Source: a bacterium
GTDB taxonomy: Bacteria; Patescibacteriota; Minisyncoccia; Phycocordibacterales; UBA9973
Length of the DNA stretch: 64,000 bases
Reading direction: 5' to 3'
Assembly (NCBI GenBank): GCA_037127795.1
Contig: JBAXXQ010000001.1
Location: 78,607-142,606, forward strand
Shown here: positions 1 through 64,000 of the stretch, one piece after another
How positions within the stretch are numbered: the first letter of the stretch is position 1
Layout of the letters: every line of letters begins with the position of its first letter
The notes under the pieces: model-generated
Seen by the model: the letters and a program-made list of their open reading frames with translations, nothing else
What the model was told of the DNA's origin: nothing
The model's database searches: none
Made by a program: the position numbers and the translations under genes

Positions 1-2
1 TG

Positions 3-173
3 ATACAAGGTGAACCTATTACAGTGTCTTGTAATCTTCGATATGTGCTCGATATGTTTCAATCTATTGCAAGTGATAGTGTAAGTCTCTCATTTACTGA
101 ACCTACACGACCTATTATTAGTCGTGGTACATCAGACAACTCTTTCTTGTATCTCTTGATGCCAACTCGCTAA
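3..173 (+). CDS. dnaN: DNA polymerase III beta sliding clamp, C-terminal fragment (5' end outside window)
   Basis: In-frame translation ...IQGEPITVSCNLRYVLDMFQSIASDSVSLSFTEPTRPIISRGTSDNSFLYLLMPTR* matches the conserved DnaN C-terminus (..LMPxR end). Confidence 0.75.
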   Translation: MQGEPITVSCNLRYVLDMFQSIASDSVSLSFTEPTRPIISRGTSDNSFLYLLMPTR

Positions 174-174
174 T

Positions 175-423
175 ATGAACAATCTTTTTTCTTCTCTTTT
201 AGAGCAGATAAAACAAAATTATAAAAATAAGGCTACTACCTCAACCGAAATAACATCACTCGTAAGTGATGTTATCGGGTTTCAACTACAAGAGAAAGAT
301 ATAAAAATTTCTCAAGGAGTTTTGTATATTACTGTTTCTCCAACTATCAAGTCTACTGTTATGCAACACAAAAAAGAATTACTTGAAAAGCTTGCTTCGT
401 GGGGTGTTAGTGCTATTCGGTAA
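175..423 (+). CDS. DUF721/DciA-like small protein, typical neighbour of dnaN
   Basis: 82 aa; ISQGVLYITVSPTIKSTVMQHKKELLEKL resembles the DUF721 core; sits immediately after dnaN. Confidence 0.45.
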   Translation: MNNLFSSLLEQIKQNYKNKATTSTEITSLVSDVIGFQLQEKDIKISQGVLYITVSPTIKSTVMQHKKELLEKLASWGVSAIR

Positions 424-2908
424 AAGTAACTGCCTGTGTTGCCTGAAGTGTGTTGAGGAGATTATCTGTTGCTAGTGCTTTGATAGTATAAGATCCTGCA
501 CTATAGCCATATTCTTTTGGTGTAAAAGAGAATTTGAATGGTGATTGTAATGTGGTGAGATAATTATCATTGATATAAATATCTGCCGCTGTTACAGGAT
601 GAGGACTATCTTTTGTTTGTAAGAATATTGTTTGTGTACTTGTAGTAGGGAAGCTGTTGGGAAGGTTTTGGAATGTGACAGCAGTAGTATTTATTCCTGT
701 GTGTACAGTATCGTATCCTTTCGGAATATCTGCGTATGATGTTGTTTGGTAGTTTCCTTTATGATTTTCCCACCATGTTTGTACTGCTGGTTCCCAAAGT
801 CTAAATTCTGGATCACTATTTGGATTTGTTGGTGCTGGTCCTGTTGGATCATCTTTGTTTACCCAATACAAAATATCATGCACGCTAGTAATTATTTTTT
901 CTATACGAGATTCTGTTGGTGTTGCGTCTGTTGCGCGTTGTCCACTTGTTTTATCAATCCATACAGATTCATTACCAAGCCAACTTCCACGAAGTACTGG
1001 TTTTAATGAATTGTAATTATCTGGTGGAATAGGTTTTTCAAACGTAGTATGAGGAGTGTTTGGAAGTATACTTGTCATAAAGGTTTTCCATATAGGACCA
1101 GATACCGCAGAACCTCCAGATTTCATTTTTGAGTTGTCATTATTTCCTGACCAAACACCAACAGTAATATCTGGTGTATAGCCAATAATCCACGCATCAT
1201 GATCATCATTTGTAGTACCTGTTTTTACTGCAACACCAGGGATAGTAATTCCTGTACCAAATGTAGGGACACGAGGCGCTGGATCACTAAGTACATCATT
1301 GAGTGTTTTTATTGCATTGGGATCATACACTTCAGTATGTTTATCGGTGAAGTTTTCTACAGTGTTTCCTTCGCTATCTTTTATAGAAAGTATTCCTGTT
1401 GCTTCATTTCTTGTACCATTATTTGCAAATACACTATAGGCACTAGTCATATCAAGAAGGGTGACTTCGCCTCCTCCAAGCACAAGAGAAAGTCCATAGT
1501 TTGCTGGATCGGTAAGGGTGGTAATACCGAGACTTTGTGCTGTTTGTAATGCAGTATTGAGCCCTACAAGATATAGTAATTTTACCGCTGGAACGTTTCG
1601 TGATTCTGCGAGCGCAGAGCGGAGATTGATAGGTCCTTTGAATTTATTATCAAAGTCATCAGGGTTGTAACATTCTGTTTGCGCGTGTCCTGGAAGAGGT
1701 TTTTCATCTGCGGTACAGTTGGTAGAAAATTCTGTTGGCACATCAAAAAGTACTGTGTCCGGGGTATACCCCTTTTCAAATGCAGAAAGATAAATAAATG
1801 GTTTGAATGATGAACCTGGTTGTCGCTTTGCTGTTGCTATGTTGTATGCACCATCTATTGTTTTATCAAAATAATTTTTTGATCCAACCATAGCAAGAAT
1901 TTGTCCAGTCTTTGGATCTATTGCTACAAGACCACTATTTGAAGCGTTATATTTTGTTTTGTTTTGATCTGCATATTGCGCAATAGTCTGTTCTGCTTGT
2001 TGCTGCATAGTATAATCAAGAGTTGTTTGGATAGTGTAGCCACCGTTTTCCATAACATCAGCACCGTATTTTTGTTCTAGATAATCAAGAATATAAAATA
2101 CAAAATGTGGTGCTTTGATACTGTTTGCTGCAGCAATATTGAATACCACTTTTTCTTTTTTTGCTTGATCATATTGTGCTTGAGTAATATATTTTTGCTC
2201 AAGCATTTTTTTCAATGTAAGATTTTTTCTATCTTCAAGTGCTTGTCTATTTTTTCCAAAAGGGGAGTAGTATGTTGGTGCATTTGGAATAGAAGCAAGA
2301 TATGCAGACTCTGCTATATCGAGATCTTTTGAATGTTTACTAAAGAATGCCTCACTAGCTTCTTCTATACCATATATAGTCCCTCCGTATGGTGCATCGT
2401 TGAGATATATGGTAAGAATTTGATCTTTACTCATTTGTCTTTCGAGACGTACAGCAAGTACCCATTCTTTTAATTTACGAACAACGTTTTTATTAGAGTT
2501 CAAGAGAGTATTTTTTACTACTTGTTGAGTAAGTGTAGAGCCACCTTGAGAAAAGCTTCCGTGAATTACATTACTGAGCATTGCTCGGATAATAGAAGTT
2601 ATTTTGATACCACCATGAGTATAGAATTGTGCATCTTCTATAGAAATAACTGCGTGTTTTACATTATCTCCCATTTGATCAAAAGGGATCTGGGTGCGAC
2701 GAACACTTTGATGAATATCGTACAACATCACTGTACCGGTACGGTCGGTGATTTTTGAAGAGTTTGCTATTTTGCGAGCTTCAAATGTAGACATATCGGG
2801 GAGTTGTATAGTACTTGCCCAAATAAACACTGTTCCTATAAAAAATAACCCTACAGCACCTATAATAATAAGTATTTTCTTGATAGTTTTGAATGAAATT
2901 TTCTTCAT
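413..2908 (-). CDS. class A penicillin-binding protein (PBP1A; glycosyltransferase + transpeptidase)
   Basis: N-terminal TM anchor; GT51 motifs EDxxFxxHxG (IEDAQFYTHGGI), GGSTLTQQ, RKLKE; transpeptidase SSFKP (SxxK), SRN, KTGTT. Confidence 0.9.
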   Translation of the reverse strand: MKKISFKTIKKILIIIGAVGLFFIGTVFIWASTIQLPDMSTFEARKIANSSKITDRTGTVMLYDIHQSVRRTQIPFDQMGDNVKHAVISIEDAQFYTHGGIKITSIIRAMLSNVIHGSFSQGGSTLTQQVVKNTLLNSNKNVVRKLKEWVLAVRLERQMSKDQILTIYLNDAPYGGTIYGIEEASEAFFSKHSKDLDIAESAYLASIPNAPTYYSPFGKNRQALEDRKNLTLKKMLEQKYITQAQYDQAKKEKVVFNIAAANSIKAPHFVFYILDYLEQKYGADVMENGGYTIQTTLDYTMQQQAEQTIAQYADQNKTKYNASNSGLVAIDPKTGQILAMVGSKNYFDKTIDGAYNIATAKRQPGSSFKPFIYLSAFEKGYTPDTVLFDVPTEFSTNCTADEKPLPGHAQTECYNPDDFDNKFKGPINLRSALAESRNVPAVKLLYLVGLNTALQTAQSLGITTLTDPANYGLSLVLGGGEVTLLDMTSAYSVFANNGTRNEATGILSIKDSEGNTVENFTDKHTEVYDPNAIKTLNDVLSDPAPRVPTFGTGITIPGVAVKTGTTNDDHDAWIIGYTPDITVGVWSGNNDNSKMKSGGSAVSGPIWKTFMTSILPNTPHTTFEKPIPPDNYNSLKPVLRGSWLGNESVWIDKTSGQRATDATPTESRIEKIITSVHDILYWVNKDDPTGPAPTNPNSDPEFRLWEPAVQTWWENHKGNYQTTSYADIPKGYDTVHTGINTTAVTFQNLPNSFPTTSTQTIFLQTKDSPHPVTAADIYINDNYLTTLQSPFKFSFTPKEYGYSAGSYTIKALATDNLLNTLQATQAVTFTE

Positions 2909-2968
2909 ACTAGTATCATAGAAGAAAAACTTTAAAAAACAAAGTGAAAATGCTATTATGCCAATATA

Positions 2969-4174
2969 ATGAATAACTCAAAAGATACCCAAGAGAAAAT
3001 CAGTACCCTAATAGAAAAAGGGGTTTCTGAAATTTTACCAAGTAAAAAATTCCTTGAATCACTTTTAATACAAGATAAAAAGCTTCGTATATATGCAGGA
3101 TTTGATCCGACAGGGCCAACACTTCACCTCGGACACACTATTCAGCTTCGCAAGTTGCGACATTTCCAAGATCTCGGTCATGAAATAATCTTTTTAATAG
3201 GAGATTTTACTGCACGCATTGGAGACCCTACAGACAAGACTGCCGCACGCAAACAACTCACTGAAAAAGAAATAAAAACAAATTTGAAATTGTACAAAAA
3301 ACAAGCAGAAAAATTTATTAGCTTTTCTGGAAGAAATGGTGCAAAAATAAAATTCAATAATGACTGGCTCGGTAAAATGAAGTTTGCAGATGTGCTCGAA
3401 CTTGCAAGTCATATGACTGTAGATCAAATGCTCAAGCGCGATATGTTTGCTCGTCGTATCGAAGAAGAAAAGCCAATTTATATTCACGAATTTATGTATC
3501 CACTCATGCAAGGATACGATAGTGTCTATATGCAAGTAGATGGAGAAGTAGGGGGGAATGACCAGCTTTTCAACATGCTCGCAGGACGCACACTTCTTAA
3601 ACAATTGAAAAATAAAGAGAAATTTGTTATCACTACAAAACTCCTCGAAGATGCGAATGGTAAAAAAATGGGAAAGACCGAAGGTAATATGGTGTCTCTC
3701 ATTGATACCCCAGAAGATATGTATGGCAAAATAATGTCTTGGACAGATGGGCTTATGGTTCCAGGTTTTGAGCTTTGTACTGATTTGAGTATGGGTGAAA
3801 TTGCTGATATTACAAAAGAATTAGAAAATGGTGCACATCCTCGCACTATCAAAATGTGTCTTGCATACGAAATTACAAAATCTATTCATGGGGAAAAAAG
3901 TGCACAGCAAGCACAAGATAATTTTGTAAGTATGTTTCAAAAAAAAGAAATTCCTACTGATGCGCAAAAGATAAATATACAAAACAAAACACTTGAAGAG
4001 ATTCTTATAGAAAACAACCTTCTTACTTCAAAAGGGGAAGTGCGACGTATGCTCGAAAGTGGTGCTATAAAAAATCTTTCAACAGACACAGTATTAAAAA
4101 ACGAAGATGCAAAAAGTATTCCAGGACAAGGAGTATATAAAATAGGAAAAGCAAAGTTTATAGAGTTTGTATAA
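2969..4174 (+). CDS. tyrS: tyrosine--tRNA ligase
   Basis: HLGH (HIGH variant) and KMGKT (KMSKS) class-I motifs; GFDPTGPTLHLGH; C-terminal S4-like tail. Confidence 0.9.
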   Translation: MNNSKDTQEKISTLIEKGVSEILPSKKFLESLLIQDKKLRIYAGFDPTGPTLHLGHTIQLRKLRHFQDLGHEIIFLIGDFTARIGDPTDKTAARKQLTEKEIKTNLKLYKKQAEKFISFSGRNGAKIKFNNDWLGKMKFADVLELASHMTVDQMLKRDMFARRIEEEKPIYIHEFMYPLMQGYDSVYMQVDGEVGGNDQLFNMLAGRTLLKQLKNKEKFVITTKLLEDANGKKMGKTEGNMVSLIDTPEDMYGKIMSWTDGLMVPGFELCTDLSMGEIADITKELENGAHPRTIKMCLAYEITKSIHGEKSAQQAQDNFVSMFQKKEIPTDAQKINIQNKTLEEILIENNLLTSKGEVRRMLESGAIKNLSTDTVLKNEDAKSIPGQGVYKIGKAKFIEFV

Positions 4175-4180
4175 ATAAAA

Positions 4181-4207
4181 AACCCCGAGAGTCTCGGGTT
4201 TTTTTTG
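4181..4207 (+). terminator. rho-independent terminator after tyrS
   Basis: aaccccgagagtctcgggtttttttt: GC stem, then T-run. Confidence 0.7.
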
Positions 4208-4214
4208 TATGGTT

Positions 4215-4580
4215 TTAAAAATTATTTATTTCTCTAAATAATCTTTCAGTAGATTTTGCTCCGGTATTGCATATAGCAAGATCAAAACCACTCGTGTTTG
4301 CTGGAGAAAAACCAGCAGAATAAAGAATTACTTTTGTTTCTGGGTGTTTTTCTTTTGCACCCTTTAAAAGTAGTAATGAGGCACTGGTTGGGTTGTCTGA
4401 TTCTCCACCAGCAACAATAGAACTTGTAATAACAAGACAGTTTTTACCGACTAAGCCTACTGCTTGTTTCCAGTTTTGTGCATATACAACTTCTAGGTGT
4501 GGACATGTATGCTCAATTCGGTCTTTTACTGCTTCAAAATATAAGAAGCTTTCTGCGCAAAGAATAACTAATTTTTTCAT
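4215..4580 (-). CDS. hypothetical protein (possible receiver-like fold, no clear phospho-acceptor Asp)
   Basis: 121-aa ORF with alternating beta/alpha-like pattern; no diagnostic motif. Confidence 0.3.
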   Translation of the reverse strand: MKKLVILCAESFLYFEAVKDRIEHTCPHLEVVYAQNWKQAVGLVGKNCLVITSSIVAGGESDNPTSASLLLLKGAKEKHPETKVILYSAGFSPANTSGFDLAICNTGAKSTERLFREINNF

Positions 4581-4859
4581 TGTATTTTTTTCTATACAAT
4601 ACTTTATTCAAAAATAAAGTCAAATTATTTCAACCCGAAAAGTTTGCCGAGGAGATCTGTCCAAGTCTTTTGAAATAAGGTTACAAAGAGAAAACCAGGG
4701 ACAAAAAAGACACTTACCAATATAAAAAGTATAAGGTCGAATATAAAAGCAATAATGTCTTCGGCTGATTTCACTACTCGTATACTACAAAAAATGACGA
4801 AATGGTCAAATTATGGTGGAAAACACATGTTACAAAAAGTCGTGGTATTATAGATATAT

Positions 4860-5786
4860 ATGACGATAGTAATTACTGGAGGATCGGGGTTCGTAGGGAC
4901 AAAGCTTTCAAAAAAGCTTTTAGATAAAGGCTATACAGTGATTGTGGTAGATTTGCATGCACCAACATTTACCAATGAAAAACTATTTTTTATTCCACTT
5001 GATCTTACCAAGTCTATTATTCCTTTTGGTGTTCTCGAACATGCAGATGCAGTAGTCAATCTTTCAGGTGCTCCTATTTCTCAAAAATGGAACGAAGAAG
5101 TACAAAAGGTTATTTATGATAGTCGCATCGAAAGTACTAAACATGTAGTACAAAGCTTTGAAGCAACACATGCTCGCCCAGGAGTACTAGTAAATGCTTC
5201 TGCTATAGGATTTTATGGGGAAACAGGAGAAAGTATTTCTGATGAAAAAACACCTGCAGGAAAAGGGTTTTTGGCAAAAGTAGTTACTGATTGGGAAAAC
5301 GAAGCAAATAAAGCAAGTGCATTTGGGGTACGAGTAGTATTGGTACGTACTGCGCCAGTGCTTGGTTTAGGGGGGATGCTTGCGCTCTATACACAGACAG
5401 CACGGTTTGGATTTTTGCTCGGTCTACAAAAAGATTTTATGCTTTCATGGATCCATGTAGATGATCTTGTAGATGCATATATTTTTGCAATTGAAACCTC
5501 AACCGTACAGGGAGTAATAAATGCTGCTGCTCCAGAGACAACAAGTTATAAAAAATTGATGCTCGCACTTTCACACACTATCCACCGTCGTGCGTTTTTC
5601 TTTATTCCAAAAAAGCTCGCGCTCTATGTATTTGGTGTTGATGGGTATGAAGAGTTGACTGTAAACCAGCTCGCCAAGCCAAGTAGATTGCTTGATAAGG
5701 GGTTCGTATTTACTTATCCGACACTACAAGGTGCTCTCACACAAATATATCCAGTAGTACAAAAAAACCATGAAAAGAGTAGATAG
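4860..5786 (+). CDS. NAD-dependent epimerase/dehydratase family protein (YfcH/TIGR01777-like)
   Basis: N-terminal Rossmann motif ITGGSGFVGTKL; length and C-terminal region fit the YfcH (DUF1731) family; extended -10 tgGTATTAT 8 nt before ATG (leaderless). Confidence 0.6.
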   Translation: MTIVITGGSGFVGTKLSKKLLDKGYTVIVVDLHAPTFTNEKLFFIPLDLTKSIIPFGVLEHADAVVNLSGAPISQKWNEEVQKVIYDSRIESTKHVVQSFEATHARPGVLVNASAIGFYGETGESISDEKTPAGKGFLAKVVTDWENEANKASAFGVRVVLVRTAPVLGLGGMLALYTQTARFGFLLGLQKDFMLSWIHVDDLVDAYIFAIETSTVQGVINAAAPETTSYKKLMLALSHTIHRRAFFFIPKKLALYVFGVDGYEELTVNQLAKPSRLLDKGFVFTYPTLQGALTQIYPVVQKNHEKSR

Positions 5787-6645
5787 TGTAGTACAACCAA
5801 GTGCCGGATACGAACTTATCGATTGTGGTAATGGACGCAAGTTAGAACAATTTGGCGAACTTGTTCTCGATAGACCAGATCCTCAGGCACTTTGGCAAAA
5901 AACAGACAAGTCTCTTTGGGTGCGCGCTGATGGGCAATTCCTTTGGAAAGAAAGTGGTGAACGGTGGAAAATGCAGCAAGGCATCGCAGACTCTTGGCAT
6001 ATGGCGTATGCAGATATGGTTTTTTCTCTTTCAACAAAAGGATTCAAACATGTAGGGATTTTTCCAGAACATATTGCGCAATGGGAAGAATTGTACACAC
6101 TCGGCAAAAAATATGCGAATACCAAGCAACCATTAAAAATGCTTAATTTGTTTGGCTATACTGGCGCCGCAAGTGTCGCAGGATCTCTCGCTGGTATGCA
6201 GGTGACTCACGTAGACGCATCAAAAACAACTATACTCACAGTCCGAGAAAATATGGAGCTCTCAGGACTCAAACAAGATGCAATGCGTATTATTTGTGAA
6301 GATGCATTTCTCTATGTGAAGCGTTTGGTGAAAAGAGGGGAGCAGTTTGATGTTATTGTGATGGATCCACCAGCTTTTGGTCGTGGACCAAAAGGCGAAG
6401 TATGGAAAATAGAAGAATCTCTCACCGAGTTTCTCGCACTTCTTCCATCTATTGTTTCACCTAGTGCAAAACTTGTTATTTTAAATGGATACGCAGCAGG
6501 GTACAGTGCTCGCACATTTGGTGAACTTCTCGGCGAATCTCTCAAAGATAAAAAAGGTGAAATAATATATGGCGATATTGGTATGCAACAAAAAAATACC
6601 GATCGTGTGCTCACAACCGGTATTTATGCGAAATGGGTTAAGTAA
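5770..6645 (+). CDS. class I SAM-dependent (rRNA-type) methyltransferase, RlmI/YccW-like catalytic domain
   Basis: LNLFGYTGAASVAG (SAM-binding), DVIVMDPPAFGRG (DPPxF motif). Confidence 0.6.
   Translation: MKRVDSVVQPSAGYELIDCGNGRKLEQFGELVLDRPDPQALWQKTDKSLWVRADGQFLWKESGERWKMQQGIADSWHMAYADMVFSLSTKGFKHVGIFPEHIAQWEELYTLGKKYANTKQPLKMLNLFGYTGAASVAGSLAGMQVTHVDASKTTILTVRENMELSGLKQDAMRIICEDAFLYVKRLVKRGEQFDVIVMDPPAFGRGPKGEVWKIEESLTEFLALLPSIVSPSAKLVILNGYAAGYSARTFGELLGESLKDKKGEIIYGDIGMQQKNTDRVLTTGIYAKWVK
6586..6645 (+). repeat. direct repeat copy 1 (3' end of methyltransferase ORF), 57/60 identical to 8235-8294
   Basis: caacaaaaaaataccgatcgtgtgctcacaaccggtatttatGcgaaatgggtTaaGtaa. Confidence 0.9.
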
Positions 6646-6664
6646 ATTTTTTATATATAAAAAA

Positions 6665-6688
6665 AACCACGATACGTTCGTGGTTTTT
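6665..6688. terminator. bidirectional rho-independent terminator
   Basis: aaaaaaaccacgatacgttcgtggttttt between convergent genes. Confidence 0.6.
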
Positions 6689-6693
6689 AGTTT

Positions 6694-7326
6694 TTAACTA
6701 GCAATACCTAAATAGGGTACATGGTTACCGAAATGGTCAATACAAAAAGTATCAATAGTGTCATTTTTTGGTATTTCACGATATGCAGGTATCGGACAAA
6801 TTCCAATACTTGAATCATTAGTTTTTAAATACCTGGTAACACCAGCACTACTAGTTGATCTTCCTTCGTTTTGTAATGCGCGTACGAGAACCCCATCAAC
6901 ACCATATTCTGTTAGTAATTTTGGTAAATCAATAACAGTAGACCCATCATCGACAACTGATATAACAATAGGAATATTCAAATCCTTTGCTTTTTGTATT
7001 GCATTTTTTGCCATATCATTAGTAAATTTATTTAAACTTATTTCAACCCTAGTAAGACCAGATCTTACGGATGCTTTGGTAGCGCATAAAACAGAAACAC
7101 GCTTACCTAGATTAAATATTTTTTCTAATAATTCATCAAAACCTACAAACAATCCAGTTTCTCCGTTGCTTGTTAGATACACCTCATCACAAGAGGGGAG
7201 CTCTTTCAAAACAGTAGCTATTACTTTTTCTGAATCTCCTTCGTTGTGTTTTGGTGTTCTACAAAAACTACAACCAAGTGGGCATGGTGCTGGCAGTTGT
7301 ACTGCCAAAATCTTTTGCTTTTTCAT
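6694..7326 (-). CDS. small radical SAM domain protein (unknown specificity)
   Basis: CPLGCSFC = CxxxCxxC 4Fe-4S/SAM cluster motif near N-terminus; 210 aa. Confidence 0.6.
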   Translation of the reverse strand: MKKQKILAVQLPAPCPLGCSFCRTPKHNEGDSEKVIATVLKELPSCDEVYLTSNGETGLFVGFDELLEKIFNLGKRVSVLCATKASVRSGLTRVEISLNKFTNDMAKNAIQKAKDLNIPIVISVVDDGSTVIDLPKLLTEYGVDGVLVRALQNEGRSTSSAGVTRYLKTNDSSIGICPIPAYREIPKNDTIDTFCIDHFGNHVPYLGIAS

Positions 7327-7374
7327 TTTTAATTATTTTTAATAGTACACAATATATTTATACTATATACTATA

Positions 7375-7399
7375 CTGTATTGTTATATTTGCAATACAG
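7375..7399. promoter_or_regulatory. inverted repeat CTGTATTG-N9-CAATACAG in divergent promoter region (candidate operator)
   Basis: Perfect 8-bp inverted repeat between the divergent radical-SAM and TrmB-like genes; TTGACA-N17/18-TATACT promoter follows at 7411-7440. Confidence 0.4.
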
Positions 7400-7466
7400 T
7401 TTTATATAATTTGACAAAAAGATATTATTTTATATATACTAAATACTGTTATTAACTATTAACAAC

Positions 7467-8228
7467 ATGATAGAAGAAACACTACAAAACATAGGGTTAA
7501 CTGATAAAGAAATTCAAGTTTTTTTAACAGTTTTTCAAAATAAAAGAATTTTACCAGCACGAATAAGTACACTGTCTGGTATTAATCGTTCTACGGTATA
7601 TGTAATTGGGGAAAAACTAGAAAAAGAAGGACTTATTACTATCGATTACGGAAATAGTAGTAGATATTTTGTTGCACCTGATATACAAGATTTGGAAAAA
7701 CAACTAAAACAAGAAGAAGAAAAACTTCAAAAAAAAGAGCAGTCTTATAAAAATTTACTCAAAGAGCTTAAAAATTTACCTGTTACTGGAAAATATTCAG
7801 TACCAAAAATTCGTTTTATAGCAGAACATCAATTAAAAGATTTTCTTATTAAAGAATCAGATAAATGGGCAAAAAGCGCTCTTTTATATGATAAAACATG
7901 GTGGGGGTATCAAGACCCTACACTACTCGAGCAATATGAATCTTGGCCTGATTATTTTTGGCCAAAATATAAGAACGACATCTTGATGAAAATTTTTACA
8001 AATAAAAAGATTATCGAAAAAAAGATTAGTAAAAAGAATTATTCAGGCAAGAGAATGATTAAATTCCTTGATCCTAAAAAACATGATTTTTCTGCAACAC
8101 AGGTAGTTGTTGGAGAATATATTCTTATGATAGTAACAAGAGAACATCCTCATTATTTAATAGAGATACACGATGCTGTTATGGCTCACAATCTTAGAGA
8201 ATCTTTTAAATTAATGTGGGGAGAATAG
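7467..8228 (+). CDS. TrmB-family (winged HTH) transcriptional regulator
   Basis: N-terminal LTDKEIQVFLTVFQNKRILPARISTLSGINRSTVYVIGEKLEKEGLI matches the TrmB-type HTH; 253 aa. Confidence 0.55.
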   Translation: MIEETLQNIGLTDKEIQVFLTVFQNKRILPARISTLSGINRSTVYVIGEKLEKEGLITIDYGNSSRYFVAPDIQDLEKQLKQEEEKLQKKEQSYKNLLKELKNLPVTGKYSVPKIRFIAEHQLKDFLIKESDKWAKSALLYDKTWWGYQDPTLLEQYESWPDYFWPKYKNDILMKIFTNKKIIEKKISKKNYSGKRMIKFLDPKKHDFSATQVVVGEYILMIVTREHPHYLIEIHDAVMAHNLRESFKLMWGE

Positions 8229-8234
8229 TGTGTA

Positions 8235-8294
8235 CAACAAAAAAATACCGATCGTGTGCTCACAACCGGTATTTATACGAAATGGGTAAAATAA
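8235..8294 (+). repeat. direct repeat copy 2 (relic of methyltransferase 3' end), 57/60 identical to 6586-6645
   Basis: caacaaaaaaataccgatcgtgtgctcacaaccggtatttatAcgaaatgggtAaaAtaa immediately after the TrmB stop. Confidence 0.9.
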
Positions 8295-8585
8295 TTAAAC
8301 TTCTTCAATTTGAAATTCAGAAAAGTAAGCACTCGGGTTTAATTCTAAAGCTTCCAAAACTGCAAAGATTAGAATTTTTACCGTAATTGCATAACTAAAA
8401 TGTATTTCTACAGATAGTTCTTTTTGATCAGAATGATCTATCTTTTTTAGTTCAGGAAGAATACGCATTCCTACTGTTTGTAAAAAAGAAGCTTGAATAC
8501 TATCAAATAGTAACCTTTCCTTATTTTTTGGAATAAGTTTTTCAAAACATCGAGTTGTTACTCGTACATTGTCAGTAAATCTCAT
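8295..8585 (-). CDS. hypothetical protein
   Basis: 96-aa ORF, no recognisable motif. Confidence 0.3.
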   Translation of the reverse strand: MRFTDNVRVTTRCFEKLIPKNKERLLFDSIQASFLQTVGMRILPELKKIDHSDQKELSVEIHFSYAITVKILIFAVLEALELNPSAYFSEFQIEEV

Positions 8586-8685
8586 ATATTATTTTTTTAT
8601 TAAAATACTCTTTATTAAAAATAAGTCAAGTTTTTTATACATGCTATAATTCATTCTGTTATAAGAATTAGAAAGTAATACAGAT

Positions 8686-9300
8686 ATGTCATTTTTAACA
8701 CAACTCAATTGGCGGTATGCCACAAAAAAGTTTGATACAGAAAAAAAGATATCAGACGAGCAATTACAAAAAATACAACAAGCTATCAAGATGGCGCCAA
8801 GCTCATTCGGATTGCAACCATTGCATGTATTGGTAATAACCAACTCAGAACTTCGTGAGCAATTGAAAGGTGCTTCATGGGGGCAGGGACAAGTAACTGA
8901 TGCGTCACATCTTTTTGTATTTTGCGCTCGTACAGACTTGCTTGCTCGTACCAATACTTTTTTTGAAGCAATATCTGGTGGCTCAGCAGAAGCTCGTGCA
9001 GGATTGAAAGGCTACGAAGAAATGATTACCAATACAGTAAATGCACTTTCTCCAGAAAAAGCACAACAATGGACTGCTCGCCAAGCATATATTGCGCTCG
9101 GTTTTGCTTTGGCTGCATGTGCAGAGCTCGAAATAGATTCTTGCCCAATGGAAGGATTTGATCCAGCACAATATCATCACATTCTCAATCTTCCAGAAGA
9201 TATGCAAGCAGTGCTTGTGCTCCCTGTAGGATTTCGTCACGCAGACGATGTTATTAGACCTAAATTTAGATTCAATGACATCTTCGAAACTCGCGCCTAA
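8686..9300 (+). CDS. nitroreductase family NAD(P)H oxidoreductase
   Basis: LNWRYATKKFD N-terminus and overall pattern typical of NfsB/NfnB-like nitroreductases. Confidence 0.75.
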   Translation: MSFLTQLNWRYATKKFDTEKKISDEQLQKIQQAIKMAPSSFGLQPLHVLVITNSELREQLKGASWGQGQVTDASHLFVFCARTDLLARTNTFFEAISGGSAEARAGLKGYEEMITNTVNALSPEKAQQWTARQAYIALGFALAACAELEIDSCPMEGFDPAQYHHILNLPEDMQAVLVLPVGFRHADDVIRPKFRFNDIFETRA

Positions 9301-9700
9301 GTATAGTGTTCCTGGAGACCTTGTTGTAAAAAAGGGGATTAATGGACTCGGCCTTTTTACCAAAGTATCTATCAAAAAAGGTGATTGTATTATTGAATAT
9401 GTCGGTGAAATAATCACTGAAGATGAAGCAAATATTCGTGGTGGCAAATATCTTTTTCAAACAGGAAAAAATCGCCATATAGATGGTACTGCTCGGACAA
9501 ATACTGCCCGCTATCTCAATCACTCATGTCGCCCCAACGCAGAGAGTGATATCAAAAAAGGACGCATATTTATCTTTGCAAAAAGAAATATCAAACCTGG
9601 CGAAGAGCTTTGTTATGATTATGGTAAAGAATACTTCAATGAATACATCAAACCAAAAGGGTGTCGGTGTGAGAAATGCGTAGTAAAACAAGAAGTGTAG
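9275..9700 (+). CDS. SET-domain protein (putative protein lysine methyltransferase)
   Basis: NHSCRPN and ELCYDYG SET signature motifs; C-terminal CRCEKC post-SET-like Cys cluster; ATG at 9275 overlaps the nitroreductase 3' end by 26 nt. Confidence 0.75.
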   Translation: MTSSKLAPKYSVPGDLVVKKGINGLGLFTKVSIKKGDCIIEYVGEIITEDEANIRGGKYLFQTGKNRHIDGTARTNTARYLNHSCRPNAESDIKKGRIFIFAKRNIKPGEELCYDYGKEYFNEYIKPKGCRCEKCVVKQEV

Positions 9701-9777
9701 ACGACTATGTTTTACTTAGTCCAGCAAGGTTTCATAATAAAAAACCGAGTCGGGCAGTGCTAAGTCAATAAAAGGTA

Positions 9778-10215
9778 ATGCAAAAGATTCAATTTAAAAA
9801 AACATATTTTTTAATTATTTCAGATAGGCTTGTTACAAGACTTGGTCGCTTAATATCTCTCGGTGATAATGCTATGGCTATCACATTCTGGCCGTTACTT
9901 ATAGTGCGACCCTCTACAAAAGACAATGCAGAGCTTATTCGCCATGAGACAATTCATATCAGACAACAAATAGAACTTCTTGTTATTGGTGCACACCTTT
10001 TATATCTTGTTGAATATTGTTATGCCAGATATATTAAAAAATTTGATAAACGCCAAGCGTATTACTATACAGCAATAGAACAAGAAGCTCACAGGAATGC
10101 AATGAAAGAGGATTATTTGAAAACAAGAAAACCATATGCGGTTTTGTATTACATACGAAACAAAAAATGGCTTGCTCGTGGTCCACAGGGTGAACTTATA
10201 GAAAAAGAGTACTAA
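9778..10215 (+). CDS. hypothetical protein with HExxH (HETIH) zincin-like motif
   Basis: HETIH within a 145-aa partly hydrophobic protein; family not assignable by eye. Confidence 0.35.
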   Translation: MQKIQFKKTYFLIISDRLVTRLGRLISLGDNAMAITFWPLLIVRPSTKDNAELIRHETIHIRQQIELLVIGAHLLYLVEYCYARYIKKFDKRQAYYYTAIEQEAHRNAMKEDYLKTRKPYAVLYYIRNKKWLARGPQGELIEKEY

Positions 10216-10220
10216 AATAA

Positions 10221-10250
10221 AAAGCCCCAGAATTTTCTGAGGCTTTTTAA
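10221..10250. terminator. bidirectional terminator
   Basis: aaaagccccagaattttctgaggcttttt between convergent genes. Confidence 0.6.
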
Positions 10251-10252
10251 TA

Positions 10253-10474
10253 TTACATTTCTTCGTAGCGATCGCCGAACATATATTCTTCGAATTCAGG
10301 ATCTGTATCATCATCTTCTGGTTCTTCTTTTTTCTTTCCGGTGATGGGGTCTATATCAGAATCTGCGAGAGGATCGATTATATCATCGTCGACGATAGGA
10401 TCTTCTATTTCGTCTTCTTCGATAATAACCGCACTTGGGTCGAGCTCGTCTTTGTTGAATTCAGTTTCATCCAT
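10253..10474 (-). CDS. highly acidic small protein (73 aa, ~45% D/E), downstream of ruvC on same strand
   Basis: MDETEFNKDELDPSAVIIEEDEIEDPIVDDDIIDPLADSDIDPITGKKKEEPEDDDTDPEFEEY... Confidence 0.4.
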   Translation of the reverse strand: MDETEFNKDELDPSAVIIEEDEIEDPIVDDDIIDPLADSDIDPITGKKKEEPEDDDTDPEFEEYMFGDRYEEM

Positions 10475-10556
10475 AAATCAAATATATGATAACAATTTTT
10501 TATTTTAATAATGCAATTATTTGTATCAAAATATAGTTTTCTTTGCAAGTCTTTTT

Positions 10557-11039
10557 CTACAATTCCCAGTTTTTTTGTTTTATAGCTCCCAATGAGGCTA
10601 TTCCGAGCGCGATAGCATCTATTTCGTCATCAAGTTTTTTGTCTGTATTTATGTGTAGTGTGAGCTGTACCATCTTTTGTACTTGCTCTTTATTGGCGTT
10701 TCCTATGCCCGTGAGGGCTAGTTTGACCTCTTGAGGGGAGAGTTCTATGAGTGGGATTTTGTGTAGCCCAGCGAGGAGTACAAATACACCGCGCGCTTGT
10801 GCAACATTGATTACTGTCTTTTTATTTACCGAAAAAAACAACGTTTCCAATGCAATATATGCAGGCTTTTCTTGCATGAGAATTTTTTCAGCCTCTGTAT
10901 AGATATATGCGAGGCGTTTTTCTATGGAATCTTTTTTGTCTGTGGTGATACACGCAGAATGTAATATCGCACCCTCTGTATCGAGAAGGGCAATACCACA
11001 TCTATCGTACCCAGGATCTATAGCGAGGATTTTTATCAT
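10557..11039 (-). CDS. ruvC: crossover junction endodeoxyribonuclease RuvC
   Basis: MIKILAIDPGYDRCGIALLD N-terminal catalytic Asp region; 160 aa. Confidence 0.9.
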   Translation of the reverse strand: MIKILAIDPGYDRCGIALLDTEGAILHSACITTDKKDSIEKRLAYIYTEAEKILMQEKPAYIALETLFFSVNKKTVINVAQARGVFVLLAGLHKIPLIELSPQEVKLALTGIGNANKEQVQKMVQLTLHINTDKKLDDEIDAIALGIASLGAIKQKNWEL

Positions 11040-12034
11040 GCAATATAATGTCTGCCTTTTTCTGTAATAACACGACCGCGTTGGGTGCGTTCGAGGAGGC
11101 CGAGCTGTATAAGGTATGGCTCGATGACGTCTTCTATAGTCCCTTCATCTTCGCCTGTTGCTGCGGCAATGTTTTTTACTCCCACAGGGCCACCACCAAA
11201 TTTATCTTGTATGGTGTGTAGTATTGCAATATCATTTTTTGATAAACCGAGCGCATCAAGTCCGAGGAGATCAAACGCTTCCATAACAGATGCAGTATCA
11301 ATATTTTTTTGTTGCATTTGTGCATAGTCTCGCACACGACGGAGAAGGTAGTTTGCTATACGAGGAGTTTTGCGACTGCGGCTTGCTATATGATCTGTCT
11401 CTTCTTGGGGGATAGGGATAGAAAGGATTTCTGCAGAGCGAGTGAGGATCTTTTTTATTTCTTCATCGGTATAAAATTCCAAACGAAATGTCCCTCCAGA
11501 GAATCGTGAACGCAATGGAGAAGATACCATACCAAAACGAGTCGTTGCAGCGAGTAGTGTAAACGGGGGAAGCTCAAGTTGGATTGCGCGAGCAGAAGGA
11601 CCTTTACCAATCATGATATCCATCTTGCCTGTTTCCATTACAGGGTACAAAATTTCTTCAATAGTTTTGTTGAGTCGATGAATTTCATCGATAAATAAAA
11701 TATCACCAGGTTTGAGGTTGGTAAGTATTGCAGCGAGATCACCAACACGCTCTATAGAAGGGCCTGAAGTAATTTTTATTTGTGCACCGACTTCGCGAGC
11801 GATCACATGGGCGAGTGTTGTCTTACCGAGACCTGGTGGTCCATAAAAAAGTATGTGTTCAGGGGCATGTCCGCGAGATTTTGCGGCTCCTATGAGGATA
11901 GAAAGGTTCTTTTTTATCTGGCTTTGGCCGATATATTCGTCAAAAGAATTTGGACGCAACACATTGTCGCTGAATTGGTCATCGAGGCTGGCAGATATAG
12001 GTGTTTTTGGTGTGTTGGTGGGGGTACTTGACAT
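11036..12034 (-). CDS. ruvB: Holliday junction branch-migration ATPase RuvB
   Basis: Walker A GPPGLGKTTLAHVIA, sensor and winged-helix regions; 4-nt overlap with ruvC. Confidence 0.95.
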   Translation of the reverse strand: MSSTPTNTPKTPISASLDDQFSDNVLRPNSFDEYIGQSQIKKNLSILIGAAKSRGHAPEHILFYGPPGLGKTTLAHVIAREVGAQIKITSGPSIERVGDLAAILTNLKPGDILFIDEIHRLNKTIEEILYPVMETGKMDIMIGKGPSARAIQLELPPFTLLAATTRFGMVSSPLRSRFSGGTFRLEFYTDEEIKKILTRSAEILSIPIPQEETDHIASRSRKTPRIANYLLRRVRDYAQMQQKNIDTASVMEAFDLLGLDALGLSKNDIAILHTIQDKFGGGPVGVKNIAAATGEDEGTIEDVIEPYLIQLGLLERTQRGRVITEKGRHYIA

Positions 12035-12295
12035 ATTTTTTGTAGTATGCTATGCTATCTCTAGAACGTACTTATCTAGTGTACTACAAAAAAGCAGCAA
12101 TCTCTAAGCAGTCAGCCTACGGTTCTAAGTTTAGGCCAAGGACGCTTTGGTTCCGACTGGTGCTATCCTCGAAATATTCTTTACTTATATTTTCTAATAT
12201 CTATAAGGACTGTTTAGAGATTAGTGCTTTTTTGTTCATATATAAAAATTTTTTATATATACAAAATATCTGTATGAAAATATAGACTTATAAAA

Positions 12296-12330
12296 TAAAA
12301 ACACCCAGTAGTTATATTGGGTGTTTTTAT
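12296..12330. terminator. bidirectional hairpin (A-run/stem/T-run)
   Basis: aaaataaaaacacccagtagttatattgggtgtttttatttt. Confidence 0.55.
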
Positions 12331-14324
12331 TTTATGCAGTATACTCATATATAGTGTATATACTTTTTTCTAATCATAAAAAAACTTTTTTTGCACTCGC
12401 ATTTGTATTGTGTTTCGGTGCATCTATTTCATACGCAGACAGAGTCGCGCCATATAGTGCAGGAGAAACACTCGATCCAGACTGTGCGCCAAATAGTGGG
12501 GTGAATTGCAGTGTGCATATCACAACCGGGGGAGGAAGTCAGACATTGCAACAAGTACTTACTGCAGGAAGTACGCTGACACAAGATATTACTATTGATG
12601 CGACAGGGCACAGTCTCACTATTAATACAGATAATCTAAACCTAAATGCACTTAATGGTAATACTATAATTCAAGGGGGTGGCGGAACAGAGTTTGATTT
12701 GTTAAATAATGGCAGTATTACTCTTGCTGCTGGTGCTGGTGATATATTATTTGATAATCCGGGTTCAAATTATTTTAAGCTTAAATATAATGGGTCTAAT
12801 GAATTTGTTTCAACCAATGGTACGAATATAACCGATAGTACATATGGAAATGCGTTATTTCTTGCTAATGATGGCTCAGCAAGTCTTACTTCAACAAACG
12901 GTAGTGATATATCTTTAAATGCTGATCACGATATTATATTAACCGCACCCAATGATGCTATTTCTATAGCATCACCGCAGGTAGATGTTATTAGTAGTAA
13001 TGGGGGGCAAGGTCTTCATATGGGGTTGTTTGGTTCAACAAAAATAACGGCAATTAATGGAGAGGATTTGCAATTGGTCAATGATAATAATAATAACTTT
13101 ATACACCTGAGTGGTAATGGTGCTACTTCTATTACTTCGCAAAATTCTCAAGATATAAATATTACTGGTGATGAGCGAGTAATTATTACTGCAAACGATA
13201 ATTTGAATAATAATTATGGTATTGAACTTCATGCAGGAACCGCACAAGCATATTTTAATAAAGATGCTGATATAAATTTTCAAACAGGAGATAGAAGTTT
13301 CTTTGATATGGGTGGTGGGGGAAATATTGATTTTGTAAACGGAAATCATTCAAACGAATTCACTCTTGATCAAGATGGTGGAATCACAGCAATAACTACA
13401 AACGGGTACCCTTTTAATGTTACTGCAAATAATGGTGATATATATCTACAAAGCACTACACATAATAATGGTTTATTTATTCAAAATGACGGATCTTCAT
13501 ATATAACAGCAAGTTTTGAGCTTGGTATTTCAAATACGACATCAAATGCTCGAATATATATGGAAAATAATGGCAACATGCAATTATTTGCTACAAATAG
13601 TGCCAATATGGATTTTGATGTACGTAGTGGAAAGTTTAGTTTTACTGCAGCCACCGGTAATAATACTCCTGTGGTTATAGGTACAAACTCTGGTAATACC
13701 TGTACTTTCTCTACTACCACCGGTACATTCGCATGTGCATCTGATGTACGCCTCAAGCATAATATAAACTCGCTCGATAGTACTGCATTATCAAAAATAC
13801 TTTCATTGAATCCTGTAACGTTTAATTACAACTGGCAATCACCAACAGATGCATCAGTACCAGGATTTATTGCGCAAGAATTTGAGACAGTATTTCCTGA
13901 TATGGTAAGTATTGATCCGACTACGGGGTATAAATCTCTCTCATACACTCCACTTATTCCATACACCATAAAAGCAATACAAGATATACATACTCAAACC
14001 ACAAACCTCGCAAGCCTTACAGGAGACACAGGGAATACACTCAAGGGTGCATTGATAGCTTGGTTTGCCGATATACATAACGGTATTACAAAATTATTTG
14101 CAGATGAGGTTGATACCAATAAATTGTGTGTTGGTGCAGTGTGTGTGACTAGTGATCAATTTTTACAGATGGTACAACAAATACAAACGCAAAATACTGT
14201 ACAAAATAATATTCCAAGTAGTACTCCTGTTGTAGATCCTGTAGTTCCTAGTACTACACAAACACCACCTAGTATAGATACTCCAACTACGCCACCTACA
14301 GATGCTCCAATAGTGACTCAATAA
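12321..14324 (+). CDS. secreted beta-helix/tail-fibre-like protein with C-terminal Peptidase_S74 intramolecular chaperone domain
   Basis: Signal peptide KKTFFALAFVLCFGASISYA (true start probably GTG ~12354); Gly/Asn/Thr-rich repeats; C-terminus SDVRLKHNINSLDSTALSKILSLNPVTFNYNW...GFIAQEFETVFPDMV...GYKSLSYTPLIPYTIKAIQDI matches the S74 endosialidase/tail-fibre chaperone domain; Pro/Thr-rich tail. Confidence 0.6.
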   Translation: MFLFYAVYSYIVYILFSNHKKTFFALAFVLCFGASISYADRVAPYSAGETLDPDCAPNSGVNCSVHITTGGGSQTLQQVLTAGSTLTQDITIDATGHSLTINTDNLNLNALNGNTIIQGGGGTEFDLLNNGSITLAAGAGDILFDNPGSNYFKLKYNGSNEFVSTNGTNITDSTYGNALFLANDGSASLTSTNGSDISLNADHDIILTAPNDAISIASPQVDVISSNGGQGLHMGLFGSTKITAINGEDLQLVNDNNNNFIHLSGNGATSITSQNSQDINITGDERVIITANDNLNNNYGIELHAGTAQAYFNKDADINFQTGDRSFFDMGGGGNIDFVNGNHSNEFTLDQDGGITAITTNGYPFNVTANNGDIYLQSTTHNNGLFIQNDGSSYITASFELGISNTTSNARIYMENNGNMQLFATNSANMDFDVRSGKFSFTAATGNNTPVVIGTNSGNTCTFSTTTGTFACASDVRLKHNINSLDSTALSKILSLNPVTFNYNWQSPTDASVPGFIAQEFETVFPDMVSIDPTTGYKSLSYTPLIPYTIKAIQDIHTQTTNLASLTGDTGNTLKGALIAWFADIHNGITKLFADEVDTNKLCVGAVCVTSDQFLQMVQQIQTQNTVQNNIPSSTPVVDPVVPSTTQTPPSIDTPTTPPTDAPIVTQ

Positions 14325-14332
14325 AAAAACCT

Positions 14333-14360
14333 TTCAATTAAGAAAGGTTTTTTTATTTAT
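14333..14360. terminator. bidirectional terminator
   Basis: aaaaaaacctttcaattaagaaaggtttttttattt between convergent genes. Confidence 0.7.
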
Positions 14361-16072
14361 TCCATATCGACGACACTTTGTACTTCTTCAAAATCTGTAA
14401 TACCTTGGAGGATTTTTACGAGGCCATCTTCGCGCATATCGAGAGTGCCTTGTTGGTCAGCAATTTTTTTGATATCGCGCTCAGTAGGGTTTTGCATAAT
14501 GATATGTTCAATATTTTCATCCATTTGTATTGCTTCAAAAACACCAAGCCGTCCTTTGTAGCCTGTGTGGTTGCAGTGAGTACAGCCTTTTGCTGCAACA
14601 AGTGTTTGTACGTCTCGTTGTACACCAAATTGTGCCATATCTTTTTTATTTGCTATAGCATTGTCCCAAATTTTTTGTATCAAAAGTGTTTCTTTTTCTG
14701 TGACAGGGCGATCATAGCGACATTCAGTACAAATTTTTCGTACAAGACGCTGCGCAATAGAAAGCGAAAGAGCGGATACGAGAATCTTTGGATTCACATC
14801 AAGATCGATAAGGCGGGGGATAACACCAGACGCATTGTTGGTGTGCAGTGTTGAAAATACCAAGTGTCCAGTAAGTGCACTTTCTACTGCGATTTTTGCT
14901 GTTTCACTGTCTCGGATTTCTCCCACCATGATTGTATCTGGATCTTGTCGAAGTGCCGATCGAAGCCCTTCGAGGAAGGTATAGCCAAGTTTGTGATCTA
15001 CTTGTGTCTGTGTGATACCAGGAAGGTGGTATTCGATAGGGTCTTCGATGGTAATAATTTTTATTTCAGGAGAAAATATTTTTTGCAAAAAGGCATACAA
15101 AGTGGTGGTCTTTCCAGATCCTGTCGGCCCAGTAAGGAGTATCATGCCGTGAGGTTTTTTGATCTCTTTCATAAAAAGCTCATACATGGGGGCAGAGATT
15201 CCCATTTGGTCGAGTTGTACACGAATAGATTTTGGATTCAAAATACGAAGCACAATACTTTCGCCATATGCGCCTGGGATAAGTGATGTACGAAAACTAA
15301 TTTCTATTTTTTCTTCGTCTTTTGTTCCACCAAGGAATGCACTAAATCGTCCGTCTTGGGCATTGGCTACTTGAGTGAGCTTGAGTCCTGAAATAAGTTT
15401 TACGCGAGTGTTGAGCTGGTGGTATGTTGCCGTATCAAACATAGTGATGACATGGAGTACGCCGTCGAGACGAAAACGCAATTCAGCGTTATTTTCCATA
15501 GGTTCTATGTGTACATCAGATGCACCAAGTCCAATACCGCATCCAAGAATAATTTCGAGGATACGAGAGAGGTGGTGCATTGAAGTGTCGTTTTTTGCGA
15601 GATCAATACGAGTAGTCGCATCATCAAGAGTTTTTACAGAGACTGCGAGCTCTTCGAGAACCTCAGGAGAAATATCGAGTCCACCACTACGAGAAGTAGT
15701 TGCAAAAGAAAGATCTTCGTAGTGAGTCCATACTTTCTTTATACTTTTTTCACTTGCCATATTAAATACAACTTCGAAACCATCTGCCTCAAGTTTTTCT
15801 TTTGCGCTTCGTGCGCCAGTTGCAATAGGGGATCGTACTGCGAGAAAGAGCTTCTTACCAATAAGTTTGTATGGGCCAACATCAAAATGTTTTGCTTCTT
15901 CTTCGGTGAGGAGGCGAATTGCGTCATTACTAATAGTTTGACTTTCAAGATTTACATAAGGAATTTGGTACTTTTCTTCGGCGAGTGTCTTAACAAGAGA
16001 TTCTTCTTCTTGCTCTCGAAGAGTTCTAAGTCGTTTGTTTTGTTGTGTTTCATCAAAGGTTACCATAATCAA
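14357..16072 (-). CDS. pilB: type IV pilus assembly / type II secretion ATPase (PilB/GspE family)
   Basis: Walker A LLTGPTGSGKTTTL, Asp box, His box; tetracysteine CTECRYD...CTHCNHTGYKGR; N-terminal GspII_E-N-like domain. Confidence 0.85.
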   Translation of the reverse strand: MIMVTFDETQQNKRLRTLREQEEESLVKTLAEEKYQIPYVNLESQTISNDAIRLLTEEEAKHFDVGPYKLIGKKLFLAVRSPIATGARSAKEKLEADGFEVVFNMASEKSIKKVWTHYEDLSFATTSRSGGLDISPEVLEELAVSVKTLDDATTRIDLAKNDTSMHHLSRILEIILGCGIGLGASDVHIEPMENNAELRFRLDGVLHVITMFDTATYHQLNTRVKLISGLKLTQVANAQDGRFSAFLGGTKDEEKIEISFRTSLIPGAYGESIVLRILNPKSIRVQLDQMGISAPMYELFMKEIKKPHGMILLTGPTGSGKTTTLYAFLQKIFSPEIKIITIEDPIEYHLPGITQTQVDHKLGYTFLEGLRSALRQDPDTIMVGEIRDSETAKIAVESALTGHLVFSTLHTNNASGVIPRLIDLDVNPKILVSALSLSIAQRLVRKICTECRYDRPVTEKETLLIQKIWDNAIANKKDMAQFGVQRDVQTLVAAKGCTHCNHTGYKGRLGVFEAIQMDENIEHIIMQNPTERDIKKIADQQGTLDMREDGLVKILQGITDFEEVQSVVDME

Positions 16073-16115
16073 AATAAGTATATATCAAAGCCTCAAAAAC
16101 CCCCAATACCACGAG

Positions 16116-16144
16116 CTTGACAAATAAGCACAAATCTGCTATAC
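16116..16144 (+). promoter_or_regulatory. sigma70-like promoter TTGACA-N17-TATACT (with TGc extended -10)
   Basis: cTTGACAaataagcacaaatcTGcTATACT upstream of 16187 ORF; near-identical copy at 17177-17205. Confidence 0.6.
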
Positions 16145-16186
16145 TAATATCAGAAAACAAATTAAATAATCTATAAATTAAGTTTT

Positions 16187-17110
16187 ATGAAAAAAATGTT
16201 CTTTGTCATTGCAATAATAACTATGAGTATATTTTCTGCGCAAGCAGGAGATAAAAAGGGTAATGGTGTATTACATGGAAAAGAGTATGGATTACATGCT
16301 CAAAATAATGAGTTGCAACAATTTTTGTTACACTACACTGAGCCAGACTACAAGAAAAAATATAAAAAAATTCTTGCGTTTGATGTAAATTCTGCAGGGG
16401 ATTCGTATAAACAATTTCTTGCAGAAGTATTTCCTGGTGAAAAATTTGAAGACATTCTTAGTGGATCAGAAGAGATTGATTTACCGGCAGATTTGTCTGG
16501 TGAATATTTTATCGGATATGTTCCATTAGATGCGACATCATTTGAATGGTTTTCAAGGAAGTCTCATATTGCTGAAAAAGGTTTAAGATATAAGGGTATT
16601 TTCTGGGCGTCAACGTATTGTTGGAATCCAATAAAGAAAAAACCTGCTGTTAAACAACAAACTGTTGCAACAGTGCCTGTAGCTCCTCCTCAACAACAAG
16701 TGGTAACAACACCAGCACCAGCGGTTGTATATCAACCTGCCCCTCAACAGCAAGTGGTAACACAACAACCAGTTACAGTACTGCCAATACAAACACAATA
16801 TGTTATGTATCAGCAGCCACAAGTCGTGTATGTACAACAACCTCAACAGATTGTGTACAATACTGGGTATTCTGGTTGTAATGGTTATGGTTACTATGGT
16901 GGAAATTACAGCTTTGGCGATCATGTATTAAGCTCAGCTGTTAATGTAGGCGCTTATTGGGCAAAAAGTGCAATACGAAATAGTTATCAAAATAACAATT
17001 CGTATCAGCAAAACAATTCCTACCAACATACGAATACTAATTATTCTAACAATAATAGTAATCAATCTGGTGGGGGGCCTCGTTCAGCGGCTACATACAG
17101 TCATCATTAA
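16187..17110 (+). CDS. secreted Gln/Pro/Val-rich repeat protein with N/Q/Y-rich C-terminus
   Basis: Signal peptide MKKMFFVIAIITMSIFSAQA; repeated QQQVVT units; low-complexity tail. Confidence 0.5.
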   Translation: MKKMFFVIAIITMSIFSAQAGDKKGNGVLHGKEYGLHAQNNELQQFLLHYTEPDYKKKYKKILAFDVNSAGDSYKQFLAEVFPGEKFEDILSGSEEIDLPADLSGEYFIGYVPLDATSFEWFSRKSHIAEKGLRYKGIFWASTYCWNPIKKKPAVKQQTVATVPVAPPQQQVVTTPAPAVVYQPAPQQQVVTQQPVTVLPIQTQYVMYQQPQVVYVQQPQQIVYNTGYSGCNGYGYYGGNYSFGDHVLSSAVNVGAYWAKSAIRNSYQNNNSYQQNNSYQHTNTNYSNNNSNQSGGGPRSAATYSHH

Positions 17111-17176
17111 TTGCAAAAAAGCTTTATTTAAAAGGACATCTTCGGATGTCCTTTTCTTATTTCTTATTATAAGTAC

Positions 17177-17205
17177 TTGACAAAATTATATAAATCTGCT
17201 ATACT
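17177..17205 (+). promoter_or_regulatory. sigma70-like promoter TTGACA-N17-TATACT (duplicate of 16116-16144 motif)
   Basis: cTTGACAaaattatataaatcTGcTATACT. Confidence 0.6.
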
Positions 17206-17247
17206 ATACTCAGAAACAAATTAAATCATATATAAACTTTTTGCAAC

Positions 17248-17835
17248 ATGAAAAAGATATATCAGTTCCTTGTCGTAGTAATTATAGTAGTTTTCTCGTC
17301 ATGTGCAGCTAGTAAGCCGCAGATGCCAGTTATCATCAGTACAACAAATCCTGTCAGCGCTACGCCTGCCGTAGTAAATCAGGCACCAATGGTGCAGCCA
17401 CAGCAAAATCAGTTGATGTATACGTTTATTCCAGGGGAAGTAGTAGTACCCATGAATGAATATATGAATACTGAAGGTACAGGATACATCGCTACACCAC
17501 CAGTAACAAATCCGTCTTGGAATACTTTTTATAATGAGTATACCAAGCAGTGGTACGATGATGCTCCTCAAGCTGTCGGTAGTGGCAAGTATGCTTCAGT
17601 AAAATTTCTATATCAAGACCAACAAGGTCATATATATGAAAAAATGCTTACTGCTGAGTTTGAAACAACTGTTGGATTAGGAGATTTTGCAAAAGAAATT
17701 TACCTAAAAACAACAAATGGTTACCTTGCAAAATATCAATACCCAAACGGAACCGTTCCTTATATTCCAGGAGCAGGCTTTCATAAGGTTGGATTACGAT
17801 TCTTTGGTGGAAAGTTGTGGATTACGAGCCATTAA
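17248..17835 (+). CDS. putative lipoprotein
   Basis: Signal peptide with lipobox-like VVFSSC; 195 aa. Confidence 0.5.
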   Translation: MKKIYQFLVVVIIVVFSSCAASKPQMPVIISTTNPVSATPAVVNQAPMVQPQQNQLMYTFIPGEVVVPMNEYMNTEGTGYIATPPVTNPSWNTFYNEYTKQWYDDAPQAVGSGKYASVKFLYQDQQGHIYEKMLTAEFETTVGLGDFAKEIYLKTTNGYLAKYQYPNGTVPYIPGAGFHKVGLRFFGGKLWITSH

Positions 17836-17893
17836 TTACTATTACTACATTTTTTACAAAAGTCACGATGATCTTCATTGTGGCTTTTTTATA

Positions 17894-17922
17894 TTGACAA
17901 ATATTTTTATATATGCTATATT
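17894..17922 (+). promoter_or_regulatory. sigma70-like promoter TTGACA-N17-TATATT
   Basis: aTTGACAaatatttttatatatgcTATATT upstream of ATG 17969. Confidence 0.5.
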
Positions 17923-17968
17923 CTACATAGTCGATTTACAGAGACAAAAATACTATACTTATATACAT

Positions 17969-19966
17969 ATGAACAAATTTATAAAAACAATTTTCGTACT
18001 AGCGTTTGCAATCTTGGCATTGCCTAGTTTTGCGCATGCGCAAGCATTTAATAATAATTCTCAAGACCTTGGAACAGTACTTGTAGCAAATGATACATCA
18101 AGTGGTTGTGGTATTTCTATGGGAACAGGTTGTTGGAAATCTTCAGTATCTGCAAATGCAGGGGATGTGATTTCTGTGCAGGTGTATTACCACAATACCG
18201 GCACTACTGCTGCAAATAATGTAGCGGTTACTCTTTCTCCACAAAATACAGCACTTTCTACAACAGCTACATTTTCTGGCGGCATCTTGTATAACGGTGG
18301 TACTGCGGCAAGTGGTTCAGCCTCTGTGTATTTTAATAATAGTTCACAAACTCTTACATATATTCCGGGAAGTATTCGTTGGTATCCAAACCAAGCTTCT
18401 AGTGGGCAAGGTGTTTCAAATGGAACAAACCTCTTTACTTCTGGCGGACTTTCAGTAGGTGATGTGAATCCTGGGTGGTCAAATCAAGGTATGGTAACAG
18501 CTGATTTTCAGGTATCAAATAATAATCAAAATAACAACAATAATACCGGTATAGGCTATTGTTCTCTTAATCTTACCTCAAACACATACTCTGTATATTC
18601 TGGAAACCCTGCAACACTTTCTTGGACATCAAGTAATTGTACAAACCTTGTTATAAACGGGGTAGGGAGTGGTTTGAATTCATCTGGATCTACAACAGTA
18701 TATCCATACAGTACCATGACCTATACTCTTACCGGACAAGGTAATAATGGTACAGTACAAAGCCAAGTAGTTATTTATACAAACAACTATAACAACAATA
18801 ACTACAATAATTACAATACAAGTTGTTCAATTTATAGTTTTTCTGCAGATAGAACAACTATAAATCGTAATGAAAATACAGGGCTTCATTGGAGTACCAA
18901 TGCTGATCATGTAGCAATAAGTCCACTTAGTATCAACTATGGCGCAGCTTCATCTTCAACGGTGGTAAGTCCTGCAACTTCAACTACATACCAGCTCACT
19001 GCGTATTGTTCAAATGGATATACACAATCTGCTAATGTAACAGTGAGTGTTGCAAATACTGCAACTTCAACTATGCAAGCAGATACAACACCCGCAACAT
19101 TGGTACATGCATCATATGCACAGCTCAATGGTATTGTGACACCAAACAATAATGGTAATGCAACAACATGGTTTGAATATGGTCTTACAGGAAGTTTTGG
19201 AAGTAGGACAAATGCGCAAAGTGTTTCTGCTGCAAGTAGTAGTTATGTAGATGACACTATTACAGGGCTTACTCCTGGTACTTGGTATTACTATCGTACT
19301 GTTTTGCAAAACCAAAGTGGTACTGTGTATGGTGATATTGTACGATTCCAAACCAAGGGTGGTGTTGTAGATACTGTAGTTCCTACACATACAGCAGCAG
19401 TGCACACTATTGTTAATAATACTGTTATTGCAAAAAGTGCTCCATCTTTGCTTGAGCTCAAGGTGAACAGTCAATATGATCGTATGTGTGTAAATGGTGA
19501 TATGCAATATACTGTGTCTTACCAAAATATCAGTACTACAACTCTCAAAGATGCAGTACTTCGTATTACACATCCAAAAGATCTTACATTTGAAGCAAGT
19601 ACTCTCGGTACTTATGAAGTACTCGACCGTGCAGTTACTATAAATGTAGGTAATCTCGCTCCAAACCAAAGTGGTATCGTAGTGCTTACTTTCAAAGTAA
19701 ATAGTGACGCAACACAAGGTGAGCTCACTGTAACTACTGCCTCAATGGTATATACAAATCCAGCAACAACAGCACAAGAAGATGCAACAGCATATTCATT
19801 GATAACCGTTTCAAATGATTGTCCTACTGCAAGTACTCTCGGTGCTAGTGCGTTTGGTACATCATTCCTTCCTCATACATTGCTCGAATGGTTGCTTCTT
19901 ATACTAGTTATCCTTGCATTGATTATTCTTGCAAGACAATTGTATAAGAAAAATCACCAAGCATAA
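17969..19966 (+). CDS. large cell-surface protein (CARDB/DUF11-like repeats) with C-terminal membrane anchor
   Basis: True start MNKFIKTIFVLAFAILALPSFAHA (signal peptide); Ig-like repeat segments; C-terminus LPHTLLEWLLLILVILALIILARQLYKKNHQA (motif + TM + basic tail). Confidence 0.55.
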   Translation: MNKFIKTIFVLAFAILALPSFAHAQAFNNNSQDLGTVLVANDTSSGCGISMGTGCWKSSVSANAGDVISVQVYYHNTGTTAANNVAVTLSPQNTALSTTATFSGGILYNGGTAASGSASVYFNNSSQTLTYIPGSIRWYPNQASSGQGVSNGTNLFTSGGLSVGDVNPGWSNQGMVTADFQVSNNNQNNNNNTGIGYCSLNLTSNTYSVYSGNPATLSWTSSNCTNLVINGVGSGLNSSGSTTVYPYSTMTYTLTGQGNNGTVQSQVVIYTNNYNNNNYNNYNTSCSIYSFSADRTTINRNENTGLHWSTNADHVAISPLSINYGAASSSTVVSPATSTTYQLTAYCSNGYTQSANVTVSVANTATSTMQADTTPATLVHASYAQLNGIVTPNNNGNATTWFEYGLTGSFGSRTNAQSVSAASSSYVDDTITGLTPGTWYYYRTVLQNQSGTVYGDIVRFQTKGGVVDTVVPTHTAAVHTIVNNTVIAKSAPSLLELKVNSQYDRMCVNGDMQYTVSYQNISTTTLKDAVLRITHPKDLTFEASTLGTYEVLDRAVTINVGNLAPNQSGIVVLTFKVNSDATQGELTVTTASMVYTNPATTAQEDATAYSLITVSNDCPTASTLGASAFGTSFLPHTLLEWLLLILVILALIILARQLYKKNHQA

Positions 19967-19989
19967 GGTATAAGGTGAGAAAAAATAAT

Positions 19990-20025
19990 ACCCCGCCCGT
20001 ACATCTTACGGGCGGGGTATTATGC
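19990..20025 (+). terminator. rho-independent terminator
   Basis: ccccgcccgtacatcttacgggcggggtattat. Confidence 0.7.
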
Positions 20026-20039
20026 TATAGTACTACTAT

Positions 20040-20480
20040 ATGGAGCGCATATATACACAAAATGATATACAAGCTATTGCCCGAGATATCCTTGCAAATA
20101 TTGAGCTACAAGAAAAACAGGGGCATATTATAGCGCTAGAGGGGGATCTAGGTGCCGGTAAAACAACCCTTACAAAAACCCTTGCTCGAGAGCTCGGTAT
20201 AGACCAAGAAATTACAAGTCCTACATTTGTCGTGGCAAAATCATATGAGACCAATGGTTCAGATTTTACCAAAGTAACACACATAGATGCGTATAGAATA
20301 GAAGACTTATCAGAACTTAAGGGTATTGGTTTTGCGGAATTATTACAAGACCCCAAGACGCTTATTATTGTTGAATGGCCAGAATTGATAGCTCCTGCAA
20401 TTACAGAACATCCACATCTGGATTGGTACACCATTTCTCATATTGACGAAACAACTCGTAAAATTACAAAAAAAATATGA
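20040..20480 (+). CDS. tsaE: tRNA threonylcarbamoyladenosine biosynthesis ATPase TsaE (YjeE)
   Basis: P-loop ALEGDLGAGKTTLTK, ITSPTFVV motif; 146 aa. Confidence 0.8.
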   Translation: MERIYTQNDIQAIARDILANIELQEKQGHIIALEGDLGAGKTTLTKTLARELGIDQEITSPTFVVAKSYETNGSDFTKVTHIDAYRIEDLSELKGIGFAELLQDPKTLIIVEWPELIAPAITEHPHLDWYTISHIDETTRKITKKI

Positions 20481-22837
20481 AACAAGAAAAAGCTTCCAAT
20501 ATAAAAACAATTGTTATTCTCGATGCGCATGCAATTATTCATCGCGCCTATCATGCACTTCCGTCATTTACCAAAAGTGATGGTACCCCTACTGGTGCAA
20601 TATATGGTACTGCCTCTATGGTGCTTCGTATGATCGAGCTTATCCGTCCAGATTATGTAGTAGCAGCATACGATCTCCCTAAGCCAACATTTCGTCATCA
20701 TGCATATGATGCATACAAAGCAGGTCGCGCAAAAACTGACGACAATCTTATTTTACAAATACAAGCAACACGGACCCTTATGGATGCATTTGGTATTGAA
20801 TGCATTGATGCGCCAGGATTTGAAGCTGATGATGTGATAGGTACTATCGTAGAGCAATACAAAGACGATGCATCTGTGCATATAGTTATCGCATCAGGGG
20901 ATATGGATACACTACAGCTCGTTTCTGGTATCAAGACACAAGTGTTCACATTGAAAAAAGGAATTCATGACAGTGTTTTTTATGATGAAAAAGCAGTACT
21001 CGCTCGCTATATGTTTTCTCCATTACAAATACCAGACTACAAAGGACTTCGTGGAGATCCATCAGACAATATTATAGGAGTACCTGGTATTGGGGAAAAA
21101 ACAGCAACAGAGCTTTTGGTACATTTCAAAACAATAGAAGGTATATATGAAGCATTAGAAAAAGATAAAGAGCTTTTGTATGCAAAAGGATTTTCAAAGC
21201 GTATTGTAGAGCTTCTCGATACACACAAAGACGATGCATTTTTCTCAAAAACACTTGCAACAATTCGTCGCGATGCACCAATACAATTTAGTATTCCGGA
21301 GCAATCTATTTACCATGTTGATTTTGAAAAGCTTACACAATTTTTTGATGCGTATGAGTTTAGAAGTTTATTGCCAAAAGTAAAAAGTGTTTTTGCTATA
21401 GAAGAAAAAAAGGAAGAAATTATTGCAGGGGATCCAGAGCTTGTACGCAAGGCTGCTATTGGGCTTTGGGTATTGTATTCAGAATATACCAATGCAGATG
21501 AAGCGACTATTTATGCGCGCACAAAAAAGAATTCACTTTCTGAAGCTATTAGTTTTATAGAGCAAGAATTACAAAAGCGAGGATTGTTTGATTTGTATGA
21601 AAAAATGGAGTTGCCACTAGTGCCCATTATTACAGAAATGGAGCAATATGGTATCGCCGTAGATCTTCCGTATTTGCAACAATGCGCAAAAGAGCTTCGT
21701 GTAAAGCTTGATAGTATAGAAAAAGAAATTGAAGATATTGCTGGTTCAAAAATAAATCTTAATTCACCAAAACAACTTTCTGCATTACTTTTTGAAACAC
21801 TTGAGATAAAACCAAAAGGGAAGCGCAAGGCAAGTGGCGCATATACTACCAATGCAGATGTGCTCGATGAACTCAGTGATAGTCATCCTATAATTCCACT
21901 TATTTTGAAATATCGAGAAATGCAAAAAGTTTTTTCTACGTATATAGAAGCATTGCCACACCATATTCGAGAAGATGGTCGTATCCATGCAACATTTCTC
22001 CAGCACGGTACTACAACAGGGAGATTTTCTTCTACCAATCCAAACATGCAAAATCTTCCTGCGTCTGAAGAGTTTGGTAAAGAAGTTCGTCGTGCGTTTG
22101 TTGCTAGTCCCGAGCATGTCTTTATTGGAAGCGACTACTCACAAATCGAGCTTCGCGTGCTCGCTATGCTTTCATTAGACAAAACACTACAAAAAAGTTT
22201 TGCTGACGGTATGGATATTCATACTGTGGTTGCGTCTCGAGTGTTTGGTGTTTCAGAAAGTGAGGTGACCAAGGATATGCGCCGCAAAGCAAAGGTGATC
22301 AATTTCGGTATTATCTATGGTATGGGTATTTCTGCATTGCAAAAAAATCTCGGCGTGAGTCGTGCAGAAGCAACAACATTTTATGAACAATATTTTGCTG
22401 CATTTCCAACTATCAAAGAATATCTTGATTCTATAAAAGGTGGTGCCACAGAAAAAGGGTACACAGAAACGGCATTCGGAAGAAGAAGATATTTCCCAAT
22501 GTTGCAATCAAATGCGCCATATATGAGAAGTTTTGCTGAGCGTATGGCAACCAATGCTCCTATACAGGGGACTGCGGCAGATATTATCAAGCTCGCTATT
22601 TTGGCTGTTGATGCAGAGCTCACAAAGCATAGCCTTAAAGAAAAGGTACATTTACTATTACAGATTCATGATGAATTGGTATATGAGGTACATACTTCTG
22701 TACAAGAACAAGCAGCTGCTATAATACAAAATACTATGGTAGAGGTGTTAAAAAATCCGCTTTTGCCGTATACTGGAGAAAACGTAGTACTTGCTGTTTC
22801 TGTTGCGACAGGTACTTCTCTTGATCAACTAAAATAA
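20477..22837 (+). CDS. polA: DNA polymerase I (5'-3' exonuclease + polymerase; apparently no 3'-5' proofreading domain)
   Basis: N-terminal FEN-like ILDAHAIIHRAYHALP; motif A DYSQIELR, motif B RRKAKVINFGIIYG, motif C HDEL; 786 aa. Confidence 0.9.
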   Translation: MKQEKASNIKTIVILDAHAIIHRAYHALPSFTKSDGTPTGAIYGTASMVLRMIELIRPDYVVAAYDLPKPTFRHHAYDAYKAGRAKTDDNLILQIQATRTLMDAFGIECIDAPGFEADDVIGTIVEQYKDDASVHIVIASGDMDTLQLVSGIKTQVFTLKKGIHDSVFYDEKAVLARYMFSPLQIPDYKGLRGDPSDNIIGVPGIGEKTATELLVHFKTIEGIYEALEKDKELLYAKGFSKRIVELLDTHKDDAFFSKTLATIRRDAPIQFSIPEQSIYHVDFEKLTQFFDAYEFRSLLPKVKSVFAIEEKKEEIIAGDPELVRKAAIGLWVLYSEYTNADEATIYARTKKNSLSEAISFIEQELQKRGLFDLYEKMELPLVPIITEMEQYGIAVDLPYLQQCAKELRVKLDSIEKEIEDIAGSKINLNSPKQLSALLFETLEIKPKGKRKASGAYTTNADVLDELSDSHPIIPLILKYREMQKVFSTYIEALPHHIREDGRIHATFLQHGTTTGRFSSTNPNMQNLPASEEFGKEVRRAFVASPEHVFIGSDYSQIELRVLAMLSLDKTLQKSFADGMDIHTVVASRVFGVSESEVTKDMRRKAKVINFGIIYGMGISALQKNLGVSRAEATTFYEQYFAAFPTIKEYLDSIKGGATEKGYTETAFGRRRYFPMLQSNAPYMRSFAERMATNAPIQGTAADIIKLAILAVDAELTKHSLKEKVHLLLQIHDELVYEVHTSVQEQAAAIIQNTMVEVLKNPLLPYTGENVVLAVSVATGTSLDQLK

Positions 22838-22845
22838 TTTTTTAT

Positions 22846-23307
22846 ATGAAAAAGCCCTATAAATTAACAACACATCACCTCCTTGCCATTTCATACTTGG
22901 TATATTTTTTCTGTATTGCAGGAGGTATTGGGCTTAGTATCTTTTTCCCATTGCGGGTGCGTATACCTGGAGATCAGATTTTTGCCGCTATTTGTTTTGT
23001 TGGTGGACCATTACTTATTTTATGGGCACAGTATTCTTCATATATGTTTGAGCGAGGCAAAAAAGATAAAGGAGAAATATCTTTTTATGTTGGCCCGTAC
23101 AAAATGCTTCGTAATCCTACACAACTCGGATTGTTTTTACTTATTTTTGGATATGTATTTATTTTGCATTCAGTAACACTACTTCTCGCTATTTTGTTTT
23201 CTTATGTAGTAGGGAATTATTTTTATAAAAAACAAGAAGCATTACTTGAACATAAGTATGGAAAAAAATATCAAGAATATGAAAAGGAAGTAGAAAAGGT
23301 TTTATAA
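22846..23307 (+). CDS. isoprenylcysteine carboxyl methyltransferase (ICMT/PEMT) family membrane protein
   Basis: 4 TM helices; GPYKMLRNPTQLG and EEALLEHKYGKKYQEY resemble ICMT C-terminal signature. Confidence 0.5.
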   Translation: MKKPYKLTTHHLLAISYLVYFFCIAGGIGLSIFFPLRVRIPGDQIFAAICFVGGPLLILWAQYSSYMFERGKKDKGEISFYVGPYKMLRNPTQLGLFLLIFGYVFILHSVTLLLAILFSYVVGNYFYKKQEALLEHKYGKKYQEYEKEVEKVL

Positions 23308-23308
23308 T

Positions 23309-23935
23309 ATGCTTATACTTGTTGTTGGGGGAGAGAAAACACAAAGACATACCGATATCAAACCATTCATACAAGAGAATGCTTTTTCAGTATTTGATGA
23401 CACAATGACATCTTTTGATGAACTTGAGTCTTTTGCATATCCATCACTATTTGAAACAGCTACACCAATTATTTGGGGAAAATTTTTACTTGATAAAGAA
23501 AAAGAAAATACTATTGCTGCTGATAAAATAAAAATCCTTGCAAAAAGTAATACTATTTTTATTATAGAAGAATTTACTATTACAGCAGATATAAAAAAAC
23601 TTTTTGAAAAACATGGTGCACAAGTTTTTGTACAAAAGAAAATACCAAAAGGAAAAGAAGGGGGTGCGATTTTTTCTATTGTAGAGACACTTATTGATGG
23701 AGACAAAAAAACTCGCTGGCTCGCATATCAAAAAGCTCTTGCGCAAGAATTTGTCCCTGAAGCATTGATAGGTATTATCTATTGGAAATTGCGACAATGT
23801 ATCGGATATGCGCGCGGAGAAAAACGTGATCACTATATACAGTTATATAGAAACTATATACAAGCGCATAGTACTGCGTGGAAGCAGGGTACTCCTATAG
23901 CGCTCGTTATAGAAAAATTAGTACTACAAGATTAA
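23309..23935 (+). CDS. hypothetical protein, possible short DNA polymerase III delta (HolA)-like
   Basis: N-terminal LILVVGGEK...PSLFETATPII resembles HolA N-domain (PSLF motif); weak. Confidence 0.3.
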   Translation: MLILVVGGEKTQRHTDIKPFIQENAFSVFDDTMTSFDELESFAYPSLFETATPIIWGKFLLDKEKENTIAADKIKILAKSNTIFIIEEFTITADIKKLFEKHGAQVFVQKKIPKGKEGGAIFSIVETLIDGDKKTRWLAYQKALAQEFVPEALIGIIYWKLRQCIGYARGEKRDHYIQLYRNYIQAHSTAWKQGTPIALVIEKLVLQD

Positions 23936-23942
23936 ACAAAAA

Positions 23943-23970
23943 AGCACCACGAGAGTGGGCTTTTTATATA
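23943..23970 (+). terminator. rho-independent terminator
   Basis: agcaccacGAGAgtgggcttttt (GNRA-looped stem + T-run). Confidence 0.5.
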
Positions 23971-24077
23971 TTAGAGTTTGTTTGTTATTTTTTATGTTTG
24001 TGAATGTGCTTCTGGGAAGAACTAAGATTTTGTTGACGAGACGAATGAACCGTTACTATAAGTATACTGGCTCGGTA

Positions 24078-24596
24078 TTATTCTGCAAGAGTAGTGTGTG
24101 GAAATCTTTTTGCAATGTATACCAATAGGAGACCAAGACTGAGCACGGTAAGCGCCATCATAGGGATAGTAATATAGCCAAATTCATATATATAACGAGC
24201 AAGGCATGATGGACCATTTGCACCACAAACATCTACTCCGGTAGGGAAAATATCTATAATATTGTGAAATAGGGCAAACAATAGTCCTCCCAATGCAAAA
24301 ATACTGATCTGTTTACGAAGTAGTGCAGACTTTTGTACGTTACCGGTCAGAGCGAGTATTGCTATACCAAAGATCGCAATACGCTGGTACCAGCACAACA
24401 TGCAGGGTGCGTAGAGGAATATGTATTCATATACAAGACTAATAAATGCACCACCGACAAACAATACACGGAGGCTGATAGTAGTCCATGGGGCGATACG
24501 AGGGAGGACTGGTGAGTCTGTCAAAATAGCAACAAAAAGAAATAGTATTACTAGTTGCAAAAATACAACACCAGAGGCAATGAGTGTATTAAACAT
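24078..24596 (-). CDS. disulfide bond formation protein B (DsbB/BdbC-like)
   Basis: Polytopic membrane protein with CMLC (CxxC) and second Cys pair CGANGPSC. Confidence 0.6.
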   Translation of the reverse strand: MFNTLIASGVVFLQLVILFLFVAILTDSPVLPRIAPWTTISLRVLFVGGAFISLVYEYIFLYAPCMLCWYQRIAIFGIAILALTGNVQKSALLRKQISIFALGGLLFALFHNIIDIFPTGVDVCGANGPSCLARYIYEFGYITIPMMALTVLSLGLLLVYIAKRFPHTTLAE

Positions 24597-24597
24597 A

Positions 24598-24999
24598 TTA
24601 TTGTAATGGACAATTTGTTTTATTTGCTAATGTTTCTAGAGGGATTTCTCCGGTAAGTCGTGAGCTATCTGCGAATACCCAGGTAGGGAAGCCTTCAATT
24701 TTTGCATCAATACAAATTTGTTTTTGTTTTTGATCTGGTGTTTGGCATTCTACATAGGGAAGGTATTTTACAGAATTACCGAACAATTTCTTTTGTGCTT
24801 GGCAGTGAGGACACCACCATGCGCCATAAAACTTCGCACCACTTTGATTTATACATTGTGCGAGCTTGTCGTATTGTCCTGGTTTGCGAGCTTGTACTAC
24901 AAGAAAGACAACCATACTAATTGCGACCACTCCTACAACGATCCACGGCATGTATTTTTTCATATAATTTAGCGTACCTTTTTGGTACATTTTTTGCAA
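24598..24999 (-). CDS. membrane-anchored thioredoxin-fold thiol-disulfide oxidoreductase (DsbA/BdbD-like)
   Basis: N-terminal TM helix; WCPHC active site. Confidence 0.55.
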   Translation of the reverse strand: MQKMYQKGTLNYMKKYMPWIVVGVVAISMVVFLVVQARKPGQYDKLAQCINQSGAKFYGAWWCPHCQAQKKLFGNSVKYLPYVECQTPDQKQKQICIDAKIEGFPTWVFADSSRLTGEIPLETLANKTNCPLQ

Positions 25000-25403
25000 G
25001 TTCCAAAAAACGATAAACTGTGACTTTGTATGGTTTTAAAAAGGCGAGATTTTTTGGTTGCAGAGACGCCTATATTTTTTATACAAAACGGTATTGATTC
25101 GATAATGCCACAATCGCCACACACTATATGGTGATGGTGGTGTTTATGCCAAATGAGCTCATATGAGTACACACCTTTGGTAATTGGTGTTGCTTGGGCA
25201 ATATGGTTTTCGACAAAAGCACTCAGTGCTCTATAGAGCGTAGTTGTGTTGCCGCCTTTTTTCTTAAGGATTTTTTGGAGCTCTTCTATAGTGAGCGGGG
25301 TTTTTGATTCATGTAATGTTTCTATAAGACGAAGTCTGATAGGGGTCGCTTTGAGTCCTTTGGTATGGAGAAGTTCTTGTGCATCAATAGGTGCTTTTTT
25401 CAT
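24969..25403 (-). CDS. Fur-family metalloregulator (Zur-like)
   Basis: HTH N-domain, HKHHHHH...CGDCG metal-binding region, C-terminal CKKC; divergent from ZIP transporter. Confidence 0.75.
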   Translation of the reverse strand: MKKAPIDAQELLHTKGLKATPIRLRLIETLHESKTPLTIEELQKILKKKGGNTTTLYRALSAFVENHIAQATPITKGVYSYELIWHKHHHHHIVCGDCGIIESIPFCIKNIGVSATKKSRLFKTIQSHSLSFFGTCKKCTKKVR

Positions 25404-25419
25404 ATACGATATATATCAC

Positions 25420-25440
25420 AATTGCAAATCATTTGCAATT
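25420..25440. promoter_or_regulatory. 21-bp perfect palindrome AATTGCAAATCATTTGCAATT (candidate Zur/Fur box)
   Basis: Seen directly in the zur-zupT divergent intergenic region. Confidence 0.5.
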
Positions 25441-25469
25441 AGACCCCTTCTCTAGTATAGTGCACCTAT

Positions 25470-26210
25470 ATGCATATGACACTTATGTATCTCGCATTTG
25501 CAACCACCCTCGCTACGTTTGTAGGGGGTATGTTTGCGCTTCGCCATAAAGACAAGTTTCATATTATTTTAGGTTTTAGTGCGGGGGCGGTGATAGGGCT
25601 TGCGTTTTTTGATCTTCTCCCAGAATCTATAACACTTGGTGGTATGTATTATCCGGTATCGTATATCGCATGGGCTATAGCAGGAGGATTTATATCGTAT
25701 ATGATTTTGGATCGTATTTTTATAAAAGATAGTCATGACCACCATGGACATACAGACCACGAAACACTTGAAAATCCTATGCGCGGCTCAGTACGAGCAA
25801 GTAGTCTTATTTTGCATAGTGTGCTCGACGGTATTTGTATTGGATTTGGGTTTCAACTTTCTCCGGCAATAGGGACACTCATTGCGATAGGGGTTTTGGG
25901 GCATGATTTTTCTGATGGTATAAATACTGTACAAGCAGTACTTCATTCAAATTTTTCAAAACGCCAAATACTATACTGGCTCATCGCAGATTCGCTTGCA
26001 CCACTACTCGGTATTGGTGTTACGCTTTGTTTTCATATTCCAGAAAAAATACTCGGCCTAATACTTGCAGTATTTTGTGGATTCTTTATATATATCGGCG
26101 CTAGTGATCTCGTCCCTGAGAGCTATCATAACCATCCCAAATGGCTCACCACTGCAATGACTGTCTTCGGTGCAGGATTTGTCTTTATATTGATACACCT
26201 GATAGGGTAG
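25470..26210 (+). CDS. zupT: ZIP family zinc transporter (ZupT-like)
   Basis: 8 TM segments, His-rich loop HDHHGHTDHE, HDFSDG motif. Confidence 0.8.
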   Translation: MHMTLMYLAFATTLATFVGGMFALRHKDKFHIILGFSAGAVIGLAFFDLLPESITLGGMYYPVSYIAWAIAGGFISYMILDRIFIKDSHDHHGHTDHETLENPMRGSVRASSLILHSVLDGICIGFGFQLSPAIGTLIAIGVLGHDFSDGINTVQAVLHSNFSKRQILYWLIADSLAPLLGIGVTLCFHIPEKILGLILAVFCGFFIYIGASDLVPESYHNHPKWLTTAMTVFGAGFVFILIHLIG

Positions 26211-26243
26211 TCCGATTTTCTCTCTAGATATCAAAAAACCTCA

Positions 26244-26275
26244 AAGCAAAAGCTTGAGGTTTTTTGATTGTGCCC
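26244..26275. terminator. bidirectional terminator (zupT / tRNA-Lys)
   Basis: aaaaaacctcaaagcaaaagcttgaggtttttt. Confidence 0.65.
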
Positions 26276-26343
26276 TTAGCAGGGCTCGAACCTGCGACCG
26301 TCTCCTTAAAAGGGAGCTGCTCTACCAGCTGAGCTATAAGGGC
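26271..26343 (-). tRNA. tRNA-Lys (anticodon UUU)
   Basis: Reverse complement GCCCTTATAGCTCAGCTGGTAGAGCAGCTCCCTTTTAAGGAGACGGTCGCAGGTTCGAGCCCTGCTAAGGGCA folds as cloverleaf; anticodon loop CUUUUAA. Confidence 0.85.
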
Positions 26344-26420
26344 AATTTCTGGTTATTTTGCAAAGGTTGCAAAATGTAAATAAAAATATACCATAGAGTG
26401 CGAACGAAATCAACATCATT

Positions 26421-26906
26421 ATGGAAAAAATTCCTCCCTACAAAAAAATACTTATTTTGCTTGATATCCGAAGTTCGCACAATGTCGGGTCTCTTTTTCG
26501 TACCGCAGACGCAATAGGGGTACAAAAAATATACCTCATAGGGACAACGCCGGACCCGATAGACAGATTTGGCCGCCCTAATCCAGATATTGCAAAGACT
26601 GCGCTTGGTGCAGAGCAAACCATACCGTACGAATATTACAAAACGTTTGTAGAAGTTTTTGCACTATTACAAAAAGAGCATGTTGCTATTGTTGGTCTCG
26701 AGCAATACAAAGACAGTGTTGATTACAAACAATATGTTGTACAAAATGACACTGCGTTGATAGTGGGGAATGAGGTCGATGGTATACTTGAATCTGTATT
26801 AGAAAAAATAGATGCAACTATAGAGATCCCTATGCGAGGCGAAAAAGAATCACTCAATGTCTCTGTTGCAGGAGGTATTGCGCTATTTAGAATTTTTGAT
26901 AATTAG
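26421..26906 (+). CDS. SpoU/TrmH-family RNA 2'-O-methyltransferase (TrmL-like size)
   Basis: SPOUT motifs RSSHNVGSLFRTADAIG, LIVGNE, ESLNVSVAGGIALF. Confidence 0.7.
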   Translation: MEKIPPYKKILILLDIRSSHNVGSLFRTADAIGVQKIYLIGTTPDPIDRFGRPNPDIAKTALGAEQTIPYEYYKTFVEVFALLQKEHVAIVGLEQYKDSVDYKQYVVQNDTALIVGNEVDGILESVLEKIDATIEIPMRGEKESLNVSVAGGIALFRIFDN

Positions 26907-27085
26907 TTTCCTAATTTCTTTTCCAATGTTTTTACATTGTATACCGGAGTTGCGCCGCCTGGCTCTTTGGGAGCTTCGATGAATTGATTGTGTTTGTTTT
27001 GGTAACGCTCTGGTCCACCGGTCATAAGCCAGAGTACCCAAAGTCCTATAAAAATAAGAATAAACCATCTAAATGTTCCTTGCAT
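26903..27085 (-). CDS. small membrane protein (hypothetical)
   Basis: 60 aa, single TM helix. Confidence 0.3.
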   Translation of the reverse strand: MQGTFRWFILIFIGLWVLWLMTGGPERYQNKHNQFIEAPKEPGGATPVYNVKTLEKKLGN

Positions 27086-27159
27086 ATATATCTAGTATAC
27101 CTGAGACCGTGTTTTTGACAAAAAATTGATAGTCTGTAATATGAAAGAAAAATATAATT

Positions 27160-27723
27160 ATGTATAGTACATTTCAGGTGTATATCGATCCATTTTTTAA
27201 AAAGATTGAAGATTCAGGAGATATTCCACCCTTTCTTAAAGAGCACTTTACGAAAGATTACTTTTTCTCTCCATTATTCTTATTAAAAGAAATTAGCGAC
27301 AAGAGGAGGTCATATTTGTTTCAGCATGGAATCTTTTTTTTAGGCCAAGTTGAACTCATGACAAAAGATTTTATTAAAACTTTTGTCTACGATGACTTAC
27401 AAAAAATTCTTGAAGAATTATCTTCAGATATTCCTAATGATAAGAAAAATCTGTTTATGCAGTATTCTCATGTATATCAACAAGTTCGTATTTTTGATTT
27501 TCTTTCAGAAGAAGAATTAATATTTTTAAAAACAAATATTTGGAATAAAATTAATCCAGATTTTGAATTTAGTAATTCTTATACTTTTGGGGAAATTAAA
27601 TATCGAAGATTGTTGAATAACATGTCTCTTGATTCTGAAATTTGTATTACTGTAATGCAGCATAGAAAATTTCACCTTCTTAAATTTTTTGAATGGATTA
27701 GTAAACAAAAAGTCCCGCAATAA
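27160..27723 (+). CDS. hypothetical protein
   Basis: 187-aa ORF followed by strong terminator; no motif recognised. Confidence 0.4.
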   Translation: MYSTFQVYIDPFFKKIEDSGDIPPFLKEHFTKDYFFSPLFLLKEISDKRRSYLFQHGIFFLGQVELMTKDFIKTFVYDDLQKILEELSSDIPNDKKNLFMQYSHVYQQVRIFDFLSEEELIFLKTNIWNKINPDFEFSNSYTFGEIKYRRLLNNMSLDSEICITVMQHRKFHLLKFFEWISKQKVPQ

Positions 27724-27741
27724 TGCGGGCTTTTTATTTTT
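27709..27741. terminator. bidirectional terminator
   Basis: aaaaagtcccgcaataatgcgggctttttattttt. Confidence 0.7.
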
Positions 27742-28279
27742 GTAACAATTGCAAAGCAATAGTGATTTGTTTTTGGATAGGGAGCGTATCGTCTATATTT
27801 TGTACGACGTCGCGTATTTGGGTATCTCTATATCCGAGACTCATGAGTGCTTCTACAAGATCGCTCTTCGGAGAGCTTGTAGAAAGTGCATAGAGTGCGA
27901 CTTTGTCTTTGAGATCGATCACTACTTTTTCTGCAGTCTTTTTTCCAATACCTGGGACAGATGAAATAGTTTTTGCATCACCTTGTTGTATAGCATGAGC
28001 AAGGGTACCGATAGGGTAGAGAGAAAGCATGGCAAATGCGCTACGTGGACCAATACCAGAAACACCCAACAAGAGCCCAAAGAAATTGCGCGCCTCTGTT
28101 GTCGCAAAACCAAAGAGCTCTTGCGAGTCTTCTTTGACTATAAAGTGTGTGTAGAGGGTTGCTTCAGAATCAAGTGGGAAGCTTTCTGTGGTATGGACAA
28201 AATAACCAAGCCCTCCACAATCGAGTACCACCCCTTTTTCTTCTACGGCGACTACGCGCCCTCTGATTTGATATATCAT
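27734..28279 (-). CDS. ruvA: Holliday junction DNA helicase subunit RuvA
   Basis: MIYQIRGRVV N-terminus (OB domain), HhH motifs GIGPRSAFAML and VPGIGKKTAEKV; ORF-track start at 28369 is probably an upstream over-extension. Confidence 0.85.
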   Translation of the reverse strand: MIYQIRGRVVAVEEKGVVLDCGGLGYFVHTTESFPLDSEATLYTHFIVKEDSQELFGFATTEARNFFGLLLGVSGIGPRSAFAMLSLYPIGTLAHAIQQGDAKTISSVPGIGKKTAEKVVIDLKDKVALYALSTSSPKSDLVEALMSLGYRDTQIRDVVQNIDDTLPIQKQITIALQLLQK

Positions 28280-28336
28280 GCCTATATCATACCAAGTCTT
28301 GCGTATTTGGCATACTTTTGGTACTATACAAGAACT

Positions 28337-28603
28337 ATGCCTATCACAAGAAATGCTAAAAAAGCACATCGAGTATCTGTTAAAAAAGCAGCAGCAAACA
28401 CTCGTACCAAAAAAGTATTAAAAGAAGGGGTTAAAAAGGTGCAAAAGCTTGCCCTAGATAAGAAATTTGCAGAAGCAAAACTCTCTCTATCTGCTGCATA
28501 CTCTGTTATCGACAAGGCCGCAAAAAACGGTGTTATCAAGAAAAACACCGCAAGTCGCCGCAAAGCAATGCTTTCACGAACTGCAAAAGAGAAAAAAGCA
28601 TAA
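28337..28603 (+). CDS. rpsT: 30S ribosomal protein S20
   Basis: MPITRNAKKAHRVSVKKAAANTRTKK...; 88 aa basic protein; ORF-track 27983 start is an over-extension. Confidence 0.85.
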   Translation: MPITRNAKKAHRVSVKKAAANTRTKKVLKEGVKKVQKLALDKKFAEAKLSLSAAYSVIDKAAKNGVIKKNTASRRKAMLSRTAKEKKA

Positions 28604-28621
28604 ACACTCTATACATAAACA

Positions 28622-28648
28622 AATCGTCTTCGGACGGTTTTTTTATTT
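28622..28648 (+). terminator. rho-independent terminator after rpsT
   Basis: cgtcTTCGgacggttttttt. Confidence 0.6.
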
Positions 28649-28669
28649 GGAATACGGTATACTGTAGAT

Positions 28670-28933
28670 ATGTTATACGAATTTTATGGAGAAGAATGTC
28701 CTCACTGCCAGCGCATGCTCAAGCTTACGGCAAAGCTTATGGAAGAATTTCCACAAGTGCATATAGAGCGCAAAGAAATTTGGCACAATAAAGAAAATAT
28801 GGAGCTTATCAAAAAGTGTGATGTTGATGATGCATGCGGGGGTATTCCTTTTTATTACAATGATCAAAATCCTAGTGTTTGGCTTTGCGGGGAAGTCACT
28901 TATGCTGAATTAAAAAAGTGGGCTGGGGTGTAG
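28670..28933 (+). CDS. thioredoxin/glutaredoxin-like small protein (CPHC)
   Basis: YGEECPHCQ active-site motif, 87 aa. Confidence 0.5.
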   Translation: MLYEFYGEECPHCQRMLKLTAKLMEEFPQVHIERKEIWHNKENMELIKKCDVDDACGGIPFYYNDQNPSVWLCGEVTYAELKKWAGV

Positions 28934-28934
28934 T

Positions 28935-29777
28935 ATGAGATATGTTTGGTATGCAATAGGTATTATATTTTTTTGTATGCCGGTATATGCGCAGGCAAAA
29001 GTGTCTCCACTTGTACTATCTGCGCGCGGTGTTGCTATCTATGGATACAAAAATAATATAGAAACAAGACTGTATCAAAAAAATCAGAACAACTTGTATC
29101 CAGTAGCAAGTATTACAAAGCTCGCTACTGCAAAGGTTGTAGAGGAAACTATTTCAGACTATACAAAAATATATACCAAGAGTCCTATCACTATATTACA
29201 CGCGACTCCAGTAGACACGCTCGCACAAACGAGCTTTTCTCGCGATGATTTGCTCCGCGCATTACTTATCAGCTCGAGTAATGATGCGGCAAATAGTTTT
29301 TGTACCTTTATAGGATATACCAAATGTATGCTACAGATAAATACTTTTTTGCATGATGGTGGCTATACCAAAACAGATTTTATAAATCCACACGGCCTCG
29401 ATCCAGCTCTGCCTACAGATCCACTCAATAGGATGACACCATACAATACTATACATCTTGTGCGCGACATATATACCCACGACCCATTCCTCGCTAGTAT
29501 TCTTTCAGAAAAAGAGTCCGATATCATAGATCAAAAAACTTTTTTGCAAACACATATAATCAGTAGTAATGAAATAAATGCAGACCCGCTATACAAAGAC
29601 AAAATTATTTTGAGCAAGACAGGGCGTACCAATAGGGCGGGGGAGAATATGGTTTTTGTCACTCAAGGAGGAAAGAAATTTGATTATATTGTGGTGGTAT
29701 TTTTTGGATCTCGCAGTCGTGTTGCTGATGGAGAAAAAATCCTTGATTGGTTGGATGTAAATGATGGGGAGTTTTAG
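28935..29777 (+). CDS. D-alanyl-D-alanine carboxypeptidase (peptidase S11, PBP5-like)
   Basis: Signal peptide; SITK (SxxK), SSSND (SxN), KTGRT (KTG). Confidence 0.75.
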   Translation: MRYVWYAIGIIFFCMPVYAQAKVSPLVLSARGVAIYGYKNNIETRLYQKNQNNLYPVASITKLATAKVVEETISDYTKIYTKSPITILHATPVDTLAQTSFSRDDLLRALLISSSNDAANSFCTFIGYTKCMLQINTFLHDGGYTKTDFINPHGLDPALPTDPLNRMTPYNTIHLVRDIYTHDPFLASILSEKESDIIDQKTFLQTHIISSNEINADPLYKDKIILSKTGRTNRAGENMVFVTQGGKKFDYIVVVFFGSRSRVADGEKILDWLDVNDGEF

Positions 29778-29917
29778 GTGTTGCAAAAAGTATTCAGAAG
29801 AGTATTATTCTCTGAAATGTTTTCTTAATTTTAACGATTAAAAAAGGAGGTGCATTATTATGAAAAAAAATAATTAACGAGTTTAGTTTTTTTAAGAGCC
29901 ATAGCTTTTAGCTATAG

Positions 29918-29950
29918 AAAGAGGGACCTTTTTAGGTTCCTCTTGTTTTT
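29918..29950 (+). terminator. hairpin + T-run
   Basis: agagggacctttttaggttcctcttgttttttt. Confidence 0.5.
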
Positions 29951-29952
29951 TT

Positions 29953-30095
29953 GGTAGGGTAGGAATCGCTTCTCGATTCGTTCGAAACAAATCTCTCGGT
30001 AGGAATCGCTTCTCGCCGCTGGTGCGGCTCGAAACAAAAATCTCTCATCGAGATTTTTGCCTACGGTTCGATTCCTACTATCGAAAAACATATAA
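29953..30095. repeat. tandem (2.5x) and inverted partial copies of the 3' end (T-arm/acceptor) of the adjacent tRNA-Arg(GCG)
   Basis: ggtaggaatcgcttctcg...tcgaaacaaa(a)tctctc repeated at 29958 and 30000, matching tctctcggtaggaatcg of the tRNA 3' end; inverted ggttcgattcctac at 30067-30080. Confidence 0.7.
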
Positions 30096-30133
30096 TAAAA
30101 AATACCCACGAACGTGAGTATTTTTTATTATTG

Positions 30134-30205
30134 TCCTCTCGGTAGGAATCGAACCTACATCGCATCTTCCGCAAAGATGCGTCCTATCCATTGAACGACG
30201 AGAGG
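30134..30205 (-). tRNA. tRNA-Arg (anticodon GCG; C1-G72 first pair)
   Basis: Reverse complement CCTCTCGTCGTTCAATGGATAGGACGCATCTTTGCGGAAGATGCGATGTAGGTTCGATTCCTACCGAGAGGA: 7-bp acceptor, D and T arms, anticodon loop UUGCGGA. Confidence 0.7.
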
Positions 30206-30224
30206 ATATGTATTTTTCAAAAGC

Positions 30225-30680
30225 TTAAAAACCGAGGCGTTCCATTATTTTCACCCCGAATGATTCTCGGAGGAAGCTTTCTTCTGCCTTTGTTTTTATA
30301 GCTTCTCGTACCTGGTCTACAGTGACCCCTTCTAGGTGCAAAACCCGGAGGGAAACAAAGCTTCCAGGGACGAGTAATAATAGCTTATCTGGTTTTTGAC
30401 TTTCGTCAAGCCAGAACTGCTTTATCCCTACAAAAGGGATCATTTCATCATTTACCAAAATACCTTTTTCTTCTATAGAAATAGTGAGCTCGCGAGGCTT
30501 ATGAAAAGACATAATAATCACCGTTGCTCCGGCAATAATGGCAAAAATACCAAAAAAGAGGTTTGAAAGAAGAAAAGATATTATAGCGACTGCGACTGCA
30601 ACAAGCCCTGCATACCAGATCCAGTCTGGATGGCGATCTTTTTCTTCGAATTCAAGTGTTTTCCATGTGAGTGGTTCCAT
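30225..30680 (-). CDS. hypothetical membrane protein
   Basis: Two TM helices then soluble domain; 151 aa. Confidence 0.35.
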   Translation of the reverse strand: MEPLTWKTLEFEEKDRHPDWIWYAGLVAVAVAIISFLLSNLFFGIFAIIAGATVIIMSFHKPRELTISIEEKGILVNDEMIPFVGIKQFWLDESQKPDKLLLLVPGSFVSLRVLHLEGVTVDQVREAIKTKAEESFLRESFGVKIMERLGF

Positions 30681-30747
30681 ATAAAAAGTATATCATCTAT
30701 TGATTTTTCCAGCACCCTCTATATACTCATACTATGAGTTATACAGT

Positions 30748-31761
30748 ATGAATATAGTTTTTTTTGAAACAACGAACGAAGAAAAAGAAATATTAAGTAA
30801 GACATTTGCAGGTTTTTCTGTTACCTGTACAGATAAAAAATTAACAAAAGAGACTGTCGATATGGCGAGTGGTGCAGATATTGTTTCTGTATTTGTGAAT
30901 TCTACTGTGAGTAGTGAAGTGATTGACGCATTACCAAATCTCAAACATATCTCTACTCGATCGACTGGGTACGACCATATAGATAGTGTATATGCAAAGA
31001 CAAAAAATATCAGTGTCTCTACGGTACCATCATATGGATCAGAGACTGTTGCAGAGTTTGCATTTTCATTATTGTTAAACCTTTCTCGCAAGACGAGTGA
31101 TGCGGTACGACAAATTCGCGAAGAAGGAAGTTTTGATATAAGTCATTTTAGAGGATTTGATCTCGCTGGTAAGACTATCGGTGTCCTCGGTACGGGGAGA
31201 ATAGGGAAGCATGTGATTACTATTGCACAAGGTTTTGGTATGAAGGTTGTTGCATTTGATGCGTTTCCAAATACTGCATATGCGACAGAGCAAAATTTCA
31301 CTTACGCACCATTGCACGAAGTACTTGCACAATCTGATGTGGTCACTATTCATACCCCATACAACAAAGATACATTTCATCTGCTCAATAAAGAATCTAT
31401 CGCAAGTATGAAAAAAGGAAGCTATCTTATCAATACTGCTCGCGGAGAGATTGTCGATACTGAAGCGCTCATCTGGGGATTACAAGAGGGTATTATTGCG
31501 GGTGCTGCGCTTGATGTGCTCGAAGGAGAGCGACCACTCAAAGAAGAAGCAGAATTTCTTTTTGCAAAAAGTACTAGCGATGTTTCAAAAGAACAAGAAT
31601 TCAAAATCCTTTTGGAAGATCATATGTTGATGAAAATGCCGCAAGTACTCATCACGCCACACATTGCATTTTCTTCTGTAGAAGCAGAAAACGAAATTCT
31701 CAAAACAACTATAGATAATATTGAAAGCTTTATTCATAACACACCAAAAAATACTATATGA
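30748..31761 (+). CDS. D-isomer-specific 2-hydroxyacid dehydrogenase (D-lactate/phosphoglycerate dehydrogenase family)
   Basis: NAD-binding GVLGTGRIGKHV, catalytic Arg/Glu/His region; start at ATG 30748 (MNIVFFETT). Confidence 0.75.
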   Translation: MNIVFFETTNEEKEILSKTFAGFSVTCTDKKLTKETVDMASGADIVSVFVNSTVSSEVIDALPNLKHISTRSTGYDHIDSVYAKTKNISVSTVPSYGSETVAEFAFSLLLNLSRKTSDAVRQIREEGSFDISHFRGFDLAGKTIGVLGTGRIGKHVITIAQGFGMKVVAFDAFPNTAYATEQNFTYAPLHEVLAQSDVVTIHTPYNKDTFHLLNKESIASMKKGSYLINTARGEIVDTEALIWGLQEGIIAGAALDVLEGERPLKEEAEFLFAKSTSDVSKEQEFKILLEDHMLMKMPQVLITPHIAFSSVEAENEILKTTIDNIESFIHNTPKNTI

Positions 31762-32969
31762 ACAACCTCATAACAAAAGTAAGTGCCGAAGAAATCCTTG
31801 ATTCACGAAATACTCCTACACTCAAAGTCTCTGTCTGGTGTGGCGATATAGAAGGAATTTTTTCTGTACCATCTGGTGCAAGTACTGGTGCGCATGAAGC
31901 ATACGAGCTCCGCGATGAAGGCAAGCATGTCTCTACAGCTATAGCTAATGTAAATACAAAAATACACGAAGCATTGCTTGGGCATGATGTCACAGATCAA
32001 AAAGGAGTTGACGATATATTGCTCGCACTCGACGGGACGCCAAACAAAAAAGTATTGGGAGGTAATGCTATTATCGGGGTGAGTATTGCGTGCGCAAAAG
32101 CTGCAGCACAAGTACAACATGAAGAATTGTTTGCATATTTGAGAACACTTGCAACTATTGCACCTTCTCAAAAAACACCTTTTATATATATGAATATTAT
32201 CAATGGGGGCAAGCATGCAAAAAATGGTTTAGCATTTCAGGAATACCATATCGTGCCACAAGTAGACAGTGTTGTAGAAGCAGTAGAAATGGGTGCTCGT
32301 ATTCAAGAAGTACTTCGTGAAGATATTGTTGCGCAATACGGAGAAGACTCTGTAATACTTGGAGATGAAGGAGGGTTTGCGCCAGCTATACAAAATGTCC
32401 GCGAGCCGCTTGTACTTCTCGTGCAAGCAATAGAAAAAGCAGGGTATACCGGCAAGGTACGACTTGCGCTCGATGTTGCAGCATCTTCATTTTTTGAAAA
32501 TGGTAGCTATGTAGTAGATGGAAAAAATCTCACTCCTGACGAATTGTATGAATTGTATGAATCACTCATTGCAGAATTTAATCTATTTTCAGTTGAGGAT
32601 CCTTTTGATGAAGAAGACTTTGCGTCATTTACCAAACTCCATGCACAATACCCAAATCTTTTTGTAGTAGGGGATGATCTCACGGTGACAAATACTGAGC
32701 GCCTTGGTCTCGCAATAGAAAGAAAGAGTATCAATGCAATGATTATCAAACCAAACCAAGTAGGTTCACTGTCTGAGACATTGGCGACTATGGCTATGGC
32801 GCGAGCACATGATGTGCACCTTATTGTCAGCCATCGTAGTGGAGAAACAGATGATACCTTTATCGCAGATCTTGCATATGCATTTGGTTGTTTCGGATTG
32901 AAGTCTGGTGCACCTCGCAAGACAGAGCGAAAGGTAAAGTACGATAGATTAGAAAAAATTTCACAATAA
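31758..32969 (+). CDS. eno: enolase (phosphopyruvate hydratase)
   Basis: SGASTGAHEAYELRD and downstream metal-binding/catalytic motifs; 403 aa. Confidence 0.9.
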   Translation: MNNLITKVSAEEILDSRNTPTLKVSVWCGDIEGIFSVPSGASTGAHEAYELRDEGKHVSTAIANVNTKIHEALLGHDVTDQKGVDDILLALDGTPNKKVLGGNAIIGVSIACAKAAAQVQHEELFAYLRTLATIAPSQKTPFIYMNIINGGKHAKNGLAFQEYHIVPQVDSVVEAVEMGARIQEVLREDIVAQYGEDSVILGDEGGFAPAIQNVREPLVLLVQAIEKAGYTGKVRLALDVAASSFFENGSYVVDGKNLTPDELYELYESLIAEFNLFSVEDPFDEEDFASFTKLHAQYPNLFVVGDDLTVTNTERLGLAIERKSINAMIIKPNQVGSLSETLATMAMARAHDVHLIVSHRSGETDDTFIADLAYAFGCFGLKSGAPRKTERKVKYDRLEKISQ

Positions 32970-32972
32970 TAT

Positions 32973-33776
32973 ATGAATAAAAAAGCACAAATTGTCGCAA
33001 CGGTAGGTCCTAGTAGTAAAAGTGTCGAAGTGCTTCGTGCAATGATTGCAGGAGGTATGAATGTTGTGCGGTTGAATTTTTCTTGGGGGAGCTATGAAGA
33101 GCATGCACAATATATTCATGATGTGCGCATACTCGCGCAAGAAATGGGCGTGCATATTCCTATTATCCAAGATCTCTCTGGTCCTCGTATCCAAGAAACA
33201 CATGGGCACGAATTTGATATACATGCCGTGACCGATATCACAGAAAAAGATATGAAAGATTTGTCTTTTGGTCTTTCTCAAAATGTAGATTATGTTGCAC
33301 TTTCTTTTGTAGGAAATGCGGGTGATATAGTGCAGTTGAAAAAGCTTATACAAGATGCAGGAAAGAGTACTCCTGTCATTGCAAAAATTGAGCGCGCTAT
33401 AGCATTGCAAAATATCGATGAGATTATTGCGGCGACAGATGCAGTAATGATTGCTCGTGGCGATCTCGGTAATGAAATGCCTTTAGAAAAAATTCCTTTT
33501 ATAGAAAAAACACTCATTGCAAAATGCAAAGCTGCTGGCAAGCCTGTAATCACAGCAACACAAATGATGCTCTCAATGACCAAGAGTCCTACTCCAACCC
33601 GTGCTGAAGTGACCGATGTTGCATATGCAATATTGAATGGCTCAGATGCAGTGATGCTTTCTGAAGAAAGTGCAAACGGCGAGCACCCTGTAGAAGCTGT
33701 GTCTATGATGAATCGTATTATCGCAGAAGCAGAGACACATATAGCTCCTGATACCGTTTTTCACCCGCTCGTGTAA
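32973..33776 (+). CDS. pyk: minimal pyruvate kinase-like protein (A/barrel domain only; B lid and C domain absent)
   Basis: IVATVGPSS, GMNVVRLNFSWG, MIARGDLGNE, TQMMLSM...PTRAEVTDVAYA...DAVMLSEESANGEHP conserved; only 267 aa. Confidence 0.65.
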   Translation: MNKKAQIVATVGPSSKSVEVLRAMIAGGMNVVRLNFSWGSYEEHAQYIHDVRILAQEMGVHIPIIQDLSGPRIQETHGHEFDIHAVTDITEKDMKDLSFGLSQNVDYVALSFVGNAGDIVQLKKLIQDAGKSTPVIAKIERAIALQNIDEIIAATDAVMIARGDLGNEMPLEKIPFIEKTLIAKCKAAGKPVITATQMMLSMTKSPTPTRAEVTDVAYAILNGSDAVMLSEESANGEHPVEAVSMMNRIIAEAETHIAPDTVFHPLV

Positions 33777-33788
33777 TAATATCCCTAT

Positions 33789-34898
33789 ATGATCAAGACC
33801 CGAAACAAAATATTGCATTTTTTGTACACAAAAGCTGCAAAACCGTTGTTTTTTAAGGTAGACCCTGAAACACTCCACGACCATATGGTCGTTTCTGGGG
33901 TGTTTTTGGGTAGATACCGCATAACTAGGGCACTTACAGGCTTATTGTTTGATTACGCGCATCCTATGCTCGCACAGGACATTTTAGGGGTGCATTTCTC
34001 AAATCCTATAGGCCTTTCTGCGGGATTTGATAAAAACGGAGAACTTACTAATATTTTACCCTTTGTTGGATTTGGGTTTGCTGAGCTTGGATCGGTGACA
34101 GGGTTTCGCTGTGCAGGGAATCCCAAGCCTCGTTTGTGGCGTCTCCCGCAGTCTCGGGGGCTCGTCGTGTATTACGGACTCAAAAATGATGGGGCAGAAA
34201 GTATTGCAAAAAAACTTTCAAATAAGAAATTCAAAAATCGTATCGGTATCAGTGTGGCGATGACCAACTGCAAAGAAAACAATGATATACCGACAGCGGT
34301 AGAGGATTACAAAAAAGCATTTGGGAGTTTTCTTGAAATTGGTGATTATATAACCATCAATATTAGTTGCCCCAATACTATGGGAGGGCAGCCATTTATA
34401 TTGCCAGAAAATTTGGAATTACTCCTCGCAGGTATCGATACTATTGCTACACAAAAACCAATTTTTATAAAACTATCTCCTGATATGAATCATGACCAGA
34501 TAGATATTGTCCTCGATATTGCAAAACATCATCGCGTGCACGGTATTATTTGTACCAATCTCACCAAAAAACGAGACAACCCACTCTTGCTCGATAGTGA
34601 TATTCCGACTGTTGGGGGGATTAGTGGGGTCCCTGTTGCAGGGCTTGCCGATGATATGATTGCGTATATTTATAAAAAAGAAAAAGATCGTTTTGTACTT
34701 ATAGGTGTCGGTGGGGTATTTTCTGCAGAAGATGCATACAAAAAAATCCGTAACGGGGCAAGTCTTATACAAATTATTACTGGAATGATTTTTGAAGGAC
34801 CGCAATTGATAAGTGAAATAAATCGCGGCCTTGTCGAATTACTAAAAAAAGACGGTTTTGCCAATATATCCGAAGCGGTGGGTGTTGATGTATACTAG
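33789..34898 (+). CDS. pyrD: dihydroorotate dehydrogenase (class 2, quinone-type)
   Basis: N-terminal extension, LSAGFDKNGE, GFGFAELGSVT, KLSPD, GGI/GG motifs. Confidence 0.85.
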   Translation: MIKTRNKILHFLYTKAAKPLFFKVDPETLHDHMVVSGVFLGRYRITRALTGLLFDYAHPMLAQDILGVHFSNPIGLSAGFDKNGELTNILPFVGFGFAELGSVTGFRCAGNPKPRLWRLPQSRGLVVYYGLKNDGAESIAKKLSNKKFKNRIGISVAMTNCKENNDIPTAVEDYKKAFGSFLEIGDYITINISCPNTMGGQPFILPENLELLLAGIDTIATQKPIFIKLSPDMNHDQIDIVLDIAKHHRVHGIICTNLTKKRDNPLLLDSDIPTVGGISGVPVAGLADDMIAYIYKKEKDRFVLIGVGGVFSAEDAYKKIRNGASLIQIITGMIFEGPQLISEINRGLVELLKKDGFANISEAVGVDVY

Positions 34899-34903
34899 TA
34901 CTT

Positions 34904-35557
34904 ATGGAAGAAACACACACAGGAAAACTCATCATTGTCCGCCACCAAGAATCTGAATGGAATAAGCTTGGGCTTTGGACTGGCGTACACGATACAAGTC
35001 TCACACCGTATGGATTCAAAGAATCAGAAGCTGCAGGGAAGTGTATTCGAGATGTTTCTTTTAATTACGCATTTGCGTCTATGTATGTGCGCACTATCGA
35101 GACACTCGCATCTATTTTGAATGTATGTCTCACTGATGCAGAAAAAAAGAAAGTACACATAGAGCATCGCGCCGAGCTCAATGAGCGCGACTATGGTGAC
35201 TATACTGGCAAAAACAAATGGGATATGGAGAAGCTCCTCGGAGAAGAAGCTTTTGTAGAGCTTCGTCGCGCATGGGATTATCCGGTACCCAATGGCGAAA
35301 CACTCAAGATGGTATATGAGCGCGTAGTACCTTTTTATACAGCAACTATCGTACCACTCCTTCAAGCAGGTAATAATGTCCTCATTGTATCTCATGGCAA
35401 TACTATCCGTGCCCTTACCAAATATATAGAACGTATTTCAGATACAGAGATTGCAAATGTAGAAATGCTTTTTGGGCAAGTGGTTATTTATACGACAGAT
35501 ACAGATGGGCACATGCTCACCAAACAAATTCGTATTATCGAAGGCGTGAAAGAATAA
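34904..35557 (+). CDS. gpmA: 2,3-bisphosphoglycerate-dependent phosphoglycerate mutase (histidine phosphatase family)
   Basis: LIIVRHQESEWN (RHGE-S-xWN), later VSHGNTIRAL. Confidence 0.75.
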   Translation: MEETHTGKLIIVRHQESEWNKLGLWTGVHDTSLTPYGFKESEAAGKCIRDVSFNYAFASMYVRTIETLASILNVCLTDAEKKKVHIEHRAELNERDYGDYTGKNKWDMEKLLGEEAFVELRRAWDYPVPNGETLKMVYERVVPFYTATIVPLLQAGNNVLIVSHGNTIRALTKYIERISDTEIANVEMLFGQVVIYTTDTDGHMLTKQIRIIEGVKE

Positions 35558-35761
35558 TTACTGTGTGAGGTTTTGAATATTGCCCACGTAGTTTGCCATA
35601 AAAGAGGGGATCGCAAATACGAGCCCAATGAGAGGAAGTACAAAAAGTGCGACAGTGATGATCATAGTCCATTTAAAATACTTTCGGGTCTTTTCTACTG
35701 ATGCATATACTGCATCTATTTTTTTACTAAGTTCTTCAATTTTTTGTTCAGTGTTTTCCAT
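35558..35761 (-). CDS. small membrane protein (hypothetical)
   Basis: 67 aa, coiled N-term + TM helix. Confidence 0.35.
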   Translation of the reverse strand: MENTEQKIEELSKKIDAVYASVEKTRKYFKWTMIITVALFVLPLIGLVFAIPSFMANYVGNIQNLTQ

Positions 35762-35785
35762 AGAGATAAGTATATAAGTAATAAA

Positions 35786-36061
35786 TTAAAATAACCAATT
35801 TAGACTAGGTACTGATTTAATTTTTTCATCATAAATATTTCGATTTTTTTTATTTAACCAAGGAGAATTTTTGTCGTTATATATGAAAAAGGTATCATTA
35901 TGTTCATTAGTTTTAATTAAGGTAATTTCTTTTTCTGTTATTGTTATATCATTTTGAATAGTTACGTAGTCTCTATTAAAACAAATATATTTATTTGATT
36001 CTATTTTTTTAAAACCATAGGGCATTTTTTCTCGGTAAAGCTTCTCGATAGATTTCTGCAT
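35786..36061 (-). CDS. hypothetical protein
   Basis: 91-aa ORF. Confidence 0.3.
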   Translation of the reverse strand: MQKSIEKLYREKMPYGFKKIESNKYICFNRDYVTIQNDITITEKEITLIKTNEHNDTFFIYNDKNSPWLNKKNRNIYDEKIKSVPSLNWLF

Positions 36062-36075
36062 ATTTTTATAAAAAA

Positions 36076-36273
36076 TTACTTTATACCTACGATTTTTTTA
36101 ACCTTATCGCTTTTTTTACCGTCTTTCCATAGGTGGGTTTTACCAAGACCGCTACTTACAGTTATTATAATAATAAGTGGAAACCAATAGTGACTATCAA
36201 TAGATCCCGCAAAAGATATATAGACTATAGTATATATTAAGACACAGGTTATTGTAATAGATATTTTGTTCAT
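36076..36273 (-). CDS. small membrane protein (hypothetical)
   Basis: 65 aa, two hydrophobic segments. Confidence 0.3.
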   Translation of the reverse strand: MNKISITITCVLIYTIVYISFAGSIDSHYWFPLIIIITVSSGLGKTHLWKDGKKSDKVKKIVGIK

Positions 36274-36386
36274 ATAATTTAGTATATTTCTTTATTATAT
36301 AAAAATCAATCAATACAACAATATTGGTGAGATTCGGTCACGAATCACTAAATATTTTTATTCATAAAATTCTAAAAATATAAAGT

Positions 36387-36466
36387 GTTCGCGACCCCGC
36401 CTCAGCGCTGTATCGCCTCCCAGGCGCGCGCTTCCGGTTTTCTCATATCGCACATTCCGAGTAGAT
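36387..36466 (+). ncRNA. candidate small structured RNA (unclassified), GC-rich core 36387-36437
   Basis: ~75% GC over 51 nt (gttcgcgaccccgcctcagcgctgtatcgcctcccaggcgcgcgcttccgg) in an AT-rich genome; alternative cgcc/ggcg pairings; followed by terminator. Confidence 0.25.
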
Positions 36467-36467
36467 A

Positions 36468-36505
36468 CTAAAAAACACTATCAGAAGATAGTGTTTTTTA
36501 GTATT
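36468..36505. terminator. bidirectional terminator (candidate sRNA / tRNA-Ser)
   Basis: aaaaaacactatcagaagatagtgtttttt perfect 9-bp stem. Confidence 0.75.
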
Positions 36506-36506
36506 G

Positions 36507-36593
36507 CGGAGGTGGTGAGATTCGAACTCACGGTACGGTTCCCCATACGACTGTTTTCAAGACAGTTGCCTTCAACCACTCAGCCACACCTCC
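36507..36593 (-). tRNA. tRNA-Ser (anticodon UGA), long variable arm
   Basis: Reverse complement GGAGGTGTGGCTGAGTGGTTGAAGGCAACTGTCTTGAAAACAGTCGTATGGGGAACCGTACCGTGAGTTCGAATCTCACCACCTCCG. Confidence 0.85.
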
Positions 36594-36674
36594 TTGTGTT
36601 TCTTCGTTGAGTGGAGTAATCCTATAGTATCATAATCACCAAATTTTTCAATCTTTGTGCTAGTATTGGTATAT

Positions 36675-37061
36675 ATGAGATATATTGGTGTGGATTATGG
36701 GTCAAAACGAGTAGGGGTGGCTGTTTCAGATAGTGAGGGGCTTTTGGCATTTCCTCGAGAAATAGTCCCTCAAAAAGAATCATTGCAATATATACTTACT
36801 TTGTGCAAAGAAATGCCGTGCGGGGGTATTGTTATAGGAAAATCGCTCGATAGTAATGGTAACCAAAATCGTATTATGGATGCGATCCATGATTTTGAGA
36901 CAGTACTCATGAAGCATACCAAGGTCCCTATTTATTTTGAACGAGAAGACTTTTCTTCTTTTGAGGCGCACCGGTTCCAATTGGAAAAGGGGAATAGAGA
37001 TGATAGTGCCGCCGCTATAATCCTCCAACGTTTCCTCGATAAGAAAAATATGAGAAACTAA
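36675..37061 (+). CDS. ruvX: Holliday-junction-resolvase-like putative pre-16S rRNA nuclease YqgF/RuvX
   Basis: MRYIGVDYGSKRVGVAVSD N-terminus. Confidence 0.8.
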   Translation: MRYIGVDYGSKRVGVAVSDSEGLLAFPREIVPQKESLQYILTLCKEMPCGGIVIGKSLDSNGNQNRIMDAIHDFETVLMKHTKVPIYFEREDFSSFEAHRFQLEKGNRDDSAAAIILQRFLDKKNMRN

Positions 37062-37065
37062 TACT

Positions 37066-37458
37066 ATGCAAACAGAAGACACACAGACAGAAATACAAAA
37101 AGAAGAAACAGTGGTAGAAGAAAAAACCTACATCACTATAGACGACTTTAAAAAAGTTGAAGCGCGTATTGGAAAAATCCTTACCGCAGAAGCAGTAGAA
37201 AATTCTGATAAGCTTATAAAATTTTCAATTGATTTTGGAGAAGAAAATCCTCGCCAAATATTGTCTGCAATTCGTGAATGGTATACAGACCCGAGTGCGC
37301 TTGTAGGGAAGAGTATGCTTTTTTGTACAAATCTCGCGCCGCGTCCTATCAGAGGGTATGAATCCAACGGTATGTTGATGGCAGTAGATGGTATAGATGG
37401 CAAACCAGTTTTTCTTGTTGCAGATGATGCAGTGCATCCTGGTAGTGCCGTGCGATAA
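37066..37458 (+). CDS. stand-alone tRNA-binding domain protein (Trbp111/CsaA/EMAP-like OB fold)
   Basis: ITIDDFKKVEARIGKILTAE...KLIKFSIDFGEE...MLFCTNLAPRPIRGYESNGMLMA matches the Myf/tRNA-binding domain found at PheT/MetG termini. Confidence 0.7.
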   Translation: MQTEDTQTEIQKEETVVEEKTYITIDDFKKVEARIGKILTAEAVENSDKLIKFSIDFGEENPRQILSAIREWYTDPSALVGKSMLFCTNLAPRPIRGYESNGMLMAVDGIDGKPVFLVADDAVHPGSAVR

Positions 37459-37486
37459 AAATAAAAATATCGTATACTACATACAC

Positions 37487-38551
37487 ATGAAATTTGCACA
37501 ATTGTTTCCGACACCAAAATTTATTATGCCGACTACGGTAGGTATAGATTTTTCTGACACAGCACTTCGTTTTCTTTCATTAGAAAAAAAGGGAGATATA
37601 TTGTTGCCTGCTAGCTTCAAAGAAATACCACTCAATCCAGGTGTTGTAGTAGGAGGGCGAGTAAAAGATACTGCGGCTTTTAGTGCAGTATTACAAAATG
37701 TAAAAGATACGCATGGTATAGAGTTTGTAAAAGTTTCTATACCTGAATCCCAACTCTATCTTTCTACTATCGCTATAGACAAAGCAGATGCGCACCATAT
37801 GTCGCAAGCAATAGAGCTAGTATTGGAAGACCATATCCCGCTTACGCTCAACGAAGCAGTATTTGATTTTAGTGTACTCAAAGAGGAGCAAGACAAAATA
37901 ATAGTACAAGTAGTCGCCGCACCAATTGCTATCATTCAGGAATTGCATGATATTTTGTCTGGGGTAGGGCTTATACCACTTGCATTTGAGCTCGAGGGGC
38001 AGGCTGTTGCTCGGGCAATATTTAGTAATCCAAATGAAGGAAGTCGTATGATTGTAGATTTTGGCGCAGCGCGTACTACTATCACGGTGGTAACAGGGGG
38101 AATTTCTGTATTTACCTCAACACTTGAATTCGGTGGTGCGCACCTTACTACTATGCTTGCAAAAGAGCTCAATGTATCTTTAGAAGACGCAGAGACGCTC
38201 AAGCGTACCTATGGGCTCCAAGCTATGGGTGAGCGCCAAGATATTTTTGAAGTTATATCAGGTGGGGTAGGGACATTGAAAGATGAAATAAATCGCCGCT
38301 ATGTATTTTGGCATGAACAAAATGATCAGAATTTTCATTTTCCCCGCATTCAAGATATTGTGATCTGTGGAGGGTACAGTAATTTGCCAGGTCTTGCAGA
38401 TTATTTGTCTGCATCATTGAAGTTGCAAGTATCGCAAGCATCTCCATGGAAGAATTGTTTTTCTACAGATGATACAATACCAAGTATAGATAAAGAGCGT
38501 GCAATGAGTTTTATTACCTGTATAGGACTTTGTTTGAGTGATTATGAATAA
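37487..38551 (+). CDS. pilM: type IV pilus assembly protein PilM (actin-like ATPase)
   Basis: TTVGIDFSDTALRF N-terminus, actin-fold segments; -10 TATACT at 37473-37478; start ATG 37487. Confidence 0.75.
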   Translation: MKFAQLFPTPKFIMPTTVGIDFSDTALRFLSLEKKGDILLPASFKEIPLNPGVVVGGRVKDTAAFSAVLQNVKDTHGIEFVKVSIPESQLYLSTIAIDKADAHHMSQAIELVLEDHIPLTLNEAVFDFSVLKEEQDKIIVQVVAAPIAIIQELHDILSGVGLIPLAFELEGQAVARAIFSNPNEGSRMIVDFGAARTTITVVTGGISVFTSTLEFGGAHLTTMLAKELNVSLEDAETLKRTYGLQAMGERQDIFEVISGGVGTLKDEINRRYVFWHEQNDQNFHFPRIQDIVICGGYSNLPGLADYLSASLKLQVSQASPWKNCFSTDDTIPSIDKERAMSFITCIGLCLSDYE

Positions 38552-39068
38552 TATTTTACCACAAGAAGAAAAGCGAGAAATAAAAAAAATGATGCGCATG
38601 CGTCTTTGGGTTGCTGTTTGTGGTGCATTGGTATTGATACTCGCTATGATGTGGGTATTACTGATCCCTACAGAGCTTTTGCTAAAATCACAGCTTGCTG
38701 TATTGCACACACAATCAGATAGTTTGCGTGCGCGGTCTGGTGCTGTCGCACTCGATCAATCTATCGGATCACTTACTACACAAACTGCAAGTCTTGAAAA
38801 AACCCTTGTATTACAAAAGGATAAGCCGTTTTATCAAACAGTAAAAACAGTACTTGGTAATACGTATACAGGTATTGCTATACAATCAGTCAGTATTTCT
38901 TCTGCACCAGGGGCAGTATCAGTAACGGGTGTTGCACAAGATCGAGAATCTCTCGAAGCATTTGATGCGCAGCTCCGAGCACTTCCTGGGGTGACTGATA
39001 TCGAGAGTCCGTTGTCGAACTTTATCAAAAGTAAGGGCGGGCAGTTTTCTGTCAGTATCATTTTTTAA
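38538..39068 (+). CDS. pilN: type IV pilus assembly protein PilN-like
   Basis: Short cytoplasmic N-term, single TM, periplasmic coiled region; operonic with pilM. Confidence 0.5.
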   Translation: MIMNNILPQEEKREIKKMMRMRLWVAVCGALVLILAMMWVLLIPTELLLKSQLAVLHTQSDSLRARSGAVALDQSIGSLTTQTASLEKTLVLQKDKPFYQTVKTVLGNTYTGIAIQSVSISSAPGAVSVTGVAQDRESLEAFDAQLRALPGVTDIESPLSNFIKSKGGQFSVSIIF

Positions 39069-39071
39069 TAT

Positions 39072-39632
39072 ATGCATCAATACATCAAAAAACAAAAAAC
39101 AACACTTAGCATACTTATTTGTTTGATCATAGTATGTGGATTTTTTGTATATCAAACAATACATACTATTGGAAATATGGAGCAGGGTATCACTGATGCA
39201 AAAAAAACTATTGCACAATTTACTACTACAGACACTGGGCAATCTGCCCACACTGCAGCGATTTCTGATTTGCAAAACGCCGTCAATAGTTTAAGTAAAA
39301 ATATTTTACACAAAGATGATGTACCAGGATTTCTTTCTCACATAGAAGATCTCGCGACAAAAAACGGAGTAGATTTTAGTGTGGTAAATGTTGATACAGG
39401 ATCTCAGGATACTACAAAAAAACTTTCTATAGCATTTTCTGTAAAGGGGACACAGGCTGCAATACAAACTTTTTTTGATGTAGTACAAGCACAACCACAA
39501 GCAGTTCGTCTTTCACAATTATTCTTTTCACTTACCGCAACAAATGTTGATATGTCTGGTACTAAAAAAGGTCACATAGCAATACCACAAGCAGGTGCAA
39601 CGGGAACATTAGAAGTATTGAGTATACAATAA
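39072..39632 (+). CDS. pilO: type IV pilus assembly protein PilO-like
   Basis: TM anchor + periplasmic domain, position after pilN. Confidence 0.45.
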   Translation: MHQYIKKQKTTLSILICLIIVCGFFVYQTIHTIGNMEQGITDAKKTIAQFTTTDTGQSAHTAAISDLQNAVNSLSKNILHKDDVPGFLSHIEDLATKNGVDFSVVNVDTGSQDTTKKLSIAFSVKGTQAAIQTFFDVVQAQPQAVRLSQLFFSLTATNVDMSGTKKGHIAIPQAGATGTLEVLSIQ

Positions 39633-39633
39633 T

Positions 39634-39924
39634 ATGAATATCCAACACATGTTACATATCAAACACGGACAAAATAAAAAACTTGACCCAAGAATCTTTT
39701 GGCAGTGGTGTGTTATTGGTTTTATTGGTGCATTTTGTGCGGTGACATTGTACGCAATCTTTCTTTTTAAAACGACACAGCAATTTATCGATGCGCCAAT
39801 GACTGTCGGTACAAGTAATACCGATGATGTAGTTGCTCGTCTTTCAAAGCGAGTAATTGCAGTACAAAATGCAGTCCAAACACGGACAGGAATCTCTACA
39901 ATAGAGGATACTTCACAAAATTAA
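39634..39924 (+). CDS. small membrane protein, possibly PilP-like
   Basis: 96 aa with one TM helix, last gene of pilMNO cluster. Confidence 0.3.
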   Translation: MNIQHMLHIKHGQNKKLDPRIFWQWCVIGFIGAFCAVTLYAIFLFKTTQQFIDAPMTVGTSNTDDVVARLSKRVIAVQNAVQTRTGISTIEDTSQN

Positions 39925-39963
39925 CGAGTAATGGTACACTCCTACTACCCTTTCTAGGGAGTC

Positions 39964-40035
39964 GCCCTTGTAGTTCAATGGATAGAACTGCGGACTTCTA
40001 AGCCGTTAATCTAGGTTCGATTCCTAGCGAGGGCA
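39964..40035 (+). tRNA. tRNA-Arg (anticodon UCU)
   Basis: GCCCTTGTAGTTCAATGGATAGAACTGCGGACTTCTAAGCCGTTAATCTAGGTTCGATTCCTAGCGAGGGCA; anticodon loop CUUCUAA. Confidence 0.85.
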
Positions 40036-40208
40036 CAAAGCATGTAGAGCAGGTGAACTGCTTCACCTGCGAATGCTTTGTGCGGGCGCAGGTATGCCGG
40101 TAGGCAACCGAGCCGGGGTCGCGAGTACTTAGTATAAATACGATCCACCAATAGGTGGAGAAGTATTTTACTTAGTAACTTGTGACCACAAATAATTTTA
40201 AAGAGCAT
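40036..40208 (+). other. 173-nt structured inter-tRNA spacer (candidate ncRNA or processing element)
   Basis: Nested 8+8-bp hairpin caaagcat..caggtgaa-ctgc-ttcacctg..atgctttg (40036-40080), GC-rich segment with GCC-GGUA-GGC hairpin, then ccacc-aata-ggtgg. Confidence 0.3.
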
Positions 40209-40280
40209 GCGCTCTTAGCTCAGTGGTAGAGCAGCGCTTTTACACAGCGAAGGTCGGGGGTTCAAATCCCTCAGGGCGCA
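40209..40280 (+). tRNA. tRNA-Val (anticodon UAC)
   Basis: GCGCTCTTAGCTCAGTGGTAGAGCAGCGCTTTTACACAGCGAAGGTCGGGGGTTCAAATCCCTCAGGGCGCA. Confidence 0.85.
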
Positions 40281-40286
40281 CAAAAT

Positions 40287-41015
40287 ATGAGCTTCGAAAC
40301 TATAAAACCTTTAGAAATACATAAAATAAAAAAGCTTATTGAATCTAAGCAAGTAGAAGAACTTGTTGAATGTTTGCAAAAATTAGAAATACATACTGAA
40401 TCTATTGGTGTTGGTGGAAATGCTGAAGTTTTTGGTATTAAAGAAGGTCCTTTTTCTAAGGTTTGTTTAAAAAAGGTTGCAAAAACACCCCAAATAAGAT
40501 GTAACGATATTGATACTGAAACAAAAATTCAATCAATGGCAAGAAGTGCTGGGGTTAGGATTCCTCTCGCTTTAGTTTCTTTTGAATCGGGCGGACAAGA
40601 ATATTTGATCATGGAACGAATAATCGGAAATACTGTTGGTGAAATATCTGCAAGCCCATCTAAACTTCCTGAAAATTTTGATCCTAAATTATTTATGCAA
40701 AAATTAATACAGATGGTTGAACGTATGCACAATGCCGATATTTATCATAGAGACCTGCATACCAATAATGTTATGGTGGATAGTGATGGGTTGCCGGTGA
40801 TTATTGATTTTGGGACGGCTATACATACCCCATACTCAGGTGGAGGGGATTATGCATATGAGCAGCTCGCCTGGAGTTATGATAATATCAAGAAAAACTA
40901 TATAGAAACACCTGGGATATTTAAGGATGATATGGTAATGGTTAATAATATGAAAGGTTCTATTGCTATTGCTCATACAAATAATATCTTGACAAAAAGA
41001 GATAATAGATTATAA
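40287..41015 (+). CDS. small eukaryotic-like protein kinase domain protein (ePK/Kdo-kinase/RIO-like)
   Basis: Gly-rich loop GVGGNAEVFG, VCLKK lysine, catalytic loop HRDLHTNNVMV, DFG motif; 242 aa; begins 7 nt after tRNA-Val. Confidence 0.6.
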   Translation: MSFETIKPLEIHKIKKLIESKQVEELVECLQKLEIHTESIGVGGNAEVFGIKEGPFSKVCLKKVAKTPQIRCNDIDTETKIQSMARSAGVRIPLALVSFESGGQEYLIMERIIGNTVGEISASPSKLPENFDPKLFMQKLIQMVERMHNADIYHRDLHTNNVMVDSDGLPVIIDFGTAIHTPYSGGGDYAYEQLAWSYDNIKKNYIETPGIFKDDMVMVNNMKGSIAIAHTNNILTKRDNRL

Positions 41016-41033
41016 TAGGTAAAAATAATAAAT

Positions 41034-41246
41034 ATGTATATAAATACAGAGTTTGAAGATTTAGTTGTAAGAAAATATGATGAAGCGGTTAGTCAATCGC
41101 TCGATTCTATTCTTTTAGAAGATAATACTCTTGGTGAGTTGACTCTTTTTATAAAAGAAAAACCAGATTCTGTGCTTCTTACTTTTGAAGTCAGAGGTGT
41201 TACTGTATACGTAGGTGCGAATGATACCAAAAAGGCCTCTTCTTAA
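41034..41246 (+). CDS. hypothetical small protein
   Basis: 70-aa ORF. Confidence 0.3.
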   Translation: MYINTEFEDLVVRKYDEAVSQSLDSILLEDNTLGELTLFIKEKPDSVLLTFEVRGVTVYVGANDTKKASS

Positions 41247-41274
41247 AGAAGATTAGGCCTTTTTATTTTTTTAT

Positions 41275-42000
41275 ATGGATACCCTTTTCGAAGATGAAAA
41301 CTATATAGTACTCAATAAACCTGCAGGGATTATGGTACATGGTGACGGAAAAACGAATGAACGAACATTGGTTAATTTTGTATTGGAAAAGTGTCCCGAA
41401 ATACAAGGAGTAGGGGATCCTGCACGACTCGGAGATACTCCTATAGAGCGCTCAGGGGTCGTACACCGTCTCGATCAAGAAACAAGTGGTGCTATTATTT
41501 TTGCAAAAAACCAAGACGCATTTCTTTTTTTAAAAAAACAGTTTCAGGATAGATTGGTACAAAAAGAATATCACGCATTTGTATGGGGGCACTTCAAAGA
41601 ATTGTCTGGATATGTCGATGAACCGATAGGGAGGAATAAGGGAGATTTTCGCCGGTGGACTGCAGGACGAGGAATTCGCGGAGAAGTACGCGAGGCATAT
41701 ACCCGATGGGAAGTGGTGCAGTCTTTTGAGGATACTGCTATGCAAAAATTCTCTTTTTTGAAGCTATATCCCAAAACTGGGCGAACACACCAGCTCCGTG
41801 TCCATATGAAGTACCTCCAACGGCCGATAGTGTCAGATCATCTATATGCGCCTAGTTTCCCAGACGCGCTCGGTTTTACTCGTGTTGCACTGCATGCCCG
41901 AAAAGTCACTTTTATGACCATTTCTGGCGAGAGTATGACCATAGAGGCGCCATATCCGGCTGATTTTACTTACGCCCTTGCTCAGAACTCCGTTTTATGA
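41275..42000 (+). CDS. RluA-family pseudouridine synthase
   Basis: HRLDQETSGAIIFAK catalytic Asp motif. Confidence 0.8.
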   Translation: MDTLFEDENYIVLNKPAGIMVHGDGKTNERTLVNFVLEKCPEIQGVGDPARLGDTPIERSGVVHRLDQETSGAIIFAKNQDAFLFLKKQFQDRLVQKEYHAFVWGHFKELSGYVDEPIGRNKGDFRRWTAGRGIRGEVREAYTRWEVVQSFEDTAMQKFSFLKLYPKTGRTHQLRVHMKYLQRPIVSDHLYAPSFPDALGFTRVALHARKVTFMTISGESMTIEAPYPADFTYALAQNSVL

Positions 42001-42006
42001 TACAGT

Positions 42007-42426
42007 GTGCCCACTATGGAAAACACAGAATTTAGCCCAGTAGCAATCGCAGAACGTAAAGCTCTCGCATTTCAATCTGGAGACACAGTACGTGTCTGGT
42101 CAAAAATTGAAGATAAAGGAAAGTATCGTTTGCAGGCTTTTGAAGGTCTCGTACTTGCTCGCAAGCACGGTACTACTCCATCTGCTACATTCACTGTTCG
42201 TAAGATCTCAAACAGTGTAGGAGTAGAAAGAGTGTTTCCTCTTTATTCTCCACTCGTAGACAAGATTGAAATCTTGAAAAAAGCAAAAACTCGCCGAAGT
42301 AAGCTTTACTACATCCGAGACAAGGCAGCAAAAGAAATTCGCCGCAAAATGAAAATGATTCTTACAGGCAAAATAAAAGACGAGCCAGTAGAAGAAGTTT
42401 CAGAAGAAACAGCAACTCAAGAATAA
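42007..42426 (+). CDS. rplS: 50S ribosomal protein L19 (with C-terminal Lys/Glu-rich extension)
   Basis: GDTVRVWSKIEDKGKYRLQAFEGLVLARKHG...FTVRKIS. Confidence 0.85.
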   Translation: MPTMENTEFSPVAIAERKALAFQSGDTVRVWSKIEDKGKYRLQAFEGLVLARKHGTTPSATFTVRKISNSVGVERVFPLYSPLVDKIEILKKAKTRRSKLYYIRDKAAKEIRRKMKMILTGKIKDEPVEEVSEETATQE

Positions 42427-42429
42427 AAC

Positions 42430-42461
42430 AAAAAGACCAGATATTACTATCTGGTCTTTTT
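42430..42461 (+). terminator. rho-independent terminator after rplS
   Basis: aaaaagaccagatattactatctggtcttttt. Confidence 0.75.
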
Positions 42462-42463
42462 AC

Positions 42464-42491
42464 TTGAAAAAAGTACGGTATCTGCTATAGT
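42464..42491 (+). promoter_or_regulatory. tRNA-Leu promoter TTGAAA-N16-TATAGT (TGc extended -10)
   Basis: cTTGAAAaaagtacggtatcTGcTATAGT, 9 nt before tRNA 5' end. Confidence 0.55.
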
Positions 42492-42500
42492 AGGGATGTT

Positions 42501-42584
42501 GCGCGGGTGGCGAAACTGGTAGACGCACTACCTTGAGGTGGTAGCGGGAGCAATCCCTTGGAGGTTCAAGTCCTCTCTCGCGCA
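42501..42584 (+). tRNA. tRNA-Leu (anticodon GAG), long variable arm
   Basis: GCGCGGGTGGCGAAACTGGTAGACGCACTACCTTGAGGTGGTAGCGGGAGCAATCCCTTGGAGGTTCAAGTCCTCTCTCGCGCA. Confidence 0.85.
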
Positions 42585-42591
42585 CAAATAC

Positions 42592-42625
42592 AAAAAAGCA
42601 CAGATTAAATTCTGTGCTTTTTTGT
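42592..42625 (+). terminator. rho-independent terminator after tRNA-Leu
   Basis: aaaaaagcacagattaaattctgtgcttttttg. Confidence 0.75.
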
Positions 42626-42732
42626 ATTAAGTTGCAGTATAAAAGTGACTTGAACCGTAGGCGAATATTTGTAAAACAAATATTCGTTTCGAACGAAGTG
42701 AGAGGCAAGTCCTCTCGTAAATAAATACCTCT

Positions 42733-43803
42733 CTATTTTGCGACTATGTCGTTTTGATTTACAGGAACTGAAGCATCAATGTCTTGGGTGATATACATAG
42801 GATTCTTTGGGTCACGATGCCATGCCTTACCAAGTAATTGTTTTATTTCTTCTGAATTTGCATGATATGTAAAGAACACGTCTTTTCTCATATTTGCAGT
42901 GAGTGTTCCGTATTGTTTTTGGTATTCCGCTGAAGAAAATGTTCCTGGTAATAGATCTTCTAGTTTTTGTAGGGTTGCAGCATCTTTTACTACATAGTAT
43001 GTACCTGCGTGATCATTTTCATCTCCACGAATATTTACATAAAAAGAGCTATCAAGTGCAGCGCGAGGAGTTTTTTCTATTGATGTTTTTATCTCAACAG
43101 TTTTTTCTGGTTTTGTTTCAGGTGTTAATTGAGAAATAGTGTTGAGTTGGTTCATAACAAAAGCAGTACGAGACCCTAGGATACCATCATCAAATGTTTC
43201 GGCATTTGTCTGACCATACGCTTCGTGCATTTTTTTCAAAATATCAGGACGGTGTTGTTCAAGATATGTATACATGTCTTTTTGTAAGCTAAGATTGTTT
43301 TCGGTATTAAAACCATATTCTTTTGCTACCTTATAGACATCTTCTGTAGTTACATGATAAGGGTTGTTTTCAAAAGAATTGTCTTGTCCGGTAGGGGTTT
43401 TTTCTGTACCACCTTTGTAGAAATGAAGTCCTTTCACAGATTCCATTTCTTTTGCAATCTTTATGCTCGCCTCCTTTTTAATATTTTTTGATTCTTCGTT
43501 AGAAGTGCCATTTTTTTCATTTTTTGCTGATGCAAAAAAACTACTAAGTCCAAAAAGACCAGTAAGGAGGGTTTTTCTCACTACTTTTGGTACCTCAATA
43601 CTAAACCCTTTTTTAGTATTTGACTCTTTTTGTACAGGAGGGATTTGTGCAATCTCTTCTTTAATGGTTTTTATTTGCTCTTGTTCTTTTTCAATTGCGT
43701 GTATTTTTTGTTCTTGTTCTACAGCTTTTTGAAGAGTATTTAATTGTTCATTATTAGTAGTAATATGTTCTTTATTTGAAAGTATGTCCTCTTGTTGTTC
43801 CAT
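42733..43803 (-). CDS. hypothetical protein with N-terminal coiled-coil and signal-anchor
   Basis: Glu/Gln/Lys-rich heptad-like N-term, hydrophobic TLLTGLFGLSSFFASA, 356 aa. Confidence 0.4.
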   Translation of the reverse strand: MEQQEDILSNKEHITTNNEQLNTLQKAVEQEQKIHAIEKEQEQIKTIKEEIAQIPPVQKESNTKKGFSIEVPKVVRKTLLTGLFGLSSFFASAKNEKNGTSNEESKNIKKEASIKIAKEMESVKGLHFYKGGTEKTPTGQDNSFENNPYHVTTEDVYKVAKEYGFNTENNLSLQKDMYTYLEQHRPDILKKMHEAYGQTNAETFDDGILGSRTAFVMNQLNTISQLTPETKPEKTVEIKTSIEKTPRAALDSSFYVNIRGDENDHAGTYYVVKDAATLQKLEDLLPGTFSSAEYQKQYGTLTANMRKDVFFTYHANSEEIKQLLGKAWHRDPKNPMYITQDIDASVPVNQNDIVAK

Positions 43804-43834
43804 GTTGCGATTATAGCATGATATACTAGATTGT

Positions 43835-44236
43835 ATGTATATATATCTTGGATTGATTTGTACGCTTGCAGGAGTTTGGATTTCTCATAAATTGTATATG
43901 GGGAAGCGTGGCAAAGTGAAGCTTGCCTGCCCACGAGAGGGTAGTTGCGATATTGTGCTCCATAGTACTCACTCAGAGCTTTTTGGAGTAGGAAATGAAA
44001 CCTGGGGGCTCTTGTATTTTTCTTTGGTTGGACTTGTTCTTGCGACACTCATACTTCGTATCAGTAGCACTATGGTACACCTTGCTTTGTTTTTTACTAC
44101 AGGTGGTATTTTGTATAGTTTGTATCTTATATATATACAAGCAGGGATTTTGAAAAAATGGTGCTGGTGGTGCGTGTCTGTTGCGGGGATAAATTTTATT
44201 TTATGGAGTAGTGTTATTTTGTGTAGTATTAGATAG
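43835..44236 (+). CDS. vitamin K epoxide reductase (VKOR)-family membrane thiol oxidoreductase
   Basis: Loop Cys pair (CPREGSCD) and TM CWWC (CxxC), 4 TM helices. Confidence 0.55.
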   Translation: MYIYLGLICTLAGVWISHKLYMGKRGKVKLACPREGSCDIVLHSTHSELFGVGNETWGLLYFSLVGLVLATLILRISSTMVHLALFFTTGGILYSLYLIYIQAGILKKWCWWCVSVAGINFILWSSVILCSIR

Positions 44237-44237
44237 T

Positions 44238-44786
44238 ATGTTGTATACAGGAAAGGGGGATAGTGGTACTACAAAATTATTTAACACGCCGTCTGGTGAG
44301 CGTATTTCAAAAACGAGCCCTGTATTTGATGCGCTCGGTACTACCGATGAACTTGTTGCACATGTAGGATATTTGAAAGTGCTTGTTTCTAATCATACAG
44401 AAAAAGTATTGGATAAAAATCTTGCGATAATACTGCACGAAGTACAAGAATCTCTTTTTGTTATCCAGGCACAGTTGGCGGGAGCGGCTATGCCGCTCCC
44501 GCCCCAAAAGGTGGCTGATCTCGAAGCACTCACCAATGCAATAGAAACCACCTTGCCACCTATTATCACCTTCTTTATCGCTGGTGGGACCCAAGAGGCA
44601 GCCTTCGCAGATATCTGTAGGACTATCGCAAGACGCATGGAACGTGATATATTACGTGCGCAGGCGCCTCTAGTAGAAGAATCTACCTACGCCTACACAA
44701 ATCGTCTTTCGAGCCTTTTTTACGCCCTCGCTAGACTTTTGAACCACATTTCTGGTATAAAGGAGGAACCCCCGACATATTCTTGA
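44238..44786 (+). CDS. ATP:cob(I)alamin adenosyltransferase, PduO-type
   Basis: MLYTGKGDSGTTKLF N-terminus typical of PduO/MMAB family. Confidence 0.7.
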   Translation: MLYTGKGDSGTTKLFNTPSGERISKTSPVFDALGTTDELVAHVGYLKVLVSNHTEKVLDKNLAIILHEVQESLFVIQAQLAGAAMPLPPQKVADLEALTNAIETTLPPIITFFIAGGTQEAAFADICRTIARRMERDILRAQAPLVEESTYAYTNRLSSLFYALARLLNHISGIKEEPPTYS

Positions 44787-44812
44787 TATACGGGGTAAAA
44801 AATCAAATACAT

Positions 44813-44884
44813 GGTGCCTATAGTTTAGTGGCAAAACTTCAGTTTGTGGAACTGATATCGAGGGTCCGATTCCCTCTAGGCACC
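44813..44884 (+). tRNA. tRNA-His (anticodon GUG) with encoded G-1
   Basis: G-GTGCCTATAGTTTAGTGGCAAAACTTCAGTTTGTGGAACTGATATCGAGGGTCCGATTCCCTCTAGGCAC-C; G-1 pairs with discriminator C73. Confidence 0.85.
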
Positions 44885-44959
44885 CCACGTTTTTAATCTT
44901 TATATAATAAAGGTTTAAAAAGACACCTTAGTGAAAATTAGGTCTAATACAATAAATAC

Positions 44960-45793
44960 TTATATTTTGGGTATATAAAAATACTTGTTAAATTTAATAC
45001 GCCATTTTTCGGCTTCCTTTTTTGAGCGTAATAGTGTTATTTTTGTTTGATCCTTTCTATTACAAAGCTTTTCAAGCTCTAAGTAATTTTCCTGGTTTAT
45101 AATAGTATATTTTTTGAAAAAGCTATCAATGTCATCGCTAAATCTTTTACTAACCGATATTTTAAAAATAAAGTCCCCCAGAACATTGATATATTCTGTA
45201 TTTTTTAAACCTAACTTAATTCCAAGTCCCACCTGAACAAAACTATTGGAATGATTTTGTTTAAACTGTTTATCTAATAGGGAGTTACTACCAAGAGCAA
45301 AAAATACAACTTTCTTATCATCTTTGAAGCGGCTAAGAAAAAATAGTTCTGATTGAGCTCGTGCGTATATCAACCATTCATGTGGGTGATATACAAGAAT
45401 AGGAGTTTTTGGATTGTGTTGGTTAAAAATAGGGTTATACGCATGTGTCCAAAATATTCCCATCAAAATAGGGTTTTTGAATTTATACGTTATTTTATCT
45501 CCATCTTCTAAAGACACAATGTCGTGCATAGCTTCGTTTGTTTCAGTGTATTTTTTACTAAAATGATATATACGTTGGAGCCACTGTCTGTTAATTTGAT
45601 ATATTTTCTTTTGCTTAGTAATAACCTCTTCTTCGAGCAATCTTCGTAGCGTTCTATAAAAAGTTTCTTTTGATATAGAAAAATCTCTCTCTAGGACATG
45701 TTTGAGAAGGGTAGGGCCAGTAATCTCTTTCTCATGGAGAAGTTCAACAATATATTCTTCTATTTTTTTATCACCATTTTGAGCCATTAACAT
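44960..45793 (-). CDS. winged-helix transcriptional regulator-like protein (divergent from CDPS gene)
   Basis: N-terminal IEEYIVELLHEKEITGPTLLKHVLERDFSISKETFYRTLRRLLEEEVI wHTH-like; rest unknown. Confidence 0.4.
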   Translation of the reverse strand: MLMAQNGDKKIEEYIVELLHEKEITGPTLLKHVLERDFSISKETFYRTLRRLLEEEVITKQKKIYQINRQWLQRIYHFSKKYTETNEAMHDIVSLEDGDKITYKFKNPILMGIFWTHAYNPIFNQHNPKTPILVYHPHEWLIYARAQSELFFLSRFKDDKKVVFFALGSNSLLDKQFKQNHSNSFVQVGLGIKLGLKNTEYINVLGDFIFKISVSKRFSDDIDSFFKKYTIINQENYLELEKLCNRKDQTKITLLRSKKEAEKWRIKFNKYFYIPKI

Positions 45794-45812
45794 ATACAGT
45801 AAGTATATCAAA

Positions 45813-45831
45813 AGTGTCAAAAAATGACACT
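45813..45831. promoter_or_regulatory. inverted repeat AGTGTCA-N5-TGACACT (candidate operator)
   Basis: Perfect 7-bp inverted repeat just upstream of the regulator start, between divergent genes. Confidence 0.35.
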
Positions 45832-45916
45832 AATATATTAAAAAACAATAAAAAATAGATTTGTCAAATAGGTGCTGTATATTCTTTTAAATATTCATTC
45901 ATTTAAAAAATATACT

Positions 45917-46558
45917 ATGCAAGTAAAAGAATGTTCACCTGTAGGGATAGATGTTATACAAAACAAAGGAGCAATTATTATCGGAGTAAGTATTAATAAT
46001 AGTTATTTTAAAGAATCTAATTTAACAAAAATAATTTCTTGGTCAGCGACAAGAGCAAGTAATGTTTATATTATGATTCCTGATACTCCGTCGGTAAGTA
46101 CATTAATTGCTTTAGGGTATGAGCAGAATAAGGCAGAAACACTAGCAAGACTGAAATCTAATAGTTTAGAAAATAAGTGTTTATTTATTATTAAAGAATT
46201 AAATCTTGATAATATAAAAATTATTAGATGGAGGGATTTGATAGGAAGGATAGAATATGTTCAAGCAATCGGGCATATTAAATATTTCTACGACAACGAC
46301 CTATCTTTTAAAGATGCATTGAGAAAAACAACTAGTGATGTTCTCAAACATAATATGTCGGATGTTCCTAGTGAATCTCAGATAGATATAGGTGTTGTTT
46401 TCTTACTTCAAGAGCTTGCCTTTATTTGTCATGCAGACTCTATTTTAAAAGAAGAGAAGTTGGGATATTTGTATCACAACACAATGGATGTTTTAAAAGG
46501 GATTATTGAAAATAGGTTTTCTTTCAAAACAAAAATTGGTTTTATCACCGCAGAATAA
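45917..46558 (+). CDS. tRNA-dependent cyclodipeptide synthase (CDPS, AlbC/YvmC family)
   Basis: AIIIGVSINNSYFKESNLTKIISWSA matches the CDPS hallmark GISxxNSxF..LIxWA; FLLQELAFICH...YLYH matches the ELP(F/Y)..YH C-terminal catalytic region; 213 aa. Confidence 0.65.
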   Translation: MQVKECSPVGIDVIQNKGAIIIGVSINNSYFKESNLTKIISWSATRASNVYIMIPDTPSVSTLIALGYEQNKAETLARLKSNSLENKCLFIIKELNLDNIKIIRWRDLIGRIEYVQAIGHIKYFYDNDLSFKDALRKTTSDVLKHNMSDVPSESQIDIGVVFLLQELAFICHADSILKEEKLGYLYHNTMDVLKGIIENRFSFKTKIGFITAE

Positions 46559-46704
46559 TCATTACCTTTAAAAGCCTATATGTGATTTATAGGCTTTTTT
46601 TGTTTATATATTAATTCCTTCTAATAGAGTTTCCTAAGCTCGTCGAGTATAGGACACCCTATTTAGACAAGCTTAGAACAGCTTTTCTGGTATACTTGTT
46701 ATAT

Positions 46705-47667
46705 ATGGATTTAATTAATTGTCTTGAAAATAATTGTTTTGGAGTTCCTGATTCTAAAATAGATACACTTTTATCAACATTGTATTTTTTTAACGAAAAG
46801 GTAATAAAGATTTATAAACATAAAAAAGCTTTTTATGGTGATTTGTCAGATAGTGATTTCAGAAGAGATTTTTATATTGAAGATTTTACTTGGAATAATA
46901 CATTGAGCCCTGATTTATATCTTCGTTTGGTCGGTGTTGTTATTGAAAACAATATTCCCGTAGAGGTCTCACATGGTAGTGCTACAGATTTTTATATAGA
47001 AATGAAGAAAATAGATAGTTCAAAAAATATAACAAATTTGTTAGATAAAAATAAGATAACATCTGAAGATTTGGAATCTATCACTTCTTACATGATTAAA
47101 AAAATAAGGGTCCTTACTTCTGAAAAAAAAGAAAAAATGAAGGATTTATTTTTAGGTAATTGGAAGGCTATTTTAACTCAAGATGTTGAAGATTTACGGG
47201 GGTGGATGTATATGGCTGATACCTATATATTTAAAGGTGATGTTGATGAAATAATTGATTTTTTAAAAACATCTATTAATAATGATGAATATATTTCAAG
47301 TTTTAAATCTATTGATCTTGCAGTTTCTATTGACAATCAAGGTGACAACATACTTATGATTGATAATAAACCTTTGTTTATAGATATAATGCCACCTAAA
47401 TACAATTGGCGGGTTTGTGATGAATTTTTTAATATTTCAAGAATTGCTGTTGATGCTTATGTTCTTGGTGATGAAAAAAAGTATGAATCAGTATATGAAG
47501 TTTTTAATAATTTTGGGATAGAACCACCAGAACGAACAAGAATTATTTATGAAATTAGAAGTGCTCTTATTTTATGGCCATATAGACATATTCTTGGGCA
47601 AAATGAAATGGCTGAAAAGTATAAAAAATTTACTCTTGATAAAATTAATATATTAAAATCTTTGTAA
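46705..47667 (+). CDS. hypothetical protein, possible kinase-like (APH/PKL) fold
   Basis: SIDNQGDNILMID (Dx4N Brenner-like) followed by FIDIM (DFG-like Asp); leaderless: TGgTATACT -10 ends 8 nt before ATG. Confidence 0.3.
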   Translation: MDLINCLENNCFGVPDSKIDTLLSTLYFFNEKVIKIYKHKKAFYGDLSDSDFRRDFYIEDFTWNNTLSPDLYLRLVGVVIENNIPVEVSHGSATDFYIEMKKIDSSKNITNLLDKNKITSEDLESITSYMIKKIRVLTSEKKEKMKDLFLGNWKAILTQDVEDLRGWMYMADTYIFKGDVDEIIDFLKTSINNDEYISSFKSIDLAVSIDNQGDNILMIDNKPLFIDIMPPKYNWRVCDEFFNISRIAVDAYVLGDEKKYESVYEVFNNFGIEPPERTRIIYEIRSALILWPYRHILGQNEMAEKYKKFTLDKINILKSL

Positions 47668-47668
47668 T

Positions 47669-48457
47669 ATGGAAAAAATAAATTTTGAAACAAAAGAGAA
47701 TATTCCTAAATATAATATAACAAAGGTTGATTTCATAAGACATGGATCTACAAAATATGAGGAGAATAACTTATCAAAAGAAGAAAAAGATTTATTAGGT
47801 GAAAATATTCCTTTAGATTTAACACCTGAAGGTGAAGAAGAGGTTAAAAAATCTGCTGAAGAAATAATTAAAAAAATAAATCCAGAAAAAGAGATTGTAG
47901 TACTTTGGAGCTCTCCTGCCTGGAGAGCTCAAGGGTCTGAATCTATTATTAATCAAATGCTTAATAATGCTGGTATCCTTGTCTATAAAGATTCTTCTAT
48001 TAATCAAATGAGAAGTTTTGATCAGTATGATAAGGATTATATGGATAGTGTTTGGAAAAAAATAGCACCTATTGGTACTTCCTCAGAATTATTATATGCA
48101 CGCGATCCTGAGTTTCAGAGTAGAAATGATAAATTTGAGAGTCAACCAGAGGTGAAGGAAAGAGCAGAGCAGGTATTTAATTGGATTAGATATTTAAATG
48201 AGCATATTAATTTAGAAGATAAAAATCTTCATATTATAGGTGCTAGTCATTTTGAATTTTTAAATCCTATCATGGAAGATATATTTGATTTTAGGGTTGA
48301 AAATGGTGACGCTTTTAAAAAGGGGGAGAATATCAGCATTCAGTTTAATTTTAACAAGGAAACAAAAGAAACGAGTATTACTGCAGACTTCCGTGGGGTA
48401 CATAAAGAGGGTATTATTTTTGACCCTATAAAAAGAAAGTTTTCACTATTACCCTAA
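47669..48457 (+). CDS. histidine phosphatase superfamily protein (branch 1)
   Basis: FIRHGST (RHG) and IIGASHFE (SH) catalytic signatures. Confidence 0.6.
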   Translation: MEKINFETKENIPKYNITKVDFIRHGSTKYEENNLSKEEKDLLGENIPLDLTPEGEEEVKKSAEEIIKKINPEKEIVVLWSSPAWRAQGSESIINQMLNNAGILVYKDSSINQMRSFDQYDKDYMDSVWKKIAPIGTSSELLYARDPEFQSRNDKFESQPEVKERAEQVFNWIRYLNEHINLEDKNLHIIGASHFEFLNPIMEDIFDFRVENGDAFKKGENISIQFNFNKETKETSITADFRGVHKEGIIFDPIKRKFSLLP

Positions 48458-48499
48458 GCTCATTGGGCATAGGATCTAATTAATGTAACACTACATATA

Positions 48500-48540
48500 T
48501 TGACACATATGCCGTTTATCTATAATGTAAAGAAAAAATA
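48500..48540 (+). promoter_or_regulatory. promoter TTGACA-N15-TATAAT plus conserved 5' UTR gtaaagaaaaaata
   Basis: 20-mer tataatgtaaagaaaaaata identical to 50180-50199. Confidence 0.5.
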
Positions 48541-48546
48541 TAGTAA

Positions 48547-49167
48547 ATGAAAAAACAAAATTTATTCTTTGATTTAGATGGTATGAAATTTGATACCTTA
48601 CCAGTGTTTGTTTCTTATATCAATAATAGATATGGAATACAGACTAAAACTTCTGATCATATTGGTAATAATGACCGTTTGGATGCTGTTATAAAAAAAC
48701 ACGCACCACATATTACTTTGAGTTGGGAAGAGATTTATAAAGATGTTGGTGAAAATTTTCACTCATCGATAGTATGGCATAAAGATGTAGAGCCAATGGA
48801 AGATATGTGTGAAGTTATTTCGTTACTTTCAAATAAATATAATCTTTATACGGTTACCGCACGTCAGAAGGTAGGTGTTCATGTTGTCCAATATTTATTG
48901 GATACTCATATTCCTGGATGTATAGATGATATACATTGTGTATGGGACTATATTGAAGGAAAAGGTTTTTTTGAAATATCTAAAAAAGATTTCATAAAAA
49001 ACACACAAGGTGATAATATTGGATTTTTTGATGATTCATTAAATGAGGTAATGAAGGTCAAGAACACAATCCCTTCCTATTTGTTTGATCCAATGGATTT
49101 GTATGCAGACGTTCAAGGAGTAACTCGTATACGTAGTTGGCAGCAAATTGGTCATTTATATTTATAA
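48547..49167 (+). CDS. HAD-superfamily phosphatase, 5'(3')-deoxyribonucleotidase (NT5C)-like
   Basis: N-terminal LFFDLDGM (DxDG nucleophile motif); ~200 aa. Confidence 0.55.
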   Translation: MKKQNLFFDLDGMKFDTLPVFVSYINNRYGIQTKTSDHIGNNDRLDAVIKKHAPHITLSWEEIYKDVGENFHSSIVWHKDVEPMEDMCEVISLLSNKYNLYTVTARQKVGVHVVQYLLDTHIPGCIDDIHCVWDYIEGKGFFEISKKDFIKNTQGDNIGFFDDSLNEVMKVKNTIPSYLFDPMDLYADVQGVTRIRSWQQIGHLYL

Positions 49168-49263
49168 AAGTACGAGACAAGAAGTTTTTGCAGTAATGTA
49201 AAAACTTCTTTTTTGTTTTATATAAATGAATTTAAAAAAATATTTTCTGGTATACTTGTCTAT

Positions 49264-49659
49264 ATGAAAGAACTTACTCAAGAAGAAAAGTGGGTGATTA
49301 TCGACAAGGGGACAGAAGCTCCATTTGTGGGTACGTATGTAAACAATAAAGAGACTGGTGTATATGTGTGCAAACAGTGTGGTGCGCCGTTGTATGATTC
49401 AAAAGATAAATTTGAGTCTAGTTGTGGATGGCCTAGTTTTGATGATGAGATCTCTGGTGCGATTCATAAAAGTATTGAGAGTCGCGCTTCAATGGACACT
49501 GCGCGACACGATTCTGCAGAATCGAATGTCCGCACAGAAATAACTTGTGCGCACTGTGGTGGACACCTGGGGCACATATTCAAAGGTGAGCATTTTACAG
49601 ACAAAGATATTCGACATTGTGTAAACTCAATTTCATTAGATTTTATTCCAGGAAAATAA
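49264..49659 (+). CDS. msrB: peptide methionine (R)-S-oxide reductase MsrB
   Basis: CKQCGAPL...[18 protein letters not shown] (Zn Cys pairs + catalytic Cys); leaderless behind TGgTATACT. Confidence 0.85.
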
Positions 49660-49660
49660 T

Positions 49661-50146
49661 ATGATCAAAAAAGCAGTATTTGCAGGTGGGTGTTTTTGGG
49701 GATTACAAGATCTGATACGAAAGCAGGTAGGTGTGATAGAAACACAGGTGGGGTACACAGGAGGTAGTATAGAAAATCCTACATACGAGCGACATACAGG
49801 GTACGCAGAAGCAGTCGAGATCACATATGATACAGAAAAAACATCATACAAAAACTTACTTGATTTTTTCTTTCAAATTCATAACCCTACTACACTAAAC
49901 CAACAAGGCAATGATCGGGGGACTTCGTATCGCTCAGCAATTTTTTATGGAAATGAAGAAGAGAAGAAAGAGGCTGAAGATTTTATAAAAATTGTAAATG
50001 ATTCAAAACGGTGGGACGGTCCTGTGGTTACGACGCTCGAGCCGCTTGGTATCTTTTGGAGGGCAGAGGAATATCACCAAGACTATTTGGTAAAAAACCC
50101 TGCTGGATATACTTGCCACGCCATTTGGTTCGATAGTTATTTATAA
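49661..50146 (+). CDS. msrA: peptide methionine (S)-S-oxide reductase MsrA
   Basis: FAGGCFWG active-site motif. Confidence 0.85.
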
Positions 50147-50158
50147 AATGCACGTTTA

Positions 50159-50199
50159 TTGACATATATATATTTTAGTTATAATGTAAAGAAAAAATA
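50159..50199 (+). promoter_or_regulatory. promoter TTGACA-N15-TATAAT plus conserved 5' UTR (twin of 48500-48540)
   Basis: tataatgtaaagaaaaaata. Confidence 0.5.
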
Positions 50200-50203
50200 A
50201 AAT

Positions 50204-50728
50204 ATGGAAAAAATAGTAATTACTCAGGATCCTTTTACTCTTAGTAAGGAAATTATTGATGAGTATGGTGAATTTTTATTAGCACCAGAATATCAATTAC
50301 GTAGTTTTAGTGTTGGTGTATCATTTACGGTAAATGATTTAGAAATTATCGGTATGTATGGTCCAAATAGGTATCTCACCGGTTTGGAATTCAGAAATCA
50401 AATTGTTGCAAAAAAGTATGTACCACTTGATGCATATTGTGCTCAGGCTATTTTGCAAAATGAAGAAGCTTGTTATGAATTGAAATCAAAATGGTATCAA
50501 GAATTTTCTCATAAAGACAATACCGACCTAGACACGATAAGCTTTTTTGGATCTATGTTAGTTGATTGTAATAAAGCATTACAGGTACTTTCTTTTAAGT
50601 ATGATAATTGGACTGATTTTTATCAGCGACCAATTCTTACTCCTTTTGAAGCACGGGATCCATGGTTTAAAGATGATGATTTTGCTCTTGTTTTCAAAGA
50701 AGATTTTATAAAAAAGAATTTTGAATAA
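50204..50728 (+). CDS. hypothetical protein
   Basis: 174-aa ORF. Confidence 0.35.
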   Translation: MEKIVITQDPFTLSKEIIDEYGEFLLAPEYQLRSFSVGVSFTVNDLEIIGMYGPNRYLTGLEFRNQIVAKKYVPLDAYCAQAILQNEEACYELKSKWYQEFSHKDNTDLDTISFFGSMLVDCNKALQVLSFKYDNWTDFYQRPILTPFEARDPWFKDDDFALVFKEDFIKKNFE

Positions 50729-50741
50729 AATTTTACAACAC

Positions 50742-50778
50742 ACACAAATATCCTCTATGTCTCTGGAATAGAGGGTAT
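50742..50778 (+). terminator. rho-independent terminator
   Basis: tcctctatgtctctggaatagagggtattttttt. Confidence 0.65.
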
Positions 50779-50821
50779 TTTTTTATTAATTAATAAAAAA
50801 TATTTCTGATATACTCTGTGT

Positions 50822-52198
50822 ATGGAAAATGAATATAAAAATGACGGGGTAAATGAAATTTCGAAAACAAAAACGAATTGGAAATTTTTAGGTATTATGC
50901 TCGTTATTTTAATTGTTCAGATGGTTGGTATCTTTTTTTCTGGTGTATTGATGTTTATCAATGGTATAGATACGTTTAGTTTAGGTCTTTTTATAGGGGG
51001 ATTTATCGTTGCTACTGGTGTCATCTTGCTCCCTTTACCTTTTTGGATTACAGCGAAAAAGCAAAATAAAGGTTCAATTTTTACAATAAATATCCTTATC
51101 AGTGGTATTGTCTGTATCGAATTGGTATTTGTTTTAATAAGCTCAATTATTGGTGGTATACACAATCACTATCAACAAAAAGCATTTCAGGCACAGCTGA
51201 CACAAGAGACTGCTCGTGATAAAACAGAGTATCAAAAAATAATTAGCGGACCACAAACTGTTTTGATTAAGGGGTGGAAAGATAATAATAGTGGAACAAA
51301 TTTACTTGAAACAAATCTTGATTTCTACATATTACTTAATACATCATTTACTCCAGCTATAATAGATTACATTAATAAAAATATTGTTGGAAAACAGTTT
51401 GATCTTATTGTGCCTGAATATGCACCAGGAGAAATTAGTAATTCTGGGTCTAATGAGTATCCTATATGGTCTTGTAGATGTGATCTTGGTCAGAATGGAC
51501 AAGGATTTGAATCGATACTTAGTAAAATTTATAGAAATACACAACCACAATTTAATTCTAGTAATCAAATTATTAGTGAACAAAAAGCAACATATTCTCC
51601 TGGAGATGAATATGTTGATAAATTTATACATGGCACATTTAAAATTTTAAAGACAAATCAGGTTTTTGATTACAAATCTGCGTATGGGACTAATCCAGTA
51701 GGAAGTATCGCTGATTATAATCAATATGCAGTAAGTGATTGTATAACTAAAAATTGTAAAATAGTTTATTTTATAGATAATACATATAGTAATGTTGGGC
51801 CTGCGAATACATTAGCTGTTTTTAATGATATAGATAATCCTGCAATTGGTAAGGTTGTTGATACTACTTTTTATTCTGATGTGAAAAAAGTTGCAAAATT
51901 TTCTACCCCATATAAACCAGAAGACAAGGTTGTGTATACCATTTCATACACGCAAGGTGTAAAACAGGGACAGGTCACATATACAGACAACCTATGTACA
52001 GGTACTAAAGGGGGAGGGTTTAGTTGTCATGAGCCAAGCCTGTATAAAAATGCATTTGCTATATTTTCTCATACCGACAGCCAAGAAGAATATCAAAGTA
52101 TGAACTTCACAGGAAAAATAATAGAGACTGAATTGACCAGCTATCAGTATGCAACTCAGCCAGATACAGGTGAGCAGTTTCCTTTGGTAAAAAGATAA
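50822..52198 (+). CDS. hypothetical membrane protein (3 N-terminal TM helices + large Cys-containing extracytoplasmic domain)
   Basis: 458 aa; leaderless behind TGaTATACT. Confidence 0.4.
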   Translation: MENEYKNDGVNEISKTKTNWKFLGIMLVILIVQMVGIFFSGVLMFINGIDTFSLGLFIGGFIVATGVILLPLPFWITAKKQNKGSIFTINILISGIVCIELVFVLISSIIGGIHNHYQQKAFQAQLTQETARDKTEYQKIISGPQTVLIKGWKDNNSGTNLLETNLDFYILLNTSFTPAIIDYINKNIVGKQFDLIVPEYAPGEISNSGSNEYPIWSCRCDLGQNGQGFESILSKIYRNTQPQFNSSNQIISEQKATYSPGDEYVDKFIHGTFKILKTNQVFDYKSAYGTNPVGSIADYNQYAVSDCITKNCKIVYFIDNTYSNVGPANTLAVFNDIDNPAIGKVVDTTFYSDVKKVAKFSTPYKPEDKVVYTISYTQGVKQGQVTYTDNLCTGTKGGGFSCHEPSLYKNAFAIFSHTDSQEEYQSMNFTGKIIETELTSYQYATQPDTGEQFPLVKR

Positions 52199-52252
52199 GT
52201 TAAAAATTCTTGGGTGGGATATGTGATGTGTTATTTCTGATATACTTTGCGT

Positions 52253-52984
52253 ATGTTGAGGTTTAAAAAACAACCACTATTTTATTTTGTAATTATTTCT
52301 TTAGTAATACCGAGTTTTTGTTTTGCTACAGTAGATAGGGATATTCGCGTACAAGATATTAGAAATAAACAATTTGAATTATTGAGTCTCGATACGCCCA
52401 CTAGTTTTGGCGAAGCGTATGATATGGCAAAAATAGTTGCACAAAAAACAAAAATTCGCCCTGCATTTTTGTTGGCGATTTTTCAGCAAGAGCTTTCTTT
52501 AGAAAAAACAGATATGTGCTATCTCACTGATTTGCAAACAGGTGCTGGGGTGCGGATTATAGATGGAAAACAATTACAAAAAGTAATGAAACCAGAAAGA
52601 GATATTCCAGATTTTTTGCGTATTACAAAAGCGTTGCATAAAGATCCATACAAAACCGCTATTACGTGTCCAATGAGTTTCGGTTGGGGCGGGGCAATGG
52701 GGCCGGCAGATTTTATTCCATCTACATGGGCACAATATGAAAAGCGTATAGAGGATATAACGGGTGCACCAGCAAATCCGTGGAACACACAAGATGCATT
52801 TTGGGCTGCGGGATTATTTTTGTCAGATTCTGGTGCGAGATCAAAAAACACAAAAGGTGAATTTGATGCAGCAATGATTTATTTTTCTGGCTCTGCGAAA
52901 TCGCCATATACTTTTTATGCAAAAGGCGCACTAGCAAAAGAAGCTGTATTTGCTTCGTATATAAAAACCTTGGAAGGGAAGTAG
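52253..52984 (+). CDS. lytic murein transglycosylase (MltB/SLT_2 family-like)
   Basis: Signal peptide; RPAFLLAIFQQELS and GAMGPADFIPSTW match the MltB (GAMGQ.QFMPSTW) signature; probable ATG at 52253. Confidence 0.6.
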   Translation: MLRFKKQPLFYFVIISLVIPSFCFATVDRDIRVQDIRNKQFELLSLDTPTSFGEAYDMAKIVAQKTKIRPAFLLAIFQQELSLEKTDMCYLTDLQTGAGVRIIDGKQLQKVMKPERDIPDFLRITKALHKDPYKTAITCPMSFGWGGAMGPADFIPSTWAQYEKRIEDITGAPANPWNTQDAFWAAGLFLSDSGARSKNTKGEFDAAMIYFSGSAKSPYTFYAKGALAKEAVFASYIKTLEGK

Positions 52985-53042
52985 GCAGAGATAAAAAATG
53001 TATCTTTGACTTTATTTTATAATATGCTATTATAGATGTGCT

Positions 53043-53159
53043 ATGAAGCAAAATAACACAACAAAGCAATACCAAAAGACTGCAGCGAATATTCGTATGT
53101 CTGCCGTTCTCTTTTTTGGCACACAAAAAAATGCTTGTGTTAAGCTTCCGGTTTCTTAA
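53043..53159 (+). CDS. candidate 38-aa small protein with own extended -10 promoter and terminator
   Basis: TGcTATTAT at 53025-53033, ATG 9 nt later; MKQNNTTKQYQKTAANIRMSAVLFFGTQKNACVKLPVS; hairpin caagctgaacaaaagcttgg + T-run at 53195-53225. Confidence 0.3.
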   Translation: MKQNNTTKQYQKTAANIRMSAVLFFGTQKNACVKLPVS

Positions 53160-53256
53160 ACCAAATAAAATCTTTTTAAGGAATTCAAGCTGAACAAAAG
53201 CTTGGCTTTTATTTCAGCACATAACTATGTTCTTTTAACAATTAAATAAATAAAGT

Positions 53257-55011
53257 ATGAGTACAAAAACACGTACCCAAGTTTTCGCTACAGTGTGGCG
53301 ACATTGGAAACCATCTTTCGTAACACATAGATGGGCAGTATTTTTAACATTTTTATTCTATACGCTCGGAGCGTCTTGTGAATTAATGTTACGACCAAGA
53401 CAGTGGAAACAAGTCTTTGATGCACTTGTTTCCCATCACAACCCATGGTCTGCATTTTATGCAATCATTGGATTATCTGTAGGGATGTGGATAGCACATC
53501 GCCTCGGAGAGTTTTTTATTGTGAATGCTGAGGCAAAAATCATTCGACAACTCAAAGATTATGCATTGCATAGCTTGATGGGGAAGAGTATGGAATTTTT
53601 TTCAGCGCACGCATCTGGAGGACTTGTTGCAAAAGTAAAACGATTTGCGTCTGTTTCTGAAACAGTCATGGATGAATCTGTTTTTTCAATTAGCAGGTCT
53701 GTATTTTTTGTGATATACCTTGTTATTTTTACAGCGTTTACTATTCCAAAACTTTCAATTATTTTTGGAATTTGGATAGTCGTATTTGTAATTATTACTA
53801 TGTATATATCAAGAATTCGGATGAGGTTCGATTTAGAAAGCTCTGAAGCTGACTCTATCACCACGGGTCATATAGCTGATATTTTGATATCACTTATGAC
53901 ACTACGAGTATTTGCTAGAACAAAAGAAGAATATGAATCTTTTACCATAGCAACAAAAGAGGAGCAGAGACGGAGACTGAAAGCGTGGTTTCTGGGGAAC
54001 ATACAAAGAGCAACACAAGGATTTTTGATGGTAATATTGGAAATTGTTTGTATGTACTCTATTGTAAAAAATGTTACCATGGGGACCGAAACTATCGGTA
54101 CTGCTGTTATGATACAGGCGTATATTGCATCCTTATCTTCATATATGTGGGGATTTGGGCATGGTTTGGTAAAAATTAGAATTGCATTTGCTGACGCATA
54201 TGAAATGTCTACATTACTTGATCATAGTAATACAGAGCCAGTACAACATCAATTAACGGAAACAATTTTAACAAAAAATTCATTAGAATTTGAAAATGTT
54301 TCTTTTGGGTATTCTAAAGAATCTACTGCTCTCGATACCATACACTTCTCTTTTAGGGAGGGGGTACGGTACGGTATTGTAGGAGAATCTGGTTCAGGAA
54401 AAACAACGTTGATAAAGTTGTTGTTACGATTGTATGAAAACGATCATGGGATAATACGTATTGGTGATAGTGATATAAAACATATCAACAAGCACACACT
54501 ACGTTCCTGGATCGCATACGTTCCGCAACAACCATTATTTCCAAGTAGGACAGTCAGAGAGATTATCATGCTTGGAAAAAATGATGCATCAGAAGACGAT
54601 GTCATAATTGCTGCAAAAAAAGCATGTTGTGATTTTGTTTTCAAGTTACCGCGAGGTCTCGATACGCAAGTAGGAGAGCGAGGTATAAAGCTTTCTGGTG
54701 GCGAGTGTCAAAGACTTGCAATAGCAGCCGCTATTTTAAAAGATGCGCCTATTGTAATAATGGACGAACCTACTAGTGCACTTGATGCAGAAACAGAACG
54801 AGTAATTCAGGAATCTATCAAAAAACATTTTTCCGGAAAAACACTGATTGTTATTGCACACCGTCTCTCGACTGTTGCAATATTAGATGAAGTGGTTCTC
54901 ATGAAAAACGGAAAGATTGTGGTAAGTGCTCCACACAAAGAACTACTTGCTATTTCTAGGGAGTACGGTCATATGTGGGAATTACAAACCAATCCTCAAC
55001 AATTTATTTAA
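53257..55011 (+). CDS. ABC transporter, fused permease/ATP-binding exporter (MsbA/ABCB-like)
   Basis: 6 TM N-domain; Walker A GESGSGKTTL, signature LSGGECQRLAIA, Walker B IVIMDEPTSALD. Confidence 0.85.
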   Translation: MSTKTRTQVFATVWRHWKPSFVTHRWAVFLTFLFYTLGASCELMLRPRQWKQVFDALVSHHNPWSAFYAIIGLSVGMWIAHRLGEFFIVNAEAKIIRQLKDYALHSLMGKSMEFFSAHASGGLVAKVKRFASVSETVMDESVFSISRSVFFVIYLVIFTAFTIPKLSIIFGIWIVVFVIITMYISRIRMRFDLESSEADSITTGHIADILISLMTLRVFARTKEEYESFTIATKEEQRRRLKAWFLGNIQRATQGFLMVILEIVCMYSIVKNVTMGTETIGTAVMIQAYIASLSSYMWGFGHGLVKIRIAFADAYEMSTLLDHSNTEPVQHQLTETILTKNSLEFENVSFGYSKESTALDTIHFSFREGVRYGIVGESGSGKTTLIKLLLRLYENDHGIIRIGDSDIKHINKHTLRSWIAYVPQQPLFPSRTVREIIMLGKNDASEDDVIIAAKKACCDFVFKLPRGLDTQVGERGIKLSGGECQRLAIAAAILKDAPIVIMDEPTSALDAETERVIQESIKKHFSGKTLIVIAHRLSTVAILDEVVLMKNGKIVVSAPHKELLAISREYGHMWELQTNPQQFI

Positions 55012-55015
55012 TAAA

Positions 55016-55048
55016 AAACCAAAACCGCCCCCGTGGCGGTTTTTTTAT
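55016..55048 (+). terminator. rho-independent terminator
   Basis: aaaaccgcccccgtggcggtttttttattt. Confidence 0.75.
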
Positions 55049-55074
55049 TTGTATTTTTGCTATACTCAGTCACG

Positions 55075-56433
55075 ATGACTCAAGCACAGGTATTGGATAT
55101 TTTGAAAACAGGTGCAAATGTATTTGTAACAGGAGAGCCTGGTGCTGGTAAAACACATACTATACATGCATATATTGAATATCTGCGAAAACACAAAATA
55201 GAGCCAGCGATCACCGCGAGTACTGGTATTGCCGCGACGCATATAGGTGGGATGACTATACATTCTTGGAGTGGTATAGGTATCAAGCAAGATATGAGTG
55301 CGTATGAGCTCGATGCGCTTGCGACCAAAGAGTATGTAGTAAAACGTATTATGAAAACAAAAGTGCTCATCATAGATGAGATATCTATGCTTACACCAAA
55401 AATGTTTTCTCTTGTTGATACAGTCTGTCGTATGGTCAAACAAAACCCGGAACCGTTTGGTGGTATACAAGTTGTTTGTGTGGGAGATTTTTTTCAACTT
55501 CCACCAATAAAAAAAGCTGCACCTGTATTACAGAGTATGGAGCTTTTTGCAGAAAAGCCTGCGACATTCGTATACGAAAGTGATACATGGGAAAAGCTTG
55601 GTATGCTTGTTTGTTATATCACCGAGCAACACCGCCAAAGCGATACTGATTTTCTCGATCTATTGTCTGCGATACGAAGCAATACTATAGAAGAAGGGCA
55701 CTACACGACACTACAAGATAGACTTATCACTCCTGCAGAAATTCCTGAAGAAACAACAAAACTTTTTTCACTCAATGCCGATGTTGATATGATAAATACT
55801 CGTGCACTTGCAGAGCTTCCAGGCGATATGCGCACATATACTATGAGCACCTATGGTAATGATCTGATAGCAGCAAGTTTACAAAAAAGTTGTTTATCTC
55901 CCGAAGTGCTGCAATTAAAAAAAGATGCCGTAGTTTTGTTTACAAAAAATAATCCTGCAAAAGGGTTTGCAAATGGGACACAAGGAGTGGTGATAGATTT
56001 CAATCCGCTTGGGTACCCTATAGTAGAAACAAAATCTGGAAAAATAATTCATCTCGAACCGATGGATTGGAGTATTGAAGATCAAGGAAAAATAAAAGCA
56101 ACAATCTCTCAAATACCATTGCGTCTCGCATGGGCTATCACGGTACACAAAAGTCAGGGTATGTCGCTCGATAGGGCAGTCATGGATCTTTCGAGTGTGT
56201 TTGAATACGGGCAAGGGTATGTTGCACTTTCTCGAGTACGCTCACTCAAAGGACTTTTTATCTTAGGAATAAATAATCGAGCACTAGAAGTTCACCCGCA
56301 GATATTGCATATTGATCAAGTGTTTAGAAAACAAAGCGATGCTATAGCAGACGCATTTGCAAAAATGAAAAAAACAGAGCTTACCAAAATGCACAAAAAT
56401 TTTGTTGTTGCAGTCCAAGGTGAGTGGAAATAA
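55075..56433 (+). CDS. PIF1/RecD-family (SF1B) 5'-3' DNA helicase
   Basis: Walker A VTGEPGAGKTH, DEISML, GDFFQLPPI, C-terminal HKSQGMSLD; leaderless behind TGcTATACT (55058-55066). Confidence 0.75.
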   Translation: MTQAQVLDILKTGANVFVTGEPGAGKTHTIHAYIEYLRKHKIEPAITASTGIAATHIGGMTIHSWSGIGIKQDMSAYELDALATKEYVVKRIMKTKVLIIDEISMLTPKMFSLVDTVCRMVKQNPEPFGGIQVVCVGDFFQLPPIKKAAPVLQSMELFAEKPATFVYESDTWEKLGMLVCYITEQHRQSDTDFLDLLSAIRSNTIEEGHYTTLQDRLITPAEIPEETTKLFSLNADVDMINTRALAELPGDMRTYTMSTYGNDLIAASLQKSCLSPEVLQLKKDAVVLFTKNNPAKGFANGTQGVVIDFNPLGYPIVETKSGKIIHLEPMDWSIEDQGKIKATISQIPLRLAWAITVHKSQGMSLDRAVMDLSSVFEYGQGYVALSRVRSLKGLFILGINNRALEVHPQILHIDQVFRKQSDAIADAFAKMKKTELTKMHKNFVVAVQGEWK

Positions 56434-56459
56434 AACTTTTTTGCTATACTATTTTTACT

Positions 56460-56843
56460 ATGGAAAAAGATTTTGATTCTTGGAATAGTATCAAGCAAGA
56501 TATAGAAAAAAATAAAAAATCTTTATATGCAAACCAGCGAGAAGTTTGGTGGTGTTCTATTGGTATTAATGTCGGCTCTGAGTCTTGTGGAAAAAATGAA
56601 TTATTTGAACGACCAGTATTAATACTAAAAGTTATTCAAAAAGAGCTTTTACTTGTGGTACCACTTTCAACAAAAGACAAAGATAGTAAGTATCATATAG
56701 ATATATCTTTTTCTGATACAAAATCTTTTGCTCAACTTGAACATATAAAAACAATAAGTTCAAAAAGACTTTCTAGGAAAGTAGGGAGAATACCAAAACC
56801 TATGTTTGAAAAGGTTTGGTTGTTATATAAAGAGTTGCTATAA
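56460..56843 (+). CDS. MazF/PemK-family mRNA interferase-like toxin (no adjacent antitoxin ORF)
   Basis: REVWWCSIGINVGSE..FERPVLILK...LLVVPLSTK parallels EndoA/MazF GDVYFADLSPVVGSE..VRPVLVIQ..AIVAAITA; TGcTATACT -10 9 nt upstream. Confidence 0.55.
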   Translation: MEKDFDSWNSIKQDIEKNKKSLYANQREVWWCSIGINVGSESCGKNELFERPVLILKVIQKELLLVVPLSTKDKDSKYHIDISFSDTKSFAQLEHIKTISSKRLSRKVGRIPKPMFEKVWLLYKELL

Positions 56844-56847
56844 AATC

Positions 56848-56875
56848 GAAAATCCCCCGAATGGGGGATTTTCTC
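56848..56875 (+). terminator. rho-independent terminator
   Basis: aaaatcccccgaatgggggattttctc. Confidence 0.7.
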
Positions 56876-56992
56876 GGAGCCCGAAGGCCATGTAATACAA
56901 GTATATATGTATTACTATATAAGTCAAATATGGATAATATATAAAACTATTGACATTTCATACTCATATATGATAATGTTTATTTAAATAAA

Positions 56993-57538
56993 TTGGCTAA
57001 AAGCCGTCAAATTAAAAATTATATAGAAATGGAGGAATCTTTATTTTTACAAGATATGGGTACAGTATCACTTGGTGCCTGTAGGACATTTATCACAAAG
57101 GATTTTTTTACAGAATGTAATGAAGACTATATAGAGAGATTTATATTTTGTCGTGCATTTAAGAAAAAAATAATACCTGTTGCGTCTACTACGATAAAAG
57201 CTAAAGCTATACTTCTAAAAAGGAGGAAGCTTATCGGTCCTGCGTATGATAGTATTATTTTAGCTAAGTTTAGTGATCCACCAGTTTTAAGTGTAGATAG
57301 TTTTTTAGCATACCTTAAAAAACTTATTAGTAATCAACCTAAAATTAAAGAAGGAAATCTTCTTACTAATGGTTACCCTAATATATTTTTTGTACAATTA
57401 GATGGTCGGATTGTTATTGTTGATGCAGTATGGAGTACTAGTCTACTTATATGGTCTCTTCGCTGTTTTGAAATTGATGAATTTTCTGAGAATTTAAAAG
57501 GTGCTTTTGTTTTCTTTCCTATTACTACTAAAACTTAA
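56993..57538 (+). CDS. hypothetical protein
   Basis: 181-aa ORF; TTGACA-N17-TATGAT-like promoter ~56950; start uncertain. Confidence 0.3.
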   Translation: MAKSRQIKNYIEMEESLFLQDMGTVSLGACRTFITKDFFTECNEDYIERFIFCRAFKKKIIPVASTTIKAKAILLKRRKLIGPAYDSIILAKFSDPPVLSVDSFLAYLKKLISNQPKIKEGNLLTNGYPNIFFVQLDGRIVIVDAVWSTSLLIWSLRCFEIDEFSENLKGAFVFFPITTKT

Positions 57539-57548
57539 CCTTTTTTCT

Positions 57549-57577
57549 TAAATGGTAAAAGGCTCACACTTGTGAGC
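57549..57577 (+). terminator. rho-independent terminator
   Basis: aaaggctcacacttgtgagccttttttgtt. Confidence 0.7.
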
Positions 57578-57598
57578 CTTTTTTGTTATACTATGCGC

Positions 57599-58978
57599 AT
57601 GAAAGAAGTGCATACAGAAGGAACGTTAGAAAAAATTGTTACAGAATCAGCGGAAGTGTTTGATGAGGGGGTGCAAGAAGTGTCTCACTTGGAGCATGAA
57701 TTTATTAGTAAAAAACCTTTTCGTTTTGCAAAAGAGTATTGGGATATATTAGGGCCAGGGCTCACTACAGGGGCCGCAGATGATGATGCTTCTGGTATTG
57801 TGACGTATTCTCAAACAGGTGCCCAATACGGTACACGATTTTTGTGGCTTTCTTGGTTTTCATTCCCGCTTATGGCTTTTGTACAAGAGATGTGTGCACG
57901 TCTCGGTATTGTAAAAGGGAAGGGGCTTGCTGGTGTAATGCGTGAACACCTATCAGTGCGTGTTTTGTATTTTGTGACCGCATTACTATTTCTTGCCAAT
58001 ACATTTAACATAGGCGCAGATCTTGGTGCTATGGCAGAAAGTACTCAGCTCATCCTGCCTCATATTCCTTTTGCAGTTTTGGTATTTGGTTTTGGTTTAC
58101 TCATAGTACTACTTCAGTTGTATACGACATATGCGCGATATGCAAAATATCTCAAATATACAGGACTTGTATTGTTTGCATATATTATTTCTGCATTTTT
58201 GGTACACCTCCCGTGGCGTAGTGTGTTGATACATACCGCAGTACCACATATGGCATTCAATAAAGATGAAGTACTTTTGGTTTGTGGAATTTTGGGAACA
58301 ACAATTTCTCCATATCTGTTCTTCTGGCAAACATCTCAAGAAGTAGAAGAAAAACATTTGGAAAAAGTACAAAATCATACAGGACACACGCTTTCATTAA
58401 AGAAACAAATTTCTCGTATGCGTATAGATGTATGGAGTGGGATGTTTTTCTCAAACGCAGTAATGTTCTTCATTATTGCTGCTTGTGCCGGAGCATTGTT
58501 CACTCATGGTATCAATGATATTACGACAGCACGAGAAGCTGCAGAAGCGCTTCGCCCATTCGCAGGAAATTTTGCTTCAACTATTTTTGCAGTGGGAATT
58601 ATTGGTATAGGATTTCTTGCAATACCTGTACTTGCTGGGTCTAGCGCATATGCATTGTCTGAGAGTATGGGCTGGCGCGAAGGATTGTATAAAAAGGTAA
58701 AACAGGCTCGTGCGTTTTATGGAGTAATTCTCATGTCTGTGATTATCGGTATCGCATTGAACTTCACTCATATTAGCTCAATGAAGTTGTTGTTATACTC
58801 TGCAATCGCAAATGGTATCGTTGCGCCAGTTATTATTTTCTTTATTGTAAAATTGAGTGCGCAAAAAAGTATTATGGGGGAGCATACTAATTCAAAAACA
58901 CTTACATTCATAGGGTACGCTTTGGTAGTCGCTATGGCGACATGTGCGCTTGCTACTATCTATTTCCTCTTTGTATAA
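57599..58978 (+). CDS. mntH: NRAMP-family divalent metal (Mn2+/Fe2+) transporter
   Basis: GPGLTTGAADDDASGIVTYSQTGAQYG consensus Nramp motif; ~11 TM helices; -10 TGtTATACT at 57584-57592 implies leaderless ATG 57599. Confidence 0.85.
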   Translation: MKEVHTEGTLEKIVTESAEVFDEGVQEVSHLEHEFISKKPFRFAKEYWDILGPGLTTGAADDDASGIVTYSQTGAQYGTRFLWLSWFSFPLMAFVQEMCARLGIVKGKGLAGVMREHLSVRVLYFVTALLFLANTFNIGADLGAMAESTQLILPHIPFAVLVFGFGLLIVLLQLYTTYARYAKYLKYTGLVLFAYIISAFLVHLPWRSVLIHTAVPHMAFNKDEVLLVCGILGTTISPYLFFWQTSQEVEEKHLEKVQNHTGHTLSLKKQISRMRIDVWSGMFFSNAVMFFIIAACAGALFTHGINDITTAREAAEALRPFAGNFASTIFAVGIIGIGFLAIPVLAGSSAYALSESMGWREGLYKKVKQARAFYGVILMSVIIGIALNFTHISSMKLLLYSAIANGIVAPVIIFFIVKLSAQKSIMGEHTNSKTLTFIGYALVVAMATCALATIYFLFV

Positions 58979-59007
58979 AAGCCTTTTTTGTGATACCTTG
59001 GTACTAT

Positions 59008-59691
59008 ATGCATCCGCTTACACAGATAACGAATGAAATTGTTGAGATCTTTGCAGATCTTGGTTTCCAAGTAGTGCTTGGTCCCGAGCTTGAGAGTGAA
59101 GAATACAATTTTGATCGTCTCAACTTTCCAAAAGATCACCCAGCTCGTGATATGCAAGACACATTCTTTATCAAAGATCGTCCTGGGTACGTACTTCGTA
59201 CTCATACCTCAAATGTGCAAACTCGTTTTATGGAAGCACTTGTACAAAGTGGTGGTAAGCCGCCATTTGCAATTATTGCACCAGGAAAAGTATTTCGTAA
59301 TGAAGCAACAGACGCAACACACGAAATGCAATTTCACCAAGTAGAAGGATTGATGATTGGAGAGCAGGTAAATATGTCTCATCTCAAAGGGGTACTTCTT
59401 GATTTCTTCAAAAAGTTTCTCGGTCCTGATTCAGAGATTCGCCTTCGTCCAAGTTTCTTTCCATTCGTGGAGCCTGGAGTAGAAGTTGATGTAAGGGTGG
59501 GGGATAGATGGATCGAAGTCCTCGGTGCCGGTATGGTGCATCCGCACGTACTCGAAGCTGCAGGAATAGATTCAAAAAAATACCAAGGATTTGCATTTGG
59601 TATGGGTGCAGATAGATTTTTGGTAATGAAATATGGTGTGACAGATATCAGATTGTCATATCAAGGCGATCTCAGATTTAATCAATTTTAA
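59008..59691 (+). CDS. pheS: phenylalanine--tRNA ligase alpha subunit, short form (catalytic core only)
   Basis: Class II motifs: FPKDHPARDMQDTFF (motif 1), FRNEATDATHEMQFHQVEGL (motif 2), GFAFGMGADR (motif 3); 227 aa. Confidence 0.85.
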   Translation: MHPLTQITNEIVEIFADLGFQVVLGPELESEEYNFDRLNFPKDHPARDMQDTFFIKDRPGYVLRTHTSNVQTRFMEALVQSGGKPPFAIIAPGKVFRNEATDATHEMQFHQVEGLMIGEQVNMSHLKGVLLDFFKKFLGPDSEIRLRPSFFPFVEPGVEVDVRVGDRWIEVLGAGMVHPHVLEAAGIDSKKYQGFAFGMGADRFLVMKYGVTDIRLSYQGDLRFNQF

Positions 59692-59694
59692 TAT

Positions 59695-61599
59695 ATGAAA
59701 ATTTCTTACAACTGGCTACAATCATATATACAAGAACCACTTCCAAGCTTTGCGCAGCTTGAGGAAAAAATTATTTTTCACATGTTTGAAGTGGAAGAGG
59801 TAGAGCATGTTGGTGCTGATATAGTATTTGATATAAAAACACTTCCTGATAGAAATCATGATTGTTTGTCGCACCAAGGTGTTGCAAAAGAAATTGCTGG
59901 TTTGCTCGGATGTACCTTTAAAGATCCAACTGAGTTTTATAAAATCCCAGAATCGAGCCCTACAAAGCTTGTTATAGATATGCATCCAGATACTGCACGA
60001 AGATATATGTCTCGTATTGTGCGTACTGTTACTGTTGCGCCAAGTCCTACATGGGTACAAGATCATTTAAAATCTATCGGACAGCGATCAATAAATAATA
60101 TTGTTGATGCAACAAATATTGTGATGTATGATTGCGGGCAACCATGCCATGCATTTGATCTCGATAAGATCGTTGGCAATATTACTATCCGTCATGCGGT
60201 AGCAGGGGAGGCTATGACTACACTTGATAATAAAGATGTGGTACTTACAGAGTCTGATATTGTGGTTGCTGATGATGAGGGAGTCCTTGCGCTTGCTGGG
60301 GTAAAGGGTGGCAAAAAAGCAGAAGTTGATACTAATACAAAAAACATTGTTGTAGAGGTTGCAAATTTTTATCCAAACTTTGTACGCAAGACTCGTAGTC
60401 GTGTAGGGATTTTTACTGATTCTGCAAAACGTTTTGAAAATGATCTTTCTCCTGAATTGTGTGCATTTGCTATGCGAGAATTATCAGGACTTTTTGTAGA
60501 ATATGGTTTTACAGATTTTGAAGATATCGTAGATATATATCCACACAAGCAAGAAAAAAGAGAGGTAGTATTTTCTACAGGTTTTATAAATAAAAAACTT
60601 GGTACAAATATATCTGATGATGAAGTAGAAACTATTTTGAAAAATTATGGGTATGTATATGAAAAAGTTTCTCCAAAATCTCTCTTAGAAAAGTCCTCGG
60701 ATCTCCTCGCTTTGCTCGGCCAGACATTTTCTAATAGTGATTTTGTATATATTCTCACCGTGCCTGAATTGCGTTTTGATATTGCAATACCTGAAGACAT
60801 GGTAGATGAGATTGGGCGTGTGTATGGCTATGACAAAGTGGTCCCCGTAGTACCACAGCTTGATTTTGTTCCGCAAAAAAACCCTGTGTATGAAAGTATG
60901 AAAAATGCTCGTGATATATTACTTGCTCGTGAGTATAAAGAAGTCATGACGTATGGTTTTGCTGATAAAGGGGAGGTGCGAGTACTCAATAGTGCAAGTA
61001 ATAAAACCGCTCTTCGAGCAAATCTTACTGATGGGGTAAAACGAGCATACGAACTCAATAAGGGAAATGTTGCATTACTCGGTCTCAATGAAATTAAAAT
61101 TTTTGAAATAGGAACAGTCTTTACTAAAGAAAAAGAAGAGATTCATATTTGTTTTAATCTTAAAAAAGAAATTAAAGAAATGAGTCTTGAAGAATTTAAT
61201 ACAATGTTTTCTTCAGAAGAAAGTATTCTTCAGGTCTTCGGATCTCCTCGCTTTGCTCGGCCAGACCATTCAGAATATCTTTCTTCTTTTGAAAAGATAG
61301 AAGGTGTTAAAAAATTCAAAATGTGGAGTGTGTATCCATTTATAGTTCGTGATATTGCATTTTGGGCTGATGAAAAATCATACGAAGCATTTATTGCGGT
61401 GGGGGATAGTTTTGCGTCAAAGTATTGCGTGGTTCCTATGAAGATGTTCGATAGTTTTTCAAAAGAAGACAAGACTTCTTATGCATTTCGCTTTATTTTT
61501 CAATCATTTGAAAAAACCCTTACCGACGCAGAAGTAGAGGTGTGGTGGCAAGAACTACTCGCTGATATCGCTCATATATCAGGTATTACAGTACGATAA
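59695..61599 (+). CDS. pheT: phenylalanine--tRNA ligase beta subunit lacking the N-terminal tRNA-binding (EMAP) domain
   Basis: MKISYNWLQSYI start, B3/4 and B5 (VPELRFDIAIPEDMVDEIGRVYGYDKV) and C-terminal FDX-ACB regions; 634 aa vs ~800 typical. Confidence 0.85.
   Translation: MKISYNWLQSYIQEPLPSFAQLEEKIIFHMFEVEEVEHVGADIVFDIKTLPDRNHDCLSHQGVAKEIAGLLGCTFKDPTEFYKIPESSPTKLVIDMHPDTARRYMSRIVRTVTVAPSPTWVQDHLKSIGQRSINNIVDATNIVMYDCGQPCHAFDLDKIVGNITIRHAVAGEAMTTLDNKDVVLTESDIVVADDEGVLALAGVKGGKKAEVDTNTKNIVVEVANFYPNFVRKTRSRVGIFTDSAKRFENDLSPELCAFAMRELSGLFVEYGFTDFEDIVDIYPHKQEKREVVFSTGFINKKLGTNISDDEVETILKNYGYVYEKVSPKSLLEKSSDLLALLGQTFSNSDFVYILTVPELRFDIAIPEDMVDEIGRVYGYDKVVPVVPQLDFVPQKNPVYESMKNARDILLAREYKEVMTYGFADKGEVRVLNSASNKTALRANLTDGVKRAYELNKGNVALLGLNEIKIFEIGTVFTKEKEEIHICFNLKKEIKEMSLEEFNTMFSSEESILQVFGSPRFARPDHSEYLSSFEKIEGVKKFKMWSVYPFIVRDIAFWADEKSYEAFIAVGDSFASKYCVVPMKMFDSFSKEDKTSYAFRFIFQSFEKTLTDAEVEVWWQELLADIAHISGITVR
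60693..60725 (+). repeat. 29-nt exact (33-nt, 1 mismatch) GC-rich repeat copy 1 inside pheT
   Basis: gtcCtcggatctcctcgctttgctcggccagac encodes SSDLLALLGQ (frame 0). Confidence 0.9.
61234..61266 (+). repeat. 29-nt exact GC-rich repeat copy 2 inside pheT (different reading frame)
   Basis: gtcTtcggatctcctcgctttgctcggccagac encodes FGSPRFARPD (frame +1). Confidence 0.9.
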
Positions 61600-61640
61600 T
61601 TTTTTCAGCTCCCTCTATAAATATGCTATAGTATAGGGAT

Positions 61641-62174
61641 ATGAAGTATATAGGAATTATTGTCATTGTTTGTATTATAGGTGGGTTGGTATTTGCATGG
61701 ATAAAGACTGCGCCGCAAGAGCCGGCAGAGCAGACAGCTACAGTCTCACAAGTTGTAGATACTACTCCTGAAAAAACCGATACTACTACTGACACACAAA
61801 AAACTGATAGTTCAAAAAATATTACAAATAAAAAAATAATAAAAACAAAAGACGGTATGACAATAGAAATTTTGAAAGAAGGAACAGGGGAGGCTATTAC
61901 AAACGGAAAAACAGCTAATATGCTTTATACAGGTACTCTTGCAGATGGTACAGTTTTTGATAGTACTGATAAACACGGGGGTAAACCGTATCCATTTATT
62001 CTTGGTGTTGGCCATGTTATTAAGGGGTGGGATGAAGGTGTACTTGGTATGAAAGTAGGAGAACAAAGAAAGCTTACTATTCCTTATCAGCTCGCATATG
62101 GTGAAAATGATTATGGTCCTATTCCTGGAAAATCAACACTTATATTCACTGTAGAGCTTGTATCATTTGAGTAA
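61641..62174 (+). CDS. membrane-anchored FKBP-type peptidyl-prolyl cis-trans isomerase
   Basis: N-terminal TM helix, Thr/Lys-rich linker, FKBP domain LYTGTLADGTVFDST...HVIKGWDEGVLGMKVGE. Confidence 0.8.
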   Translation: MKYIGIIVIVCIIGGLVFAWIKTAPQEPAEQTATVSQVVDTTPEKTDTTTDTQKTDSSKNITNKKIIKTKDGMTIEILKEGTGEAITNGKTANMLYTGTLADGTVFDSTDKHGGKPYPFILGVGHVIKGWDEGVLGMKVGEQRKLTIPYQLAYGENDYGPIPGKSTLIFTVELVSFE

Positions 62175-62179
62175 ATTAT

Positions 62180-63724
62180 ATGAAAGAAAAACTTATCGCT
62201 ACAATACAATCTATAAAAGACTTTTGGAAAAATCTTTCTAAAACAAAAAAATGGACCTTGGGTATCATTATTCTTATTGTTGCTGTTATTATTATCAAAA
62301 ATGACCCATCAGATGTCGGTGTTACTATCGAAGCGGTATCTCGCCGAGATTTGCAGCAGACAGTGCGTGCAAGTGCGACAGTGGTGAGTGCGACAGATGT
62401 GTCTTTGGGGTTTGATAGCGCAGGTACTATACAGTCTATGTATGTTGTGGTAGGTGATAAGGTAAAAAAGGGTGATATCCTTGCTCGTCTTGATGCTGCA
62501 AATGCAAAAGCTGCAGTAACTAGTGCAAAAGGTTCTCTTCTTCTTGCGCAAGCAAAATACAAAAAAGTTCTCGATGGTTCTAGTAATGAAGAGATAGCTG
62601 TTGCAAAAGCAGATTTGCAGAGTGCACAAAACGATCTCGTGCAAACAACAAAAACACAAGAAGGGCTTGTTGCAAATGCACGTAAGGCTTTGTTTTCTGA
62701 TGGACTCACCGCAGAGCTCGTAGGGGATATAGCGGGAAGTAATAATCCTATTGTGTCTGGTACTTATACTGGTGATGAAGGGCAATATACGATAAATGCA
62801 CAAAGCACTGATTATGTATCTGTAAGTGGTATTGAAACAGGTATAACAAAAATAAGTACTACTTCTCCACAACCACTCGGTACAAAAGGGCTTATGATTG
62901 TATTTCCTGGTATGCAAGGTGTTGCTGGAAGTAGTTGGAAAATAAAAATTCCTAATACAGCAAATACAAAATATACTGCAGACAATAATGCATATATTGC
63001 AGCGATGAATACTAAAGATCAGGCAATATCAAATGCGCAATCTCTCGTTGCACAAAAACAAGCCTCTCTTGCACTCAAGCAGGCAACAGCTCGTCAGGCG
63101 GATGTAGACAGTGCACTTGCAGAGGTGCTCACCGCACAAGCAGGGCTTGAGTCTGCGCAAGCAAATCTTGAGCACACTATTCTCCGCGCCCCAGCAGATG
63201 GTACTATTACTAGTGTTGAGCAAAAGCTTGGTGAAGCAGTACAGCAACAAAAAGAAGTTGTTGTTTTGCAGGATATAAAAAATCTCTATCTTGAAGCAAA
63301 AATAAGTGAAAGTAATATCGGTAGTATTGCAGTAGGACAGGCTGTTACTATAAATTATGATGCATTGCCAGGACAAAATTTCTCAGCTACTGTTTCTTCT
63401 ATAGATCCTGCCGCAATATCTTCAACAGACGGGACTATTAGTTATAAGGTAAAAATTCTTCTTGCTGATACTACAAATATCAAGCCAGGTATGAGTGCAA
63501 ATATTTCTATTCTTACTAAACAAGTACAAAACGGACTTTCAATACCAAAAAACTTTATTCAGAAAAAAGGAAATGAATCTGGGGTAATGCTTGTGACTGA
63601 TACAAAAGGAGAAAAAACTGTGTATAGAAAAGTAGAGACTGGTATAGATGCTGATGGAGGTTTTGTAGAAATACTCAATGGTCTTTCTGAGGGTGATAAG
63701 GTGTACTGGAAAGCGGCTAATTAA
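62180..63724 (+). CDS. HlyD/MacA-like membrane fusion (periplasmic adaptor) protein
   Basis: N-terminal TM anchor, biotin-lipoyl-like halves flanking long coiled-coil, beta-barrel C-domain. Confidence 0.7.
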   Translation: MKEKLIATIQSIKDFWKNLSKTKKWTLGIIILIVAVIIIKNDPSDVGVTIEAVSRRDLQQTVRASATVVSATDVSLGFDSAGTIQSMYVVVGDKVKKGDILARLDAANAKAAVTSAKGSLLLAQAKYKKVLDGSSNEEIAVAKADLQSAQNDLVQTTKTQEGLVANARKALFSDGLTAELVGDIAGSNNPIVSGTYTGDEGQYTINAQSTDYVSVSGIETGITKISTTSPQPLGTKGLMIVFPGMQGVAGSSWKIKIPNTANTKYTADNNAYIAAMNTKDQAISNAQSLVAQKQASLALKQATARQADVDSALAEVLTAQAGLESAQANLEHTILRAPADGTITSVEQKLGEAVQQQKEVVVLQDIKNLYLEAKISESNIGSIAVGQAVTINYDALPGQNFSATVSSIDPAAISSTDGTISYKVKILLADTTNIKPGMSANISILTKQVQNGLSIPKNFIQKKGNESGVMLVTDTKGEKTVYRKVETGIDADGGFVEILNGLSEGDKVYWKAAN

Positions 63725-63738
63725 TATATTTATAATAC

Positions 63739-64000
63739 ATGCCTAAAAAAACATCATGGTTTCATAGATTCGAAACAGACCTTGCCGTAGGAGGATTTCT
63801 TGCAAAGCGTGATTTGAAGCGTGCTAGTAAATGGACTACATTTCTCATTAGTTTTGTAATGCTTTTTACATTTCTCAATCTTGTTGTAGTGAGTGGTATT
63901 TTGGTAGGGCTTATCCAAGGGTCATTTGATCAAAATAGAAAGTTTGATACTGGAGATGTGATCATTAGTCCGTTTCAAAATACTGATGTGGTCAACCAAA
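63739..64000 (+). CDS. ABC transporter permease (MacB/FtsX-like), N-terminal fragment (3' end outside window)
   Basis: MPKKTSWFHRFETDLAVGGFLAKRDLKRASKWTTFLISFVMLF typical MacB/LolE N-terminus + first TM; follows MFP gene. Confidence 0.55.
   Translation, partial: MPKKTSWFHRFETDLAVGGFLAKRDLKRASKWTTFLISFVMLFTFLNLVVVSGILVGLIQGSFDQNRKFDTGDVIISPFQNTDVVNQ

Follow-up and report, generated by a model that had tools for sequence, protein, structure and literature searches.

A family of small structured elements sits directly behind tRNA genes of Paceibacteria-type CPR bacteria and repeats, in direct and inverted orientation, the 3' end of the tRNA gene that it adjoins. This kind of element is apparently undescribed. 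Our preferred reading, offered tentatively, is that the elements are small mobile non-coding cassettes that insert at tRNA 3' ends and duplicate them, probably as a folded single strand. The analysis started from the tRNA-Arg(GCG) locus at 29953-30205 of the window (the whole stretch of 64,000 nucleotides that was analysed), and the same kind of element was found behind at least three other tRNAs of the window. Across the family, the elements measure approximately 90 to 200 nt and lack ORFs.

The tRNA gene itself is intact. The original prediction of a minus-strand tRNA-Arg(GCG) with a C1-G72 pair was borne out by ARAGORN and by Rfam, where the gene scored 58.6 bits as a tRNA against a gathering score of 29. 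Its anticodon loop reads UUGCGGA, giving GCG, its acceptor stem is CCTCTCG/CGAGAGG with C1-G72 as the first pair, and CCA is not encoded in the gene. The segment from the T-loop to the discriminator (termed T) is the stretch copied in the downstream element. The GCG anticodon, which had been regarded as an oddity of this locus, is the norm of the lineage. Roughly 45 related loci carry the same tRNA-Arg(GCG), which is the standard CGN-reading tRNA of the related MAG set, and no ACG anticodon occurs among the 150 tRNAs called, a tally biased toward tRNA-Arg(GCG) because the loci were picked using the 3' end of this very tRNA.

Two hairpins frame the element. One of them (term1), predicted by a terminator scan to be a bidirectional terminator, separates it from tRNA-Arg, and the other (term2) directly abuts the last copy of the tRNA end and also closes a plus-strand mini-ORF unit. 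This MKKNN mini-ORF was found as originally described, at 29860-29877 with an AAGGAGG Shine-Dalgarno sequence, as was the terminator-like hairpin at 29919-29944. The mini-ORF is preceded by a promoter-like site (29781-29808) and is equipped with a terminator of its own, and its counterpart in the related locus L001 reads MRKNN. A serine hydrolase gene (28935-29777) neighbours the locus, and its more distant homologues carry Nomurabacteria names. Together with the gene content and a G+C content of 35-40%, this protein indicates a CPR genome of the Paceibacteria type. The only coding ORF in the element region is a 65-aa GTG ORF of low plausibility.

The sequence GGTAGGAATCGCTTCTCG is present twice, exactly, on the plus strand (29958-29975 and 29998-30015), and over its first 11 nt it agrees fully with 30141-30151 in the tRNA gene. 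On the minus strand, tRNA positions 56-71 (CGATTCCTACCGAGAG) reappear at 29993-30008 as a direct copy that is exact over 16 nt, and 29958-29968 is a second direct copy of the tRNA end, exact over 11 nt (CGATTCCTACC). Alignment to the tRNA therefore gave exact matches of 11 and 16 nt for the proposal that the repeats start with the T-loop and the 3' half of the acceptor. The inverted T-arm copy is likewise real and exact over 14 nt (GGTTCGATTCCTAC, corresponding to tRNA positions 52-65), although it lies at 30065-30078, having been placed 2 nt too far to the right. Two direct copies and one inverted copy of its 3' end thus stand beside tRNA-Arg. Allowing up to one mismatch, the 11-mer occurs six times in the window against 0.46 expected, and none of 100 shuffles reached six. 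In the window search the arm motif was confined to this locus and to tRNA genes, and the interior motifs occurred almost exclusively behind tRNAs.

The two exact 18-nt copies are spaced 40 nt apart and come from different element variants. Where 2.5 tandem copies of a 42-50-bp unit had been described, the sequence resolves into one full element together with 40 nt of another element, which belongs to a different variant. A tandem repeat array was rejected, as Tandem Repeats Finder made no call even at a minimum score of 30. Nor are the repeats a dispersed genome-wide motif unrelated to tRNA, since the copies always match the adjoining tRNA. A dispersed repeat of the REP or MITE type was rejected as well, as the end sequences were not found at many unrelated sites.

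The complete element is approximately 86 nt long (29993-30078), and the covariance model R1 scored 82.4 bits over that span. The order of parts is tRNA, bidirectional terminator hairpin, inverted copy (positions 52-65), hairpins, and direct copy (positions 56-71), as listed in Table 1. Positions 52-55 are represented, as their complement, in the inverted copy but are missing from the direct copy. In the variable hairpin (helix 2), relatives substitute other, equally complementary stems, with double changes at 9 of the 10 pairs. The conserved B1 core encloses a small hairpin, GCCGC-ACCA-GCGGC, at 30015-30028. The proximal full copy is L002-like (with the GATGA loop and the GCCGC/GCGGC hairpin), the half copy farther from the tRNA resembles L001, and the two meet at the microhomology GAGAG(A).

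Table 1 Features of the tRNA-Arg(GCG) locus and further elements in the window.
Feature	Position	Strand	Basis or description
tRNA-Arg, anticodon GCG	30134-30205 (start 30133/30134)	minus	ARAGORN; Rfam RF00005
term1, palindromic A-run/T-run hairpin	30092-30131		19-nt arms, 95% complementary; terminator scan; MFE fold
T', inverted copy of tRNA positions 52-65	30065-30078	minus	tRNA-sense reading GTAGGAATCGAACC; 14 nt, 100%
Variable hairpin, 10-bp stem, loop GATGA (tRNA-sense)	30035-30059	minus	Inverted-repeat search; comparison of L001 and L002
Conserved B1 core	30007-30035	minus	Helix GUUUC/GAAGC, U.G wobble, tandem G.A (CGAG/CGAG)
T, direct copy, 16 nt, tRNA positions 56-71	29993-30008	minus	3' end of the complete element
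3' half of older, L001-like element	29953-29992	minus	GTTTCGAACGAATCGAGAAG plus 11-nt direct copy CGATTCCTACC
term2, terminator hairpin	29919-29952 (hairpin 29919-29944)	plus	Terminator scan; kept in L001
B1-type element behind tRNA-Leu(GAG)	42643-42721	plus	R1 77 bits; in training alignment
Z-type element in spacer of tRNA-Arg(TCT) and tRNA-Val(TAC)	40037-40208	plus	Arms decayed; no terminator hairpin evident in spacer sequence
Z-type element behind tRNA-Ser(TGA)	36325-36465	minus	12-nt direct copy CGAATCTCACCA at 36325-36336

Among the other elements of the window, the one behind tRNA-Leu shares the B1 interior with the tRNA-Arg copy, and its arms copy the T-arm of tRNA-Leu instead (GACTTGAACC at 42647-42656 and CAAGTCCTCTC at 42706-42716). 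The Z-type copy located inside the tRNA-tRNA spacer is almost certainly transcribed.

To survey relatives, we searched the 3' end of the tRNA in one genome per species and obtained 76 loci, titled almost all as Paceibacteria, Nomurabacteria or other CPR-group MAGs. The identical 3' end is common to tRNA-Arg(GCG), tRNA-Lys(TTT) and tRNA-Arg(TCT). In these related CPR/Paceibacteria loci, an element lies behind approximately one third of the sampled tRNA genes. The parts follow the order terminator hairpin, GTAGGAATCGAA, 80-130 nt of hairpins, and CCTACCGAGAGGAC. Copies termed class A add, between the terminator hairpin and GTAGGAATCGAA, the acceptor 5' strand, AG, a perfect 8-bp hairpin and CGY. 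Their topology therefore begins with the acceptor 5' strand, 2 nt, a hairpin, 3 nt and the T-stem 5' strand, and closes with the T-stem 3' strand, the acceptor 3' strand and the discriminator; the copy in the window is unlike them in having no acceptor 5' strand. The inverted copy comprises the T-loop and the T-stem 3' strand, sometimes with the acceptor 3' strand too, and the direct copy runs from the T-loop to the discriminator, usually with a second terminator after it.

When ARAGORN was run on all loci, the rule also held for tRNA-Ser(TGA), tRNA-Leu(GAG), tRNA-Val(TAC) and other tRNA-Lys genes, the copies beside each tRNA (Arg-GCG, Arg-TCT, Lys, Ser, Leu and Val) being taken from the T-loop, T-stem and acceptor sequence of that tRNA. 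Dozens of related Paceibacteria MAGs show this layout. We then counted copies of at least 10 nt within 300 nt downstream for 132 tRNAs. Copies of the tRNA's own 3' 24 nt were found downstream in inverted orientation at 33 and in direct orientation at 39, and upstream at none and one, respectively. The tRNA's own 5' 24 nt had no downstream copy in either orientation. The orientation of the element is always that of the tRNA.

Three relatives document the state of the tRNA-Arg locus at increasing distance. L001, with a neighbouring protein 87% identical and 89% nucleotide identity over the locus, is the same locus with one unit. A single unit is likewise present in L002 (neighbouring protein 51% identical), where the outer stem is 14 bp long and the inner hairpins differ but remain complementary. 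In L004 (neighbouring protein 47% identical) only the gene, the terminator and the tRNA are present, so this orthologous locus is empty.

The interiors were assigned to types labelled B1, X, Y, A1 and Z, which were found repeatedly, behind various tRNAs and across genomes. Common to them is a 3' module consisting of CGAG.GAGAT(A)AGC and a mini-hairpin NN-GNA-NN, followed by the copy of the tRNA end. In the consensus fold of seven B1 sequences, paired cells amounted to 87% versus 74% in shuffles, and 13 pairs showed double changes, values that no shuffle out of 500 attained. From the B1 sequences a covariance model was built, which recovered an independent copy in L048 (38 bits) and a weak full-length match in the IMG/VR contig L084 (21 bits). 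The window and 16 loci were also searched against Rfam 15. At gathering thresholds only tRNAs were reported and no element type was matched, and E-value mode gave chance-level matches only.

On the question of which molecule folds, the observations pull in two directions. The variable hairpins are nearly all Watson-Crick (559 Watson-Crick pairs, 6 G.T and 11 A.C, several of the non-Watson-Crick pairs in this count falling in the terminators of neighbours). Between the T' and T arms there are no compensatory changes, and wobble-type mismatches do not favour either strand (9 versus 7), so the arms behave as copied, decaying DNA. In the conserved helices, wobbles occur on the tRNA-sense strand only. 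The closing helix of the Z type has G.T in all nine copies, with two further G.T elsewhere and a single A.C, and it keeps a bulged base whose position is fixed (A in six of the nine) and a T.T mismatch in seven of the nine; A.G mismatches are also kept in Z-type helices. In the B1 helix GUUUC/GARGC, position 2 alternates between T.G (six copies), T-A (one) and C-G (one). Furthermore, loops and junctions are conserved whereas stems covary. The restriction of wobbles to the tRNA-sense strand indicates, from the pattern of substitutions, that the folding molecule is a single strand of tRNA-sense polarity, which RNA and single-stranded DNA would fit alike.

Between relatives, copies are present or absent, exchanged, stacked and mosaic. 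Identical tRNA sequences in different genomes are followed by different interior types or by none. L024 and L042 have flanks that are about 80% identical, yet different variants occupy their orthologous tRNA-Lys, and L024 also carries, at a distance of 3 kb, a near-identical copy of the L042 variant. Both copies in L024 have the same terminator hairpin, but their inner stems are unrelated. Tandem stacks were found in L006, L008 and L025. L086 matches L002 base for base from the tRNA through the final nucleotide of the distal copy, past which the two sequences are unrelated. No near-identical genome pair differing by a single insertion was found among the relatives, and a metagenome scan with the anticodon arm returned only two L002-like contigs and no close pair of filled and empty sites. 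On the other hand, B1 is kept at a syntenic site although the neighbouring protein is only 51% identical, which suggests retention over pure selfish turnover.

We also looked for carriers and for known families. Pfam searches of the genes beside four tRNA-linked elements detected no integrase, transposase, recombinase or reverse transcriptase. In none of the 76 related loci do direct repeats enclose a kb-scale island, and apart from other tRNA genes no direct repeat was found more than 350 nt from the tRNA. In IMG/VR, motifs X, Z and T' were unmatched, and two contigs (3300031760_000074 and 3300021256_000079) hold 21-28 nt of the B1 core; Y-motif matches in viral collections lay inside coding sequence and were dismissed as chance. 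No element was found in INPHARED phages, and our search of the full-text literature found no description of such elements. Neighbouring genes were convergent in 21 cases and co-directional in 19 where an element was present, compared with 29 and 47 without one, a split that gives no convincing link to gene orientation and hence to a role as 3'-UTR or insulator.

Several known structures were considered and rejected. A plus-strand tRNA pseudogene and a permuted or intron-containing tRNA do not fit, as the T-stem cannot form, the inner loops measure 3-5 nt and ARAGORN is silent. Group I introns of Patescibacteria occupy tRNA anticodon loops (PMC13011429), and this location marks them as unrelated to the elements. 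On inspection, the motifs of tmRNA, T-box, C/D-box and hammerhead did not fit. The bridge RNA of IS110 was discarded since both arms correspond to one tRNA segment and pair together and there is no recombinase; IS91 (GTTC targeting), IS200/IS605 and casposons cannot account for an intact tRNA plus an inverted copy. Inspection of the sequences speaks against an integron attC: the arms reproduce the tRNA T-loop (GGTTCGATTCC), position 4 of GTTRRRY misfits, and no intI is found among the neighbours.

In the mobile-cassette reading, the elements would be mobile now or have been so recently, and the steps that lead from mobility to a mechanism are ones that we infer. Site-specific insertion at the tRNA 3' end would duplicate that end, and the direct copy would be the resulting att-like duplication. 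When active, the cassette would probably be a folded single strand of tRNA sense, in which the inverted copy could pair with the copy of the tRNA end to give a duplex image of the target, comparable to the attP of CTX phage and the attC of integrons, and the recombinase would act in trans. By analogy, the arrangement of target, hairpin, inverted copy, element and target copy resembles the pattern expected of single-strand hairpin integration (CTX, PMC3442271; attC, PMC2727003). In the window, the full L002-like copy and the half L001-like copy fit a newer insertion beside the tRNA and then a microhomology deletion: the newer copy would have been added next to the tRNA, pushing outward the older copy, half of which may have been deleted at the GAGAG microhomology. 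Held a little more loosely still is the broader idea of a new CPR class of ORF-less, modular, single-strand-folding tRNA-tail cassettes that rebuild the target from their internal inverted copy. The route might be DNA, by integration of folded DNA with a host recombinase, for instance after natural transformation, or RNA, with the RNA of the element docking onto or imitating the neighbouring tRNA.

The main rival, which we consider possible but rather doubtful, is that the elements are a structured non-coding RNA of tRNA sense, produced by read-through or by co-transcription with the tRNA. Its central domain would be functional and its spread to new tRNAs secondary. Its ends imitate the acceptor and T-stem, so that RNase P, RNase Z and the CCA-adding enzyme could excise it; alternatively, the antisense arm could pair with the 3' half of the tRNA. 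G.T pairs solely on the tRNA-sense strand and the U.G/U-A/C-G covariation in conserved helices suit RNA as well as they suit the mobile cassette, and in favour of RNA the Z helices keep non-canonical features (fixed bulge, T.T and A.G mismatches) and covarying stems are joined by conserved loops and junctions. Class-A copies show the full tRNA topology, L045 has a compensated acceptor-like stem (CCGCTCG/CGAGCGG) unlike that of its tRNA, and element orientation always follows the tRNA. The Z copy at 40037-40208, in a spacer with no evident terminator hairpin, speaks for RNA and against the cassette, and the persistence of B1 at the syntenic site also counts against the cassette. The cassette reading has further difficulties: no recombinase, transposase or reverse transcriptase adjoins any copy examined, simple recombination leaves the match of the inverted copy to each new tRNA unexplained, and that copy contains the complement of positions 52-55 missing from the direct copy. 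In most loci, however, a strong bidirectional terminator stands between tRNA and element and there is no space for a separate promoter, both of which count against an RNA. The variable stems are almost without G.U, the T' and T arms decay uncompensated, presence is sporadic with types swapped between orthologous sites, and Rfam gave no match even at permissive thresholds.

Two other explanations account for less than either the cassette or the RNA reading. tRNA 3' ends are classical integrase targets, and the original prediction had seen here the scars of serial integration. The direct duplications do look like insertion-type products, in two generations that stack, the direct repeat extends one base past the discriminator, and synteny between L086 and L002 breaks at the distal copy. 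That the copies are ordinary scars of integrase-bearing islands or prophages, left as attR-type copies by repeated insertion and then deletion, is nevertheless improbable. The neighbourhood has no integrase, inspection of the 76 related loci revealed no kb-scale island bounded by direct repeats and no direct repeat beyond 350 nt other than tRNA genes, and motifs X, Z and T' are unmatched in IMG/VR. This idea also leaves unexplained the inverted copy, which is always present and which classical integration does not make, and it misses the nature of the ORF-less interior, which is a conserved structured family across tRNAs and genomes and not a random remnant. More improbable again are local replication accidents with no mobile unit, that is, fold-back or template switching at the palindromic terminator together with slippage. 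A single long palindrome, with the terminator loop at its centre, does take in the tRNA end, term1 and T', the variable stems show perfect complementarity, the half copy in the window is joined at microhomology, and L020 has a whole inverted tRNA-Lys around a terminator, albeit at a contig end. Such accidents leave unexplained the interior motifs conserved across different tRNAs and distant genomes, the fixed tRNA start positions of each element type and the near-identical variants at non-orthologous sites.

If the elements are mobile, they would be very small tRNA-targeting elements whose target recognition apparently resides in their own sequence and not in a dedicated integrase gene, and they would bear on DNA exchange in CPR bacteria and on the reason for the universal use of tRNA 3' ends as insertion sites. 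The cassettes are abundant in genomes otherwise pared to a minimum. If they are RNAs, they would constitute a widespread, uncatalogued structured family tied to tRNA expression in a phylum whose RNA biology is already unusual. Under the broader idea of tRNA-tail cassettes, a programmable, tRNA-specific recognition principle would be at work by either route that has not been described for bacterial mobile elements or small RNAs. For CPR MAGs in general, partial tRNA copies behind tRNA genes are not automatically prophage att sites.

The cassettes share traits with several known systems. Like MITEs, REP/BIME, Correia and RUP elements, they are short, ORF-less, hairpin-forming and multicopy, and show presence/absence polymorphism. 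In contrast to these, they are tied to the 3' side of tRNAs instead of being dispersed, and their ends are not fixed but correspond to the local tRNA; we know of no transposase family that would match them. With t-elements of plant mitochondria, mascRNA-type mimics and tRNA-derived SINEs they share a mimic of the acceptor and T-stem beside real tRNAs, which by analogy with tRNA-like processing signals RNase P or RNase Z could cut. Both stems are present in class-A copies of relatives, and the window copy is without the acceptor 5' strand. Unlike those mimics, the cassettes carry, in place of the T-loop, the complement of that loop and a large inserted domain, and they are bacterial and mostly located behind a terminator. 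The att duplications of tyrosine integrases have the same direct repeat, which lies behind an intact tRNA and spans the T-loop through the position just beyond the discriminator, and the same stacking and synteny break at the repeat, whereas the cassette is only 90-200 nt, has neither ORF nor integrase, adds an inverted copy, and has a conserved structured interior that serves at least six different tRNAs. Compared with CTX attP(+), IMEX and integron attC, the cassette targets the T-arm or 3' end of a tRNA and not dif or attI, it is without the GTTRRRY core, a cargo gene, IntI or an identified Xer partner, and the single-strandedness of its active form is presumed. In common with them, structure is kept above sequence, with fixed mismatches and extrahelical bases in the stems; the layout is likewise target, hairpin, inverted copy, element and target copy; and copies accumulate in tandem at the regenerated site.

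In these Paceibacteria MAGs, the usual tRNA for decoding CGN codons appears to be a tRNA-Arg whose anticodon, GCG, begins with G34. Among the 150 tRNAs of the window and of loci L006–L081, a sample biased by the way the loci were fetched, no tRNA-Arg(ACG) was present, a hint that the lineage may do without TadA-made inosine.

Further copies of the hairpin-rich, tRNA-associated element, together with other features of the window and related loci, are summarized in the table below. In the B1-type copy behind tRNA-Leu(GAG), the interior is nearly identical to that of the tRNA-Arg element in L001, a relative with the orthologous locus, whereas the arms are copies of the T-arm of tRNA-Leu itself. 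The tRNA-derived arms of the Z-type copy that fills the tRNA-Arg(TCT)/tRNA-Val(TAC) spacer have decayed. Because the sequence of this spacer shows no evident terminator hairpin, the element is probably co-transcribed with both tRNAs. In the element-like stretch lacking an adjacent tRNA, the mini-hairpin reads GAGATAGC-ATA-GC and the stem is formed by TTTTTTGTAGTA/TACTACAAAAAA; a minus-strand gene of 332 aa lies directly downstream.

Features in the window and in related loci. Locations are window positions unless a locus is named.
Feature	Location	Strand	Composition
Element-like stretch, no adjacent tRNA	12040-12170	-	GAACCGTAGGC, mini-hairpin, 12-bp stem
MKKNN unit	29781-29952	+	promoter-like site, Shine-Dalgarno, mini-ORF, palindrome, terminator, in that order
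Z-type element behind tRNA-Ser(TGA)	36325-36465	-	12-nt direct copy of tRNA-Ser T-loop and T-stem
Z-type element, tRNA-Arg(TCT)/tRNA-Val(TAC) spacer	40037-40208	+	GGGGTCGCGAGTAC...GTAACTTGTGACC
tRNA-Leu(GAG) with a B1-type element behind it	42586-42721	+	tRNA-Leu(GAG), terminator hairpin, element, in that order
tRNA-Lys palindrome	L020 3148-3315		two complete genes converging on a single terminator hairpin; perfect palindrome at contig end
Second class-A element	L024 7830-8000	minus-strand view	
28-mer in two different IMG/VR viral contigs	L084 3349-3418; L085 5146-5211		TTTTTAGTTTCGAACGAAGTGAGAAGCT

Within the MKKNN unit, the promoter-like site is TTGCAA-16-TATTAT, the 5-codon ORF (29860-29877) follows a strong Shine-Dalgarno site, and the palindrome between ORF and terminator is 6 bp long. 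The L001 counterpart is almost identical along the full stretch and encodes MRKNN. The stretch may represent a very small transcription unit, or alternatively a leader for which no downstream gene is obvious. Elsewhere, G+C falls to 0.28-0.33 over a run of plus-strand ORFs at 46000-52000, with strongly positive GC skew; this region may be foreign or surface-protein DNA.

The tRNA-Lys palindrome of L020 results either from a genuine fold-back duplication or from faulty assembly. In L024, the terminator hairpin of the second class-A element (the class also carrying the acceptor 5' strand) is identical to that behind a tRNA-Lys 3 kb away, and no tRNA was called ahead of the element, where only ...AATCTCCTGTTCTGGGGAC and a TATAAT box are found. 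L042 holds a near-identical relative, but the 3' ends of the two differ.

The B1 core of the CPR elements is included in the 28-mer of the viral contigs, with 21 nt identical to L001. In both contigs a terminator hairpin immediately precedes the 28-mer and a gene lies downstream of it.

Follow-up and report, generated by a model that had tools for sequence, protein, structure and literature searches.

Several described systems come close to the structure reported here. Elements integrated in tRNA and tmRNA genes, the subject of Williams in Nucleic Acids Res in 2002, reportedly use a T-loop sublocation, and their att sites reportedly duplicate the segment from the T-loop to the 3' end of the gene. 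REP/REPIN sequences, which RAYT transposases mobilise, and MITE-like repeats (Correia, ERIC, RPE) are short, non-coding, multi-copy and intergenic, lie at gene 3' ends, and combine conserved strand-specific hairpins with strain turnover and no enzyme of their own. A further group consists of tRNA mimics (the tRNA-like domain of tmRNA, viral 3' TLS, YrlA/Y RNA, mascRNA), with mascRNA and MEN-beta being cut from a longer transcript by tRNA-processing enzymes, while class C bacterial group II introns and integron attC sites insert by terminator hairpins or fold single-stranded. The Patescibacteria (CPR), with genomes of about 1 Mb, have few known non-coding RNAs. Their published tRNA introns are group I introns, recognised by group I models and placed in the anticodon loop (35/36), and group II introns are reported to be absent from the phylum (PMC13011429).

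The locus studied here lies in a stretch of 64,000 nucleotides, hereafter the window, and three elements in it, copies A, B and C, form together with their relatives elsewhere an abundant Patescibacteria family that sits behind tRNA and tmRNA genes and has no entry in Rfam 15. Searches of the openly accessible literature found no description of the element. The original prediction had singled out a G+C-rich block at 36387-36437 as an isolated candidate for a small RNA. The quoted sequence matches these positions exactly and is indeed far richer in G+C than its surroundings, at 74.5% compared with 36.7% for the whole window, which ranks it first among 63,950 segments of 51 nt (z = 4.3). It is not isolated, as a homologous copy accounts for the GC island that ranks second in the window (40075-40125); local alignment of the two islands, which share a motif between copies A and B, gave the first sight of the family. 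A search for repeats of the block elsewhere in the window with up to three mismatches returned none. That no ORF covers the block is inexact, in that a mechanical 31-aa ORF (36358-36453, minus strand) overlaps it; that ORF has no support as a gene, and the block is non-coding and part of a conserved nucleic-acid structure. The element to which it belongs is not a solitary sRNA gene but a member of a tRNA-linked repeat family with many copies, and very probably the block is the P2 arm and junction of copy A, a true minus-strand member. The parts of copy A and of the gene upstream of it are these:

36506..36593, minus strand: tRNA-Ser(UGA), anticodon tga (ARAGORN; Rfam tRNA model, 59.6 bits).
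36513-36523, minus strand: DR1, the tRNA-Ser sequence from T-loop position 57 on, GAATCTCACCA, template of the direct repeat that closes the element.
36465..36504, minus strand: trailer hairpin ACUAAAAAACACUAUC-uucu-GAUAGUGUUUUUUAGU, from predicted folds, with A and U tracts on its flanks.
36318..36460, minus strand: copy A, a three-way junction of P1, P2 (with hairpin) and P3 (cmsearch 83.3 bits, E = 2e-26, model positions 1-142).
36441..36459, minus strand: decayed anti-repeat CGGAAUGUGCGAUAUGAGA, remnant of the complement of the tRNA-Ser 3' end (sequence compared with the family consensus).
36433..36440, minus strand: shortened J1/2 (AAA for UCGAAA), P2 5' strand (ACC for G-N-C) and internal-loop GGA (CM alignment).
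36404..36432, minus strand: P2 hairpin AGCGC-G-CGCC-UGGGA-GGCG-AUACA-GCGCU, the G+C-rich heart of the flagged block (CM and MFE fold).
36395..36403, minus strand: junction motif GAGGCGGGG, comprising internal-loop GA, P2 3' strand GGC, J2/3 GG and the start of P3; the middle P2 pair covaries in the family.
36336..36396, minus strand: P3, a long hairpin with G+C-rich base GGUCGCGAAC.../...GAUUCGUGACC, A+U-rich stem and loop 36360-36373 (folds and CM).
36325..36335, minus strand: DR2, GAAUCUCACCA, 11 nt that repeat tRNA-Ser in direct orientation from T-loop position 57, equal to 36513-36523 and forming the P1 3' strand.

Copy A spans 143 nt downstream of tRNA-Ser in the same orientation, and it displays the family arrangement of a same-strand tRNA directly upstream, a trailer hairpin in between, and a direct tRNA copy from nt 57 right after ...GUGACC. 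The CM that detects it was built from 80 other members with the window copies left out, and on the plus strand at copy A the same search gives only a 13-bit echo over one near-palindromic hairpin, contrary to the earlier view of a plus-strand small RNA. Folded alone, copy A adopts the three-way junction in both the MFE and the centroid prediction (-48.7 kcal/mol, z = -4.5). The "mutually exclusive, switch-like" cgcc/ggcg pairings proposed from the sequence are not needed, since both the family structure and the MFE fold of copy A have CGCC/GGCG as the P2 hairpin tip, and ggcgg belongs to the junction motif. The P3 base and the GGA/GA loop agree exactly with the GGUCG(C/A)GA/U(C/U)GUGACC consensus, and the window contains a 12-nt exact self-match between 36325-36336 and 36513-36524. 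P2 reads A-C-C/G-G-C, with two of its three pairs standard and the first an A-C. A typical member would be expected to have a P1 of at least 6-7 bp whose anti strand ends in ...UC, followed by J1/2 GAAAG; copy A keeps 5 bp, UGAGA (36441-36445) with UCUCA of the downstream repeat, and AAA as J1/2; its CM alignment shows non-canonical P1 pairs, and the MFE fold closes the junction with extra A-U pairs. All family parts are present in copy A, but P1 and J1/2 are eroded.

The perfect hairpin noted near the block, aaaaaacactatc-agaa-gatagtgtttttt, is there as described, with arms at 36467-36482 and 36487-36502 that can be extended to 36465-36504, and it begins 28-30 nt after the block. What had been called a bidirectional terminator is the trailer hairpin listed above; it lies upstream of the element, between tRNA-Ser and copy A, rather than at its end. 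In the sibling strains L001/L006 this hairpin carries three compensatory double changes (U-A to C-G, A-U to C-G and A-U to G-C) and is therefore a genuine conserved structure, and a comparable hairpin stands 3' of the tRNA in the other family members read. A simple terminator scan missed it because its stem has too few G-C pairs.

A motif drawn from the block was searched in GTDB genomes and in JGI metagenomes, and it matched at least 120 stretches in the former and at least 120 in the latter; nearly all named records among the matches listed are Patescibacteria. Also among the matches listed, 176 of 262 copies have a tRNA or tmRNA on the same strand within 300 nt upstream (median gap 103 nt), none of the 262 has one on the opposite strand, and the upstream tRNAs cover more than 35 anticodons. 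Across 100 loci, chosen for carrying the element, the CM finds 145 matches, and 97 of the 158 tRNAs there are followed by one; intact members score 20-116 bits, and elements of the family measure about 110-170 nt. Directly after the core comes a direct repeat, a copy of the last ~18 nt of the upstream tRNA, which begins at tRNA nt 57 in the T-loop in 60 of 75 placed copies. Its left border is fixed at this nucleotide and its right border varies from 11 to 119 nt, with a median length of 20 nt compared with 11 nt for DR2 of copy A. No ORF lies between the tRNA repeats, and clustering of 1,836 ORFs from stretches of ~8 kb around elements gave no recurrent family of neighbouring proteins, nothing recombinase-like, and no integrase, transposase or reverse transcriptase that recurs; six cluster representatives compared with Pfam were housekeeping or unknown proteins. 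A RuvX protein query found no match in the genome contigs. Among 2.9 M viral contigs the motif matched once, in G+C-rich coding DNA, which we take as chance.

The window holds its three copies behind three of its seven tRNAs. Copy C is degenerate or divergent, with P3 nearly missing. The features of the two further copies are:

40036..40193, plus strand: copy B (subtype 2), between tRNA-Arg(UCU) 39964-40036 and tRNA-Val 40209-40281 (cmsearch 53.2 bits, E = 4e-16).
40036-40080, plus strand: trailer hairpin of copy B.
40077-40082 with 40187-40192, plus strand: P1 of copy B, UUUGUG with CACAAA.
40091-40109, plus strand: P2 hairpin of copy B.
40110-40118, plus strand: junction motif of copy B, GAGCCGGGG.
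40117-40187, plus strand: P3 of copy B.
29960..30132, minus strand: copy C, behind tRNA-Arg(GCG) 30133-30205 (cmsearch 9.9 bits, E = 0.19, weak alone and backed by its anatomy and the copy of the tRNA 3' end).
30092-30132, minus strand: hairpin of copy C.
30070-30080, minus strand: anti-repeat of copy C, UAGUAGGAAUC.
29993-30007, minus strand: repeat of copy C, GAUUCCUACCGAGAG, a copy of the tRNA-Arg 3' end.
29960-29974, minus strand: further partial tandem repeat of copy C.

On the tRNA-sense strand the family folds into a three-way junction P1/P2/P3 with the conserved junction nucleotides UCGAAAG-N-CGGAG ... GAG-N'-CGGGG-UCG(C/A)GA ... U(C/U)GUGACC, although much of the apparent invariance of this core is imposed by the search pattern, and CM matches outside the pattern show that the core varies. 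P1 is formed by the direct copy of the upstream tRNA 3' end, which runs from T-loop position 57 over the 3' strands of the T-stem and acceptor stem, paired with a complementary "anti" strand. The covariation check suggested for the locus gave a strong signal: pairing fills 87.7% of the cells compared with 69.4% in shuffles and 31-40% with the partners slid, and covariation scores 0.505, a value reached by 0 of 500 shuffles, against 0.167. The middle P2 pair N:N' (n=80) occurs as GC 29, AU 23, CG 22, UA 5 and GU 1 times, the base of the P2 arm (pairs 36-38 with 82-84) is 94% paired with all three pairs changed on both sides across the family, and in P3 seven of 14 pairs have changed on both sides. 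Where the search pattern left positions of P2a and P3 free, G-U pairs (36) far outnumber A-C (5), so the tRNA-sense strand is the folding strand; single-stranded DNA folded on this same strand would give equal covariation and G-U bias. P1 behaves differently along its length, with a pairing of 0.8-0.9 in the first 7 bp and 0.3-0.5 beyond. In the outer, acceptor-like part G-U is about as common as A-C (70 vs 60), and since this part is poorly kept as well, there is no general selection to imitate a minihelix over its full 12 bp. At sites that distinguish the tRNA from its downstream copy, the anti strand shows no preference between the two (70 vs 65).

The failure to recognise SRP RNA, tmRNA or RNase P RNA in the block holds, and it extends to every other Rfam 15 family, 6S RNA, riboswitches and sRNAs among them. 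At gathering score, the block region and intact members return only tRNAs. At E <= 10 the block gives only chance matches driven by the terminator or the tRNA, including the Bacteroides sRNA BTnc231, which reaches 24 bits against a gathering score of 80 and rests on the terminator and an A/T-rich lead, and a permuted tmRNA at 9.5 bits; copy B and intact members likewise return tRNAs and chance matches only. ARAGORN finds no tmRNA in the window. By eye, consensus features rejected SRP RNA, tmRNA (including permuted forms), RNase P RNA and 5S rRNA, the lack of a cloverleaf rejected an unusual or intron-bearing tRNA, and the hammerhead core motif is absent, with no self-cleaving ribozyme family of Rfam matched.

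Set against described systems, the element shares its targets with tRNA/tmRNA-integrated elements, and in both the intact gene has behind it a displaced direct repeat of its own 3' part (~18-20 nt) that begins in the T-loop, another subtype is located at the extreme 3' end of the tRNA, and the region behind the tRNA is strain-variable. Here, however, the repeats enclose only ~130-200 nt without an integrase or ORF, and no tyrosine or serine integrase lies inside or adjacent; the enclosed DNA is a conserved three-way-junction fold, the anti strand adds the tRNA 3' end in inverted orientation, and one core stands behind more than 35 tRNAs while being nearly absent from viral contigs. With REP/REPIN and MITE-like repeats the family has in common all the properties named above, being multi-copy, non-coding, structured and strain-variable, but it differs in its strict tie to tRNA/tmRNA genes in one orientation, in a closing helix built from a copy of the neighbour gene, in a three-way junction instead of a simple palindrome, and, unlike REP/REPIN, in having no RAYT-like partner identified in the ~8-kb stretches around elements. 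Like the tRNA mimics it has a helix that imitates the acceptor/T-arm and ends in the discriminator of a real tRNA, and it may likewise be a substrate of RNase P, RNase Z or the CCA-adding enzyme, yet it lacks a mimic of the T-loop, D-arm or anticodon arm, with the T-loop replaced by the junction and two arms, its acceptor-like part is poorly conserved, and no tRNA-like family of Rfam matches at the element. As with class C group II introns and attC sites it lies just past a terminator-like hairpin and has a structure specific to one strand, which makes recognition through a folded single strand conceivable; at ~140 nt it has neither the domain V or VI nor the reverse transcriptase of group II introns, and it is accompanied by no integron integrase or cassette array. 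The group I introns of Patescibacteria tRNA genes resemble it in phylum, in gene class and in being self-folding RNAs missed by standard annotation, whereas the element lies outside an intact tRNA, at ~140 nt, and matches no intron model of Rfam.

On balance we lean slightly towards the reading that copy A belongs to a tRNA-coupled family that has an RNA role and spreads by recombination. Its function is probably that of a tRNA-coupled RNA that also spreads as a repeat, and the particular role and mode of spread outlined here are offered tentatively, at rather less than an even chance. In this scheme transcription started at the tRNA promoter would run on past the trailer hairpin and yield the element RNA, although this hairpin with its U tract may end most transcripts before the element. 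P1 would imitate the stacked acceptor/T-arm "minihelix" of the upstream tRNA, with the three-way junction in place of the T-loop, and the transcript may pass to the enzymes that process tRNA ends (RNase P, RNase Z, CCA-adding enzyme) or, alternatively, to a protein that binds the tandem-G.A hairpin tips. Spread and turnover beside tRNA genes would need no enzyme of the element's own and would come about through recombination or duplication confined to the stretch between T-loop and tRNA 3' end; the target-like direct repeat, the tandem and truncated copies and the exchanged arms would all follow from this. That the scheme gives no account of an anti strand matching more than 35 different tRNAs counts against it. 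A bolder version, which we regard as speculative and unlikely, is that this is a previously unrecognised tRNA/tmRNA-coupled element in which an RNA or ssDNA junction sits in a minihelix of a fresh tRNA 3' copy and its complement, and which propagates behind almost any tRNA without its own enzyme, for instance by templated target-copying insertion or through a small circular intermediate recombining in the segment from T-loop to 3' end.

Whatever the family does, copy A itself could be a decaying relic without present function in a strain-variable patch (35775-36465) behind tRNA-Ser, a reading that has a substantial chance of being right though we hold it somewhat short of even. Its shortened J1/2 and 5-bp P1 may render it non-functional, and the A-C first pair of P2, an anti strand only loosely complementary to tRNA-Ser and the short downstream repeat point the same way. 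So does its history among near-identical sibling strains: copy A is absent from L001-L009, lost entirely in L001/L006 and reduced to stumps or remnants in L002/L004 and L003. Against decay, its score of 83 bits is mid-range for intact members, its predicted fold reproduces the family structure cleanly, and it is identical in three to four independent assemblies.

The family as a whole might instead be selfish non-autonomous mobile DNA, of REP/REPIN or MITE-like or miniature integrative type, that inserts at the T-loop (56/57) or at the tRNA/tmRNA 3' end, with the fold serving as an ssDNA or recombinase scaffold for an enzyme encoded elsewhere and with no RNA function; we consider this possible but rather unlikely. 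Its multiple copies behind many different tRNAs and tmRNA would fit, as would the target-like repeat with its fixed left and variable right border and the neutral decay of outer P1. Turnover is equally suggestive, with presence, absence and decay of the element among strains whose flanks are 95-98% identical. The ortholog of copy B occurs in L017/L018, has shifted to a site behind tRNA-Val in L019 and is missing from L020. Copy A and the L017 copy at the tRNA-Arg site have the same P3 stem, from which the window's own copy B at this site differs; the L017 copy is a chimera of a B-type P2 and an A-type P3. Second copies are tandem and 3'-truncated at variable points, which rules out simple tandem duplication; a fold-back (snap-back) origin of the long repeats is ruled out by L059, in which the hairpin loop is copied direct, not inverted. 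The sense strand of genes co-directional with the fork is the lagging-strand template, where ssDNA transposons act (IS200/IS605 biology), and the element strand is the sense strand of the tRNA genes. This reading is weakened by the lack of any transposase, integrase or reverse transcriptase recurring near elements, by the near-absence from viral contigs, and by the need for the anti strand to be adapted to more than 35 tRNAs, for which we know of no enzymatic precedent. A clean empty site for the seemingly "young" L059 insertion was not found, and an old orthologous copy appeared instead; the comparison also revealed an inversion of the tRNA-plus-element module. This copy, behind tRNA-Phe, is kept in the L059 and L264 lineages across a divergence deep enough that a neighbour protein is only 56% identical, and although the core has diverged, its anti strand has kept ~16 nt of complementarity to the tRNA 3' end, with P1 maintained. 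Several Patescibacteria lineages with ~1-Mb genomes carry the family, which suggests retention over mere parasitism.

Two further readings of the locus are very improbable. An independent plus-strand sRNA would start upstream of 36387 and be terminated by the hairpin at 36465-36504, whose A and T tracts could terminate both ways; the plus-strand fold is stable (-49 kcal/mol, z = -7.4), mostly through that hairpin, and weakly resembles the Bacteroides sRNA mentioned above. It is opposed by the 83 bits of the minus strand compared with 13 on the plus strand, by a G-U bias that marks the tRNA-sense strand, by the fixed orientation (176 same-strand neighbours against 0 among the matches listed), and by a plus strand in which no promoter-like site was found at 36300-36387. 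A riboswitch or cis-regulatory leader of the minus-strand, membrane-like 65-aa ORF at 36076-36273, which starts 45-50 nt past copy A, is no more plausible: conserved junction nucleotides and a P1 with an alternative pairing partner do resemble aptamers, but the ORF lies in the strain-variable patch and matches nothing in Pfam, the next gene after copy B is another tRNA, and across ~240 loci no downstream gene family recurs (the largest neighbour cluster has 16 members, on either side), which leaves the upstream tRNA as the constant partner. That the block is a foreign G+C-rich scrap or an assembly artefact without structure or family, as its unusual composition and an L010 assembly that breaks exactly at it might suggest, is already refuted by an identical sequence in three to four independent assemblies including L010-L012 and by the CM match and the hundreds of homologs with covariation.

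The tRNA-coupled family places a conserved structure behind more than half of the tRNA genes in the element-bearing loci sampled. If it is transcribed as RNA from tRNA precursors, it would represent an abundant new RNA class tied to tRNA maturation and would account for many of the G+C-rich "orphan" islands that lie between CPR genes. Should it be mobile instead, it would target or copy the segment from T-loop to 3' end of tRNAs without a recombinase of its own, for which we know of no clear precedent, and propagation without an element-encoded enzyme, if true, would give a phylum of minimal genomes a novel mode of mobility or processing that is linked to biology's most conserved hairpin. In practical terms, the element marks strain-variable spots behind tRNA genes, and the tRNA 3' fragments that it makes can mislead genomic-island finders and break assemblies; besides the break of L010 at the block, a contig of L263 ends at or next to an element.

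The most G+C-rich 51 nucleotides of the window were located at 36387-36437, where the original prediction had placed them (74.5% G+C against a window mean of 36.7%; z = 4.3), and no credible ORF runs over them. The neighbouring hairpin proved to be as described (arms 36467-36482 and 36487-36502), as did the tRNA-Ser(UGA) beside it (36506-36593, minus strand). The block sequence is identical in three further independent assemblies, which rules out an assembly artefact. Searching Rfam 15 at the gathering score returned seven tRNAs in the window and nothing else, and at E ≤ 10 the block region gave only chance matches driven by hairpins or tRNA. At 36325-36336, 12 nt of the tRNA-Ser T-loop/T-stem recur exactly, in direct orientation. 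The block had been taken to be isolated, yet its minus strand shares the motif GAG-N-CGGGGTCGCGA..ACTT..TATA with the second-richest GC island of the window (40075-40125), with an alignment score of 28 versus 15.8 ± 2.1 for shuffles. Both belong to a repeat family that we define here as a tRNA-trailing three-way junction (helices P1, P2 and P3, with J for the junction strands), and which has three copies in the window:

36460..36318, minus strand: copy A, holding the block; full length for the covariance model of the family (83.3 bits, E = 2e-26)
40036-40193 overall, 40085-40187 by the model, plus strand: copy B, of subtype 2 (53 bits)
29960-30132, minus strand: copy C, behind tRNA-Arg(GCG); weak for the model (9.9 bits)

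The block thus lies in a minus-strand copy of a family that is structured, linked to tRNAs and very common. The block spans copy A's P2 strand and loop, P2 hairpin, junction motif and P3 base, and the sequence of copy A folds by itself into the family junction. The proposal of a candidate small RNA was therefore partly right in spirit; the strand, the borders, the isolation and the role given to the hairpin were wrong. Copies A and B each lie downstream of a tRNA on that tRNA's strand, copy B filling the spacer between tRNA-Arg(UCU) and tRNA-Val(UAC), and in both the sequence continues as an extended A+U-rich hairpin that GGUCGCGA.../...GUGACC closes. In copy A, which is eroded, J1/2 reads AAA, P2 opens with an A-C pair, P1 comprises 5 bp and the repeat downstream spans 11 nt; this copy may, tentatively, be a relic under whichever view of the family is taken. 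Copy C is degenerate: it has an anti strand, a P2 arm and a very short P3, 15 nt are copied from the 3' end of tRNA-Arg, and GAGAAGC-GATTCCTA occurs twice as an additional partial tandem repeat.

Family members were collected with the pattern GAG-N-CGGGGTCG-N-GA-N(25-55)-T-N-GTGACC, which matched at least 120 stretches in GTDB species genomes and at least 120 in JGI metagenomes, where a rough estimate gives a few tens of chance matches per collection. Named records among the matches listed are almost all Patescibacteria, including Saccharibacteria, Paceibacterota and Nomura-, Yonath-, Kaiser-, Adler-, Taylor-, Moran- and Yanofskybacteria. The same pattern found a single match in 2.9 M viral contigs, in G+C-rich coding DNA on a stretch without a tRNA. 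A same-strand tRNA or tmRNA lies within 300 nt upstream of 176 of the 262 pattern copies listed (median 103 nt to the motif), and none of the 262 has an opposite-strand tRNA as its nearest upstream neighbour within that distance. The upstream partners of these copies comprise more than 35 anticodons and three tmRNAs. The elements at loci L048, L122 and L142 stand behind tmRNA genes, not tRNAs. A covariance model built from 80 members identified 145 copies in 100 GTDB loci, where 97 of 158 tRNAs are trailed by a copy, a sample biased by the choice of loci with at least one. The family is absent from Rfam 15, and no description of it was found in the searchable literature; it appears to be undescribed, phylum-wide and of real interest.

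On the tRNA-sense strand, the tRNA is followed by a hairpin between A and U tracts, and then by the complement of the tRNA's 3' part, called the "anti" strand, and by J1/2 (UCGAAA). In P2, G-N-C pairs with G-N'-C; beyond these pairs come a GGA/GA internal loop and a hairpin that varies. J2/3 is GG. The long hairpin P3 has GGUCG(C/A)GA/U(C/U)GUGACC at its base and, in many copies, GAGCGA(A/C)GCGA(A/G) at its tip. Abutting GUGACC is a direct copy of the tRNA, which begins at T-loop position 57 in 60 of 75 placeable cases (median length 20 nt). The anti strand and this copy form the closing helix P1, which puts the junction where an acceptor/T-arm minihelix would have its T-loop. At L059, a Saccharibacteria-like locus with the non-palindromic T-loop TTCGAGC, the anti strand truly complements the contiguous 3' segment, rather than repeating the 5' strands of the tRNA itself. 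The tmRNA-trailing elements fit recognition or copying of the T-arm, as the part common to tRNAs and tmRNA. Subtype 2, including copy B, is placed right at the tRNA's 3' end, and its short P1 derives from the start of the trailer (CACAAA). The tRNA genes read in the window and at some family loci mostly lack an encoded CCA, and many run ...N73-C-A-(A)n after the discriminator; the CACAAA that starts the trailer there is what subtype-2 elements duplicate.

The fold was assessed on a MAFFT alignment of 80 members, several of whose "invariant" columns are imposed by the search pattern. Paired cells amount to 87.7%, versus 69.4% in shuffled alignments and 31-40% with partners slid, and the covariation score is 0.505 versus 0.167 shuffled, a value reached by 0 of 500 shuffles. 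Both sides change in 23 of 32 pairs; the middle P2 pair alone occurs as GC (29), AU (23), CG (22) and UA (5). Matches of the model beyond the pattern vary truly, and one sub-family has a different, compensated P3 base. At the P2a and P3 positions left free by the pattern, G-U outnumbers A-C by 36 to 5; the tRNA-sense strand is therefore the one that folds, as RNA or as single-stranded DNA.

To one side of the tRNA-Ser are genes for RuvX, a tRNA-binding protein and PilM; to the other are those for dihydroorotate dehydrogenase and a phosphoglycerate-mutase-family protein. Together they identify the organism as Patescibacteria-like. In strains with a 98% identical RuvX and an identical or nearly identical tRNA-Ser, the DNA left of the tRNA is wholly different: a GrpB-like gene, or SET-domain, glyoxalase and OLD-family nuclease genes, or a methyltransferase. 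Compared with L001, the closest long scaffold, the window-specific patch is 35775-36465 and includes the block. It encodes two small ORFs, of 65 aa (probably membrane) and 91 aa, for which Pfam gave no match beyond a weak sub-threshold DUF3258 in the latter. This patch looks like a gene-exchange hot spot adjoining the tRNA. Next to an identical tRNA, the tRNA-Ser trailer hairpin (36465-36504) and its L001 counterpart (2792-2830) have diverged at three of 16 bp, each time by a compensatory double substitution, so selection acts on the hairpin itself.

Across the sibling loci L001-L009 the model found no copy behind tRNA-Ser. L002 and L004 appear to retain a stump (anti strand plus GAAC), as does L003 (junction motif fused to ACC-GAUU). 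At the tRNA-Arg site of relatives, L017 and L018 have a copy, L019 has a stump (GTGAGA-GC-ACCAC) and a copy behind tRNA-Val instead, and L020 has none, with a spacer of 14 nt. The P3 stem is the same in copy A and in the L017 copy, whereas copy B differs from the L017 copy in P3 and shares its P2 hairpin; arms have thus been exchanged between copies. Repeats range from 11 to 119 nt, the longer ones entering the spacer and even a second copy, cut at a variable point. The tRNA-Phe element is orthologous in the L059 and L264 lineages (neighbouring protein 56% identical): its anti strand still complements the tRNA end over ~16 nt, and the cores have diverged (105 versus 34 bits). Between these related Saccharibacteria-like lineages, the module of promoter, tRNA-Phe and element is inverted (L059 3713-4066, L264 1813-2273); the inversion lies in L059, where 46 nt of tRNA 3' end and terminator are repeated at the inverted segment's gene-proximal edge. 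One assembly (L010) ends within copy A, and contig L263 ends 24 nt past a tRNA-Phe at which related contigs carry the element; both ends fit an assembly-breaking repeat.

We tentatively favour a reading in which read-through from the tRNA promoter would yield an element RNA whose P1 imitates the tRNA acceptor/T-arm end, and on which tRNA-processing enzymes, or a protein binding the tandem-G.A tips, could act, the family having perhaps spread by recombination within the T-loop-to-3' segment. Its main rival, only somewhat less likely, is a miniature element, integrative or of single-stranded DNA, that is purely selfish and relies on a putative enzyme in trans. When the 1,836 ORFs lying no more than 2.5 kb from an element, at about 240 loci, were clustered all against all, no family occurred in more than 16 loci, and there was no integrase, transposase or reverse transcriptase. 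The recurrent neighbours identified, by Pfam or by reading, are housekeeping: translation GTPase, pseudouridine synthase, ribosomal protein L19, CCA-adding enzyme, RbfA and UPF0102. The RNA reading and the selfish-element view are compatible, not exclusive.

A Saccharibacteria MAG encodes a LOOT RNA (L039 3852-3985, plus strand; Rfam RF03000, 64.5 bits) at a distance of ~3 kb from a tandem pair of elements, to which it is probably unrelated. The third-richest GC spot of the window is a perfect G+C-rich palindrome, GGCGGGAGCGGC-TAT-GCCGCTCCCGCC (44478-44507, plus strand), within a 191-aa ORF (44211-44786).

Follow-up and report, generated by a model that had tools for sequence, protein, structure and literature searches.

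A cyclodipeptide synthase gene and a divergent, TrmB-like putative regulator gene as a probable two-gene cassette in a CPR bacterium

Main finding

The 64-kb stretch of DNA analyzed here (the window) contains a gene for a tRNA-dependent cyclodipeptide synthase (CDPS) and, divergently adjacent to it, a gene for a putative local transcription factor, which we call the partner. We consider that the functional unit is probably this divergent CDPS-regulator cassette (about 44960-46598) rather than the 8-kb block around it, and that the cassette is the best explanation of the whole. As a regulator-enzyme pair it is of an ordinary kind, with some new details. The cassette comprises the following features.

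44960..45793, minus strand: partner gene, 277 aa, with a winged helix and a PLD/Nuc-like domain
45802..45830, minus strand: partner promoter (promoter scan and sequence; block conserved in the intergenic alignment)
45813..45831, no strand: operator, a perfect 19-bp palindrome AGTGTCA-AAAAA-TGACACT, the sole exact site, conserved across loci
45862..45869, plus strand: third half-site TGTCAAAT, on the CDPS side (intergenic alignment)
45878..45883, plus strand: -10-like hexamer TATATT, candidate CDPS promoter, conserved in position and TAnnnT in all lineages
45917..46558, plus strand: CDPS gene, 213 aa, NYH subfamily (PF16715, TIGR04539 and clade profile)
46570..46598, plus strand: intrinsic terminator with an 11-bp stem, a 7-nt loop and a T run (terminator scan and sequence)

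Identity and active site of the synthase

The product of 45917-46558 is a genuine tRNA-dependent CDPS of the AlbC/YvmC (NYH) type. In profile searches with curated thresholds, it scores 86.8 bits against PF16715 (cutoff 27) and 127.5 bits against TIGR04539 (cutoff 45), and the profile of its clade aligns end to end with solved CDPSs, with E values from 1e-24 (6ez3) to 5e-17 (AlbC). An earlier interpretation made from the letters of the DNA (the sequence-only reading) had named the gene a CDPS, and these searches confirm it; the motifs GVSINNSYF, IISWSA, ELAFI and YLYH all lie within the 213-aa ORF. The same reading regarded a CDPS in a CPR bacterium as notable in itself. However, NCBI already labels exactly the same protein as a tRNA-dependent cyclodipeptide synthase, and both the biochemistry and the structure of ParcuCDPS from Parcubacteria RAAC4_OD1_1 have been worked out (PMC5816076, PMC7613923), so that the presence of a CDPS in CPR is not new.

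When pocket and catalytic residues are mapped onto AlbC, S25, N28, E166, Y186 and H187 of the window CDPS correspond to S37, N40, E182, Y202 and H203. The sequence-only reading had listed the equivalents of Ser37, Tyr178, Glu182 and Tyr202 as the catalytic residues to look for; all are in place except Tyr178, the position of which is occupied by Phe162. This position is Phe in 39 of the 39 aligned partner-linked CDPSs, whereas it is Tyr in AlbC, YvmC and Shae-CDPS. Since the Y178F mutant of AlbC is poorly active (PMC3105412), with less acyl-enzyme formed (PMC3105412, PMC5935735), the activity of the window CDPS may by analogy be low or altered. We nevertheless judge it unlikely that this Phe leaves the enzyme with impaired catalysis, or with an activity or product outside the canonical ones. 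The equivalents of S37, N40, Y128, E182 and Y202 are invariant in the clade and that of H203 is nearly so, and the P1 pocket is invariant across sequences that are roughly 50% identical, which indicates that purifying selection maintains a functional active site. In addition, residues that are invariant specifically in this clade (M53-I54-P55-D56-x-P58 and Y184) could compensate for the Phe.

The P1 pocket reads IGMPWFIY in the window CDPS and [I/V/L]GMPWFIY across 33 clade members, while the P2 pocket (TDVHNMD in the window CDPS) is variable within the clade. Table 2 of PMC5816076 lists prolyl-type P1 motifs of the form xGxPW; its closest row is that of CDPS 100 from Nocardia concava, an enzyme with 100% cPP as product. 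From the likeness of P1 to such prolyl-accepting pockets, the product is probably cyclo(Pro-X). Note that this is a weak prediction, because xGxPW motifs also occur in Leu- or Phe-using CDPSs (PMC5816076) and because P2 varies.

The operator and the divergent promoters

The sequence-only reading correctly described a winged-helix regulator gene divergent from the CDPS gene, with a 7-bp inverted repeat in its promoter. This repeat, AGTGTCA-N5-TGACACT at 45813-45831, occurs only once in exact form in the window. Of 28 loci, 24 have a single copy, in each case immediately before the partner start, and some of these loci have no CDPS. Its arms are invariant and its 5-nt spacer is variable in the alignment of the intergenic regions, where columns average only 54% identity.

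The palindrome overlaps the -35 element (GTGTCA, 45830-45825) and the 17-nt spacer of the partner promoter, which has a TG-extended -10 element (TATACT, 45807-45802). The partner ATG lies 8 nt downstream of the -10 element, and thus the partner mRNA is nearly leaderless. Moreover, the recognition helix of the partner covaries with the operator: members with the helix SKETFYR have GTGTCA-N5-TGACAC, and the sister subfamily B, with the helix TKQAxYK, has AGTAAAC-N5-GTTTACT at the same position and with the same geometry.

On the CDPS side, TGTCAAA is invariant in the intergenic alignment of 10 lineages, and the hexamer TTGTCA (45861-45866) precedes the CDPS -10-like element at a constant distance of 11 nt. 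The conserved half-site TGTCAAAT may therefore act as a second binding site.

Conservation and proposed working of the cassette

The pairing of the two genes is conserved. The partner is divergently adjacent to the CDPS gene in all CDPS-anchored lineages, with gaps of 109-189 bp, and when loci are anchored on the partner instead, the CDPS is also present at 8 of 15 genome loci and at 4 metagenome loci. At the same loci, identity to the window proteins ranges from 41 to 71% for the partner and from 29 to 52% for the CDPS, and the two values change in parallel. About one-third of the palindrome-bearing partner genes have no adjoining CDPS, which means that the regulator is not CDPS-specific. The genes downstream of the CDPS differ in every lineage examined: elsewhere they include DUF1003 and NUDIX genes, HIT and RecJ genes, a thioredoxin-like and a histidine kinase gene, or NDK, NUDIX and PIF1 genes, and in another lineage a SIS gene inside a ribosomal-protein operon.

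We propose the following working of the cassette. The stand-alone NYH CDPS would be transcribed alone, from its own promoter to its own terminator, and would use two aminoacyl-tRNAs to make an untailored 2,5-diketopiperazine. The partner, as a dimer held by a dimerizing helix, is predicted to bind AGTGTCA-N5-TGACACT; since this operator covers the -35 element and spacer of the near-leaderless partner promoter, the partner would repress itself. It may also control the CDPS gene through the same palindrome and the TGTCAAA half-site beside the CDPS -10 element, a regulation whose existence and direction are suggested by the geometry of the sites. If TrmB is a guide, the effector-sensing module would be the PLD-fold domain.

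A rival explanation sees here a circuit like that of LuxI and LuxR, in which the CDPS makes a diffusible cyclodipeptide, the PLD-fold domain of the partner is its receptor, and autoinduction starts from the shared promoter. It would account for the tight, near-universal linkage of synthase and regulator, the palindrome in the divergent promoter, the fold of the partner domain, which is ligand-domain-like and related to the TrmB effector domain, and the invariant P1 pocket, which implies a constant product moiety; tailoring genes are also found in none of the lineages examined. However, the PLD-like domain carries the same conserved polar residues in subfamily B and in members paired with zinc-finger, SDR-like or other genes, so that the site is not tuned to a diketopiperazine, and at some loci the partner has the same operator but no CDPS gene in the flanks examined. 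We therefore think this circuit improbable. In the regulator-enzyme cassette that we prefer, the effector is more likely, given that the polar site is identical whatever the paired gene, to be a metabolite common to the whole family than a cyclodipeptide.

Nature of the partner protein

The winged helix of the partner occupies about residues 11-67 at the N-terminus and is followed by a long helix (69-85); the C-terminal PLD/Nuc-like domain spans ~100-270. The partner belongs to a large family of 1,621 cluster representatives that is covered by no Pfam model. The TrmB model PF01978 gives sub-threshold matches in 14 of 42 members, PF11495 gives none, and Foldseek at E<=0.001 finds no full-length solved relative. 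The partner resembles TrmB/TrmBL2-like local transcription factors, although membership of the TrmB family is not established by sequence. For other members of the family, the divergent neighbour encodes a ~600-aa zinc-finger protein or an NmrA/SDR-like protein.

A catalytic role is conceivable for the His, Arg, Glu and Asp residues that are strictly conserved in the PLD-like domain. A rival explanation makes the partner a PLD-superfamily hydrolase or nuclease, instead of or besides a regulator, with the product or DNA as its target, on the model of the winged-helix/PLD Type IV restriction fusions. We hold this to be quite unlikely. The domain has neither an HxKx4D nor an HxD/Ex4K motif, and thus no HKD motif; its sequence there is H136-P-H138-E-W-L-I-Y143 (residue 143 is His in most family members), and the order of the domains is reversed relative to that of the PLD-wH enzymes. 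The non-catalytic PLD folds of TrmB, TrmBL2 and FAM83 are equally good matches, the recognition site lies within the promoter of the partner gene itself and varies in step with the recognition helix, and PADLOC gave nothing of note.

Neighbouring genes and the limits of the cassette

The genes that flank the cassette and bear on its limits are the following.

44814..44887, plus strand: tRNA-His(gtg) (ARAGORN and Rfam)
46683..47667, plus strand: kinase-like gene, ATG at 46705, 320 aa, outside the cassette, which has a TG-extended -10 promoter of its own, TTTTCTGGTATACT
47669..48457, plus strand: histidine phosphatase gene, outside the cassette (His_Phos_1, 27.0 bits against a cutoff of 21.7; RHG motif)
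48547..49167, plus strand: HAD/NT5C-like phosphatase gene, outside the cassette (NT5C, 17.9 against 24.8; DxDG motif)

The sequence-only reading assigned most of these genes and their promoters well. The AF2 model of the kinase-like protein (pLDDT 94.1) matches APH(2''), choline kinase, maltokinase and glucosamine kinase with a Foldseek probability of 1.00, and K35, D210, D214, N215 and D227 are invariant; the model thus confirms a predicted APH/choline-kinase fold. The histidine phosphatase passes its cutoff, and the HAD/NT5C match falls below threshold, yet the DxDG motif is present as FDLDG. Further downstream, msrB (137.8 bits) and msrA (201.2 bits) are solid matches, while the proposed MltB-like lytic transglycosylase receives weak support (SLT_2, 16.5 bits against a cutoff of 24.3). 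Both proposed promoter families are confirmed: TTTCTGGTATACTTGT has exact copies at 46684 and 49244, with 5 matches at <=2 mismatches against 0.34 expected, and TATAATGTAAAGAAAAAATA has exact copies at 48521 and 50180.

What does not survive is the idea that these genes form an 8-kb accessory island anchored at tRNA-His, with the kinase-like protein and the two phosphatases as tailoring enzymes of the cyclodipeptide, acting for instance by way of phosphorylated diketopiperazine intermediates. The run of five genes that begins with the partner and ends with the HAD gene is indeed unusually low in GC, and lower than its flanks (0.26-0.31 against a window mean of 0.367; 0.30-0.31 for the kinase/phosphatase module), these genes adjoin a tRNA gene, and the same arrangement recurs in two short contigs with an identical CDPS protein. 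However, the CDPS terminator stands directly after the stop codon, so that the CDPS gene is monocistronic, and the kinase gene has a separate promoter; these kinase and phosphatase genes lie downstream in no other CDPS lineage examined. In CPR contigs that have no CDPS nearby, homologues of the kinase stand next to genes for HAD proteins, inositol monophosphatases or His_Phos proteins. On these grounds we rejected the kinase and phosphatase genes as tailoring partners. The synteny largely refutes the tailoring island, to which we give very little credence; the kinase, histidine phosphatase and HAD genes are a separate, independent low-GC module beside the cassette.

The tRNA gene leads to the same view. 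In the relatives L015, L022, L014, L017 and L010, tRNA-His is found past the 3' end of the regulator gene, at a distance of 45 bp to 6 kb, and L022 has the tRNA order His-Leu-Val-Arg of the window but lacks the CDPS. As the sequence-only reading had observed, the block contains no integrase and the 3' end of the tRNA is not repeated in the window; the block has no phage-type gene either. The position of tRNA-His is therefore ancestral synteny, a conserved flank of the regulator gene, and not an integration scar.

Least probable of all is a hairpin in RNA or DNA, with the palindrome serving for instance as a terminator or attenuator and not as a site bound by protein: the terminator scan flags a 7-bp stem with 3 G-C pairs and then a T run on the minus strand, but the site is upstream of both divergent genes, where no transcript is expected to end, it coincides with promoter elements, its arms show no compensatory changes while the spacer varies freely, and the different palindrome of the sister subfamily keeps the same geometry and is matched to a different recognition helix.

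Comparison with known systems

LuxI/LuxR pairs are a functional analogy, since they also combine a small-molecule synthase with a DNA-binding protein and a ~20-bp palindrome in the promoter region; they have no homology to the cassette, and the conserved site of the regulator here is not specific to CDPS-linked members. The PLD-wH Type IV restriction endonucleases Aba4572I and CbaI (PMC11037411) have, like the partner, a winged helix and a PLD-fold domain. Their domain order is opposite and they keep the catalytic motifs HxDx4K or HxEx4K, where the partner has HPHEWLI[Y/H]; unlike them, the partner has its recognition site in its own promoter. The archaeal regulators TrmB and TrmBL2 (PDB 3qph, 2f5t and 5bpd) differ from the partner, whose family is bacterial (CPR), in operator sequence and spacing. 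The partner has no significant match to PF01978 or PF11495, and it does not have the C-terminal sugar-binding barrel of TrmB.

Among CDPSs, ParcuCDPS (Parcubacteria bacterium RAAC4_OD1_1; cHP/cHE; PDB 7qat series) likewise comes from a CPR/Parcubacteria genome, and is known to be active; it belongs to the XYP subfamily, has the P1 pocket GAYAWELY and matches the window CDPS only weakly (E ~0.005 in a single-sequence search). CDPS 100 (Nocardia concava, NYH, 100% cyclo(Pro-Pro)) has the P1 pocket CGHPWLLY, which agrees with IGMPWFIY at G, P, W and the final Y, and the P2 pocket TDVHRIP, which shares TDVH with TDVHNMD; this is a likeness of motifs, and the CPR clade differs from the xGxPW prolyl-type CDPSs of PMC5816076 (Table 2) in that its P2 is not conserved. 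The P1 pockets of cLL and cFL enzymes, LGLAFFFL and LGVVLLFL, are unlike the xGMPWFIY of the window clade. Identity of the window CDPS to any solved CDPS is low, but the homology of the clade to AlbC, YvmC, Shae-CDPS (6ez3) and BtCDPS (7azu) is full-length (E 1e-24 to 5e-17). Like these NYH enzymes, the clade has a length of ~213 aa and keeps the equivalents of Ser37, Asn40, Tyr128, Glu182, Tyr202 and His203, and it is set apart from them by the invariant Phe in place of Tyr178 and by an invariant M-I-P-D-x-P segment of its own.

Organization of the block

The block centers on two divergent genes, one encoding a cyclodipeptide synthase (CDPS) and the other, called the partner here, encoding a 277-aa protein that combines a winged helix with a PLD-like fold. 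These genes and the region between them constitute a well-defined regulator-operator-CDPS unit (the cassette) of CPR bacteria, in which the active site of the synthase is naturally substituted with Phe.

Features of the block, in window coordinates
44814-44887, tRNA-His(gtg), found by ARAGORN and Rfam
44960-45793 (-), partner
45813-45831, palindrome AGTGTCA-AAAAA-TGACACT in the 123-bp intergenic region
45917-46558 (+), CDPS, 213 aa
46570-46598, terminator (11-bp stem and T run) directly after the CDPS stop
46705, ATG of the kinase-like gene, whose own TG-extended -10 element (TTTTCTGGTATACT) lies 8 nt before it
47669-48457, histidine phosphatase gene (His_Phos_1, 27.0 bits against a cutoff of 21.7)
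48547-49167, NT5C/HAD-like gene (sub-threshold, 17.9 against 24.8; HAD motif FDLDG in the translation)
49661-50146, msrA (201.2 bits; msrB, 137.8 bits)
52247-52984, weak SLT_2 match (16.5 against 24.3)

Since the genes, the tRNA and the promoter motifs are found as the sequence-only reading described them, including the exact recurrence of both motifs, its observations are confirmed. The 323/320-aa ORF (the kinase-like gene), the 174-aa ORF and the 458-aa membrane protein match no Pfam or NCBIfam family.

The TG-extended -10 motif TTTCTGnTATACT occurs about 8 nt before start codons (46684, 49244, 52234, 14990 and 62837(-); also 50801-50824), with 5 matches against 0.34 expected. These promoters imply that the genome often produces near-leaderless transcripts. 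They also imply that a naive longest-ORF list extends several ORFs too far at the start; for example msrB, and the kinase gene, whose start the list places at 46696 rather than 46705. A 62-nt direct repeat (48493-48554 and 50152-50213, 76% identity) comprises TTGACA, a spacer and a 20-mer, TATAATGTAAAGAAAAAATA, that is identical in both copies. The first copy precedes the HAD gene and the second the 174-aa ORF, which suggests duplicated or co-regulated promoters.

Cyclodipeptide synthase

The assignment of the 45917-46558 product to the CDPS family is borne out by profile searches: PF16715 matches residues 13-205 of 213 with 86.8 bits (cutoff 27) and the NCBIfam profile TIGR04539 matches with 127.5 bits (cutoff 45), both above curated thresholds. 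Its clade contains 43 further proteins with 40-54% identity. The clade profile aligns over the full length with solved CDPSs (6ez3, 1e-24; BtCDPS; YvmC; AlbC, 5e-17), and such alignments to six solved CDPS families imply a Rossmann-like, class-I aaRS-type fold. The presence of a CDPS in a CPR bacterium had been considered notable in itself. In fact, an identical protein is already annotated in NCBI ("MAG: tRNA-dependent cyclodipeptide synthase [bacterium]", on a 580,599-bp contig), and another CPR enzyme, from Parcubacteria RAAC4_OD1_1 (XYP subfamily, producing cHP/cHE), has been characterised and crystallised.

Residues S25, N28, E166, Y186 and H187 correspond to S37, N40, E182, Y202 and H203 of AlbC. 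The equivalents of the acyl-enzyme nucleophile Ser37, of Glu182 and of Tyr202 are invariant in the clade. N28, Y186 and H187 match the NYH signature (Asn40, Tyr202, His203), which places the enzyme in the NYH subfamily; in one clade member, N stands in place of His203. Three of the catalytic residues for which the sequence-only reading proposed a check are therefore in place, but the remaining one, Tyr178, is not: F162 is opposite AlbC Y178 in an alignment that is free of gaps between G175/G159 and E182/E166. Phe occupies this position in all of the partner-linked CDPSs aligned (39/39), and Tyr in AlbC, YvmC and Shae-CDPS. Tyr178 positions the aminoacyl moiety and is regarded as conserved across CDPSs. 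When it is replaced in AlbC (Y178F), activity is poor and less acyl-enzyme is formed (PMC3105412, PMC5935735). As judged from the alignment, the window enzyme is a member of a known family, yet one canonical catalytic residue fails, and the Phe in every aligned clade member offers a natural experiment on what Tyr178 does.

The P1 pocket, [I/V/L]GMPWFIY, is invariant across the close clade and is similar to the xGxPW motifs found in CDPSs that accept prolyl. Among the enzymes in Table 2 of PMC5816076, the closest is CDPS 100 of Nocardia concava (CGHPWLLY/TDVHRIP, compared with IGMPWFIY/TDVHNMD in the window), whose product is 100% cPP. A cyclo(Pro-X) product is predicted for the window enzyme with low confidence, because the P2 pocket is variable within the clade and similar P1 motifs are also found in Leu- and Phe-using CDPSs.

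Conservation of the partner-CDPS pair

For CDPS-anchored synteny, we compared the neighbourhoods of five CDPS homologues from different assemblies. All five have a divergent gene of about 278-282 aa without a Pfam match directly upstream, 53-62% identical to the window partner, and each CDPS of the window clade with upstream sequence available is adjoined by a partner. The genes on the 3' side are unlike between loci (DUF1003/NUDIX; HIT/RecJ; a histidine kinase with a thioredoxin-like ORF; NDK/NUDIX/PIF1; and, in L012, a SIS gene). When species-representative genomes are anchored on the partner instead, a CDPS is divergently adjacent in 8 of 15 loci, with gaps of 109-189 bp; this set includes a distant subclade, in which the CDPS is about 29% and the partner 41-44% identical to that of the window. 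Among partner-anchored metagenome contigs, the CDPS is present in 4 of 20 loci. No cryptic or degenerate CDPS is detected in CDPS-less partner loci when the clade HMM is compared with ORFs and six-frame translations. We found no description of the pairing in the literature library searched, where the matches for CDPS with candidate phyla radiation or Patescibacteria are BGC surveys only.

Candidate operator and partner family

The palindrome is the single exact match to AGTGTCA-N5-TGACACT in the 64-kb window. It is found once per locus in 24 of 28 loci, CDPS-less loci included, and always directly upstream of the partner start. In an intergenic alignment of 10 lineages (mean column identity 54%), no variation is seen in the palindrome arms or in a third half-site, TGTCAAA, and the 5-nt spacer varies. 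On the partner strand, the distal arm GTGTCA is a -35 hexamer, and a spacer of 17 nt separates it from a TG-extended TATACT that ends 8 nt before the ATG. The palindrome overlaps both the -35 and the spacer of this promoter, from which the partner itself would be transcribed. This placement has the geometry of putative autorepression of a near-leaderless promoter. A role as a terminator or RNA hairpin was considered and rejected.

Covariation between the recognition helix and the palindrome is the strongest evidence for reading the partner as a transcription factor and the palindrome as its operator. In a sister subfamily (subfamily B, 36-44% identical), the helix is TKQAxYK instead of SKETFYR, and the palindrome in the corresponding position is AGTAAAC-N5-GTTTACT, which likewise has 7-N5-7 geometry.

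An exhaustive HMM search collects 1,621 representatives of 50%-identity clusters at E<=1e-3, 883 at 1e-10 and 199 at 1e-30, nearly all of 265-290 aa and matched over their full length. No Pfam domain is found in the close homologues, and targeted literature searches returned no description of this family, which lacks a Pfam model. Some partners that share the operator have another neighbour in place of the CDPS, either a treble-clef zinc-finger protein of about 600 aa or small unknown ORFs, and the treble-clef zinc finger is the sole Pfam family among ORFs at the CDPS position in CDPS-less loci. A zinc-finger paralogue (35-44% identical) is often present on the other side of the partner. In three lineages of subfamily B (L037, L041 and L045), the divergent neighbour is an NmrA/SDR-like Rossmann protein of about 270 aa. 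The family is thus a regulator family and not a CDPS accessory. In L039, a 160-aa ORF and a subfamily-B partner gene are duplicated in tandem (3407-4861 and 5067-6521), and the N-terminal sequences of the two copies are identical in the ORF list.

Features of partner loci in other CPR lineages (L numbers denote their contigs)
L037:3945-3961, also L045, L039, L041, L044 and L046, subfamily-B palindrome about 35-40 nt upstream of the partner ATG
L020:4220-6031(-) and 6824-8575(-), also L021, L023 and L028, Cys-rich divergent neighbours of about 570-610 aa (PF13451, 24 bits)
L033:4849-6672(-), zinc-finger homologue, downstream of the partner only

Structure of the partner protein

In the AF2 model of the partner (pLDDT 87.4), residues from about 11 to 67 form a winged helix, 69-85 a long helix and 100-270 an alpha/beta domain. 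In comparison with PDB structure libraries, the N-terminus is clearly a winged helix, and the C-terminal part has the PLD/Nuc alpha-beta fold. The TrmB-type winged helix PF01978 matches only below threshold, in 14 of 42 family members (best E 0.0022), and PF11495, the profile of the C-terminal effector-binding domain, gives no hit. The partner resembles TrmB-type regulators in its predicted mode of action; at the sequence level, membership in that family is tentative. Neither HxKx4D nor the HxD/Ex4K motif of the PLD-wH type is present: the corresponding segment is H136-P-H138-E-W-L-I-[Y/H]143, and no family member has Lys or Asp at the motif sites. PLD-wH restriction enzymes also have the opposite domain order. 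As PADLOC and PHROGs scans yielded nothing beyond marginal hits and hits of unknown function, a defence-system or prophage interpretation of the block was dropped.

The polar residues D99, Y103, W115, H117, H136, H138, W140, R145, E149, D174 and Y201 are invariant or nearly so in all subfamilies, and the ligand or reactant of the PLD-like domain would be common to the whole family. Because subfamilies with other neighbours retain these residues, the idea of a pocket tuned to a cyclodipeptide is weakened.

Genomic position

The sequence-only reading tentatively took the block for an island at tRNA-His. This does not hold. The 3' 21-mer of tRNA-His occurs only once in the window, even with up to 3 mismatches allowed, and no integrase or phage families are found among the block proteins. 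Moreover, tRNA-His lies beyond the partner 3' end in five relatives, at 45 bp (L015), about 270 bp (L022) and 2.6-6 kb (L014, L017 and L010), and L022, which is CDPS-less, has the same His-Leu(gag)-Val(tac)-Arg(tct) tRNA order as the window. The position of the partner beside tRNA-His is therefore ancestral, and variation is limited to the genes beyond the CDPS. For the same reason, we reject tRNA-His as a CDPS substrate gene or integration site. GC content is low (0.26-0.31) in the five genes running from the partner through CDPS, kinase and His_Phos to HAD, and 0.40 in msrB/msrA; the window mean is 0.367 (SD 0.037).

In other lineages, the cassette has been relocated. In L012 (7051-9515), the pair and a SIS gene are between rplE (L5) and rpsN (S14), inside a ribosomal-protein operon, which is an unusual site for accessory genes. 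Four lineages, with two different CDPS subclades, have the cassette near tRNA-Arg(gcg), which may be a second recurrent tRNA-adjacent position.

tRNA-Arg(gcg) genes, about 210-420 bp downstream of the CDPS gene
L008:9064-9136
L024:4802-4874
L025:4911-4983
L026:4975-5047

An msrA homologue (44% identity) is located two genes from the partner in L019 (4629-5264(-)), and the window msrA is no more than 4 kb away from the cassette, possibly as a remnant of shared gene order.

Kinase and phosphatase genes

The kinase-like and histidine phosphatase neighbours are both real, the former by fold and the latter by its above-cutoff profile match. The AF2 model of the kinase-like protein (about 320 aa, pLDDT 94.1) matches APH(2''), choline kinase, maltokinase and glucosamine kinase with a Foldseek probability of 1.00, although a profile sequence search of the PDB gives nothing meaningful. 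Invariant residues of the family are a Lys, a D-x4-N loop and a DFG-like Asp.

These genes had been proposed as a new tailoring logic for the CDPS product. The CDPS is followed by a terminator, the kinase gene has its own promoter, and kinase/phosphatase pairs occur away from any CDPS, so this proposal is not supported. The kinase family has 26 homologues in other CPR lineages. The three neighbourhoods compared (L029, L030 and L031) contain neither CDPS nor partner, and each has an adjacent phosphatase: an HAD protein in L029, an inositol monophosphatase in L030, and both an inositol monophosphatase and His_Phos_1 in L031. Conversely, other genes follow the CDPS in every lineage compared, and the kinase, His_Phos and HAD genes are seen near it only in contigs with the identical CDPS protein. 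The evidence suggests that an APH-fold kinase family without a Pfam model, beside HAD, IMPase and His_Phos proteins, represents a conserved phosphorylation/dephosphorylation module in CPR (L029-L031; window 46705-49167). For genome mining, this is a caution that neighbours resembling new tailoring chemistry can be a separate recurring module.

Proposed regulation and significance

Both a CDPS in a CPR genome and the identity of this ORF as a CDPS were already known, so the finding is an incremental refinement; with the tailoring and island readings also failing, it is less remarkable than the sequence-only reading proposed. CDPS pathways are usually interpreted via tailoring enzymes. Here, a whole CPR clade is without them, and the constant companion is a transcription factor. 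To our knowledge, almost no transcriptional regulation has been defined in this phylum, and the cassette offers a concrete regulator-operator-target triplet (protein, 19-bp site and promoter) that can be tested directly in E. coli.

A bolder interpretation, which we consider improbable, is that the cassette is a minimal cyclodipeptide signalling circuit in a reduced-genome, probably episymbiotic CPR bacterium, where the stand-alone CDPS, with its Phe-substituted active site, would make an untailored cyclo(Pro-X) and the partner would be the receptor feeding back on the shared promoter. Such a circuit, if real, would correspond to LuxI/LuxR in tRNA-dependent form, and a CDPS product would for the first time have a defined ligand-receptor pair.

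In the regulator-operator reading that we prefer, a partner dimer would bind the palindrome and repress its own promoter, and would gate monocistronic CDPS transcription via the palindrome and the TGTCAAA half-site, whose TTGTCA hexamer is 11 nt upstream of a -10-like TAnnnT of the CDPS. The CDPS would turn two aminoacyl-tRNAs into an untailored diketopiperazine, probably with a prolyl moiety in P1. An effector on the PLD-fold domain would modulate this regulation, in the way that TrmB responds to sugars. The palindrome and TGTCAAA half-site of the cassette can be likened to the sites of TrmB, which acts through a full palindrome at one of its promoters and through a half-site at a second (PMC4158304).
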